A stretch of DNA of 64,000 nt from Convolutriloba macropyga (taxonomy: Eukaryota), in NCBI RefSeq assembly GCF_964194025.1, contig NC_134472.1:60140001-60204000 (forward strand). The letters run 5' to 3'. Positions 1 through 64,000 of this stretch are shown in pieces (position 1 is the first letter of the stretch; every line of letters begins with the position of its first letter). The translations under genes were made by a program, and so were the position numbers. The notes beneath the pieces are model-generated. The model saw nothing but the letters and a program-made list of their open reading frames with translations, was not told the DNA's origin and searched no databases.

Positions 1-1973
1 GGAGGATGTTATGCGGGACTTTTTCTTTAGCTTTCTTCATAAGTGTTGAGCTCTGTAGGTCTGCTGTGTATCCCAGGTATTGGAAAGCTTGCACTAAACG
101 TTTCAAGAACAAAGCAAAGGCTACAAAGTTTTGCTTTTTATAGTCATTAGTTGATTTTCAGTTTTCCAATTGATTTATGAAGGCATTCACCACTATTGTA
201 GGATCACAAAATATGACATGAGTTCGTTTAAAGCTGTGCTATAATATGCAGGATCACACGAATACGCTTGGATGACATCTTTTGCTTTTCCAGTAACTGC
301 TTTTTGCAGGTAGGTGATACGATGTGTGTCAGTAATACTGGTGTTGTTATGTACGAGACAAAAAATTTATTTATCCATTCGTGGTACTTCAATGGGTTGC
401 CATTAAAGTTTTGAATTGTAAGAGGTGGTAACTTTATTGAGTGTTTACTCGTTGGATTCTGCCAATATGGAGCTGTGTTTGAGGTCCCTGGTAAAGAATT
501 GATTTCAAATGAAGGGTGTCTGAAACTTTCATTTGATATTGGATGTAATACGCTGGAAAATTGATGTGAATGTGGTAATTGTGACTCGGGATATTGCTCT
601 AATGAAGGCTGTGTTTGTGGGGGAAACGTTGAGATTGGATGAGCAATGGGAAAACTTTCAGTTATTGTTTTTGAACAGGCGGTTTGTTGAACACCGAATG
701 GGTTGAGAGTCTCAATGCCATCGGATTTAACTTGTGACTGTGGCTGGAATTGAGTAAAGTTTCCTGGTAAAATTTTTATCTCTGTGTTTTTCAATTCCTG
801 TCCATTATGCAATGGTAAAGAAAATATGTTAGAAGTTTGAAAATTGTTTGCGTTTTGGCAGGAATTTTCAGAGAACTGATTAAAGTTTGTCATTGTGTTA
901 CTCAGTTCAATTGATTGTTTTGTCTGTTGCGGATCAAAATCTAGATTCTGTGCGTTTTCTTGACTGTAATATTTGACAGAATTGGGATTCATCAAGCGGG
1001 GATTATGTGTTCCTTGGTATTTGGAACAACCCATGCTCTTTGGTTCAAACGTTTGCGTCTGAAACCGTTCCTCGGCGATATCTCGCGAAAATTCAGATAG
1101 CATGTTTTTTGACTGAAATTGGTTATTAAAGTTTTCCTGAGGAAAATGGTTTTGAAATTATTTTGCGTGCTTACAAAATTAAGCAGCTGGCCTGAATCAT
1201 TGTGTGCTTTAAGCTGCTGCTGGTTGACTGTAAAATTATCAACAGCAGATAACGTTGTATCACTGAGAGCAAAACGATCGAGAGTTTTTGCGACGGTCGT
1301 CTCAGGTTTCGCAAAATTTTTATCCGAGTTTTTTAATTCTGTTTTGGATTCAAATGTGTTATTGATGTTAATTGGTCTGAAAAAACTTGCTGTACTCATT
1401 CCCATAGAAAGCGGATTTTTATTGTTGCCATTTAAAAACTTTGACATTTGTTTTGTCGTGTGGCATTCAGACAAAAACAGTGATGGTTTCTCCGGTCTCG
1501 GTGGTAAAGGTGGTGTTTTGCTGGAGAATGATGAACGTTCTGGGTTGCTTGCTTCTGGAATCTCGTTCATTGATGGTGAGCATCTCCGTGAGGTTGGATA
1601 TCTGGCAGTCGTATGAGTTGTTACACTGACATCATCGCTTATCCTAGTTGAAGATTGGCTGAGTAGTCCATCGTCATCTAAACTGTCAATTTCGTGTTCA
1701 AATTTCTCTAGACGTGACAGAAGGTTTGAATATCGTTCCATGACAGGCGAAGTGCTGCTGGAGCTCGGATTTTTCTTTTAACACGGCATCAAGTGTTGTT
1801 TTCAGCTCGTCAACATTTGCTTTTGCTTTATTGATGAGCAGGGTGAGTGATCTGAAACTCTTTCGCTGATCGATTGCAGTTTTTAAGAGGTCCAGCTTGC
1901 TTTTCAAACTCAGCTCCGCAATTTTGATTTTGTTTAACGCGTACTGGCAACTTTGACTGTTCTTCTTTGTCAT
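1..1973 (-). pseudogene. BEL/Pao gag pseudogene (coiled-coil N-terminus, low-complexity linker, capsid/DUF1759 region)
   Basis: ORFs 1698-2048, 992-1741 and 228-1103 join by frameshifts from ATG 1973 (MTKKNSQ); after a further frameshift near 365 it reads ITDTHRITYLQKAVTGKAKDVIQAY, homologous to gag of element 2 (LTYLKTLVTGKAKTAI). Confidence 0.85.
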
Positions 1974-2889
1974 CTTGCTCTTGTTGGTCTTTTTCGTACT
2001 AACAGGTAAAAAAAAACGGCTTCGAAACCGGAGCGACGCAAATTTCAAAGTCGAAAAACAGTAATTATGAGACTGTGAGGCTAATCAGCCCCAGTTTTTG
2101 TTGTTAAAAATACGACGCAACGTTTCTTAAAAATAGAATCCTGTTGTTTTTTTTGTGCTAAATCTAGCTAGTTTTATCTAAAAAAAAGAAAAAATAAACA
2201 TGTGCGCGCGCTTGTTTCGTTATTTCAATAAACACGACCAAATAATTGCTGAAATTTGGGGAAATTAAGATTTCCTTATGAGTATAATAAGTGTATGGCT
2301 CTTGAATAGTTTTTTGTTACAATCTTTTACAAGTACAAAACCTTTTTTGAAAAAGGAAAAAAAAAATCCTTAGAGGCTGCTACTGCTTAGTACCTGTGTT
2401 GAAAATGTTTAAAAGTTTTTTTTTTCTTGCGGTGCGAATAGGCAACGTAAGCTACAGACAAGCAGACAAGACAACTCGACTTGTACTGGGGCTCGTTTGA
2501 AATTCTTTCCTCTTAAATTGAACTGCTTGCTTCTTGTTTTCTTTTCAAAACTTTTGAAATCTTTACTTTGAGAATTCCTTCCGCTCTTGTGACTGCTGAC
2601 ACTAAGTTTTGAAGATCATCTACTATGGTAACTACTGACACCAAAAATACTCTCTCCTTCTATCTGGTGACTACTGAGACCAAAAAGAGGGGCAAAGGGA
2701 CTTCTTTCGGCAACTTCTGAGACCGCGGACAAAAAAGGAAGAGACGTTTGAGTTATCCTCAAGGAAGTATTTGTGTGAGCAAATTTAAGAGTGGAGTTAT
2801 TTTGAGCTTTTGAAAACACAAATTGAAAACAAAAAATGTGATTGTCTGGTCTCTTAGGGATACATACTACCCCATTAACTAGGCTCGCG

Positions 2890-5800
2890 GCTAGTAGTAT
2901 GCATTTTTTTTGTGAAAGAAGCAATTGGCAAATGTTCTGTTGCCTCTTTACTAAATGCAAAATCGAAATACTAAATTTGAAGCTTGTTTTAAACCAAACT
3001 CAGGGGGCTCAATGAATCAGTTTTCTAAGATCTACTAATTGTTTATTTCAAAACGTCAGGAAAACATTTTTTTGAATTTTAAAGTCAAAGATGCAATTTT
3101 GCTAAATTCAAGCTGCTTCCTTACTAGAATGCAAAATTGATCAACTAACTTTAAAGCTTGTAATATGGCAAACTGAAGGGGCTCAATTAACGGTTTTTTT
3201 TAATGGATTTAGTAATTGCATCTATCGAAATGTCAATAAAACGTTTTTTGAATTTTTAAAGTCAAAGATGGAATTTTGTCAAAATATAGTTGCCTCTTTT
3301 TTAAAATTCAAAACTCATAAACTAAGTTTGAAACTTGTATTATAGCAGACTGAGGGAGCCCAATCAATAGGGCTTCTTGGATCTACTAATTGTTTATATC
3401 ATAACGTAAAGAAAACGTTTTTTGAATTTTTAAAGTCAAAGATGCAATTTTTGCCAAATTCTAGTTGCCTCCTTGTTAAAATGCGAAACCCATAAACTAA
3501 CTTTGAAACTTGTATTATATCAAACTGAGGAGGCCCAATCAATAGGTTTTCTTGGATCTACTAATTGTTTATATCATAACGTCAAGAAAACCTTTTTTTG
3601 AATTTTCAAAGTCAAAGATGCAATTTTTGCCAAATTCTAGTTGCCTCTTTGTTAAAATGCAAAACTCATAAACTAAGTTTGAATTTTGTATTATAGCAGA
3701 CTGAGGGAGCCCAATCAATAGATTTTCTTGGATCTACTAATTGTTTATATCATAACGTAAAGAAAACGTTTTTTGAATTTTCAAAGTCAAAGATGCAATT
3801 TTTGCCAAATTCTAGTTGCCTCTTTGTTAAAATGCGAAATCCATAAACTAACTTTGAAAATGGTATAATAACAAAGTGAGGGGGCCCAATCAATAGTTTT
3901 TATTGAACCTACTAATTGTTTATATCATAACGTAAAGAAAACGTTTTTTGAAATTTTAAAGTCAAAGATGCAATTTTTGCCAAATTCTAGTTGCCTCTTT
4001 GTTAAAATTCAAAACTAATAAACTAAGTTTAAAACTTGTATTATAGCAGACTGAGGGAGCCCAATCAATAGGGCTTCTTGGATCTACTAATTGTTTATAT
4101 CATAACGTAAAGAAAACGTTTTTTGAATTTTTAAAGTCAAAGATGCAATTTTTGCCAAATTCTAGTTGCCTCCTTGTTAAAATGCGAAACCCATAAACTA
4201 ACTTTGAAACTTGTATTATATCAAACTGAGGAGGCCCAATCAATAGGTTTTCTTGGATCTACTAATTGTTTATATCATAACGTAAAGAAAACGTTTTTTG
4301 AATTTTCAAAGTCAAAGATGCAATTTTTGCCAAATTCTAGTTGCCTCTTTGTTAAAATGCAAAACTCATAAACTAAGTTTGAATTTTGTATTATAGCAGA
4401 CTGAGGGAGCCCAATCAATAGATTTTCTTGGATCTACTAATTGTTTATATCATAACGTAAAGAAAACGTTTTTTGAATTTTCAAAGTCAAAGATGCAATT
4501 TTTGCCAAATTCTAGTTGCCTCTTTGTTAAAATGCGAAATCCATAAACTAACTTTGAAACTGGTATAATAACAAAGTGAGGGGGCCCAATCAATAGTTTT
4601 TCTTGAACCTACTAATTGTTTATATCATAACGTAAAGAAAACGTTTTTTGAAATTTTAAAGTCAAAGATGCAATTTTTGCCAAATTCAAGCTGCTTCTTT
4701 ACTAGAATGCAAAATTGATCAACTAACTTTAAAGCTTGTAACATGGCAAACTGAAGGGGCTCAATTAACGTTTTTTTTTAATGGATTTAGTAATTGCATC
4801 TATCAAAATGTCAATAAACGTTTTTTGAATTTTTAAAGTCAAAGATGGAATTTTGTCAAAATATAGTTGCCTCTTTGTTAAAATTCAAAACTAATAAACT
4901 AAGTTTAAAACTTGTATTATAGCAGACTGAGAGAGCCCAATCAATAGGTCTTCTTGGATCTACTAATTGTTTATATCATAACGTAAAGAAAACTTTTTTT
5001 GAATTTTTAAAGTCAAAGATGCAATTTTTGCCAAATTCTAGTTGCCTCCTTGTTAAAATGCGAAACCCATAAACTAACTTTGAAACTTGTATTATAACAA
5101 ACTGAGGGGGCCCAATCAATAGGTTTTCTTGGATCTACTAATTGTTTATATCATAACGTAAAGAAAACGTTTTTTGAATTTTCAAAGTCAAAGATGCAAT
5201 TTTTGCCAAATTCTAGTTGCCTCTTTGTTAAAATGCAAAACTTATAAACTAAGTTTGAATTTTGTGTTATAGCAGACTGAGGGAGCCCAATCAATAGATT
5301 TTCTTGGATCTACTAATTGTCTATATCATAACGTAAAGAAAAAGTTTTTTGAATTTTTAAAGTCAGAGATTCAATTTTTGCCAAATTCTAGTTGCCTCTT
5401 TGTTAAAATGCGAAATCCATAAACTAACTTTGAAAATGGTATAATAACAAAGTGAGGGGGCCCAATCAATAGTTTTTCTTGAACCTACTAATTGTTTATA
5501 TCATAACGTAAAGAAAACGTTTTTTGAAATTTTAAAGTCAAAGATGCAATTTTTGCCAAATTCTAGTTGCCTCTTTGTTAAAATGCAAAACCCGTAAACT
5601 AACTTTAAAACTGGTTTAATAACAAACTGAGGTGGCTCAACCAATAGGTTTTCTTGAACCTACTAATTGTTTACATCATAACGTATAGAAAACGTTTTTT
5701 GAATTTTTAAAGTCAAAGATGCAATTTTTGCCAAACTCTAGTTGCCTCTTTGTTAAACTGCAAAACCCATAAACTAACTTTAAAACTGGTATAATAACAA

Positions 5801-6070
5801 ACTGAGGGGGCCCAATCATTAAGTTTTCTTGAACCTACTAATTGTTTATATCATAACGTAAAGAAAACTTTTTTTGAATTTTTAAAGTCAAAGATGCAAT
5901 TTTTGCCAAACTCTAGTTGACTCTTTGTTAAAGTGCAAAACCCATAAACTAACTTTAAAACTGGTATGATAACAAACTGAGGGGGCCCAATCATTAGGTT
6001 TTCTTGGATTTATTAAAAAGTTTCCATTAAAAGGTTGGAAAAACGTTTTTGATTTTTGGCGCTCAAAAAA
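2890..6070. repeat. 175-bp tandem satellite, about 18 copies, with 4-mer/5-mer higher-order structure
   Basis: Motif (c/g)TGAGG recurs at 3351, 3526, 3702, 3877, 4052 ... 5803, 5978; core copies are highly similar. Confidence 0.97.
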
Positions 6071-6717
6071 GCACTTTTGCAAATTTTTCGTTTTTTGAGC
6101 AAAAATTTTACATTAACAACTAAGCTTTAAAAAAGTCAATTTAAAGTCCAACTGAGGTGTTCTTTTCAACTGCTAATTTTACTGTTATGTAAATTTTTTG
6201 CGACAAATTCAGAAAAATGTTTTTGAATTTTTCTGATGCAAAAAACGCTATATCGTTTTTTCGTAAAATCTGTGCGTTTTTTTGCTGCTAAATGCTGACA
6301 TGTGGTTTCTCATGGCTATTTTTTTTCATAAAGTATCGACAAAAGCTCGTTGGGGGACAATTTTCATGTTTTTGAGATTTTTGTCGCAAAAAAATTCAAG
6401 TTTTTTGGATACGTCTAACCGGGAAAGGGACTTCTGAGGTGACGTCTGGGACCTCGGGCTATCATCTCTTGGTGACGTCTGCAACTAAAAAAAAGTCAGG
6501 CTTTCTTGATCGGGTGACGTCTGATCCAAAAAAAACATTGTCTTGGGAGTCTTTTCCTGATGCTGATTGTCTTCGTCGTGATCAGTATTGGTCTAAGAAC
6601 CCATTGAATTCTGACACTTGGTACCGTTTCTTTGTCTCTTTGTCCTTGGGGGGGGGGGGTGATGTCACCCTCTTTGTTTTAAAAATATTCCGTTTCAGAA
6701 GGTAGACTATGTTTCTT

Positions 6718-6738
6718 AATCACGTCGGTAGGTCTCCA
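6718..6738 (-). other. Primer-binding site (tRNA-Trp-like) of BEL element 1
   Basis: Minus strand TGGAGACCTACCGACGTGATT versus canonical Trp PBS TGGTGACCCCGACGTGATT; lies a few nt from the candidate LTR end. Confidence 0.7.
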
Positions 6739-6744
6739 AATTTA

Positions 6745-7279
6745 TGTAATGAAACATATATTCTAGACTTTTGGTTGCTCATATTTGGTTGCGACTTCTT
6801 GTCAGATGTTTTTGGGAAAGAGTAACTCTCTAGTTTTTGGCGGTAGTTTTAATCATCAGCAAATGTCATGCTTTTCTTGAGTTCCCAAGGTCATTGGGAA
6901 CAAGGAGTCATCATCCACTTTAAAAATTTGAAAGTTTGCAAATGTCTTGGTGCTATCTTTTATGCTACTTGAATGGCCGGTGTATGGTTTACAAAAACTA
7001 CTGATAACAATGAGACCACTCGGCTGGTTGATATGCTTAGACTTTTGGAAATCGGATTTTAATCTTCAGCCAACAAATACAATCGTTATAAAGTCTTCTG
7101 AAAATCTAATTAAACTCCACCACTCATTTCGTCATCACTTGAAAAAATCTTGTGGCTTGACTTCAACAATCATCAGAATAGTATTTCTTTCTGACATCTG
7201 CAAACAGCTATTACCCAAACCATTGTCAACTTCAACAAAAGTTTATGTTCTTTTCTGCTGTGGGAAAACTAATTTAACA
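6745..7279 (-). repeat. Candidate 5' LTR of BEL element 1 (about 535 bp)
   Basis: Minus strand starts TGTTAAAT (7279) and ends ATTACA (6745), next to the PBS; partner LTR is outside the window. Confidence 0.5.
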
Positions 7280-9030
7280 TCGGAAGCTGTTTTTATAGCC
7301 TCCGGCTACGAGAACAGTTTCCGCACTTGTCTCCAGCCTCCCAACTGAACGCAGAAAAAACCAGCTTACGAAGTGAGACAAAATTTTCCAGCGTTCAACG
7401 GTAGCAGGAATGGGGTTGTTTCGATGCCAGATTTTAGAAGCGGTTTCAGTCTGGCTGTTAATCATTCAGGCCGGCGATACTGAGACGAACCCTGGACGAG
7501 AAATATGTGGATGGTGAGGTGAGGCTGTGGCAACGAGACACTTAGAATGCCAAAGGTGCCATACTAAATTGCACAAGAGCTGGCAGACTCTCATGTCTTG
7601 CACAACGTAGTGGAGACTTAGACCGAGAGATACGAACCACACATCCAGGCATCACCTGTCAAAGCTACGCAGTTGAAATCCATTGTGAATGCGGATCTAT
7701 TCCGCGGCCTGCCAGACAAGACCACCACTATCAATGAATATGTAAAGTGTGCCGCGCGAGACCGCAGTAGGAACAACAAAAAGCGCCAGGAGAAAATTAT
7801 GAATACCGAATCTGCGCAGGAGTAATCAGTAAGCGAGCAAATTGGAGATTCTCTAGCTGAGGAAATGAAGCCCACCTGAAGCGCTCAGCGGAAGATTGGA
7901 AGTGCGACGCTCTCAGACCCGAATACAAGCAACCAACACAAAGCAACAAAGAATCTAGTCCAAAGGATCTAAAGGGATCATCATGCAAGCACTGCCGAGG
8001 GATCATAAAGAAGAAATCCCCAAGAGTTTTATGTTAAAACTGTGCCGGTATATTTCTCGTAAAAAAATCGTAGGAAGCACCAGACTGGTACTTGCCTCAG
8101 TGCACTTTACCAGCCGACATGCACTGGGGCTAACGCCAAGGAAACGAGAAACTGCATTACCTTGTTACAAAGGAACTGCTGTGGTATCCTCTCAAGTTGG
8201 AAAGAACTGGAGACAATCCTGTGGACAAATAGTGCTGATGTAGCATGTATTCAAAAAAACAAAGCTCATTCCAATGCACATGATCCCGCAAATCACTGCG
8301 GAGACATCAACCGCGAGAGGAGGAAGCTTAATAATACTTGTCAGGAGTGAATTGAATTAATATCTGATTACGAGTAAGATGCAAGAGCAGAACCCTGGTT
8401 TGGTGTCCCTCGCACTGGAAGTGGTGGCGGGGATAGAAGCTTTAAAACAATGAATATCTATATGCCAACAACGTCATCGCCCACTCTTGTGGAGACAACT
8501 GCAACCTGTAACAATTTGACAATCGAAATTGACGAAAAGGAAATGGCAATGGGTGACTTAAACTCCCACGACGAGTTGCGGGACCGTAAAACGAAGTCGG
8601 ACACACGTGATGTGGACCTCGCTGAAAGCTTGCTGGAAGCTGAAGCCGAAGTGATGAACACAGGAGAGGCTACAAGAATGGACCCTTGGACAGAACGTCT
8701 AATGTCGCCTGACATCACCCTAGTCCTCAGTCAACATACTACTGGCGAGCATTGGAAGGTCGTACAGGAGCAAAATCCAGACCACTTTGCAATTTTGTTT
8801 ACCGTTCTACTGACAATAGAGGCTAAGAAGAGTGAGTGTCACCTATAGTTGGACTGCTAACGAGCAGACTGAACATTTTTCACAAATCAATTGAAGGAAC
8901 AACAAGATAGTAAAGATTGGACATCAGTACATAGAGAATGTAAAGACCTGGAGTCCTCCATTCGGAAATGCTCACACACGCATATCATAATAAAAAAGGC
9001 GGCAAGGGAAGAATCTGGCAGTATGGAGAA
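7280..9030 (+). mobile_element. Ingi/I-group LINE, 5' part (degenerate): structured 5' UTR, 2A-like peptide, PHD-like fingers, APE endonuclease
   Basis: ATG 7410 leads to LIIQAGDTETNPGR; repeated CxxC/W-x-C motifs at 7500-8105; APE motifs LQRNCCGI...DVACIQ, MGDLNSH, SPDITL, DHFAI; many stops and frameshifts. Confidence 0.85.
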
Positions 9031-9038
9031 GAATCTGG

Positions 9039-9192
9039 CAGACAAAAAACCAGTAAAAGAGCATCAAAAAAACCTTGCCGTCTAAACTCTCACTTGTTGC
9101 TATGTACATTACAATCTTAATACGTAACAATGCTAATACGTTACTTGAATTGAAGATACGAAAGAGTGTTGTTTTGTTTTACACCTTTGATA
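9039..9192 (+). repeat. Truncated 5' LTR of BEL element 2
   Basis: About 154 bp with roughly 5 differences from the distal part of the 3' LTR; followed directly by TGGTGCCGT. Confidence 0.9.
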
Positions 9193-9201
9193 TGGTGCCG
9201 T
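9193..9201 (+). other. Primer-binding site (tRNA-His-like) of BEL element 2
   Basis: TGGTGCCGT equals the first 9 nt of the tRNA-His PBS TGGTGCCGTGACT, immediately after the LTR. Confidence 0.6.
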
Positions 9202-10399
9202 TCCTTATTGAACCAACTATTAGCCGAATCGTTGTTGTAGCAGCAAATTTCTATATTGAAGATTGTCTCTTCCGGATGGCCTATGAGTTATTACCTTCAT
9301 TCGTTGCAATTGATTCGAACTCCTTGTTGTTCCGACCCTCTTGAGGGGGGAGGAACTATATGCTCAACTGGGTTTTTTTTTGTTCCGTGAATTTTCGCCG
9401 CTCGATATATTCATCGTAGAGAGTTGAGACTGGTATCATTAGAAAGCTCGTCCAGCGTAGAATATGGAATTAAACAGATTTTTTAATTTTCGTTTTCTAC
9501 AGGGAGTTATCGAGGCTTAAACTTCTGAGAAAAGAAGAGTGAATTCACGTTGTTTTTATTCACATTTTCCGGAATTTTTGCCTAAATTTTCGTCAATTTT
9601 GCTAAAATTTGTTATAATTTTTAAAAATAGTGTCGTTGATTTTATTTTTGAAGACGAACAAGCATTTTTGATTGTTTTGATTTAATTTTTTGGTCAAAAA
9701 ATCTGGATAAACATTTCAAAATTTAGCCTTTTTCATCAACAACAGCACGAAATAGTCCACTTTGATTAAATTTGCCTACAGTACACCCCCAAACAACACT
9801 CATACAATCTTTGTAGACTCAGAGGGGGGCTATTTCTACTTCAGAGTCCGCAGAGAGTGCCTTGTAGTTAAAACTTTGCCGTTTTTTGCTAACTTTACTC
9901 GTTGATTATCAAAAATGCAAAATTTATTTTGAGTTTCAACTCAGAAATTACCTATATCTACAACATTCGAAAAATCAATTGTTCTTAACGGACAATAAGT
10001 ATTAACAGGGGTAGTTTTGGGCCATTCTTGGACTGTTACAATCCAAAAAAATCGGGTTGTAATCAGTCGGTCTTTTTTTAAAAAAAAAAGACTTTTTTTT
10101 TAATAATAAAGAACAGAACATATCAAATCAAAGCTCAGGAGTGATAGGTCCAACCAATTCGCTTGCTAAGCAGCTCCAAGCTAATGCATTTAGTTTTTTA
10201 ATTGAAAGTTTATGGTTGTTTCTTTTTTTAAAAATAACTGACTTTTCAATAAATAATAGCTTAATTAACTTTTCCTCTATTTTTTTCTTAATTTGTTCAA
10301 CTTTGAGCTTAGTGTCAGCAAAGAAAGACTGATTCTTCTTTCTACTGATTTAACATTTATTCTCGGTGGCAGTTTAAAGCCTGAAGTTATTGTTTTCTG

Positions 10400-11700
10400 G
10401 CTTTGATTCTACAAGATTTCAGATTTTTTTTGTTTTGATATTTGCCAGTTTTTCTTGTTTTCTAATTTTGTCACATTATCATATTTTTGACAGTTCTCAT
10501 GTCACCTTATTAGCATTTAGAATAAGGCACAATTGAACATATTAAAATCCTGAAAGATATACATCATCGTTTTAACGGCCTCGACGCCTCTTTCTTGAAG
10601 AAATCAATTGAATTTTTTAATTTTTGTCTCTAACTGTCATTTATACTTTGTCGTTTCGGTCATATGAAATTTCCTGTATAGTGATAGCTTTCATTGGCTT
10701 TTCATGGAAGAATAAAAAAAACCGATATTCTGATATTAGCAGATAGCTGATGGCTTTTATGACCTTCAAACCCATCGTTTTCCAAAATTAAAAAAAAAAC
10801 TTTTTTAACTTCGCAATTTTGTTCTTTTTATGTTTCTTTTTTGTTACCTAATCTCGTTAGTTGATTACAGGTCAAATATGACATTATGGGTGTCAAGGGA
10901 ATAAAAGGGATTGGTGTCCCAAAATCTTTTTTTTAAAGAATTTGTTATGACCTTAATGGCTTCGACACCGGTTTTTCACAAAAAAAAAGTAAAATTAGTT
11001 TGGTTTTTGTCATATTTGACGTTCTTTTTTAGATGCAAGAAATATTCTGGATAATTACAGGTCTCGAGGGCTTCCTTTTCATGAATAAATGACCCTATTT
11101 AAATAGCTCTTTTTGTAATTAATGCCTTTCATGACATTGAATGTAATTTTGTTTCGAAAAAAAAATTAAAAGTATTACATACTTTAGCACTTCGCTTTTT
11201 TGTCTACTTGTTACCTAGTCTTACTAATGAATGGCCACGTACTACATTATAGCTGTTTGAAGAAGGCACAATCAAATATATTTTGAGTGCCAAAATTTGG
11301 CTTGACGGTTTTGACAGCGTTTTCTGGCAGGTTTCAATTGAAGTTTTGTTTGTTCTTTGTTGTTCTTTTTAGCCGCTCTAAAAAATGAATAAGGTCAGGT
11401 CCTAATGCCCTTCTATAGAAGCAGTGGTAATCGCCAATTTGTGGTAATATTAATTTATTCCTAATGGTATTTACTACTTTGAAGTTAATTGTTTCGAAAA
11501 AATAAGTTAATTTTTTTTACTTTTCTGTTTTTGTTCTTTTTTGTATAATTGTTACCAAACCTTTTTATGGACTGGTCGCATATGTTTTCTGGTGATTTAT
11601 AAGTTATTTTTGTTTAGTTTCAGGTTTATCTGACGGTATGTTGACTTTGTTATTAAATTTAGTTTTTAAGAGGGACATAAATTTTTTGATGTAATTAATG
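10400..11700. repeat. Highly diverged tandem array, period about 180 bp
   Basis: Related motif (ttt)a(a/t)(c/t)g(g/a)c.t(t/c)gac recurs near 10570, 10755, 10950, 11127, 11303, 11470, 11630; gattacaggtc at 10863 and 11052. Confidence 0.5.
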
Positions 11701-13289
11701 TTTGTTGTTGTTGTTGTTTGATTTCGCTGTTCGTTTTGACTCGCTTTCTCAATATTGACATATTACAGCAATCTAATGCATCAATTTTTACTCCACTGAG
11801 TTATTTGTTTTGGAGGTTATCTTATCGTTCATACAGAATTTTTTGAAAAAGACTTGGGCTTTTTTGGGATTCGCAAAAAATAATTTTTGGGTTTTTCTAT
11901 CTGTTCCTCATTTGGTAGACAATTATGCCAAAATTGTGGATGGGCGGGGTCGGAACCTTATGTGCCATTGCACATTACCGAGCCGCCTTGTTGAAACCTA
12001 TATTCGCTACTCTGATTTTGCGCAATTATTTATTTTGAAAGATATCGTGGATCCTATAGTTAAACTAAGTAAAGAATGGGGCACAACAATACTTGGAAAT
12101 AGGACCACTGAGCAATGTTTTTCAGGTTTTGAAACCACACATATCCAGCGGATGCTGGATCTGACTTGAATTAGTTGCGTGCGGAGAGACAACCGCTTGT
12201 TACAAAACTGAATTGGGTATACCCCGATCTCGTTTTAACCGGGTTACTATCAAGATCAAAGGGTACCAATTGAGGCAGGACCGAGCTGGCTCTGGCGGCG
12301 CAGATGCGTGACAGTGGTGACAAAGTAAGAAAAAAAAAGAAATTAAGAAGCCAACGTTTGGAAAAGTCGACGAATTGATCGACACCAATGTGAGACCGCA
12401 GGAAATCCACAAAACTGTAAGACAGAACAGAAAGATTTTATTTACTGATTTTGCAGTAAATTGATAAAATTTAGACGGCAAGAAACCCAACCCTTGAACT
12501 TTTGATATTGAATGGGTTAGTCAATTCAAAATATTGGATAACTGGTTACCCTTAATCCCCATAATTTTGAGACAAAAAAGACATCGATTTTGAAAATTTT
12601 TGCTCGAAATGTCGAAAAATCGAAAAAAATTGATATAGAAGGTTCGTATATCAAAAAATTGCCTCTGATATAGAGAAAATAGAGAAAACATTATGCTAAA
12701 TTGTTCAATTTTGAACATTTTTGGTCAATTTTGATGCAATTCTAAAAACTTTAGAAAATCAATACCGAATATTGATAAACCGTATTTTCAAGCTTAAAAC
12801 CGTCCAGTTTACTGGATTACCGTTCCGTAATCAAGAATTTGCGAAAAAATTGACCAAACCTTGAAAAAATTGGACAAAAGCATAAAAATTTGACAAATTT
12901 GTCAAAATTATGATTTTTCAACTAGAAGGTTCGTCGATTTGAGTGAAACTCAATACAGAGAGAAATGTGAAAAATTCACAACCTCTGGCTCAAAAAAATT
13001 GTCATCGTATTTTTTTCGTATCTCGTTTTCGTACCGTACCGTCCGCTTCTTCTTCGTTCCTTAACTTCGACATTCACAATTTCCGTTTATTTTTGATCAA
13101 CATCGCTCTCCCAAAATTGCATTTTTCGTTTTCGTATCCGCTCATTCCGTTTTTGTTGCGTTCATAGTTGTGTTTCTCCGCCTAAGTATTTCTTCGATGT
13201 AGTATGTTGTCATATACGATGAAGTATGTTGTGTTTTTGTTGCAGTATGTTGATTAAGCTGGTAGGCTGGTTAGTTGCTTTAGTCTTGT

Positions 13290-13660
13290 TGCTTTCTAGG
13301 GTGTGCATTAAGTTTGTTCTAGAGTTACGGCTAGTTGGTTCCTGGACTTTTCCAGCTTACTAATTTAATAGCACCCCCGTTGTAGTATATTGATCTTTGC
13401 TGCTGTATGTTCGCGTGTAACTCTATGATTGTTAGTTGGTTTGGGTTTCAGCCTTCTAGGGTGTGACTTAAGTTCATTCTGGAGTTACGGCTAGATTTTT
13501 TCTTAACTTTTCCAGCTTTCATAGACTACAAATGCGCTGCATATTACATAACCTTTGCTGTAGTTGATTTAATATTGTTAGTACGCTGATCGATTGTTTA
13601 GGTTTGAAATTTGCTAGGGTATGACTTAAGTTTATTCTGGAGTTACGGCTAGTTTGTTTG
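13290..13660. repeat. Three diverged 160-bp tandem units with a conserved 45-bp core
   Basis: ctagggt(g/a)tg..ttaagtt..ttct(a/g)gagttacggctag at about 13295, 13455 and 13614. Confidence 0.85.
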
Positions 13661-14207
13661 GTTGAGTTTGTTGCTGTAGTCTGCAAGCATAGTACTTCAC
13701 GACCTCCCCGCTCGTTGCTTAATCGTCTCCCGCCCGTTCCGTTCCGTATTTCCGTTTCGTTTCGCGCCACTCGCTCAACGCATCCGTTCTGTCCGTCTCG
13801 TTTCCCGTTTCTTCGTGCGTCGCTCTTTCAGCGTTTCCGTCCCGTCCGTTGCGTTACCCGTTTACTACCCGCGTTTTCTCCATTTCCGTTCCGTTCCCTG
13901 TTGCGTTGCCGTTCGCCCGTCCTTCCCGCCCCGTCCGCTTCGTTTCCCGTTTCGTCGTGCTTCTTTAACCCAGTCCTCTTTCCCCGGTTGCCCGAGTTCC
14001 TGTTTAGTCTCACGTTGCTTTCAAGCACGTTAGACGCCCTCTCGAATTTTTTACTCACTTTCGCCGAAAAATTCATTACTTGGTAACTGTTTTCTGCTCT
14101 TCGACGTCTTGATTATCAAGTCGTCGTCAATTGGGTTTGGTATAACCCTCATTCCACGTGTTTGGTTGAAAGTTACTATACATTGATAAATTAGCCATTT
14201 CGTTATC

Positions 14208-17200
14208 ATGGCCGAACAGCAAGAGAAATTGAAAAAGCTCTTTACTGCAAGATCTAATCAAGAATCTGAGTTATGTAACATCCATAAGGACATCACAGAT
14301 GCCATAGATCGTCAAGACAGGAGGGTTGAAGTTGAACGCTTGGTTTCTAAGCTGAAGGACATTTTCAGTAAACTGGTGCAGAAGAATGAGGAACTATTTG
14401 ACTTTGCCAGTAAAGCGGAGAACCCAGATTCAATTTACCCTGTCCTTGAGCAATGGTTGGATGATGTAACTAAGAACAATGATAAATTCTTGCTTGCGGC
14501 TAGAAGTTATATTGACTCAGTTGCTGAGCGAGACACCGTATGTGAGGGTGTTAATCCTCAAGGGCATTCTAAGAGAAGTTCACGCCGAACAACATCATCA
14601 ATGTCTAGCCAGCGTAAACACGAATTTCTCATGGCAAAACTAAAACGCGAAGAGGCCGAGAAACAAGAGCAAGCTGCCATGCGCCCCGCTAAACAAAAAC
14701 ACGAAATTGCCATGAGAAAAAAAGGAGCTTGAAATACAAATGGAACAGATGGCACTTCAAGAATTGGAGGACGGCCACCGCCAGCGTGTTGCAGCGGCTA
14801 AATTAAATGAGGCTGATTTAATGGATAATCATTCATTGTTCAGTCACCACTCAAGTGAACTGAATTTGTTTTAAGATAGGGGTCAGATAGAAGTCAGGGA
14901 CTTGTTCAGGATTGGGTAAATTCGTTTCCAGCAAGTAATTCAAGTGAAATAAATTTTTCTCGTCCTGGTTCAGCAACCGCCGACCCTCCTGTTAAAGATA
15001 CTTCCCCTAGTAATCCTCCAGAAAACCCAAGTAATGTTGCCGATAACTTACATAATCTTGAAATGCTTTCTCAGTACACACGGCCAGGAGTTGCAATTTC
15101 TGTTGTCCAGCAGGAAGCTTTGTATCGAGAATATCTCCAGGCTCAACTGCAGCAATCATTCAGTGATCAAAGGGTCGAGCAGGCCCACAGTCCTTCAGGA
15201 AGTGGTAAGGTGAACCCAGTGAACCAAGTACCAGTCGACGTACAAAATGTCGCACTCCCACCACTTCAGCCACCTACGCAACCTCCCCGGCCACCGACAC
15301 CCGTTATGGCACCAACGAATTCCATTTTTGTACCTAATTTTTCAACAAACCCACAAGTAAATCAGTTCTTGGGTCCGAAAAGCTCCAGTGTGCCTGGTCA
15401 ATTACACATGTGGATGCCTCATGTTCCGCAACTACTGAATCCATCTCAAAGTAACATTCCACACCAAACACAGGTCCCTATTGCCCATTCCCCGCATAAT
15501 GTCCCTCCACTTCTAAACCCACTCGTGAACCCGCCTCCTGTATTCCCGCCTCAACAATTATATAATCCTCAGCCTCCCATTGTTCCGTCGGCCATTCCAG
15601 CGAGCGCAACAGCATACTTACCCGTCCCCAACATTCCACAACAAAACATTGTCCATTCAACTCAAACCCGCCTGGTACCGTGTCCTACAGCACAAAGACC
15701 TCCCCAGAACTGTAACCTTGATCTAAACTTGTGGAGTTTTCCTCAGAATAAACCCCCACACGTAAACCAGGCGACAAATAATGCTACCGACTATAACATT
15801 TTTCAACCGTACCTACCCCCAAGCACAGCTAACCCCGCTATCAGCCATCCCATCTTGCAAATGAGTGCGCATAATCCAAATGGCAACTACGCAGCAACTT
15901 GTAGCATCCCTGGTAACCCCTTTAGTACAACTACTAACATCGCGCCACCTTTCGTCACGCCGGTTATACATCCAACATACGGGCATACTGCACCGATACC
16001 ATTGTGCTGGGGTGGCCCACCGCATCCCACGCCTCCAGCGCCAGTATCTGAAAATGCAAGCTTGATTAAGGCATTCACTGACGCCTCAACTAGCAAGAGG
16101 AATGACCCGCTACCCGAATGGAAGTTGTCCCAATACAATGGGGATCCCCTACAGTGGCACAAATGGTATGGTCAGTTTAAAAGCGCAATTGACTCTCAGT
16201 CCTTAACTGATGATGTAACATTGACATACCTTAAGACCCTCGTAACAGGTAAAGCTAAAACAGCTATAGCTGAGTTCGCCTACTGCGGCGCAATGTACAA
16301 AGACGCACTGAGGACCTTAGAACTTAAATTTGGCCAACCACAGGTGGTCGTAAGTGCTCATTTGGATAAGCTCAACAGCTTCCCACCATTGAAGATGCAC
16401 AATAGCGATAACATCATTAACTGCTCGGGGTGCATTTCAAGTCTTGTCAGGGTATTTAAATCGCTCTCACACGATTCAGATTTAAAGAGTGCTGCGCTTC
16501 TCAACACTGCCGTACAGAAGCTACCACCCAATATGAAGGAGTCATAGTTACTCTTCATGTTCAAAAAGCATTGGGTGAAACCTTCTCTTCTTGACTTCAA
16601 CGATTGGTTAAAAGAGAAGGCCGAAGCGCACAATTTGATGAAGAATACCGCAACTAAAGCAAGGACTGAGGATACCATCAACTCAGTAACAAGATCAAAA
16701 GTTGCTTCGAAAGCATTCGCTGCAAATACACAACACAAGAGTAACCTTAAACCGCAACAGAAATCTCCGTTAACATCAATTTCTATTTGCATTGTATGCA
16801 AAGGCAGCCACCGGTTTTGGGAATGCCGTGTCTTTAAGGAAAACACCCCCACGCAGAGAGCCAAGGTCGTGGCTGAGGCAAAGCTCTGTTTCTCTTGTTT
16901 GCGTGATAAACACATGTTTAGGCAATGCCCAAGTCCCATAAGTGTAGGAAAGATGGCTGCAAAAGCTCCCATAACGCCTTACTTCATGGAGCTGAAAGGG
17001 TTTTCCCAGCTAAACCCTCAACAAACAACAACATCGATACTTCGAAGTCGAACGCAGGTACTGGTAGGCCATCTTTTGGTCAACAGCAACCAAGCAAAAC
17101 AACTACTTTGTCTTCCGTAACGGATGTCAAAGGCCTCCTTCAGGTCATGGAATTGAAACTTACTAACTCTTCTGATACAAGTACTACGGCGTTGGTTTTA

Positions 17201-20200
17201 TGCGATACCGCTTGCAGTAACTCTTGGGTGTCCGATAGTCTCGCTGCTAGAATCGGTTTGCAGGGTACCGCATTAAAATTTACCGTCAAGGGTATAAACA
17301 GAGAATAACTCATAGACACAAAGGTGGTTCAATTGACTGTGACACCTCATAAAGACCAAGACTTTGAAGCATTCACTGTGCGTCCCTACGTGAGGGAAAC
17401 ATTAAACGTAGGTTCCGACATGATTGACGTCAGGTCCATGCAAGAAACTTACCCACATTTGGCAGTTCTAGATCCAGTAAGATATAGCTATGGGAACATT
17501 GAGATGATACTTGGACAGGATGTCTACCATGCCATCCGCCCGTTAGAGTATTTTTCAGCCGACGAAAAGTGCTCACCGTTCGCTGTCCGCTTGCCCATAG
17601 GTTGGGTTTTAAGTGGCCCACTCCCGTCAAGTTCAAGTTTAGTCTCGGTGTGTTTCAAAGCCATTTTTGAACAGGATTTTGAATTAGCTTGTCAGGTTAA
17701 ACCTTGGTATGATATGGAATCGTACGGCGCGTCCAAGCAAGTTGACCCACGATCCGCAGCGGATGCTTGCGCGCAGGAAATACTTAAAACAACAACTTTC
17801 CATAACGGCCAAAGATACGATGTCGGTATGTTATGGGCTGAAGACAACATCCAGCTCCCGAATAACTACTTTTCATCATTGGTACAGCTCAAGTCTCTCG
17901 AAAAGCGACTCTCGAGAGATGCATCATTGAAAGAAAATTATACTAATACCATCCGTGAAGACTTGGAAAAAGGTTACTTGATTAGAATCCCTGATGCTCA
18001 CAAGGTCGAGCAGCGGTCGAATAAAGAGTGGTACCTACCACATCATCCCGTAACCAATCCGAACAAACCGGGGAAGTGCGTAGGTCATTAAATGGTGCAG
18101 CAAAGTTCCACGGTACTTCTTTGAATAAATCTTTTCTCACTGGCCGCGACCTGCTCCAAAACCTAATCCACGTACTACTTAGGTTCCGTCAACATCAATT
18201 CGCCGTGTCCGCCGATATTGAGGTATGTTCCTCCAAGTGGGTGTCCCTGACCGTGCGTTTTTTGTGGCGGGAGGACCCCACAACAAATGTTGTAGTGCAT
18301 CAATACACGCGCCATATATTCGGGGCTAAGGCTCGCCCACATGCGCTAACTATGCACTGCAACGCACGGCCCGAGTCAATGTTAATCAGTTCCCGGAAGC
18401 AACCAAAGCTGTCCTAGAAAACTTCTACATGGACGATTACTTGGATTCGGTGGAGTCAACTGAGAGGGCTCTCAAAAGATCGAAGGAGTTGGTGCATCTT
18501 CTTCATCTAGGTGGGTTCAAGCTTACTAAGTTTGTAAGCAATGTACCAAATCTGGCTGATCGAAATGATGGGTCAACTCAGTCTACCGAACCAAAAGTAA
18601 TTGCCTCATCTAAGAAGAATTCTTCGCACGTGCTTGGGTTGAAATGGGACCACAACAATGATACTCTAATTGTGGGTCGGGGCACCTCCAGTACAGTAAC
18701 TAAGTCTTTAACACAACGCTTGCTATTGAGTCTAGTGTGTAAGGTGTTTGATCCTATCGGCCTAGTGGCGCCATTTACTGTTGGTGCCCTATTGTTACTA
18801 AAGGACATCTGGCGTGTCAGCGGGCAGCACTGGGATGAAGAATCACCAATAGACACTGTAGAAAGGATCCTCGAATGGAGTGTAGAACTACCAAAGCTTG
18901 CCGAAATCACTATACCAAGGAGTTACTTTTCGGGGAAAATTTAAACACCTGGAGCTACACATGTTTGGCGATAGTTCCCAAGAGGTCTTCAGCGCTGTTG
19001 CATTTCTCCGAGCTTAAGTAAACACCTCTAGTGGGCCAAAACCAGAGCTTGCATTTGTCCTGGGTAAAGCTCGTGTAGCACCTATGAATGTGATGACAAT
19101 TCCAAAGCTAGAGATGCAAGCTGCTTTACTGGCCGCTCTGTTGAAACAGGATATCTGTCGAGCCCTTACTGTACATGTCAACAAAGTTTATATGTGGACT
19201 GACAGCACTACTGTCAGTCCACATATAAACTTGCAGTGGCTCAACTCCACAAGCAAGCAGCCAATATTTGTTGCAAACCTTGTATGCGAGATTTTAGAAC
19301 ACACTAGCGTTGACGAATGGAACCACGTTGCCTCAAGCGATAATCCAGCAGATGCCGGTACTCGTGGTATGTCCGCTGAGGTTTTGCAATCAAGTAGCTG
19401 GGTGAGTGGTCCAGATTTCTTAATAACCAAAGACTTCCCGTTCGAACCAAGCATCGAAGTAGTTAAAAACATCAAACTTGGTATAGTAGCTAAGGAAACT
19501 GACGAAACCAATACATCATTGGCCGCATCCGTAACCAAGTCAACTAAGGAACCGCCCCCGCAACTAATCCCATTCAATAAGTACAGTTCTTGTCAGAAGT
19601 TGCTACGGATAACAGCGTACGCACTCCGCTTGTTACCTTCTCACGAATGTTACCGTAATGCCGATGGTAGCATCATAGACCCCACGGAGCTTGAAGAAGC
19701 CGAGCGTCATCTCCAGTATCTTTTCCAAGGGGAGTCATTTAATGCGGAGAGAAAAGATCTCCTCGAAAACAAACCCGTTAAACGGAGTAGCCGTATTGCC
19801 CCGTTTTCTCCCTTTATGGGGCCAAATCGTCTTATTAGATCGGCAGGCTGCATCAAGCGGTTGGTCGAAGTTGACTTTGATGTGAAACATCTTATCGTTC
19901 TTGACGCACGCCATGCATTTGTAAAGTTGTTCCTCAATCACACCCACGTTAAACATCATCATCAAGGTATTGACTACCTGCGAGCTAAAGTACAAGAACG
20001 TTATACCATCCTCAAATTACGATCCTCACTGCGTTCAATTAAATCCAACTGCGTCACGTGCAGGATGTTCCGCGCTGCCACTATTCAACCCATTATGGCT
20101 GACCTCTCAGTAGAAAGACTCGCATACCAGTCTCCTCCCTTCACGAACACCGGGGTCAACTACTTTGGCCCGTTTTATGTTACTGTACGTAGGACTACCG

Positions 20201-21060
20201 AGAAGAGGTGGGGTTTCCTCTTCACATGCTTAACTACTCGTGCCGTTCATGTCGAAATTGTTCCTTTCATGGACGCCAGTTCGTGTGTAATGGGAGTGGA
20301 GCGGTTCGTCGCCCGTCGGGGTACACCAGCCATTCTTTGGTCAGACAATGGCACTAACTTTGTTGGCGCGGAAAAAAAACTACGCGAGAACATTGAAAAG
20401 TGGAACACCACCAACATCGCTGTGGAATTTGCCCACAAAGGCATCAAGTGGAGGTTCAACCCACCCAGTGCGCCACACCAAAGTGGCATCTGGGAGAGGC
20501 TAGTACGTAGTTTCAAGCGCGTACTTTACACAATCCTTGGAACACGTCGCCTCACAGATGAGGTTTTAAGTACCACTTTTTGTCTGGTCGAACATGCCTT
20601 TAATTCACGTCCGTTAACGCCCGTAAGCGCCGACCCGTCCGATCTAGGCGCATTAACACCTAATCACTTTCTCCTCGGTAACCAAGCACGTAGTCTTCCT
20701 TCCATCATTGGTGTAGATGAGTTTGATCACCGTAAGCGTTACGCCCGCGCGCAGTCTTACGCTAACGCTATTTGGTCTCGTTGGATCAAAGAGTACGTAC
20801 CAGCGCTGAACCGACGTTCCAAGTGGCAGACGCCTGCCGTGCTTGACCTCAAGACCGGTGATTTGGTATGGGTAGTTGAAGAGACCAACCCAAGGGGTTA
20901 CTACCCCACTGCTCGGATCACTGAACTCCGTTACGGTTCCGACAGCGTCGCACGCTCCGCCGTATTGCGCACGTCCTCCGGATCGCTCGTTCGCCCGCTT
21001 GTAAAATTAGTACCCATTCTCCCAGCATCTTCTTCTGGGCCGGAGGATGTTAGTAACTAA
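14208..21060 (+). pseudogene. BEL/Pao gag-pol polyprotein pseudogene (Gag, three zinc knuckles, protease, RT, RNase H, integrase)
   Basis: LPEWKLSQYNGDPLQW; CIVC/CFSC/CRKDGC knuckles; LCDTACS protease; WYLPHH, SADIE, YMDDYL; WTDST, NPADAGTRG; HHCC, SDNGTNF, WERLV. Broken by several stops and frameshifts; the first integrase Asp reads Asn (GVNYFGP). Confidence 0.96.
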
Positions 21061-21440
21061 ATATATGTAAGCGAGAGATATATCATCCAATCAGAATCGA
21101 GTTTTTAATTTGCGTATAGAATTGCGTCTAATATACACAAAAAGTTCCGGAAAAGTTCGTATAACCTAATTTTAAGTAAATAATACCATGATATGTAGCG
21201 AATAAAGCGGTTTTCGGCTTAATATTTTTAGGTTCTTTAGACAATTGTTGATCGATTATGAACCGATTCTGACGTCAATAACATCAGACAAAAAACCAGT
21301 AAAAGAGCATCAAAAAAAACCTTGCCGTCTAAACTCTCATTTGTTGCTATGTTCATTACAATCCTAATACGTAACAATGCTAATACGTTACTTGAATTGA
21401 AGATACGAAAGAGTGTTGTTTTGTTTTACACCTTTAATAC
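21048..21440 (+). repeat. 3' LTR of BEL element 2 (about 393 bp)
   Basis: Begins TGTTAG after the PPT; contains CCAAT (21087), AATAAA (21201), TGACGTCA (21270); distal part matches 9039-9192. Confidence 0.9.
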
Positions 21441-23930
21441 ATACAGAATGTAAAGACCTGGAGTCCTCCATTCGGAAATGCTCACACACGCATATCATAA
21501 TAAAAAAGGCGGCAAGGGAAGAATCTGGCAGTATGGAGAAATTGATGCAGCGATAGCCGAGATGAATGCGAAAAGCGAGGAAAGACACGTGTTCCCAGAA
21601 GAATACAAAATTGCAGCAGACAAAACGGAGGAGTCTGTGCTCGAGGTGTTGATGCTCAAAAAATATCTTGAGGGAGAAAATGGAAAAGACCAAAGAGAAG
21701 GAAATGTGGTCTCTAATCCACATATTCGAGGGGAGCGAACCCATTGAAAAAAGAGAAAGAATATCGTCCACAAGGACTACGCAAAGACAACAGACACGTA
21801 AAATACTTATGCACTGGTGAGCAAATATTCTAATTAAAGTAAACTGTAGCTAATGAAACCAGATCGTTGGGTACAAGCATCTCAGAACAGAGAATTCAGA
21901 AAAGAAACAGACAACGAAGATGGGTTCTCTCAGAATTTTACAATGAAAGAACTTAAGGCTTCAATCGAGAAAACTAACCCAACTAAAGCTGCGGAAGCAG
22001 ACGGAATGCATCCCAAATGATGAGACAGCTCGGGAAACGGACAATGGAGAGTCTCCTGGAGATGTGTGAGATGTCATGAGCAGATGCACAGCTGTTGCAA
22101 TTGTCGAGAAGTTACAGCATCTTTCCGATCCCCAAACCGGGAAAGGATGCGTCAAAAATGGAAACGCACAGGCCAATGAGTCTTACGACAGTTAGGGGAA
22201 GATGCTAGTAAGTATCGTGAAAAAAACGCCTCGGTTATTTTATGGAAAAAAATTGGACTTCTGACGGAATCGCAAGCAGACTTCAGACAAAGCTAATCAA
22301 CAGAAGACCAGTTGTTGCTAAGGTCACAATCAATCAGTGACATTAAGTGGCGAGTCCTATGCCCAGAACGGTGTGCGCCCTGATAGACTACAGCGGAGCT
22401 TACGATTCAATCTGGAGCGGAACTTTAGTGTGCACAATGATGGGAAAGAGAAAAACTACACAAATAATCAGATGGGTAAAAGCGTGGTTAGCGAACAGAC
22501 GGAACTGCGAGACAAATGGATAGGGGAAGAGCAGGTGCAGGACATTCCTTCAAGGAGCACCACAACGATCGGTAACCTCACCAATAATGTTCCCAATCTT
22601 CATAGACGATATAGCAGACGATACTGAGGATGGGATGCTTTTGTCAATGTTCGCAGATGATGTGCCGGTTATCTGTACTGTTAAATGTTTAGAAGTAACA
22701 AACAAGAGGGTAAAAACAACTAGATAGATGCAACAACAATAGATGCAATATCGATTGATTGTGACCTGTCGCCAAAAAGACAAGAAGCGGACAGCTGGCA
22801 GTTAAAGAACGTGGGAAATTGCTTCGGTTAAGTGGTATCAACCCCCGATATGCTGTCAGAACAACTGTACAAAACGAAGTAAAGTATAAAGAAAAAGGAC
22901 TGGTGAAGCTACTCCAGAAAATCTGGATAGAGATCACTGGACCCGACAAACTGAAACCTTTTCGCCCAACAGGACGCTCTGTGGAACGGCAATCAAAATC
23001 CAAAAATTTTACGACCAAGAAGAGCAACAACATAGATGAGCAAAAACGAATAACGAAACAGTTCCTCGAGAGCCTCGAACTTTGAAAAATATCTACACTG
23101 ATTGATAAGCAACAGCCGGAACATACAATGGAGGAGCAATGACGTTTTGCGAGGCCACAGGAGAGACATCATATTCAGGATCCGGCCGTTTTTGTTCAGA
23201 TTACCACGCCGAAATGACGGTTTTTTTTGGAACGCTCTGGATTACATTGAAAAGACAACTGAGAACAAGCAGTGCAGAATGATTACGGGATCGATGTGGC
23301 TTGAACAAAACCTAAGAAAGCTCAACATGCAGAAGCAATGGATTATTTCTACGGAAAAAACCAGTGCATCCCATTCTATATGAGATGCACTGGTCAGCCT
23401 AAAATAAATTTGGAGACGAAGCCGAAATAGAAGCCGTTTGGTGCCCCAACAATTGTGGGATTTACGGAAATGAACAAGCCGACAAAGCCGCTAATGAAGG
23501 TTCGACAGAAAAGCAAAAGACCGCAGAGGTAGCCTTTGAGGCTGCATGCTCAGAGATAAAGTGGATTCTAAAACTGAACAACCAACCTTTCAACACCACT
23601 ACCGAAGCATACATAGAAGATGCCAAAAAAATACCTGAGAGACAGAGTCCTGAACAGTTGTGAACAGACAATAAAATCAACGCTCAGATCAGGCCACCAC
23701 CAAGACCTGCGAGGGTGGCGAGGAAAAGTTGGGCTCACTGAGGAAGTTGATAACTGCTGTAGAGTACGCAGAATTGCAGAAGAAATCACTCGTCGCGTCA
23801 CCACCGACTGCTCAGGAATGTTCAACTAATACCAGAAAAACCGGAGCATAAAAAATCTGAAAACTGAACCTAAGAGGGCGCTTCAACTCTTTGAAAAGTG
23901 AAAGGAAAAGGCAGAAGATCAACTCACAAA
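21441..23930 (+). mobile_element. Ingi/I-group LINE, 3' part (degenerate RT, RNase H, C-terminal zinc finger)
   Basis: KAAEADGMHP, QADFRQS*STEDQLL, GAPQRSVTSPIMF, MFADDVP, CGIYGNEQADKAANEG (RNase H), LRSGH...C; resumes the sequence interrupted at 9030 and ends at an N gap. Confidence 0.88.
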
Positions 23931-24074
23931 NNNNNNNNNNNNNNNNNNNNNNNNNNNNNNNNNNNNNNNNNNNNNNNNNNNNNNNNNNNNNNNNNNNNNN
24001 NNNNNNNNNNNNNNNNNNNNNNNNNNNNNNNNNNNNNNNNNNNNNNNNNNNNNNNNNNNNNNNNNNNNNNNNNN
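23931..24074. other. Assembly gap
   Basis: Run of N. Confidence 1.
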
Positions 24075-26039
24075 TCTTCAGTTTTTGTCTGGTTCGAGGG
24101 AAATTTTCCACAAAAAGGCGGCAGACTTGCGATTGAGCAAGTATTGAGAACGTACAATTCTGAAATCGCTCGCGCCGCTTGATGGCGAGATTGAGAGGAG
24201 TTGATAGGTGACCATATTTTTCTAGTAACCCGTACTTGCAATGAGGATATCTTCGTCCTTATCAAATCAGAGAAGTGATTGAACTCAACTGGTGGTCAAA
24301 TGGACTCTGATTGAGGCAAAGAATGATTAACGGTTAAAGCAGGGCATAATCGCGTTTCACATAAATCTCGTCAGAAAGTGATTTGGGTCAGGTTTCATCT
24401 CAAACTGTCTGAATGTTAAACTGTTTGTCAGTTATAACGCAATGAAAAATACGGGTGTGATGTAAATTTTCTGTATAAAAACAAATCATGGACAAACTAA
24501 ATGTCGAAAAATTTTCTGGATGCTTCTGATCATTAACTAGGCAAATTACCCTCTGTAAAAGCTTAATTTGTGTTCAGTGACGAGCTAATTGCAAATTCCG
24601 GTCATGAAAATGCGTAGAAACGCACAATTCATTATCGTTGACTTTGATACTTAGAACAGAAAACACTTGAAAGGATGAATTTAGAAAACGAAACAGAAAA
24701 AGGCAACACCGATGGAGAAAAAAACGTCAAACTATTAATCTAAATCTTTAAAAATCTTCTTCTACCTAATTTCTTTTTGCATATACTTTCTTCCTCCTAT
24801 TGTTGTCGCCTGAGTTGTTGTCTCAGAGTCATCGAGTACTGTTTTTTAGTTGTTACACTTAATTAAGTTTAAGGATACTACAGTTCTATTCTAAAGTAAT
24901 ATTGAATTGCATCTGTTAAATTAATGTTCCTAAATTAGTTATTTGCTAATTATAAAAAAATTGGTATGGATTTGATTATTTCCGTATGACAGGAAAATGG
25001 TCGATCTGGAAAATCAGGGAAAATGTGGACAAAAGCTCTGGAGAAATGGAAGCAGAGAACACAGGAAAGTTGATGATTCAAGATCTAACCAAGAGGAAAA
25101 CTCAAGAAATTTTTTGCTATTTTTTTTTTAATTTGATCATCGTTTCTTTGCGTACAAACAACTTAAGATTGTCATATGCTGCTTTTGGATATTTCTTCTA
25201 ATTTCTTTCAGTTTCTCCAAAGTCAATAAACTAACGTTTTTAATGAAAATAAAAGCTCACAGAAAACAAACAATTCAACTTATCCTTCGCTGACGGCAAC
25301 TTCCGTTGTTAATTCAACTCAAGGAAATCAGCCTTGTTACAGTACATTAAAATTGAAGATATTGTAATCCAAATGTATAATCAAATAGAATTGCTCCTGT
25401 TAAATAAAAGTTCTTAGAAAGTTATTTGTCAAGAATAAAATTTTTTAGCACTGATTTGATTATTAACGTAAGACGCGGGCAGTATGACGCAACCGAACTG
25501 CATAATTTGAGAAAAATGATTGCACGAGACTGAAGACAACGTTTGTTTAAAGCTGTCACCATCAGCAGAAATCTGAAAAAATTCTGCTTGTTAATCTGAG
25601 CATTGATCTTCATTTTCTTCATACAAACAATATAAACTTTAGAAGTGCAATTTTTCGATTTTTTGGTTTTCTTCAAACTCAATGCGCTAACATTTTTGAT
25701 AAGCAGTGGCGTGAACAAAGTCAACCAATCTGTCTCTAACAATAAGGTCGGACCTCTTATTCGAATTGTATTATTATAGACATAGAGATCTGTCAACATG
25801 TTCCCTCGCTTATTTCCCTACCCATCAATTTTAGGAATTCGGTCTTATTAGATGAAACCTAGTAATTCTAGTGATTGAGAACACATCTGTTCACATAATT
25901 TCAAAATGATGAATAAGCTAAATAACTAACAATAAAACAAACAAGAATTGCATGATTGTTTTCTTAATAGTTCTGGGCCATCATTGCAACATCTATAAAG
26001 GTGAACTGTCATTGTTATATTGTTGGAGTGGTTGAAGAA

Positions 26040-29000
26040 ATGGACCAAGCCAAGTCAATGAAAATAACTCTAATTGGACACGGATACACAGGGAAAACAA
26101 GTCTGCTCAAACAGTTCACAGAAGGCAAGTACGTCACACTCTCTATTTCAATTACAACTGTAAAACTTTTTTTGGAATAATGTCAGGGTATACAATGCTG
26201 ATCTTCCCTCAACAGTCTGATTTTTGTCTGATCATAGTTTTACTGTTTCGAATAGTTTATCATAATTGCATCGTTTCGTACAATCCATCGGATTGGAAGC
26301 ATAAACTCGCTTCGCAGAATTACTTCGCAATGATTCAAGCTATGATTCTGGAGGCCCTGTTTGTAAGTTAGGCTAAAGAGCAATTTTCAGCTACAATCAA
26401 AATGTGATTGATTGCAATGCTAAACAACTACGTGCTTGAAACTTAACATAACTTCTAACGATATTGTCAGATTGACTTGGTCTTCGAGCATAGTATTTCA
26501 TGAACATAAAAGCATTAGCATTTCAAAGATGTGAATAAACTAATGTTGCATCGTAACACTGTCTATAAATTCTTTTATATTCGCCGTAAAAATACCAGAC
26601 GGAGCTGAAGTCAAGTGTGGAAATCTTCAGTCGACTAGGTATCCACTATGGTTTTATCTAAAGTACAAGGGATTTGAGTCGAGCATGCTCTTTCATACAA
26701 GACGCTTTTCGTTCATTGTCGTTTCATAAATCGAGGCTTAAACTTGAGCTCTGCTCATTCAATGTAATCATTTTCGAAGATTGCCCAGAATGAAGTCCGC
26801 GACCCAAAACAAGTAAGCGCCTGAAGGTCTTGGGCCGCGAGGGGTCTAATACCACCGAGTTCATAGTCTGGATCCTTCCTTGGTCGCGGCATTGCCTCTG
26901 GTTCCATGCCTGAATAATGTCGAGGGCATTATCATAATTAGCAACATTTGACTCATTTACAGGTGAATTTGACGAGCGTTATGTCGCAACTACGGAGGGA
27001 GGTGACTTTAAGAGTTGGGCAGTGGAGAGAGGAGGAGAACTGTATGACCTGAATCTGTGGACTGTTAGTGGACAAGCATGCAGATATCCTGGATCAGTGC
27101 CCCCTATTACCTTCAGGGGTTCTAACGCTATTGTACTAGGTGCCTCAACTTAACTCAACTATTTCACTCACTTTACCTCAACGTTATTTGTTACAAAGTA
27201 ATCTTATTTAGAGAAAATTATAACGTCCAGGGCCCAGGATTTAACAGAAAAATATGGGAAAGATGGAAAAAAGTGTAAAGAGTGCAAAAAAATGTTAGAC
27301 GGTTAGTGCTACCCTTAAAACTGTTCTAGAGCTCTTTACTAGATCATTTTTTTCTAGATTGTCAAAAATCAAACAGAAAAATTATTTAAAGAGTTTTTCC
27401 TGTCTAACAAATGAAATACAAATAAAAGAGTTTTTCGTCCGGCAAAATTTTTGCAAGTGATTTACCTGACCGCCCTCTGGGTTATCATCTTTCCGAAAAA
27501 TTATGCGGGTTGTTTTCACCTGTACACCATCTTGCCTGTACAGTGTGCAGGAAAGTTAACCTAAAATTATTATTTACTTTTGTGAGCACAATTTGGCACT
27601 AGCCGAACGAAAGCGCGCCAAAAAACATCGCCCGTTGATGTGCTCTTCTCAAAAATTTAAATTGGAGAAGATGAATTCTTCCTTCACGTTGAAAAAGATG
27701 AAGTAGCCACTGGAACAACACACTCTAGCACAATAGTTAAAATGATTGGCAGGAAAAAACTGTGCAAATTCCAGCAGATGGTCTAAAGAAAATACAAAAA
27801 TAAGAAAATCACGAAACATTTCAGCCACCAAAGAAAACATAAAAGAAACACACAAAAAATTTTTGTGCTTGCAATTCAGCAAACGCTCTACTAAAACATT
27901 GCCTATCAAAAGCTTGTTTCAGATGCTACACAAAATGACTTAAGTAAACTCTACATAGAAAGTTCGCAGAAAATGGTCAAACACAAATGAAGAAAACGTG
28001 TTTATAAAAAAAAGTGTACGAAAGACATTTTTAGAGACGCAATTTGCAAGAAATGGAAAACTCAGCAAAACAGAATTTAATTTGAAAAAAATGCGATTGT
28101 CCAGTCATTCCTGAATTGAGGTACTCAAAGAATCAAATATCCACAGAGTGTTTTTACGTTCCAAATAAAAATTTCTAAATATTATCCTTTACAATCAAAA
28201 CTAGTTTTACAGACTGAGAAAGTAGTTCTGTAACAATTAACCCTGAGCAAACAAATTGCGATCCAATGAAAAATAAACAAAAACAATTTCAACGAGAGCA
28301 AAATCTTAAAAATCATTGTATGTATATAAATCATTGTATGTATATAAACATATGCGGAACGCGTCACACAATTGTTCTTGAACTGTTCTGCATTGTAAAT
28401 TTAACAAAGAGAGCCATATTTATCAAATCAATATCCAATCAGTTATTCAACATTGCACCCTCAACATTGAATGTCAATATAATCAATAACCATAATGAGA
28501 AAAATTGAACACTTAGGTATAGTAATCTAAACAATTATTTTTCTAGCACTAACGTAATTAAACATTATTTTTCTAGCATTATCAGAAGATATTGTTTACA
28601 GGAGTGCAAAAATTTTTCTGGTCTCTCGAATTACAAAAGTATATTTTGAGTCCGAAAAATTATTCTTAATGTTATTGTTTTCAGACAGATGACAATGTGT
28701 CATAAAAACTTTCAACGGAAAAAAATATTCTACAGTTTATTTTAGATTTTTTTTCGAAATTTTATTCTGAGACAGCCAGTTTAAAAAAGACCATGTAGAA
28801 AACTGTAAGATGATTAGTTTATAATTTACCATATTTGAGTGGCCAATAAACCAAATAGAATAATTCTTTTGAATTTTTATCTTAAATGAGAATCCTTAAT
28901 GATAAAAAGAATACATAAATACAAGATTAAACATTTGAAAGATTTCGTATCTACTTCTTAAAATTTACTTTTCTGCGAATATCTTTTAGGACACAAGTAT

Positions 29001-32000
29001 ATACGAAAAGACTCTTTTCCATAGCTGCTGTTCTTTAAATAATGATACTGTGCAAATGAAGTCAAAACTGTTTTTTCCTTCAAAATCCTTTTTTCCTTCT
29101 TTCTTTAACATTTATTTATTTGAGTGAAAAGCTTAAGCCGGTTAGTTAAAGGTTTGATGCTTCTTGAAGAAAGCCAACAAGTTTCTTCTATTGGTGTTCA
29201 TCACTCTTCTATTGGCAAAAACAAAATCACTTCCTGTTTGTGAATGTGACGGGATGTTTCAGTCAAAGTTTCCGAAATTTGTATGACACATATCTTGATA
29301 GATCTTTTTCTTTCTGATAGCCACATTGAATAATCGAAATCTTTTTCTCTTGAGTTCGCCGGAGATCAATGACATCAAAATGTTAGAGAATAAAGTTGAC
29401 CACCATTTTTGTCACAAATCAGGCTGGCTTCATTTTCAAACTCTCCATTAACTCCTGCGTCCAATAATAATAATAACATTATTGTGTTCTTTAACTTGCA
29501 AAAAATAGATAGCAGAAGAAAAAACAGAGTGACTGGCAAATCTCGCAAAGCACATCAGGCCAATCTTGGCTTTTGGTACTCACGTATTGTTCCAGCTCCG
29601 TAAAATTTTTTTGTTGTGGTATTTATATCACCCTGACTGCTTTTTTGAGCAAAATTTGGCACTAACCGAACGAAAAAGCGTCAAAACAGATTGCCCATTG
29701 ATGAACTCTTCTCAAACGTCTAAATAATTGAAGTAGCCACTGGAACAATACACTCCCGCACAGTAGTTAAAATGATTGGCAGGAAAATCCCAGCAGAAGG
29801 TTTAAAGAATAACCAAAAATGAGAAAATCTGGAAAGTTTCAACTACCAATAAAAATATGAAGGAAACACAAGAAAAGGTCATGCTTGCCTTTCAGCAAAC
29901 GTTCTATGAAAGCATTGCCTATCAAAAGCTTGTTTCAAATGCTACACAAAATGACTTAAGTAAGCTATACAAAAAAATTTCAAACTTAAATGAAGAAAAT
30001 TGCGTATAAAAAGGTACGAAGGACGAGAAGCAATTTTTATCTTTAGCGATGACATTTTTTAGAGAAGCAATTTGCAAGAATTGGTAGTCTCAGCAAAACA
30101 AATTTAAACTAAAAAAATAGAATTTTTACAGTCATTCTTTGAAGTTGCATATCAATTGTTAGATATGTACTAGGTGTGATAAACTCTAGATATCTTAGAT
30201 CTACTTCAATGAAATAGAAAAAAAAACAGAAAACTGAAAAAGCTGAAAGGTCACATACCGCACCTTTGTCGATTGGAAAATGAAGTTCTTGACGCAATTG
30301 ATGATTGAAAATGACAAAATTGATGTCAACAGTCACAGTGAGACAATCATTTCACTTTCTGACCCTATCAAGCATAGCATGCAATCTCACTAGTTGGGAA
30401 ACAAAAACGTTGCAAGCAAATACAACTGAAGTACACAAGGAATCAAATATCCAGTGATTGTTTTTACGTTGCAAATAAAAACTCCAAAACGTTATCCTTT
30501 ACAATCAAAACTAAATTTACAGTCTGAAAAATCAGTTTTGTAACAATTAACTCTGTGCAAACAAATTGCGATCCAATGAAAAATAAACAAAAACAACTTC
30601 AACGAGAGCACAAATTTAAATATCAAAAAATATATATATGCAGAACGCATCGAGCTAGTAGTCACACATTTGTTGTTAAACTGTTCAGCATTGTTAATTT
30701 CAACAAAGAGAATAGAATATATCAAATCAAAATCCAGCCAGTAATTCAACATTGTATATTCAACTTTGATTATCAATATACACAATAACCATAGTGAGAA
30801 AAATTGAACACTTAGGCATAGTAATCTAAACAACATTGTTCCACATTATTTTTCTAGTTTTATCTGCAGATATTGGTTACACGAGTGCATTAATTTTTCC
30901 AGTCTTTTGGATTACAAAAGTCCATTTTGAATCAAAAAATTTATTAAGTATGTTTTTGTTTTCAGACAGATGAGAATGTGTCATAAAAGCTTTCAACGGA
31001 TAAAAGTTTTCTCCAGTTTATCCTTGAAATTTTTTTATGAAAATTTATTTTACATTGTTAAAGTTGTAGGATGAAAAGTTCATATTTACCATAATTAAGT
31101 GGCCAATAAAACAAATAGATTAGTTCTTTTGAAATTTATCTCAAATGAGAATCCTTAATGATTAAAAAAGTGCATAAATACAATGATATAAACATTTGAA
31201 AGAATTTATGTCTACTTCTTGAAATTATCTTTTAGAGTACAAGTTTATTCGAAAAGACTTTCATATCTGTTGTTCTTTAAATAATGATACTGTACAAAAT
31301 ATCATTGCTGCAATTGAAGTCAAAATTGTTTTTTCCTTAAAAATCTTTTTTTTCTTCAATCCTTAACATTCATTAGTTTGAGTTAAAAGCTTAAGCCGGT
31401 TAATTGAAAGTTTGCTGCCTCTTGAAGAAGGCCAACAATTATCTTCTTTTTTATGTGTTCAGCAGCAATTGGAACAAAATAACTTCCCGTTTGTGAATGT
31501 GACGAGATGTTTCAGTCACGGTTTCCCAAATTTGTATGATACTTATTTTGATAGATCTTTGTCTTTGTGATAGCCACATCAGTTAATCCAAAATCTTTTT
31601 TCTTGAGTTCGCCGGAGAAATTTATCAAGATTCTTTCATCTGGTTGAATCGATGGTTCAAACTAGCAAGCACCTAATTTTTCAGTTTTCAGGATCAATTT
31701 TTTTTCTAATATCATTTTTAAATGACAGACAATTGTAGATTTTTTGTTGTTGTCGTCTAATAATTGTTTCTTCTAGGGCTTGGCGTTTTGAAATTACACA
31801 AAGGTGTCCTAGGAATGCTTGAATTTTGTTTCGAAAGAATGCAAAGTCTTTTTCTTACTGTTTATTTTCTAATGTTTGTAAGCTTTTTTGAGCTTTGGCC
31901 TCTCAAGATGAGCTCCGGGAACAAAAAAAATTGTACATTCAGTCCGATTTTGTAACATCGTTCTCCACCAAAACGCTCTAATAATTATTATACTATCCTG

Positions 32001-32920
32001 ATTATATTGATAATTTCTGATTTTATTTTTATTCTAAATTTTCTAATTTCTTTCATGTCTTTGTTTGCACAAATGTCTCTGAACCACAAGTTTACATATA
32101 AACTTTTTATACTGAATACATACTATCATGATCAAAATACCAGTTTTGTCATTTTATTCTTGTTCTAAATTTTCTAATGTCACTGTTGTTATCGTTTGCG
32201 CAAATGTCTCTATGTATTCACTGCTTATCAGTGAAGACCAAAACTTAAACAAAATTGGTTACTAAAACGGTGCCATGGTGCAATGAACGTTAAACAAGTC
32301 ATTGAGAACTGCACAGACAGCATCGTTACAACTCTTTTCTTTCACACATTTCAAACCCAACTGGGAATTTAAAAATGTTCTCAAATTTTTCCCTCATAGT
32401 GAAGGTATTTTGTCGAAAAGTTTACAGCAAAAATAGGGCTTTATTTCAGAAATCATACATATCGACTTTTCTACGTTTATAATACTTCTGGACTGGGGTG
32501 GATTCATATTACTCTTCCAAGGAAAACTAAAAAAACTGACCGTATTAGATGCTATAACATCAAATGCTGAATGATTGTTTTACTTCAGTGTTTGCAATCG
32601 TTGACGAGCAGTCGATGACAGTACTTGAAGAGTGGAGGAACAAAGCACTGGAAATAGTCCACCCGGAAACTCCTTTTGTGTTAGTGGCTAACAAGTGTGA
32701 CAAAAAGCGGATGAGTGAACGTGACATTAGCCAGCTGGCTGAGCAGAGTGGCTACGACTTGTGGTTCCAGACTTCGGCCAAGACTGGAGAGAACGTCAGT
32801 CGTCTATTTGAAGAGACAGCAGATTTGGTCATTTCTAAGACTGCCAATCTCACCAGCAAAAACTCAATATTGAATTTGAGGCCTCCACGACCCAAAAAGA
32901 AAAAATGTAAATGTGGTTGA
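26040..32920 (+). CDS. Divergent Rab-family small GTPase, 197 aa (Rab32/38/29-Rab7-like); exons 26040-26124, 26963-27139, 32589-32920
   Basis: Spliced ORF of 594 nt: G1 GHGYTGKT, G2 YVATT, G3 region LWTVSGQ, G4 ANKCD, G5 WFQTSAK, C-terminal KKKKCKCG; phase-1 introns with GC-AG and GT-AG ends. Confidence 0.9.
27580..31618. repeat. Old direct duplication in Rab intron 2 (27580-29365 and 29643-31618)
   Basis: Colinear similarity from gagca.aatttggcacta.ccgaacg to cttgagttcgccggaga; copy 2 has an extra segment at about 30150-30425. Confidence 0.92.
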
Positions 32921-34040
32921 TGACTCTATGGTTTGTTCATTCTAGAATTATTAAGCTATAATTAAGTTTAGCATGATACACAATGCTGGAAAATTTGAAA
33001 AAAATTGAACGATGTATATAGTCAGTAATAACAAAAAATTTAATAAATTAGTGTTTAGGGTTAATGCTAACATTATATTCAAGATGTTTTTATAATACAT
33101 GTGTTTATTCCTAAACACTGCTGATGAGGTCTATTTTAAATGCGCATGATGTGCATATGTATATGAAAAAAGTATTGAAAGACATTTATATGCTATAGTA
33201 TATATAAAGGTGGTGCAAAATTGCGTGGGTCAATGACGGAAAATATTTATTCAAGAAAAAAGTTATTTTTTTGGGTAGCTGTATTAGTATCCAGGTTGAG
33301 GTGTTCGTTTGATCAGGACCATCCGGTAAAAAAATCAGTCATGATCAGACTTTAGTTCGATCGAATTCAACACTCATTGTGTGGGAAATCATCGTTACCC
33401 TAGTCTATACCTGAAATTTATGAAAAGATTTGAGGACTCCAGTTAAAGTCGAGGCTAATTCTTTTCATAAGTACAGCCATTTTTTTTTCATGACTCGAGT
33501 AAAGGTCTTTTCATGCGCTTTTTGTGTCAAGCGTCTTTTCATAGTTATCTTGGGTAGAGCTTGGCCTTTTTATGGGTCGACCAAATTCTTTTCAACAGTC
33601 TGTTTCTTAGCAAATTTGGATTTTTTTGAAGGAAATTTTTTCTTTTGTACATACAGAAGAAGCACCTGTGCAAGACTGAAGAGCAATGCACTAGAACACT
33701 TTAAAACTAAAGAGTTAAAAACCTGCCAAAAGGCTTAATATATTTTGCTAATTTCAAGAGAAAGCAGTTAACGCAGCTGGACTATATTGCAACAGTAATT
33801 GATTAAATAACAATAGATTTTAGTATTCTTCTTCTTAGTGGCCATAATGGAAATGTGGTGTTATTCATTTTCCCTTTCAAATTAAATAATTATCTTAAGG
33901 ACAAAAACAATCCAGTTTTTTGATAGGTGTGATTTTTGGTTCAGCTAAATCACATTAGACGAAGGAGCATGCTTGCTGACTATGATGTAAGCAATAGTTA
34001 GCAATACAATTTCACGTAATATTTTCAATGTTAAAGGACA

Positions 34041-34160
34041 GTTTTTATTGTCGAGCCAAATTCCAGGATACGTTTCGTTGTCCAGCCCGATTCCAGACGT
34101 TTTATTGTCCAGCCAAATTCCAGAGTAAGTTTTTTTTCCAGCCAAATTCGAAGACGTTTG
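34041..34160. repeat. Minisatellite, 4 copies of about 30 bp
   Basis: ttgtccagccaaattccag variants repeated four times. Confidence 0.85.
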
Positions 34161-35359
34161 TTTAAGTTCAAACCAAAATCAAGAACATCACGCAAAGTCC
34201 AGTTAAACCTTTTTCAAACTAAAAGGCTGTGGATGACAGTCTCTTCGTGCTCTAAATCGGTAGAGGAGGGTATTTTAATAACTCCAGGTCTAGAATAGGC
34301 AATTTGTTTGATTTGAGTGTGAACTTCAGAAACTTGTTGTCATCTATGTAAAAAATTGGCAAAAAGTTGTCAATCAATATTGGTTTCTGTTGAAAATGTT
34401 GATCAACTAATCATCAACTTTCCAGGGAGATATGATGGTCATGCTTTGAGTGTGTCCACAAAACGATGGGGCCCTTATTAGTGACATCATGGCATTTTTT
34501 ACATCAAAATTCTTTATGGATTTGGCTCTACAGCGCAAAATATTTGAACATCACAATATTTTCGTTTTTTTGTTTCAGCTATTTTTGTTTACTCTTTAAT
34601 TGATCATTTTATCAATGAGTTCTAACAATAAGTTCTTGTTTTGTCTGGTTTCTGATTTAGAAAAGCAACGCACCAAAATGTTCATCAAACAAGCGACAAC
34701 TGCAACTTTAGAAAGTTTCGATTATTTCAGCACCTTAGTGAAGAAGAGAGAATTTCAGCGTATCCCGTACATGATTTCAACATTTTTAAGTTTGTGAGGG
34801 CGCCTTTATATGAAGGCCTCACAAATCAATCAAAACTCTGCGTTGTTTTATAAGAAAGCATAAATCACAATAAAACGGAAGGAAGAGAATTACTTTTAAA
34901 CTACCTATTTTCACTCAATCAAGAAACGTCTTCCAGCTGGGATGACTGTTTTGTTATAGGTGTTGACAAAATAAGTCAGCCTGTTGGCAGTTTTGAGTGT
35001 TTTTCAATTTAAACTGCTCTGGCGCAATGCAATGATGGTTAGCCTTGCCCCTGCTTCGGTGTATAAAGAAACATAAAATTAAATACTACAAATAAGCAAA
35101 AATGTAGACTTATGAAAAGACTGCTTGCTCGACCCATGAAAAAACCGTGCTCGACAGGCGCTGAAAAATACTTTTGAGCGGGTAATTTTACTAGCTCTGT
35201 TTTATGGCACCGATTTAAATTACGACAGGATTAAGTTTTTGTTGCGGGATCTGTCATCGCCAAATTAAATGAAAACACAAAAGTTTTTTTTTTCAAATGT
35301 CTTTTCTTCTGGAAGCAAATATTTTTCTTTAAAACAAATTAAAAGGCAATTAAAAACTT

Positions 35360-35760
35360 TCAATATTTAAAATCTGGATGACTTTGGGGTTTATCAACTG
35401 AATGCTTAAACTTTTGAGGTTTAGATATTCTTCTCATTATTCGAAAAATTGATGTGCCCCTTGTCGTGGTAACGCTTTTTTGCCCAAATATCTGTTTTTG
35501 CATACAATTTCTATCACAACTTTTGTTAGGCTGATATATTAGTTTCTGTGGCACTATTCAGCGGTGAAATACAATGTGTCGACTTCCAGGGTTTTTGAAT
35601 TGATGCAAATTTGCATGTCAACAATTGCTTGTTGTAACGACTCACGCGCACACATTGTGGAATCTAAAATAAAGAAAATTTATTGCACACAAATTATTCG
35701 ACATTGATGCAGCATCAGAATACAAGCTTGATATTTCTTCATTCTTCCCGGGCCAAGGAG
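35360..35760 (-). pseudogene. Possible hAT transposase relic
   Basis: Minus strand SLYSDAASM followed by STHCI, resembling the second catalytic Asp and CxxH region of hAT transposases; very decayed. Confidence 0.3.
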
Positions 35761-36249
35761 AATAAAACCATACTAGAATGGGTCCAAGGGGGTAAAATAA
35801 TGTATAATAAATAAAATAAAAAATTTGTTTTCAGTACCAAATATTCAAGCTTCGAATAATTAAACTAAATTAGAGTTAAAGCGTCGTACTGAACGATTGC
35901 TAAGAGGCAGTTTGCCTGTTTCAGCACCGTTACAGAGATATTCAAAATTAGATTATGTGTTCGAAATTCATTTAGTTACTTATATTGAGACCATTCAAGA
36001 GGAACTGGAAAAAAGGGGGGTTTGATAAGCTAATTTTACGCACCAACTGTCTAATTGGTTTTACTTAAAAAAAGTTCTTTTTTTCTTTGTTATGGAGCAT
36101 ACTACCAATACATTTTTCCAAAAAAAATCGGAATCGTTTATGTAATTGTCCAGAAAGGAGTGTAGCAGTTTTTTTAATCTCTTTTCTGTGCAGATTCTCA
36201 AACTTTTTATTATATCAAAATCAAAAGTGGATAGGCTATTGTAGAGTAT

Positions 36250-37200
36250 TCTCAATCGAACTGAGATTAGTTTTCGTTTCTTGCGTGTTAATTTTTCTAT
36301 GAGAGGTATTGTTTTGATTCTTCGCTCATTGTTAAATTATCTGTCAACTTCCTTGTCAGTTATAAACAAGTTAATAGATTCACTAGGATGTTCTCTTTTG
36401 ATTACTTTAGATAAAAGTTTCAGACGTTCGTACACGTGTAGCTCAAATACTGATGGGATTTTGTTTTTTGATCTACAACTACAAACTTCTTTATATTTTG
36501 GGAACCCAAAAACTATTCTGATTAGGAAATTTTGTTGATGTTGTAGTCTTTCAAGAACACTTTTGTTTGCCGTGCCATATATTAGAACTCCGTATTGATA
36601 CTGTGGTTGAACGTATTGTTTATTAATTTTTAGAAGTAATTCTCTTTGCAGATATTTCTTTGTTTGATATAAAATCGAAATGTACTGGTAACACTTCTTT
36701 TGAACATAGTCTATGTGCTCTTCAAAAGTGAGTTTGTTGTCAATTTTAAAACCTAACTATTTGACACATTTGCTCTTCTCTACTTCTTCTCCATTCCAAA
36801 TAAGTTTTTTGTCTGATAAGTTGTTGGGTCCTAGCAGAAGTAGTTGTGTTTTTTTTAATATTTGGTGTCAGTTTGTTACTCTCTAGCCAGCTGGACATCA
36901 ACTTCAGATCAATGGTATGTTCAGTTTGCTCATATTTGCCAAATATGTTTGTGTCATCTGCGTATAACAGAATATTATTGTGCTTTGGTATGTCTACGAT
37001 ATGGTTTATATATATTAGAAACAGAAGTGGTCCTAATACCGATCCTTGAGGCACTCCGCACTCAATTTTTTTTAATTGAGGAAGATCTCCCTTTATATCG
37101 AACGAATTGTTTGCGATCTTTAAGATAAGATGTATGGCTGCAATGGGAGAATTCATAAAATATTGTCCAAATGCAACCCCCAAGTTTACAACATTTGCTC
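36250..37200 (-). mobile_element. 5'-truncated CR1/L2-group LINE RT relic
   Basis: [19 protein letters not shown]...LYADDT, then KLTFEEHIDYV and YQYGVLIYG in shifted frames. Confidence 0.9.
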
Positions 37201-37637
37201 CCTCTTGGAATCCGACGACAGTCTAAGAAAATGTAAATGTTTTGAAACAGGTAATGTGCGAAGTCCTCACATGATGTTTACTTTCGTTCCACCAAAATTT
37301 TCTTCGAACAAACAAATTTTTCAGCTCTATCTTAGAAGAGTCTTAGCATGCTGTGCTGTGACAGACTTCAAAATTATGCTCAGAATCAGTTCCTGTAGAA
37401 TAGTTAGAAAGTGGGCTAATTGTTTTGGTGAAATTCGATAACGCTATATCCTCAAAAACATTTTTGAAAGGTTTTCAGAGTGAATGAACTGTGATTAGAA
37501 AGTCACAAATTGTGATCTAAAATTTTTCCTAAATGCCAAGAGTTTAATAGAATTAATCTGCAATTAAGTCCTCAACACAGCATGAAATAGCAGTCAATTG
37601 TCAATATTGTGCGCCGTCCGTTCTGGCTGTTTATTGG

Positions 37638-39406
37638 TCAGTATGCATTGGTGACAATCTCAAGTATTTCTTTGCACATTGGATCCAGCTCACCATCTCC
37701 ACCTAAAACGTGTAAAATATTTGAGCAACCTGTGAATAAATTTAACCAGAGTTTCAAAATTTATGGATTACCTAATGGAAAATTCTGAGCAAGCTCAAGC
37801 TTCTAGTAATTCGGTATTTTGCAGAACTTTAGTTGAGAGATCCATTTATGAAAAAGCTGGAGTGCTGGTCTGCAGATTCACTCATAACAGACCCCCAAAT
37901 TAGAGTGGAAGGTCATTTGTAATATACACTCGGAAAAATGAGGGGAAAAGGCTATGGTGGAACACTGAAAATTTTAATCAAATTACACTTTTCAATAAAT
38001 TCTTTGAGCAACTTTTCCATTATTCAAAAAAAATTATATAAAATAAAAACAGAATATGGTTTGAAACTTTAAAAAACACTCTTGTGCATCAAATTTACTG
38101 AAAAGAGTTTACTTTGATTGAGTAACAAGGAACTCGTAGCAATATAGAAGAGGACAAAAAATTGGAGGTGTGAGTTCGACACCAACTGGAAGAGCTGAAC
38201 ATATTTTAATTAAATTAAACTTTTCCTGACACCCTTCTGACTAAATTTTCCAGTCCGAAATTCCAAACTTTTTAACTATAAAGCTGAGAAATGCCGTGTT
38301 AAATTTACAAAAATTCCAACTTTTGCACTCTTCTACCCGTTATTTTGCCCAAAGTTCTCGGCCTGGTTCCAGGACAAGCAGGATTGGGGGTAATTCCCGG
38401 CTGAGTGAAAAGTTGTTTCATTTCACTGCAAAGATCTTACATTATCCTCCTGCACTGTTTTCCATCTTCCACCACTGCACCTCCTGTCATTACAAATTAA
38501 AAAAGTATTTAAAACACTTACTAACTTATGAAAAAAGATCAAACACATTAAAGAAGCCGTGAATTATTTCACATGGGAGGTGACCGTGTGATTGTCATTG
38601 AAATGATCAACAAAGAGTAGATTCTACACTCTCCACTCTCCTACCGCCCCCCCCCCCCCAAAAAAAAATGAGGGATAAAATTACATAAGTTCACCACATA
38701 CCTCGCTAAATTAGGTAATTTCACGCATTCACCTTATTCACTGCTAATCATTCACAATTTTAATATATTTCTCCGAGCGGTAAATTGCAAGTTTTAGCAT
38801 AAAGCTTTAGAAGTAAACTCAAAGTGTTAGAAGTAAACTCTGAACGGTAAGAACATCTCTAAGTGTGACGCCTTAAGTTATTTTTATTTAACCACTAATC
38901 TTAAAATTTTGTATTTTTGGTGCCGATAGCTCGGCCAGGGATGCCTTTTCACGCCTAAGTATTGCGAAAAGAGCTTATGAATATAAAATTGAGTGAATGC
39001 GCTACAAATACGCTCTCATCTGAAAAGAACCCGCTCTCGTTCACCCCATTGCGTTGAATCGGAGATCTAAGGCTGTAAAATATTTATTTTTGTCCTCTTT
39101 CCTCTCGTTGCCCTGTTATTTTCAAGGAAGTTCCCTCAAAACAAGAGAGTAAATCGTTGTCCTGGACTTAATACATGTGTATAGCTTACTAAAGTCCAGT
39201 TGGTCCACTTTTCCCTGGTATACCATCTCCCCATTGACTGTGATTGCCAATTCATTGAGGTTCTTTGTCTGGTGATAAATCATCTGGTGCTCGTTTGCCT
39301 CCAGAAGTGTACGCAGGCCATCAAGCCTAGCTGGCTCATAAGTCAGACTACCCAGACAGTTCCTGTATGGTCCGTAGCTAACGAAAACTTTGGTTCTTAA
39401 CGGCAT
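37638..39406 (-). CDS. C10orf53: UPF0728 protein (C10orf53 homologue), 93 aa; exons 39406-39190 and 37702-37638
   Basis: MP...V.VSYGPY...RLDGL...VNGE...LDF joined via GTAAGC...TTTTAG to SGDGELDPMCKEILEIVTNAY*, matching the family ending FGGDGxLDPLC...NAY; AATAAA directly after the stop. Confidence 0.92.
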
Positions 39407-39950
39407 TGCGAATATTTATTGATAACGGCGATGAGTGAAAAACAACTTTATTAGTAATCTCTATAAAATTTCTCGAATTGTCTACAAAAAACTAGTTTAC
39501 AAACTAAGCTTGTGTTGTTTTCAAAAAGCAGCTTAAACGTATAAGCTATGCACGAACTATGTATTCAAGTCAGCCCTCGTAACTTTCTCTGTGCTTTGTA
39601 GAAAAGTACACAACGAAAAATGATAAAGATTAAGTAGCGTAAAACCGAGAGAAAAGCAAAAGTTAAAAGAAAACGACGTTCAAAGCACTATGCGAAGAAG
39701 AACGCCCGGGTGGCACAGAAAAGGAAGTCAACAAACAAATATTACAAATGAATAAGGAGAAAAGAAAAGAAGATGGGAAAACGGAGCTAAATCAAAACAA
39801 AGCAGAAAGTTATTTCGTGGACCACGCCGAAATTAGATGCAAAATATGTTGTACGTATCCATCTGTGTGTAAAAAATAATGATCTCTTATAAGCGCACTG
39901 CAAAGAAAATTTTGATTGTCAAATATTTAACACAAAGCTGAGAACACTTT

Positions 39951-40108
39951 NNNNNNNNNNNNNNNNNNNNNNNNNNNNNNNNNNNNNNNNNNNNNNNNNN
40001 NNNNNNNNNNNNNNNNNNNNNNNNNNNNNNNNNNNNNNNNNNNNNNNNNNNNNNNNNNNNNNNNNNNNNNNNNNNNNNNNNNNNNNNNNNNNNNNNNNNN
40101 NNNNNNNN
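39951..40108. other. Assembly gap
   Basis: Run of N. Confidence 1.
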
Positions 40109-40769
40109 GAAATTACAGCAACACGAGATTTTTAATCTCAAAAATGATTAACACTACTATCCAGGTGGAACTACCGCTTGACGCCGGCAGCCCTCCTCTC
40201 TTACTCAGTATTGAAATCACTTGAGAGAAGTGACAACTGAATTAAATAAAAATCCTTTCAAGCTCACTCCAAGTGGAACCTAAAGATTAAATGAACCTAA
40301 TTTCCACAGCAAAAAACAAAGCAGACAAGTCATCTTTTCTTAAGACAATGTCGAACTGATGTTTGATTTTAAGAAAAAATATTTAAAAAAATTGGACCCT
40401 ATTCCAAAAACTACAGAATCAGATTACAATTCCTGAAAAACTTTTCTTTAAAAAAACTTTTTTCCTGGTTTTGCGCAAATATTTATAAAACGCAAAACTA
40501 GAAAATTTCGCCACTGATTGACTGGCTAACATCGGTTGAAAAAAATATTGTAAAAAAATCGTATTGAATAAATTTGAGGAATATTGCTTAAGCAATTATT
40601 AATAGAGCTAACCAATCGTCATGGTGCGACATGAAACAAACAATCTAATTAGTTGAGAACTTCTCAAAAAACTTGGAAACTTCCTATGTCAAAACATGTG
40701 GTTTTCCATGTTCATCAATCAGTCAATTTAATGTATAGACAATGAGATAAACATATTTTTCTTATGTCG

Positions 40770-41040
40770 TATTGATGCAAAGATACTAAAATTTAAGATT
40801 ATGCCAGTATTAGTGGATTTTTGATACCAATAACAGCTAATGTTTCTATGATCGTTTAAATTTATGTTCAAATCTAGGAAAACAAGGTTTCCATTACCGT
40901 TGGGTGTTTCAAGAATGAATTTTAGGTTTTTCAGAAGAGGTTCACATCCTCAACGTTTTCTGATGATTCCCCTAAAAAATGCACACTATGTTATTCAAAT
41001 ACCTCTTGAATAATTTTAGTTCCTGTGTGTCCTCTGTTGT
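40770..41040 (-). mobile_element. Penelope-like element RT fragment
   Basis: LKLFKRYLNNI (decayed RYVDD) then NLKFILETPNGNGNLVFLDLNI...WYQKSTNTGIILNF, colinear with the element at 45294-46990. Confidence 0.8.
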
Positions 41041-41079
41041 ATCTTTTTTTACCCAATAGGAAGAGATTCATAAGAATTC

Positions 41080-41620
41080 CTGTATGTTTTTTTTAACCTC
41101 CATGCCTGTTTGCCGCATCAACACGATTATTATTTGAGTTAACAATCTCAAAAACTCCATTTATAAGGAAATTGGAGATTTCTTTGTTTAAGCAGCGACA
41201 AGACGCACCATTATCCATTATTGTCGACGCTTCCGTTAGCAGTAATTGCGTCTCTATAGTTATCAACGTTCTCGAAATCCTGGAAGTCCTGCTTTTGAAG
41301 GTTTATGAAATCATGTTTGACAAATTTTGCTCTATGCACTTTGGAATGGTAGTTTTAATTGCCTCAGTAATAGAGAAACTGTTTTCTATAACCACAGACA
41401 ACAATTTTTCTTCGGATCTGAACAAGCTGCTATTGTCTTAGAATATGTCACAGATCCGCAGGCAGATATTTGATGCTCTCAACCACTTAACAGTAAAGAT
41501 AGGCAGGCACCATGTTACCAAGCATTGCTTTTCTCACAGCCAACGGCGGATATATCGTCATGCTTAACCTGTTTCTTGCACGTTTGACATTTGCGATATT
41601 CGCCTGTCGTCCATTCATCA
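41080..41620 (-). mobile_element. LINE relic with PHD finger (CR1/L2-type ORF1) and possible APE start
   Basis: KCQTCKKQVKHDDISAVGCEKSNAW*HGAC PHD pattern; downstream NRHGG. Confidence 0.55.
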
Positions 41621-41912
41621 TTCAAAATATGAAACTTCTTTTAAATATTACATAGTAGTTTTTTATTTGTTCGGATCTAGAGATTTGGACGATACAAAAT
41701 TATTTATGAAGAGGTATTGCTGGGAGGGCCCGGGACTAGCCAAAATTCACCCAGTAATAGGAAGGGGACACATCTTGATTTAGTTTTGTCTTGCTGTTTT
41801 TTTTTACCTGTATGTGTTCTGTTTTAACTGTAAGTCAGTCCTATTCTTTGGATGGACTAAATAAAATTTGGACTAATTCAAACAGGTATTCTGTTTGCAC
41901 TCTTCAGCATAA

Positions 41913-43054
41913 CCCAGGTTGAGGTCCAGAACCAAATTGACTTCTGATCAGACCCAGTCGAGCGCACACCCGTGTGTTCCCAGACCGAAATTACAGGGTC
42001 TTTTCGGAAGTTCGAGCGCACTACGGTCTGATCATGGTCTGGAGATGGTCTGATCAGAGGTCATTTTGGTCTGAAAAGACTGATCATAGGCGGATTCGAG
42101 CGCACTTGGGTCTGATCAGAGGAAAATTCGAGCGCAATTGGGTCTGATCATAGGCGGATTCGAGCGCTTTTTTGTCTGATCAGAGGCGACTTCGAGCGCA
42201 ATTGGATCTGATCATAAATGTCTTCAAACGCAATTGGGTCTGATCAGGGACCATTTCGAGCGCACTATTTTTTTCATTTTTTGTTTTTTTTACTGAAAGA
42301 TGTTGGCTCTGCCAAGAGGCAGCCAAAAAGCAGCTTTCTGATCACAGAATCATCTAAAGTCCGATAGCTCTGATCAGAAAAAAAGAGTCCAGCAGATAGC
42401 TGAGGCCGGTCCACTTTAGAAGAAATTTTGATCAACTGGAGACCACGACGTTTCTTATGGAAAGCTGTCTTATTTCATCCATTGGTGTCAGAATTATAAA
42501 CTAATCGGTACACTAAATGAAATTTGTTCTCAACAGTTGGGTTTTGTTTTCTTTAGCAATATTTTAAAATTGATTTTTCCTTAGATGAATTAAATACAGC
42601 AAACATCAGTTTTTATGAAATGAATATATTATAGCAAAATTAGGACATTTTTTCATAGGTAAAATCTGTCTCTGATCAGACTATTTCGAGCGCGCTTGAG
42701 TCTGATCAGAACCCGTTTGGAGCGCACTTCAGTCTGATCATAAATAGCTGCAAGCGCAACTGGGTCTGATCATAACTGCTTCGAGCGCAACTGGGTCTGA
42801 TCATAACCTCTTCGAGCGCATTTGAGTCTGATCATAGTCTGATTAAGGTCTGGGAAATGGTCTGAATTTGAGTCTGGACCATGGTCTGAAGATGGTCTGA
42901 TCAGAACACCTTCGGTCTGAAAAGTCTGGTCAGAGACCTTCTGTGTCTGGAAAGTCTGATCAGGGTGAATTTCCGTCTGGAAATTCTGATCAGAGATATT
43001 TTCGGTCTGGAAAGTCTAATCAGAAGCAAATTTGGGTCTGGACCTCAACCTGGG
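41913..43054. mobile_element. Non-autonomous CMC/EnSpm-type DNA transposon (1142 bp)
   Basis: TIR CCCAGGTTGAGGTCCAGA(A/C)CCAAATT at both ends, 2-bp AA target duplication, arrays of 30-bp subterminal repeats containing palindrome TCTGATCAGA. Confidence 0.88.
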
Positions 43055-43149
43055 AACCCAGAAGTCTCAACTACTGAACTACTACTAGAATTCAAGTCGT
43101 ACTGTTTATAGTATACTCCTCATCTTTGCTGTAAACTCTTTTCATGAAT

Positions 43150-44390
43150 TCATTTTGTTGATAGAATTTTAATAGAAGTGATAGAAAAGCTCAATTCCAG
43201 GTTGAAAGAAGAACAAATAAACACAATGCAAGAATGATGAAACAATTAAAACAAGTTTTTGTAGGAACGTCAGGATTTACAGGTGCTATTAGTAAACTAA
43301 CAACAGTTCGAAATGAAGTATATAGCTTCCTCTTGGAGGTAAAAGTCGAGGGTGTTTTAGAGTTAGATAATCTCATTTCGAAACTTACAATTTTTGTCTC
43401 GCCAAGAAATATTTCAGCTATTTGAACTCTCAAAAGAACTTGCCCGTCAGATTGCAAAAAATCCCAACTTCTTTGTGCGGAATAAACTATTCCAAAATTT
43501 TATTTTGAAATCCACATCTGAGAGAGAGTTCCTAACTTTTTAAAAATAAAATGTGACTTTACTTATTCTCTAGTATACAATTGACAACATCCCACCAAGT
43601 ATAGAGGTTCAACAAAAGTTTTATTCGAGCTCTTATTAAATCAGGCAGCAGCTCGTTGATTGAATTTTTTCAGTCTTCTCATGGAAATTATCAAGACACC
43701 TTGAGAAAGATACGCAGAGGAAAACTAAAAGAGTGAAGCATAAGGTGTTTCCATGAAACATTCAACAGCGGTTCCATGAAACAGCTGTTCCATGAAAAAG
43801 TAAGGCAGAGTTCAACACCCAAACGATGAATGATTGTTGTGCTGATACGGTGGTTCAATGAAACGGCGGTTACATGAAAGATTCAAGCACATTTCAACTG
43901 ATACGTTGGTTCCACGAGACATTCAAAACCCAAATCTTGAATGTTTGTAGTGCTGTCCAAGACGTAAACTTTTAAGAATAAACCAATGGATTTAGTTTAG
44001 TTAAAAACATAGATTCACTTATTCTCTGGTGAAAATGGAGCTCATTCTCGTCGATCCAGAGTAACAAATATTCAATACCGACCTTCGTTAAAATCTTCTG
44101 ATCATCGCAATAAAGATAGAAGTCGCTATGATTAATAGCTTGCGGCACATCGTTTAGGAAAAAATCAAGCAAGGTTCCCAAGACTCTTTCTCGAAGCACA
44201 CTAGTCATATTAAGCAGATCGCGGCATTAACAGCACTCATGGGCACCTCTCGGCAATGATTCTTCTAGCGTCCAACATTCGCAGTCTGTCCCATTGATTT
44301 GAGACCCATATGTACTATAAATTTTTTTTACAATTTCTGAGAAATCCGCATCAAGGCGACTTTAAATGAGCTGTCATTCTCAGCAACTCC
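43150..44390 (-). mobile_element. Decayed LINE RT relic, interrupted by a GTTCCATGAAA-repeat insert (43745-43920)
   Basis: VLGTLLDFFLNDVP...LYCDDQKI (RT motifs B'/C) at 44090-44200. Confidence 0.65.
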
Positions 44391-44399
44391 AGCTATAAA

Positions 44400-45140
44400 G
44401 ATTTGAATAAATTTGAGAGATCAAACCAACCAGAGTTGCAACAATGTGCAACAGGAAGTGCAAATCACAACTCCAGCTGCAAAGAGGCTAAGCCAGGTAA
44501 CGCCCTGTTCAAGAAGGCCCTCTTCGCTATCCAAAGCAGGTGTCCGGAGGTTTTGTTTTTAACCGATAGCGCCAAGTATGCTTAAAACAATAGCTTAGTT
44601 ATATTAGGGCTGGACAAGAACCTAGACGAGGTCAAAGCCACCATCAACAACGCAACCAAAAAAGAGCCTAGAGTGCATCCGAAGCAAAACCGCCAAAGCA
44701 CCAACCCAGCTAGTGGGAGCCTTTACGAGATGCAAAACCAAGAAAGCGCCACGTGATCAGCCACGGCCTGATGATCGGCCTCACCAATTACCGATGTGAA
44801 GAGTCAAAACAAGCCAAAAGCTCTTCTCCTCCTCTTCCATGACAAATATGGTGATCCAAATGCCATCCCTGCCAAGGCTTTGGTCACAAGGCAAACGCGT
44901 TCACCCAAGAAGTTAGATGCATCAGATGTAGACGTCATCGCAAGATAGCTGACTTCACAGTCTCCAGAGATACCCCCAAGTTTGCCAACTGCCAGGGAGA
45001 CCACGCTGCCAACTACAAGGGCTGCATCATTTTCAAGGACGAAAAAGCCCTGAATGGAAGCCTAACAGCGCAAGACCTCAAAAGAATCCTAACAGCAGTC
45101 AACCGAATAGTAGATGATGCCGTGTTCACAGCCAAGTCCA
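44400..45140 (+). mobile_element. I/Jockey-group LINE ORF1 relic with three zinc knuckles
   Basis: CHPCQGFGH, RCIRC..H and ANCQGDHAANYKGC at 44860-45025. Confidence 0.75.
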
Positions 45141-45293
45141 CAGGAAACTAATTTTGACCTTGACAAGTTCCACCAGCAATGCATAGAGAGACAAGAAGTC
45201 TACTTCTACAGTCTCATCGACAGTCTTTTCAAGGTGCAACCGTTGCTTGAATGTCAATTTGAAAATTTTTAGGCAGAACATGCATTCTGCACT

Positions 45294-46990
45294 TAATATT
45301 TCAGTGATAGTCCCTACTTTTGATTTCGTCCCACTTCCTCAGTTGTGCCTTGCGTCTACTAATGTGTAGAGCTTCTATGGTCATAAATTTTTCGCTATGC
45401 TGGCACTGATCAATTATTTTGTAATTAAAAGCCATTAATTACAACAATTGAGTTTGTAGACCACAAGAGACTTCAGATTGCTATCAAAATAAGAATTCAG
45501 GGATGATAGGCAAATACATTGTTTTTGCGTTTTGAATATGGTTTTCGATTCGCGCTTTTTTTCCAATTTTTGCTTCAATTGCAGGCTGATGTTATTTCGA
45601 TACTGCAGGAAAAACAATGGTTTAACATCTTTCACTGGCAATTTTTGTCCCCTCAGTTGTACCTTCTGGCCTTCATTTTTCAATTGAAGTTTAGTTATGA
45701 TTTTCTGTAAAGCATTGTTGGTTTTCTTGGAAGTCCCACATTCAGGGTATTTGTTATTTAGCCAAATATTTTCATTTTCCTTCAGAGCTTTGTCAAAATT
45801 TTGCTATGTGCTAGTGCTTATAAACACGCGGTGAACAGTCCCTTCTACAAAATTTTTTTTATGTTGGATTGGTGCACAGCGACGGATATTCAAGACAATT
45901 CACGTAGCGGTTGGTTTCTTGTAACACTCGCAATTATTTTTTTTGCAGTTGTATATATTGATGCTCATGTCTAAAAAAGCTAAATTACCATTTTCGTCAG
46001 GTTTTTCCACTGTAATTTCGTATGAAGGGTGTTTACTTTTCTGAGCAAGGTGTCCGGTTCACCATTTACGGTGAAAATTATATCGTCAACATATCTCAAT
46101 AATAGTTGTCTTTCAGTTTGTGGTTCACTATCTTATTTGTTAAGCTTCTTGCAATTAGAGCAGTACCACACCATATCCTTCATTTTCGCGTATAAAGTTT
46201 AGCATCAATATTTTGGCATTTTGCATGGAACGATTTCTCACATTTCTCATTTTCCACTCCTTTTCCTCTATAGGTTACTCTACGGTTGCATTCAGGGCAG
46301 AACTCAAGATCCTTTATTGACTTGATCCTATTTTCTAATGACTTCATCCAATTGTTAGCCAGAGTTACTGCAATTGATGCTCCCATTGCCAAGCCATCCC
46401 CCTGACAAAATCATCTGTCATTGCGTTTTAAACAGACATTTGTAACTGCTAGCTTCAAGAGTCTTTTCAAAGTCGATCTTCACATCTCAGGGGCGTGGTC
46501 ACTAGAATAAAGGCTCGGCAAGGCTATTTCAATTGCTTCATTAACAGGGACATTTGTATATAAGCTCTTCACATCCGAAGAAACGATGCTCTCAACAAGT
46601 CCGAGTTTTATGGATTCTAGTTTTCTCCGTGCATCCAGCGTTGACGTCTCAATGTTAGCACCAGGTACTTTATCAAAAGGTTGCGTGAGGAGTTTATTCA
46701 AATCGTAATAACTACTTCCCGGTATTGACAACACTGGGCGTAAAGGAATTCCATTCTCGTGCAATTTTGCTAGGCCATAAAGTCTCGGGGGGGGGGATGC
46801 TCCTTTTGAACACAATTTTTAATGAACTTTTTCGCTGAATAAAGAGCTCTTCTTCATATCAATCAACGCGCTGTTGATGTCTTTCTCAATCTTCAGAGCA
46901 ATGTTATCCACCGTACTAGCAATTTCTTGAAATTGGGTGCAATCGAGAACTCCCGCCAGCTTTTTGTGATATGATTCTCTTCATCACTCA
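45294..46990 (-). mobile_element. Penelope-like element (RT with inserted PHD finger, decayed GIY-YIG endonuclease), 5' truncated, inactive
   Basis: RLYGLAKLHENGIPLRPV, SDVKSLYTNVP, GLAMG, RYVDD, FLDM, WYKKP-like motif, SLVVYKLNC; ORF end LSLKY* near 45294. Confidence 0.92.
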
Positions 46991-47607
46991 AAATCCCCTG
47001 CCATTATCAAAATAGCGTTTTTAAATTGCGTTTTTTCAATAGCGTTCGCCCTTTCAATAGCGTTTTTAGATACTTAGAAGAACAGGAGTTATTTATAGTA
47101 CAAACGATTAGCTCATGACAATGAAATCAGTGATTTGAAAACGTCTGAAATGCACAATAATCTTAATGGTAACGTTCCTATATTTTGAAGAATTGTCTAA
47201 AGCTAATCGAAATCAGGTACTACCACTTATAATTCATGCTGGATGTACTCAAGTAAAGTTATTTGACGATAATAGTTTATCTGGGAAGACTTAGGTTTTC
47301 TTGAACTGTGCCTCTTCTACTCAATTTCTCAAGCTAGTTTTTGTCTTCATTGGGCGTCTATGTGAATAATAAAATACCCTTTAATCTGCCTTTAACTAAT
47401 CGTTTATGCACAGTAAATCATGTAAAAATATAGCACTTGCGTCGGGGGGTTGCAAATAATATGCACCCAATATGCTTGGGGTGGGGGGCACGAACGTAAA
47501 AGATCCGCTTTAAGTAGACTGAGCTTAATTAACCCTGGACCAGCAAATGTTCACCTGGTGTTAAGGATGACCTTTGGGTTGAATTTTTGTACGATTTGAC
47601 AGGTTGC

Positions 47608-50600
47608 ATGAAAATGTTGCTCAGAGTTCAGACAGCTGAGCAGGGTACTAAAAGGGTCGAGGTCAAAGAATCGGATACAACAGCCGCGCTGTATCAGAAA
47701 GCAGTTGACAGCTTCCAATTACCTACACCTAAGTCATATCGATTGTTCAGAACTAGAGATCTGAAACAATTAATACAACCAGGTAAGCTCAATATATTTT
47801 GGCTGCTTCTAATTACACGTTTGCCTGATTTGGTTTATTTTTTAAGGTGCTACTACGATTGGGTCATCAAGACTCAAACATGGTGATATGATATACTTGT
47901 TCAAAAGTGATGTAAAAGTTGGAACATTAACTGAAGGCAAAGGAGAATTTGTGACATCAACAGGTGCCTCTGAGCCAGCTTCCGGTAGCAAAACTGAACT
48001 CTCTGCAGATGTCTTAACCGGAACTGCGGCAATGTCCGTCGATATTGTCGAGGACGACGTGGACAAAATTTTGGGTCAAATGAGTGGTCAAATTGAACGT
48101 GAAATGAACCCACTGTTATGTAGACATAGCAAAAAGAATAAATGTGTGCACTGCATTCCGCTTGACCCATGGGATGAGCAGTACTTGAAAGATAAAGATC
48201 CTCCTATTAAAGTGAGTTGAATCGAAACTAATTCGTTCCGCGAATGATTATACAAACGTAAAGTTGTAAAGTCTTCTTTGTCAATTCTCAAAATTAGGGA
48301 CTGTTTAGTGAGTAAGTTTTGAGGCCGAGATTTCTCTTTCTTTTTGCTGCCTCGATTTGCAAGAGAATAAACCAAGAAATTGAAGTGTGATAAAGATGCA
48401 TTGCAGATATCAACAATTGATCAGGTTATGAAGGGATATCAGTAAAACGTAAAATTTCACGAGTTTGTCGACTAAAAAAAGCTTTGATCTTTAATCATAT
48501 TCGATTCTCAGCTTTGGTATTTCACAGAATAATTTTGACTTTTCACGAATCACTCTCTAGAAGCAACTGAGTTGGGCAGTCTGTGGTTTTTGAAACGCTT
48601 TAAATTAGAAGATATTTTGCCTATAAATCAAGAACTATTCATTGTGCGACATACTCAAGGAAGGAAAATCTTCGGCAGTCGAGCTTCAACTTTTCATAAG
48701 AGTGGAACTCATCTTTCAATAGCGTTTTTAGATACTTAAAAGAACAGGAGTTTTTTTACTGAACAAACGATTAGCTCATGCCAATGAATTCAGTGATTTG
48801 AAAACCAAGGGTAGTCCGCACCCTTATTTGGCAGCTAGATGAGCTTCGAAATTTTGTAACAGTTTTTACAAGCAGAAAAATGCTCCACGTGCTCAAGGGG
48901 CAAAAACTGAAGAGAAATTACTTCTATTTGTCTGTATTATGCTCGGTCCATGTTGACATTTTGTTATCACTTCGATTGGCCAAATAATTCTTGGTGTAAA
49001 CTGGTTTACAGTCTCAACTAAGGCGTCCGTTTTGAGCTGTTCAGATTGCTCTCTCCATTTTGGTCTACCTATTAGGTCTGAGGTTTACTCCCTTCAAAGT
49101 ATATTACAGAAGCGCTCAAAAGCGTTTTTGTGTAGTTGAAATCTTCCAATTAGCTATTAGAGGGCTAAGGCTAGATAAGGTCGTCTAAGATTGAATTGGT
49201 TGGATGTTAAGGCTTCTGCGTTGTTTTGATCAGAAGAAACGTAAGTTATGAGACGAGAGTTGAGGATCCTTTCTGTATCCGTGACAATTGTTTCAGAAAC
49301 TTCTGCAGACTTCCTATGGTGTGAACAGTGATCTCTTTGCTGTTTGAACTATTCTCTCCCGTATGCCTTTTAAAAGTTGAGCAAGTGGTGAGTTCATTTG
49401 TCAAACCTGCTGTTGTAATTGTTGGGAAATGTAGTTAATAATGATATTTTCAAGTTCAGGGCTTTTTTTAGTTGCCTGGTTATTAGCTTAGTATCCTATC
49501 AATTACAAGAATCGTCTAACTGCTAGTAAACAACTGTCCGTGTCGGCACTTTGGCAAACTGCCAGTAGCACTGCGCGAGTTATAAAACACGTAAAAATAC
49601 AGACGTTCGTTTTGTCAATGTTGCGAAGATTATCCCTAATATAGGAGGTTGCAAAAATCCCATTTGAGGAATGGGTACTGCTTTTCAGCGTCAGCAAATC
49701 GAAAATGCGGAAGAGCAAACGTCATTGGTGTAACATTCTGGGCTCTCCATCGGCGTCATATGAAAGAAGTCTGGCTGAGTCTTCTCAGGAATCTTTTGAG
49801 ACCTATGATTAGGAAATCTTGTTGCAGTTATGCTCTGACCAAATTCGTCCCCATGTGTTGACTGTTGTTGCTGTGAGCGTCTTGAATGTTTACATTATTG
49901 ACATGGTCAAGTACCATAGAGTGTTTTTGTTTCCAAGATATTGGCGCATGTCTGTCCTCCCCTGGCTTGCAAAATTCCATTTTCATCCAAAGTGTGTTGA
50001 ATTGTAAAGCTGTATCCCTCATTCTGGTTCTTGAACAGTTGGTAGTCTTATTGGTTTCCCAAAGCGTTCTGGCTGTTTAGTGTATTTTTTTGCAAAAAAT
50101 TTCTTTGCAGATGGTTGTTTTCCTTATGAGCATTCCTTTCCAAGAAAATTTTGTCTACTCATGACTGGGTATACAGATTTACTTCATACTAATTTGGTTG
50201 TTGTTAAGGTTTTCGTTTGATCAAAGCTCTAGTGTTGGGTCTTAAAAAAAGTTAGTCCTTGCAGTCATTTCTCTTCGAGATCTGTTGGTTCCATGGTCTG
50301 CAGGGCTCAATTTTCCAGGTGTGTTTCCATTCATCCGCATTAGCAGATTGCCATAAAAGTTTTGGTCGTTTCTCTGGCTTAAGCCAACGTAATGTCGCAG
50401 TACTATCCGTCGTGAAGTGAGTTGAGAACTTAAATGTCTTTAATACCTGCAAGCTTTGACTTTATTGAGCTCTGAAGTCTTTAAATTCTGCTACTAGGAA
50501 ACCGGCTATTTGGGTTTCCATTACTTCCGCCTCTAGTTCAAGTTTCGGTGTACTTATTTGCTATACGGGGCTACTCGGCATTAATTAATTACTCACAATT

Positions 50601-53600
50601 AACCGCTGAGGCGGTTGATGAATCTCTAATGACGTGAAGCTTCTGACTGGTGGTTTTTCGTATTACAAAGGCTGTTTTTTTAATGTAATTTCTGGCGTGC
50701 TTTTGAATTTGTAAATCCACTGCTACAGGTTGCGATTAATCTCGGCTAGTATTTCTTGATCCAATTTTCTGTCTTGTTTAATGGCTGCTTGGAGGAGGCT
50801 TCGAGTTCGTAATGCAAATTAATGAATTCACTATTGTCTAATCAATCTTATTAGCATGATTGATTTGACAATGTTGAATTCACGCACTTTGGTTTTAGCG
50901 GTGAATTAGCATGGAATCATTTGAACTAAAGTTAGGAATCAATTCGTACAAAGGAAATCAAATTCAGAATGTTTGAAATTAATAGTGAAGCTTGAGCTTC
51001 AACAAGCCTTGTTGAAATGTAGGAGCGTGTTTTGGCGTGATAGTAAATTTCTTACAGAGGCTTGTTCACGCTTATGGTACTTTGAAGACTCATCAGTCTT
51101 AAATAAATCTGCTGAAGTATGAGTAATGATCGCTTTGCTGTTTGAATTACTCTCTCCCATACGCCTTATAAAAGTGGAGAAAGCTGTGAGTTCATTTTAA
51201 AACCTGCTGTGGTAATTGTTGGTAAATGTAGTTATTAATAATGATATTTTTAAGTTCAGGGCTTTCTTTAGTTGTTATTTTTTCTGAGTTGTGAGAGATT
51301 ATTAGATTAGTGTTCTATCAATTATAGGAATTGTCTAACGCCAAGTAAACAACTGTCCGTGTCGGCACTTTAGCAAACTGCCAGTTGCACTGCACGAGTT
51401 TTTAAACACGTAAAAACACAGATGTTCTTTTTGCCAATGTTGCAAAGATTATCCTTATTATAGGAGGTTACAAAATTTTACTAGTTTTTTGAGGAATGGG
51501 TACTGCTTTCCAGCGTCAGCATATCGAAAATGCGGAAGATTGGACATCATTGGCGTTACATTCTGGGATCTCCATCTCCGGCATTTGAAAGTAGACTGGC
51601 TTAGTCTTCTTAGGAATCTTTCAAGACCAATGATTAAAAAATGGTGTTGCAGTTATGCTCTGAACCATTTCGTCCCCAAGTGTTGACAGTTGTTGCTGTG
51701 AGCGTTTTTTTACATGAGTGACATGGTTAAGTAACATAGGGTGTTGTTTCCAATATATTGGTGCATGTCTGTCTTCCCCTGGCTTGCAATTCAAAGTGGG
51801 TTGAATTGTAGAACTGTATCCCTCATTCGGGTTTTTGTACAGTTGGTGGTCTTATTGGTTTCCCAAAGCGTTCTGGCTCTTCATTGTATTTTTGAAGGAA
51901 AATTTCTTTGTAGACGGCTGTTTTCCTTTTGAGCATTTGTTTCCAAGTCAGAAATTTTGTCGGCTCGTGACTGGGTTTACGGATTTAGTTAATAATAATT
52001 TGGTTTTTGTTAAGATTTTTGTTTGATCAAAGCTCCAGTGTTTGGGGTCTTAAGAAATGTTAGTCCTTGAAGTCATTTCTCTTCGAGATCTGTTGGTTCC
52101 ATGATCTGCAGGAATCAATTTTCCAGGTGTCTTTCTATTCATCCGCATTAGCAGATTGTCCTAAAAATTTTTGTCGTTTCTCGTGCTTAAGCCAACCTAA
52201 TGTCGCAGTACTATCCGTTCTGAAGTGGGTTGAGAGCTTATATGTCTTAAGTACCTGCAAGCTTTGACTTCAATTAACTCTGAACTCTTTAAATTCTACT
52301 GCTACGAAAACGGCTAGTTTGGCTTCTATTATGTCAGCCTCTAGTTAAGTTAAGTTGTATTTATTTGCTATACGGGGATACACGGCATTTGCTAATGACA
52401 TAGTTGACAGTCACAATTACCCGCTGAGGCGGTTGATGAAGCTGTAATGACATGAAGCTTCTGAATGGTGGTTTTTCCTAATACAAGGCAGTTTTTTAAT
52501 GTAATTTCTGGCGTGCTTTTGAATTCGTAAATCCACTGCTACAGGTTGCGATTAATCGTGGCTAGTATTTCTTGATCCAATTTTCTGTCTTGTTTAATGG
52601 CTGCTTGGAGGAGGCGTCGAATTCATAATGCAAATTTATGAATTCACTATTGTCTAATCAATCTTATAAGCATGATTGATTTGACAATGTTGAACTCACG
52701 CACTTTGGTTTCAGCGGTGAATTAGCATGAAGCATTTGAACTAAAGTTAGAAATCAAATTCTACAAAGGAAGTCAAATTCAGAATGATTGAAATTTATAT
52801 TGAAGCTTGAGCTTCACCAAGACTTGTTAAAATGTAGGAGCGTGTTTTGGCGTGATCGTAAAATTCTTACAAAGGCTTGTTCACGCTTATGGTACTTTGA
52901 AGACTCATCAGTCTTTAATAAAGTCTGCTGAAGTGTGAGTAATGATCGCTTTGCTGTTTGTATTACTCTCTCCCATATGCCTCATAGAAGTGGAGCAAGC
53001 TGTGAGTTCATTTTGAAACCTGCTGTGGTAATTGTTTGTAAATATAGTTGTTAATAATTATATTTTCAAGTTCAGTGCTTTCTTTAGTTGTTATTTTTTC
53101 TGAGTTGTGAGAGATTATTAGCTTGGTGTTCTATCAATTATAGGAATCGTCTAACGCCAAGTAAACAACTGTCCGTGTCGGCACTTTAGCAAATTGCCAG
53201 TTGCACTGCACGAGTTTTTAAACACGTAAAAACACAGATGTTCTTTTTGCCAATGTTGCGAAGATTATCCTTATTATAGGAGGTTACAAAATTTTACTAA
53301 TTTTTTGAGGAATGGGTACTGCTTTCCAGCGTCAGCATATCGAAAATGCGGAAGATTGGACATCATTGGCGGTACATTCTGGGCTCTCCATCTCCGGCAT
53401 ATGAAAGTAGACTGGCTTAGTCTTCTTAGGAATCTTTCAAGACCAATGATTAAAAAATGGTGTTGCAGTTATGCTCTGAACCATTTCGTCCCCAAGTGTT
53501 GACAGTTGTTGCTGTGAGCGTTTTTTTACATGAGTGACATGGTTAAGTACCATAGGGTGTTGTTTCCAATATATTGGTGCATGTCTGTCTTCCCCTGGCT

Positions 53601-56600
53601 TGCAATTCAAAGTGGGTTGAATTGTAGAACTGTATCCCTCATTCGGGTTTTTGTACAGTTGGTAGTCTTATTGGTTTCCCAAAGCGTTCTGGCTCTTCAT
53701 TGTATTTTTGAAAGAAAATTTCTTTGTAGACGGCTGTTTTCCTTTTGAGCATTTGTTTCCAAGTCAGAAATTTTGTCGGCTCGTGACTGGGTTTACAGAT
53801 TTAGTTAATACTAATTTGGTTTTTGTTAAGATTTTTGTTTGATCAAAGCTCCAGTGTTTGGGGTCTTATGAAATGTTAGTCCTTGAAGTCCTTTCTCTTC
53901 GAGATCTGTTGGTTCCATGATCTGCAGGAATCAATTTTCCAGGTGTCTTTCCATTCATCCGCATTAGCAGATTGTCCTAAAAATTTTTGTCGTTTCTCTT
54001 GCTTAAGACAACCTAATGTCGCAGTACTATCCGTTCTGAAGTGGGTTGAGAGCTTATATGTCTTTAGTACCTGCAAGCTTTGAATTCAATTAACTCTGAA
54101 CTCTTTAAATTCTGCTGCTACGAAAACGGCTAGTTTGGCTTCTATTATGTCAGCCTCTAGTTAAGTTTAGTTGTATTTATTTGCTATACGGGGGCTACTC
54201 GGCATTTGCTAATGACATAGTTGACAGTCACAATTACCCGCTGAGGCGGTTGATGAAGCTGTAATGACATGAAGCTTCTGAATGGTGGTTTTTCCTATTA
54301 CAAGGCAGTTTTTTAATGTAATTTTTGGCGTGCTTTTGAATTCGTAAATCCACTGCTACAGGTTGCGATTAATCGTGGCTAGTATTTCTTGATCCAATTT
54401 TCTGTCTTGTTTAATGGCTGCTTGGAGGAGGCGTCGAATTCATAATGCAAATTTATGAATTCACTATTGTCTAATCAATCTTATAAGCATGATTGATTTG
54501 ACAATGTTGAATTCACGCACTTTGCTTTCAGCGGTGAATTAGCATGAAGCATTTGAACTAAAGTTAGAAATCAAATTGTACAAAGGAAGTCAAATTCAGA
54601 ATGATTGAAATTTATTTTGAAGCTTGAGCTTCAACAAGACTTGTTAAAATGTAGGAGCGTGTTTTGGCGTGATCGTAAAATTCTTACAAAGGCTTGTTCA
54701 CGCTTATGGTACTTTGAAGACTCATCAGTCTTTAATAAAGTCTGCTGAGGTGTGAGTAATGATCGCTTTGCTGTTTGAATTACTCTCTCCCATATGCCTC
54801 ATAGAAGTGGAGCAAGCTGTGAGTTCATTTTGAAACCTGCTGTGGTAATTGTTGGTAAAAATAGTTGTTAATAATTATCTTTTCAAGTTCAGTGCTTTCT
54901 TTAGTTGTTATTTTTTCTGAGTTGTGAGAGATTATTAGCTTAGTGTCCTATCAATTATAGGAATTGTCCAACGGCAAGTAAACAACTGTCCGTGTCGGCT
55001 CTTTAGCAAACTGCCAGTTGTACTGCACGAGATTCTAAACAAGTAAAAACACAGATGTTCTTTTTGTCAATGTTGCGAAGATTATCCTTATTATAGGAGG
55101 TTACAAAATTTTACTAGTTTTTTGAGGAATGGGTACTGCTTTCCTGCGTCAGCATATCGAAAATGCGGAAGATTGGACATCATTGGCGTTACATTCTGGG
55201 CTCTCCATCTCCGGCATATGAAAGTATACTGGCTTAGTCTTCTTAGGAATCTTTCAAGACCAATGATTAAAAAATGGTGTTGCAGTTATGGTCTGAACCG
55301 TTTCGTCCCCATGTGTTGACAGTTGTTGCTGTGGGCGGTTTTTTTACATAAGTGACATGGTTAAGTACCATAAGGTGTTGTTTCCAAGATATTGGTGAAT
55401 GTCTGTCTTCACTGGCTTGCAATTCAAAGTGGGTTGAATTGTAGAACTGTATCCCTCATTCGCTTTTCTTGTTTGATCAAAGCTTCAGTGTTTGGGGTCT
55501 TAACAAATGTTAGTCCTTGCAGTCAATTCTCTTCGAGATCTCTTGGTTCCATGGTCTGCAGGGCTCAATTTTCCAGGTGTGTTTCCATTCATCCGCATTA
55601 GCAGATTGTCCTAAAAATTTTTGTCGTTTCTCTTGCTTAAGCCAATCTAATGTCGCAGTACTATCCGTTCTGAAGTGGGTTGAGAACTTATATGTCTTTA
55701 ATACCTGCAAGCTTTGACTTTAATGAACTCTGAAGTCTTCAAATTCTGCTACTAGGAAACCGGCTATTTGGGTTTCCATTACTTCCGCCTCTAGTTCAAG
55801 TTTAGGTGTACTTATTTGCTATACGGGGCTACTCGGCATTTGCTAATGACATAGTTGACAGTCACAATTAACCGCTGAGGTGGTTGATGAAGCTGTAATG
55901 ACATGAATTTACTGACTGATGGATTTTCCTATAACAAGGCAGTTTTTTTAATATAATTTCTGGCGTTCTTTAGAATTCGTAAATCCACTGCTACAGGTTG
56001 CGATTAATCTTGGCTAGTATTTCTTGATACAATTTTCTGTCTTGTTTAATGGTTCCTTGGAGGAGGCTTCGAATTTGTAATGCAAATTTATGAAGTCACT
56101 GTTGTCTAATCAATTTTATAAGCTTGATTGATTTGACAATGTTGATTTCAAGCACTTTGGTTTCACAGGGGTGAATTAGCCTGGAAGCATTTGAACTAAA
56201 GTTAGAAATCAAATCGTACAAAGGAAGTCAAATTGAGACTGATTGAAATTAATAGTGACGCTTGAGCTTCAACAAGCCTTGTTTAAATGTAGGAGCGTGT
56301 TTTGTCGTGATAGTAAAATTCTTACAAAGGCTTGTTCACCCTTATGGTACTTTGAAGACTCAGCAGTCTTTAATAAAGTCTGCTGAAGTTTGAGTAATGA
56401 TCGCTTTGCTGTTTGAATTACTCTCTCTCATATCCCTCATAAAAGTGGAGCAAGCTGTGCGTTCATTTTTAAGTCTGCTGTGGTAATTGTTGGTAAATGT
56501 AGTTGTTAATAATGGTATTTTCAAGTTCAAGGCTTTCTTTAGTTGTTATTTTTGAGTTGTGAGAGATTATTATTTTGTGTCCTATCAATTATAAGAACCG

Positions 56601-59600
56601 TCTAACGGTAAATAAACAACTGTTCGTGTCGGCACTTTGGCAAACTGCCAGTTGCACTGCACGAGTTATTAAACACGTAAAAACACAGATGTTCTTTGTC
56701 AATGTTGCGAAGATTATCCTTAATATAAGAGGTTGCAAAATTATACTCCTTTTTCGAGGAATGGGTACTGCTTTTCAGCGTCAGCATATCGAAAATGCGG
56801 AAGATCAGACATCATTGGCGTTACATTCGGGGATCTCCATCGGCGGCATATGAAAGATGTCTGGCTGAGTCTTCTTAGTAATCTTTCAAGACCAATGATT
56901 AAGAAATCGTGTTGCAGTTATGCTCTGAACAATTTCGTCCCCATGTATTGACAGTTGTTGCTGTGAGCGTCTTGAACTTTCACATGAGTGACATGGTCAA
57001 GTACCATAGGGTGTTGTTTTCAAGATTTTGGTGCATGTCTGTCTTCTCCTGGCTTGCAAAATTGCAAAGGGGGTTGAATTGTAGAACTGTATCCCTCATT
57101 CGGGTTGTTGTACAGTTGGTAGTGTTATTGGTTTCCCAAAGCGTTCTGGCTCTTCAGTGTATTTTTTGCGCGAAAAATTTCTTTGTAGACGGTTGTTTTC
57201 CTTTTGAGCATTCGTTTCCAAGTTTGAAATTTTGTCGGCTCATGACTGGGTTTACAGATTTAGTTAATACTAATTTGGTTTTTGTTAAGATTTTTGGTTG
57301 ATCAAAGCTCCAGTGTTTGGGGTCTTAAGAATTGTTAGTCCTTGCAGTCATTTCTCTTCTAGATCTGTTCGTTCCATGGTCTGCTGGGCGCAATTTTCCA
57401 GGTGTGTTTCCATTCATCCGCATTAGCAGATTGCCATAAAAATTTTGGTCGTTTCTCTGGCTTAAGCCAACCTAATGTCGCAGTACTATCCATCCTGAAG
57501 TGAGTTGAGAACTTAAATGTCTTAATACCTGCAAGCTTTGACTTAATGAACTCTGAACTCTTTAAATTCTGCTGCTACGAAACCGGCTAGTTGGCCTTCT
57601 ATTATGTCAGCCTCTAGTTAAGTTTAGTTGTATTTATTTGCTATACGGGGGCTACTCGGCATTTGCTAATGACATAGTTTCCACTCACAATTAACCGCTG
57701 AGGCGGCTGATGAATCTGTAATGACATGAAGCTTCTGACTGGTGGTTTCTCCAATTACAAGGCAATTTGTAATTTCTGGCATGCTTTTGAATTCGTAAAT
57801 CCACTGCTACAGGTTGCGATTAATCTTGGCTAGTATTTCTCGATCCAATTTTCTGTTTTGTTTAATGGCTGCTTGGAGGAGGCTTCGAATTCGTAATGCA
57901 AATTTGAATTCACTATTGTCTAATCATTTTTATAAGCATGATTGATTTGACAATGTTGGTTTCACGCACTTTGGTTTCACAGCGGTAACTTAGCATGGAA
58001 GCATTTGAACTAAAGTTAGAAATCAAATCATGCAAAGGAAGTCAAATTCAGAGTCATTGAAATTAGCAGTGAAGCTTGAGCTTCAACAAGCCGTGTTAAA
58101 ATGTAGGAGGGTGTTTTTTCGTGATAGTAAGATTCTTACTAGGGCTTGTTCACCACTATGGTACTTCATCAGACTCATCAGTCTTTGAGACTAGAAAATT
58201 TTATTAAGCTAGTAGGTTTTCGTAAAATTGTTAGCTGACTTGTTCAACTTTATGTTTTTTGTTTTATGGGTACCGTATGAACGTGCAAATCGGAGTGACC
58301 CTTAATCATGGTCTGCAAAACGAAGATATTTTTGAAGTTGAGTTTGCAGTACAAAAATTTGCTTATAATAAACTGCAGACGTTTTTGTGATGCTTTTTGA
58401 TGTAATGAATTATATACTGTCAAATATACCTAATTTTTGTTGTTATGTAGCTCTCTTGATCATTTCAAAATCCCATAGCTCTCAAAATGATTCAGCTTTT
58501 AAAGTTAAAGTTATTAGTTAAAGATTTAAATCAGTCCATCAACTTTTTTTTGCCTTTTGCTGAATTGGTTTGTCTTTTGATTGTTCTTGAAATATGTTCT
58601 GATATTCATGGTCTACAAGTTTAATTTTTGGCTTTTACATGCTTTGTTTCAGTTCCTCTCTTTTCATTCGTATATCAGAAAACTACGGAGCGGAGCCGAC
58701 AAAGGGAAGTTTGTCTTTTTGGATGACATAAACTGCCAAATCATCCCAGGTTGTTCAGAGCACCCGCCCTGGCCCAACGGAATTTGTACCAAATGTCAAC
58801 CTAATGCAGTTACCTTATCCAGACAAGTGTACAGACATGTAGATTACGTCACCTTCCAAAATTCAGCCATAATTCATAATTTTCTAAACTTTTGGCGTAA
58901 GTCAGGGTTCCAAAGAGCTGGATATCTTTACGGTAAATACGAGCCTCATCTCGATGTGCCCCTGGGAACGAAAACTGTTGTTTACGCCATCTATGAACCT
59001 CCACAGAATTGTACTGCAAATTCAATCGAATTTCTGGAGGATCCAGACGAAGCTCTAGTGGACAGAATTGCGCAACATTTCGGTAACATTAAATTTTTCT
59101 CTATTCAAGGAGAAGAATGATTTAATAATAACATGCAGGGTTGCAACAGCACAATATGTTTTTAATGTGGTCAGAATTTCACTTCGTTTCGGAAAAATCT
59201 TATTTACAAATTAGTTGGTGTTTTTTGAGTTATAAAATTCATTTTGATTAGGATTTGTTGAAGCTCTAAGGGCATTAACTACTGCATAGTTTGAGTGGTA
59301 TCAGCTTTTGGCTGTCTTGATTTGATGATTGAGGGTATTTTTAGGTCTGCTTCGTGTGGGCTGGATCTTCACAGATTTAATACCAGAAGATATAACGAAA
59401 GGGACTGTCAAATATCTCCGAGGCGCTGATTCATACTTCTTATCAGCAGAAGAGACAATAACAGCTGCCTTTCTCCAGACGAAGCATCCTAACATGTGCA
59501 AGCTAGCCAAAAACGGAAGTTTCGGGTCCAAATTTGTGACGGTCTGTGCCACTGGAAATTCAGAGAATCAAATCCATTTTGAGGCTTACCAGATATCAAA

Positions 59601-59844
59601 TCAAGGAATGGCTCTGGTCCGCGACAATTGCCTTGTGCCGACACACGACTGTGCCGAATTGGCATCGGTTAAAGAGAGCTCGGCTGAGCAGTATGTCCCT
59701 GATGTGTTTTACAAGTACAAGGACGAATTTGGAAATGAGCGAACGCAGCTAGGGAGACCACTGCCCATCGAGTACCTGCTGATTGATGTGCCTTCTGGTT
59801 TTCCGAAGGAGGAGGTCCTCTTCTTTAATAAACACAGTAAAGAG
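47608..59844 (+). CDS. NPLOC4: Nuclear protein localization protein 4 homologue, partial; exons 47608-47782, 47847-48211, 58653-59082, 59345-59844; C-terminal exons beyond the window
   Basis: UBL-like start LLRVQT...LKHGDMIYL; zinc sites CRH...CVHC and HPPWPNGICTKCQP; YRHVD, AIYEPPQ, VGWIFTDL, FGSKFVT, RPLPIEYLL; all introns GT-AG and in phase. Confidence 0.96.
48806..58186 (-). mobile_element. Dead BEL/Pao pol segment in NPL4 intron 2: single integrase C-terminus (48806-49300) plus five tandem copies of a 1.8-kb RNase H-integrase segment
   Basis: Minus strand TDSTATLRWL, WKHT(P)GKLSPADHGT, CIFTCFITRAV...CLLAVRRF, GIRERIVQTAKRSL, ILNSRLITYVSSD, PRIIWP. Confidence 0.9.
49300..58186. repeat. 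Tandem array of 5 units (about 1790, 1815, 1817, 1638, 1815 bp)
   Basis: Marker CTCA(T/G)CAGTCT at 51089, 52904, 54721, 56359, 58174; unit 4 lacks about 180 bp at 55465. Confidence 0.97.
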
Positions 59845-60619
59845 GTAGCCTTAAATAAAGTGTTTTTAATTGCTCTCGAACGAAAAGTGAAGCAATTGTT
59901 GTAAACACGTGTGACTTTTATATGCAAAGTTTATGCTTCTCCGTTTTCTAAAATGTTCTTTAGTTGCTAGCTTGAGTGATTTAAATTACTGTCGAAAGGA
60001 AGATGATAAACTGGCGAAGCTCGAGGTCGTTTAAGTTTCTAAGCAGCTCTTAGAGATTAATCTCTGTTGACGGTTCAGCGAAGCTGCTGTGAAACTTGAA
60101 GTATGTTGTTCATGTCCCACTGTTCAGTGCTGAATCGAGAGCAAGTTATTGATTAATAGTAGATTTTAACAATCAAAACACTAGATCCAACTAGTTGGAC
60201 CAAAATATTCTCCCCAGCTTGGAGAACGCTAGCATATTTCATATAATTCTTGGTTTTTAAAATTCGCTTAGCGGTTGCGTTGCTCTAAAAAGAATTGCTT
60301 TTCTTCGGTGGTTTATACCGCTCATCGACTGAGTTTGCATGTTTGTTTCTATTTTTAAAAGCCGCCGTCAGCCTCTCAAAGGGCTATTATTTAGGCGCTC
60401 TGCTTTTGTGAGAAGTCAAATTAGAGTGGTGATTTTGGTCACACAGAAAAATTAAAAGGAGCGAAAAATCGAGTAGGTTTGAGTCGTGACTTTTCAAAAT
60501 AGATTTAAAGTGGAGTGAGAAATTGTTGTTTGAACAATTTGGCGGTTTTTTTTTCAGATGGATTTCTTTTTCAGGTGCGTCAATGTGACTTCTGTTTTCA
60601 GAGTTTTCTCTCCTTCAGT

Positions 60620-61650
60620 GCTTTTTGGACGGTACATATGTGTCCGGGGCAGCTAAAACTTTTTTATGACTTTGCCACTATTTGTCATAAAATATTAGTG
60701 AATTTTAGATTAAGCCCCCTCTTTTAAAATTATCTGTTGTCTTATCAATTATTATCATCAATGACAGGTCTAATTGGGTGCTAATGAGGCATAAAAGAAC
60801 CTTATTAATGGCTCGCGTTAATAGTTGTTGGTTTTCATGACTTTGACGCTACTTTTTCTCAAATTCTGAGTGAATTTTTGAGTTCTGCAAGTATTTATTA
60901 TACTTTTTGATGTCTTATCGTTTATTCTCCTTGGGTAAAGAACTCTGATGGGGGTTAAGTATATCGATTTCATTGTTTTTGTTCAAAGCTAGTGCTTTTT
61001 ATAACTTTGACGCTAATTGTTTTCAATAATAATTATCGAATTTTTGCGAGTTTTTCTTTTCAACTTTGTCGTCTTAACTCTTAGTCTCATTAATGAAAAG
61101 TCTCATTGGTTGCTAATAAGGCTTCAAATAGAGCAAGTCATTTCAGTCCGTAGCTATTGCTTTTTGTGACTTATACGCTTTTTCGTTTTTTAAAATAAAA
61201 TTTGAAGATTTTGTTGTTTTGCTGGTATTTGTTGTACTTATTGCTGTCTAATCAACTAATCACATTGATGACAGGTTTCAACGGTAGTCATCGAGGGCTC
61301 AATTAATTGATGTTATTGTATCCTTCAGTAGCTGTTGCAAAAGTGTTTTCAAAATGTTTTAGCGAGTTCTATTGCAATTTTTGTTTATTTTTGTCTTATT
61401 ATTTAATATTATTAGTGAGAGGAGTCATCGACATTTAATGACAGGTTGCTAATCAGAAATAGAGGAATATAGTTGGCAGTTTGAGTTCATAGATTTTTTT
61501 GATGTTGATCCTGTCTTTTCAAAAAATGAAAGTTGAGTTTTTCGTCTTGTGTTGTTTTATTGCTTAATCTCAATACTGACAGCTCTCATTTGTCTTAAAC
61601 GATTGTCAGGTGGTATATTATCACAACTCTTTGAATTGTATTTCAGGACT
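60620..61650. repeat. Diverged tandem array, period about 165-170 bp
   Basis: ttt.(a/g)t(g/a)actt(t/a)(g/t).c.ct near 60662, 60833, 60997, 61162; atgacaggt at 60761, 61268, 61438. Confidence 0.6.
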
Positions 61651-63299
61651 TGTTCTGCATTGTCTTTTTAATTCGCTTTAACTTTTTATAACACTTTCGT
61701 TTTACTTAAGTCACGATTTTCACGTTTGACTTCTGAGTTACTTCACTCACTGTTTCAAGTAATTGGATTCTAAGTTTTATCACGCATTGATTTACTCATT
61801 AATAGCCGCCCTCTTTTCAGCCGGCTATTATAGCGCTCCTATTTTTTTACTTCGTCAAACTTTTTTTCGCTTTACCATTTTGCCGCTTTTTCAGCATTTT
61901 CCGTGAAATCTTTTTAACTTCTCTAGGCTAGTTTCTCTCTTCTCTCATTCTGCTAAATGTGAATTTGAACATCAGTTGCTCAGCAAAGCAATTCAAAATG
62001 GACAGAGTCAGAATAAAAATTGAAGTCAGAAATAGAAACGGGATAAACCCATAAAGCCCAATTTTAGATGCCCGATATTTGAACGTCGTTCCTATAAGTC
62101 TTAGTTACCATCTCGTATGCTTATTGGTATTAATAGTAGCCCCTGTTGCCTCTCTCTATGAAACAGAAGTATGTTCAACTACGAAATGCCATCAAAATAA
62201 ATCGGACTTAAAAAATACTTTTGTACAAAAATCTTTTTTTCGATATCTTCTATTCTTTCAATCCCATTCATGCTTATTGGAATCAACGGCGGCTATTTTC
62301 CGGCAATCTATCGAGTATGTTTGTAGTGTATACGGTTAATGTCGAAATCAAAAGAAACGGGATAAACCAATAAAGCCCGGTCATTACGTCATACTGCATT
62401 AGGTTATCAAACTTCATTAGTGCAATTGCGAGCTGATATTATTATTAAGCCTAATGCCCCTCATTTTAGAAGTAAAGTAAGTGTAGGTTTAGAATCCAAC
62501 TGAAACTGCACTGAATTAGAACAGTTTTTGAATTTTAAAAAAATGTGTCAATTTCACTCCCTTATTTTTTCCTGTTTCAATCTTGATGTGCGTCTAGCGC
62601 GTCAACGGCGGCTATGTTCCGGCTATCTGCTGAGTATATTTACACTCCTGTTCTTTTGATTTTAAGTAATTTCATAAATTTTTGATCGTACCTACCTTGC
62701 TGTGCTTAAAAATTGAATGGTGTCAGTCTTTCAGAGACTTTTATTGAAATTAGAATCCAATTGGGTTGCGTCTCTTTTTCCTCTTTATTAATTGATCTCA
62801 GACAAAATTTGTTGCAACTATATTACTTCTGCTGGTCTATAATGTAATTTCTTGTACTACTGACTTTTGATCTAATTATTTGACTTTTCATCCTGAAAAA
62901 TTGGGATAAGCAGGTAAAGGCCGGAGGGCATCAAGTCGTTGAGCAGTTCTCTTTAAGACTAACTAGTCTTTATCTATGTGATTGACCAAAAATGTTAGAC
63001 TTAAATTCTTGGTGTAAAGGGCGCTTCTTAGAATTAGCATTTCTAATCGTAGCGAGCTGCTGACAACGACAATTTCTCGGCAACCGTTTGAGAGCAATTC
63101 GCCCGACGTTGGTTGGCAATGTTTAAGTTGCTAACAGAAACGAGTGGCGCTTTAGGAGCTAATTACTCACCTGATAATCATAACTATTTTTTATTACACG
63201 ATCCATAAGGTCTGTTTACCGGTTATGGTTAAACTTTCAGCTTGTTTCACAAGTACCGACTCCGAAATGACAAATAAAAAGAATTAGAAAAAAGCAAGC

Positions 63300-64000
63300 A
63301 AGCAAATAGAGAACTCCAAACAGCTCTAGACAACAGCAAATCCCTGTATGACCAAGCAATGTCGGAAATTGTTTTTTTGAGAGGACAAAATGAGAAAATG
63401 TTGACAAAATTATTGATGGCAACAAAGACAAAGAAACTAAGCAAGTTTATGCCAACAACAGACAGTTTTTTCCGAAGTTTGTACCATGATTTACTAAACA
63501 TCTTGTCATATCAGACAGCACGTATAAATTTGTTAAACAGGGTGATATAAGTAATAAAACTGCAATACACTCATACCCTTCGGCAACCATAAGTGATGTT
63601 AATAACATTATGGACTCTTATTCGGCTGGAACAAAACCTGAAAGCCTTGTTTTGCATTTGGGACACAATGCAATTGACCAAGGTACTGATGGAAAAAGGG
63701 CAGCTGATTAAATGGGTGGCTTAGTCAGTAAGTGTTTAACTAAATTCAAGCCCCATAAGGTTTCTATCTGCCAAATTCCACAAGTTAAAAATGGGTTATA
63801 CGGACGGGACTCGAACAACAAAGAAATTGATGCTTATAACTAAGAAATCAACAGCATTGCTGACCATATTAGAGGCGAATTCCAGTGGTCCAATGTATAC
63901 GTCGTCAATTATGGTCTTGAGGCAAACGATATCAGACAAGATGTTGTGCACCCAAACATGTATGGAATTCAAAAAATAGTTACAACTTTGCGGAAAAATA
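63300..64000 (+). mobile_element. CR1/L2-type LINE ORF1 relic with SGNH/GDSL esterase-like domain
   Basis: Coiled coil (EIVFLRGQNEK), TDS, PESLVLHLGHNAI, SICQIP, NKEIDAYN, DVVHP; contains stops. Confidence 0.7.

What the first reader, a model, noticed from the sequence alone, without database searches (positions are those of the whole stretch)
49300..58186. Macrosatellite built from a BEL/Pao RNase H-integrase segment inside NPL4 intron 2
Seen: five head-to-tail units of about 1.8 kb, antisense to NPL4, each with decayed RNase H and integrase motifs and no LTRs between them; only the leftmost continues into the integrase C-terminus. The same frameshift (WKHT/WKIE) is shared, so amplification followed inactivation. 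Inference: a satellite being born from internal retrotransposon coding sequence, making up about 9 kb of a 10.4-kb intron of an essential gene; read-through would give antisense BEL pol RNA, a possible piRNA/siRNA source.
Basis: partly seen in the sequence, partly recalled or inferred. Interest (0 to 1): 0.7.

Follow-up and report, generated by a model that had tools for sequence, protein, structure and literature searches.

The report
Tandem array from one dead retrotransposon
Five head-to-tail 1.8-kb copies of a piece of one broken jumping gene fill most of an intron of the NPL4 gene, which is still spliced cleanly; they likely arose by an ordinary local DNA duplication and uneven recombination, a kind of repeat that is common in this genome.

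Summary
The array is real: five units (1783, 1816, 1817, 1638, 1815 bp; 88-97% alike) at 49318-58186, on the strand opposite NPL4, filling 85% of a 10,441-bp intron that a public contig splices out exactly. The units derive from BEL/Pao pol (RNase H/A17 region to integrase core) and share frameshifts and stops, so decay preceded amplification. One claim fails: every unit does carry an LTR. Each unit is about 97 bp of locus-unique flank + LTR positions 1-148 of 162 + a ~40-bp inverted LTR copy + the pol piece; about 6 kb (PBS, gag, protease, RT) is missing. Unit boundaries lie outside the LTR, so the array is best explained by tandem duplication of chromosomal DNA, then unequal crossing-over or conversion (units are mosaics). 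No second locus was found. Kilobase-period tandem repeats are common here (7 of 40 sampled 10-kb pieces with period of 500 bp or more). Retrotransposon-derived long-monomer repeats are known from plants. No evidence for small RNAs; only 1.6% of array 26-mers lie within two mismatches of a young family copy. Ordinary, with a neat readable history. The earlier scan notes shown for this genome did not describe this array.

The parts
49318..58186 (-). Five-unit tandem array, period about 1.81 kb, element sense on the minus strand
   Evidence: self-BLAST; unit alignment
48943..49317 (-). Unduplicated 3' part of the original element: integrase C-terminal part and partial DUF5641; likeness to the family ends near 48934-48943; no 3' UTR, 3' LTR or target-site copy found
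49318..51100 (-). Unit 1 (1783 bp): pol piece to 50819, inverted LTR piece 50816-50856, LTR 50847-51004, flank 51005-51100; most diverged unit (87 private substitutions)
51101..52916 (-). Unit 2 (1816 bp): pol piece to 52635, inverted piece 52632-52672, LTR 52663-52819, flank 52820-52916; 97.4% like unit 3
52917..54733 (-). Unit 3 (1817 bp): pol piece to 54452, inverted piece 54449-54489, LTR 54480-54636, flank 54637-54733
54734..56371 (-). Unit 4 (1638 bp): mosaic; low-coordinate half like units 2/3, high-coordinate half partly like unit 1; about 180-bp deletion at 55465/55466; inverted piece 56084-56123, LTR 56116-56274, flank 56275-56371
56372..58186 (-). Unit 5 (1815 bp): pol piece to 57903, inverted piece 57900-57938, LTR 57930-58088, flank 58089-58186 that runs on into host intron DNA
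58089..58186 (.). About 97-bp flank, copied into every unit; found nowhere else in the genome search and not like the family's 3' UTR; read as host intron DNA upstream of the 5' LTR (inference)
48212..58652 (+). NPL4 intron 2, 10,441 bp, GT..AG
   Evidence: joint in X5 contig; ends
47845..48211 (+). NPL4 exon 2 (UN_NPL4 end, zf-NPL4 start)
58653..59081 (+). NPL4 exon 3 (zf-NPL4, NPL4 domain start)

Best explanation
A single broken BEL/Pao retrotransposon lies antisense in NPL4 intron 2, and a 1.8-kb stretch made of 97 bp of flank, most of its LTR and part of its pol gene is present five times in a row, likely through a tandem duplication of chromosomal DNA followed by unequal crossing-over and gene conversion, with likely no function. 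Order of events (inferred): (1) insertion; (2) loss of about 6 kb between LTR position 148 and the RNase H region, with a ~40-bp inverted copy of the LTR at the join, as fold-back or template-switch repair would leave; loss of the 3' end; decay of pol; (3) one tandem duplication with one breakpoint in the flank outside the LTR and the other in the integrase core, at a short A/T microhomology; (4) growth to five units by unequal exchange, the last step giving units 2 and 3, with a later deletion in unit 4. The spliceosome removes the whole array with the intron.
For: Shown: every unit has the same four-part build. The piece after LTR position 148 scores 48-56 against the reverse complement of the LTR (maximum 25.5-34 in 500 shuffles per unit) and 15.5-17.5 against the true LTR end plus PBS. 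All four junctions share one form. The 97-bp flank matched only this array (4 of 4 candidates scored). In one alignment 8 frame-breaking indels and 4 stops inside the pol piece are common to 5 of 5 units. Sites that vary among units show no third-position excess (96/70/76 of 408/411/410 columns, p 0.10), while sites fixed in all units but unlike L021 do (55/47/90, p 0.0003). Informative sites cluster in tracts: 43 like neighbours among 75 sites, against 19.4 in shuffles, 0 of 10,000 reaching it. Outer units carry most private changes (87 and 56, against 16 and 11 in units 2 and 3). No other place above 71% among 40 of 297 candidates scored; none spans the LTR-pol join among 40 of 227. 7 of 40 sampled 10-kb pieces have a tandem repeat with primary period of 500 bp or more. 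NPL4 is spliced across the array.
Against: The true parent subfamily was not found; L021 is only about 67% alike in pol, so some shared indels may be alignment artefacts (one pair near residues 1328/1336 cancels out) and the LTR end of the parent is inferred from a cousin. The microhomology at the duplication junction is blurred by decay, and the junction can also be read as a short fold-back. No target-site copy was found, so the host origin of the 97-bp flank is inferred from uniqueness only. Genome searches score only the best 40 candidates. Neutrality is inferred from codon positions; nothing here tests transcription or chromatin. No long read across the array was seen.
Confidence: 0.82

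Rival explanations
1. The array is a tandem of internally deleted LTR elements that share LTRs, made during retrotransposition or by LTR-LTR recombination, like TRIM tandem arrays.
For: Each unit has an LTR. The same family has such a structure elsewhere: three LTRs and two short internal parts with matching 5-bp flanks at L035.
Against: Unit boundaries lie 97 bp outside the LTR and inside the integrase core; the LTR lacks its last 14 bp and the PBS; no 3' UTR or PPT precedes the LTRs (flank scores 18 against the family 3' UTR, shuffle mean 21); no terminal 3' LTR (score 28.5, shuffle mean 25.3, maximum 40.5).
Confidence: 0.06
2. The array is kept because it works: NPL4 read-through gives antisense pol RNA and five LTR hairpins that feed small RNAs against the young BEL/Pao family, or the five LTR pieces drive antisense transcription that tunes NPL4.
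For: Orientation is antisense to pol; a young family with 98-100% alike LTR pairs exists; each unit folds a DNA hairpin at the LTR join (-9 to -20 kcal/mol against -6 for the family LTR end, no shuffle control).
Against: Of 8844 array 26-mers only 38 lie within one mismatch and 140 within two of L021 (no shuffle control). Hairpins have decayed in units 4 and 5. Amplification is explained without selection.
Confidence: 0.07
3. The copy number is an assembly artefact (false expansion or collapse).
For: No laid contig spans the array; junctions 1/2, 2/3 and 3/4 were not bridged in the rows shown.
Against: Units differ by 2.6-12%. Sequence unique to each of the five units is matched exactly by contigs of run X3 at depth 78-106, like the flanks (78-88); one merged unit 3/4 contig has 171.5. 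The unit 4/5 junction is bridged (56185-56420). X6, of another study, holds four exact 151-nt records unique to units 2 and 4. The tool warns that contig depth is no copy number, and X3 may be the assembly's own sample.
Confidence: 0.05

Closest known systems
Retrotransposon-derived long-monomer tandem repeats of plants: maize CRM1TR/CRM4TR, potato sobo (4.7-kb monomer with LTR and genomic DNA), rye E3900, a Cereba gag-like wheat/rye repeat (PMC3648361; abstract, Background and Discussion read)
   Same: Monomer holds LTR sequence joined to another part of the element by a deletion; locus-specific; mosaic monomers; sobo also mixes LTR and genomic DNA.
   Different: BEL/Pao, in an animal, in an intron of a housekeeping gene; five copies only; monomer mostly pol coding sequence; breakpoint outside the LTR; inverted LTR piece at the deletion join.
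Tandem LTR-retrotransposon structures sharing internal LTRs (PMC11899658, abstract read) and tandem TRIMs (PMC4528315, PMC6934838, search listing only)
   Same: LTR and internal part alternate head to tail at one locus.
   Different: No complete LTR, PBS, PPT, terminal 3' LTR or target-site copy; units include outside flank; not a single-insertion product. L035 in this genome fits that class better.
TE tandem dimers expanding into arrays in Drosophila (PMC5932611, abstract read)
   Same: TE sequence as seed of a small array that can grow by recombination.
   Different: There the dimers arise by double insertion of active elements; here all units share lesions, so they come from one dead copy.
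Ogre-derived satellites of Lathyrus (PMC7004042, passages read)
   Same: Satellite origin from an LTR retrotransposon.
   Different: Those are short repeats from the region downstream of the coding sequence, spread by the element; this is a kilobase unit at one locus.

Membership tests
BEL/Pao LTR retrotransposon (origin of the unit) | Pao peptidase A17 / RNase H region, H2C2 zinc finger and rve integrase, DUF5641, DUF1759 in the family | tested here: met
   All in the relative L021; units align to its residues ~830-1384; DUF5641 directly in the left flank. Pfam on units 3 and 5 alone gave no hit. That these families mark BEL/Pao is recalled, apart from Pfam's own description of A17.
BEL/Pao LTR retrotransposon (origin of the unit) | LTR of the family next to the internal part | tested here: met
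   LTR positions 1-147/148 of 162 in 5 of 5 units, 82-86% identity.
Intact or mobile LTR element | Two complete LTRs, PBS, PPT, target-site copy | tested here: not met
   LTR end and PBS absent; no 3' UTR or 3' LTR; five target-site patterns not found in 48214-49000.
Tandem LTR-RT / tandem TRIM array | Unit boundaries within shared LTRs, array bounded by LTRs | tested here: not met
   Boundaries lie 97 bp outside the LTR and in the integrase core.
TE-derived tandem repeat | Head-to-tail units homologous to a TE with one shared junction | tested here: met
TE-derived tandem repeat | Concerted-evolution marks (mosaic units, diverged ends) | tested here: met
Satellite / macrosatellite in the strict sense | Long array of many units | tested here: not met
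   Five units, one locus among the candidates scored.
Satellite / macrosatellite in the strict sense | Copy number varies among individuals | not testable with these tools
   Only assembled contigs were served; they show units 2 and 4 in another study but no copy number.
piRNA/siRNA source locus | Small RNAs map to it, antisense to an active TE | not testable with these tools
   No raw small-RNA reads were offered.

The most novel reading that the evidence does not exclude
An LTR-bearing array inside an essential gene's intron acts as a built-in silencing source: every NPL4 pre-mRNA carries five antisense pol pieces and five LTR fold-back hairpins that are cut into small RNAs against the young BEL/Pao family, so selection, not drift, kept the expansion.
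Probability: 0.07. Interest if true: 0.6.

Novelty: new member of a known kind. Interest (0 to 1): 0.24.

Why it matters
It is a small, readable case of the first steps from a dead retrotransposon to a tandem array in an animal: deletion with an inverted insert, one duplication junction, then mosaic growth. It shows that an essential gene tolerates 8.9 kb of such repeat in an intron. It does not change what is known: retrotransposon-derived long-unit repeats are described in plants, and kilobase-period arrays are common in this genome. It would matter more only if small RNAs or antisense starts map to it.

Tried and rejected
3' LTR or 3' UTR at the left end: local alignment no better than shuffles; a genome search with 48300-48945 found only itself, the 93-bp twin and one weak 78% hit. 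Target-site copy: five patterns, none found. My first global alignment seemed to show a complete LTR end; two searches showed that this stretch is an inverted LTR copy instead. The idea that the 97-bp flank is an inverted LTR of another family: no other match in the genome. Pfam on five background arrays: no hit in 30 frames, but the test is insensitive (it also missed units 3 and 5), so whether those arrays come from TE coding DNA is open. Expression: no RNA holder listed; X5 had no contigs inside most of the array; neither is evidence. Literature: 'BEL Pao' + tandem + satellite + retrotransposon gave 1 unrelated-looking paper by its listing (the phrase form may miss papers that print a slash); searches gave no listing of a BEL/Pao pol array in an intron. 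Most subscription papers are not searched, so absence from print is not shown. No tree was built, because the units are mosaics.

Full report
Observation. Self-BLAST of the window shows a direct repeat of period about 1.81 kb between 49318 and 58186. In register the units are 1783, 1816, 1817, 1638 and 1815 bp, with pairwise identity 88.1-97.4%; unit 4 has a gap of about 180 bp at 55466. Pfam places NPL4 exons on the plus strand on both sides. One 2091-nt contig of run X5 joins 47780-47845, 48211-58653 and 59081-59344, all GT..AG, so the array lies in intron 2 (10,441 bp) and is spliced out (the tool lists the run as 'DNA?', that it is RNA-derived is my inference from three intron skips).

What the unit comes from. 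A search of the own genome with unit 3 gave the six pieces of the array and 40 other matches at 64-71% identity (40 of 297 candidates scored). Fourteen of these were fetched and are mostly 96-98% alike among themselves. Six were read in full length: about 9-kb elements with 162-bp LTRs 98-100% alike, a PBS and, in three, a visible 5-bp target-site copy. Pfam on one of them (L021) gives DUF1759, RVT_1, Peptidase_A17, RT_RNaseH_2, Integrase_H2C2, rve and DUF5641, the BEL/Pao set. tblastn aligns each unit to residues about 830-1384 of its pol frame, and unit 1 with its flank on to 1517. The BEL/Pao origin is therefore shown.

The correction. Each unit also matches the family LTR from its first base: positions 1-147/148 of 162, at 82-86% identity in 5 of 5 units. 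The LTR's last 14 bp and the PBS are absent. In their place is a ~40-bp inverted copy of LTR positions 110-150 (score 48-56, shuffle maxima 25.5-34; score against the true end plus PBS 15.5-17.5), and then pol starts at L021 base 6494 in all five. About 6 kb of the element is thus missing at this join. Upstream of the LTR each unit has about 97 bp that matched nothing else in the genome (4 of 4 candidates were this array) and not the family's 3' UTR; in unit 5 it runs on into the host intron. I read it as host DNA. No 3' UTR, 3' LTR or target-site copy was found at the left end.

Order of events. In one alignment to L021, 8 frame-breaking indels, among them the one at the WKH motif, and 4 stops within the pol piece are shared by all five units (L021 is a cousin at about 67%, so some may be artefacts). 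Variation among units is even across codon positions (96/70/76, p 0.10), whereas differences fixed in all units are third-position rich (55/47/90, p 0.0003): selection on pol ended before amplification. All four junctions have one form, joining the flank to the integrase core near a short A/T microhomology that decay has blurred. Informative sites come in tracts (43 like neighbours among 75 sites; shuffle mean 19.4; 0 of 10,000): units 2-4 group together in the low-coordinate half, units 1 and 4 share a tract in the other half. The outer units hold most private changes. This is the pattern expected from unequal crossing-over with conversion (established knowledge; the mechanisms are listed in PMC3648361, Background). 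The fold-back reading of the LTR join is inference.

Is the assembly right? Run X3 has exact contigs on sequence unique to each unit at depth 78-106, like the flanks, and one majority-path contig of units 3/4 at 171.5. The unit 4/5 junction is bridged; the others were not among the rows shown (8 of 53 pieces). X6 (another study, another organism label, small share) holds four exact 151-nt records unique to units 2 and 4, and X5 one across the left end of the array. The tool warns that contig depth is no copy number and X3 may be the source sample, so this is support, not proof.

How unusual? In 40 pieces of 10 kb taken at round coordinates on 15 contigs, 26 had some tandem repeat and 7 had a primary period of 500 bp or more, for example 2167 bp x 2.4 or more, 985 bp x 10 or more, 1651 bp x 3.8 or more. 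The window itself has a 175-bp array and another kilobase-scale duplication. Whether those arrays derive from TE coding DNA is open (one search was insensitive). In print, PMC3648361 (abstract, Background, Discussion read) describes LTR-UTR repeats from maize CRM elements and lists sobo (4.7-kb monomer with LTR and genomic DNA), E3900 and a gag-like repeat; PMC11899658 and PMC5932611 (abstracts) and PMC7004042 (passages) describe other routes. My searches listed no BEL/Pao pol array in an intron, but the library is partial.

Function. NPL4 read-through would indeed be antisense to pol. But only 38 of 8844 array 26-mers lie within one mismatch and 140 within two of L021 (no shuffle control), and no small-RNA data were available. 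Each unit can fold a hairpin at the LTR join, weaker in units 4 and 5, and each junction carries an AATAAA on the NPL4 strand (window rate 1.1 per kb); neither is evidence of use. I commit to neutral local amplification (0.82).

Verdict. Real, BEL/Pao-derived, LTR-containing, single-locus five-unit array; new member of a known kind; interest 0.24.

Noticed in passing
L035:494-1640 (G000:C12, about 43.078-43.079 Mb): Miniature tandem of the same BEL/Pao family: three LTRs and two ~330-bp internal parts (PBS joined to the 3' UTR), with matching 5-bp flanks, like a tandem TRIM inserted in one event. The join was found at these two places and, at 84%, at one place on C1 (40 of 148 candidates).
   Followed up: partly
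L037:1028-1660 (G000:C4): Two LTRs around a ~310-bp 3' UTR piece; deletion ends at nearly the same element position (8494/8495) as in L035.
   Followed up: partly
L023 (G000:C5:60121700-60131600): A full-length young copy of the family, with a broken pol frame, ends about 9 kb before the window start; it is no closer to the array (about 67%) than other copies.
   Followed up: partly
window 51102, 52917, 54734, 56372: Each of the four junctions carries AATAAA on the NPL4 strand, a possible intronic poly(A) signal; the hexamer occurs 1.1 times per kb in the window.
   Followed up: no
window 48713-48805 and 47051-47142: A 93-bp stretch upstream of NPL4 exon 1 recurs at 91% in intron 2; no third copy in the genome search.
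   Followed up: partly
window 2900-6092: Tandem array of about 175-bp units, about 18 copies; arrays of 174-180 bp filled several sampled pieces elsewhere; likeness between them not tested.
   Followed up: no
window 27577-31618: Older kilobase-scale direct duplication, 70-77% identity.
   Followed up: no
window 8928-9192 and 21285-21540: Two short blocks (103 and 155 bp, 97-99%) repeated 12 kb apart in swapped order around a GC-richer stretch; possibly ends of another element.
   Followed up: no
window 46480-46818 (minus): Weak RVT_1 fragment (E 0.012) upstream of NPL4.
   Followed up: no
window 54298 and 58229: Run X1 shows other letters here that X3 does not, so samples or haplotypes differ in and beside the array.
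   Followed up: no
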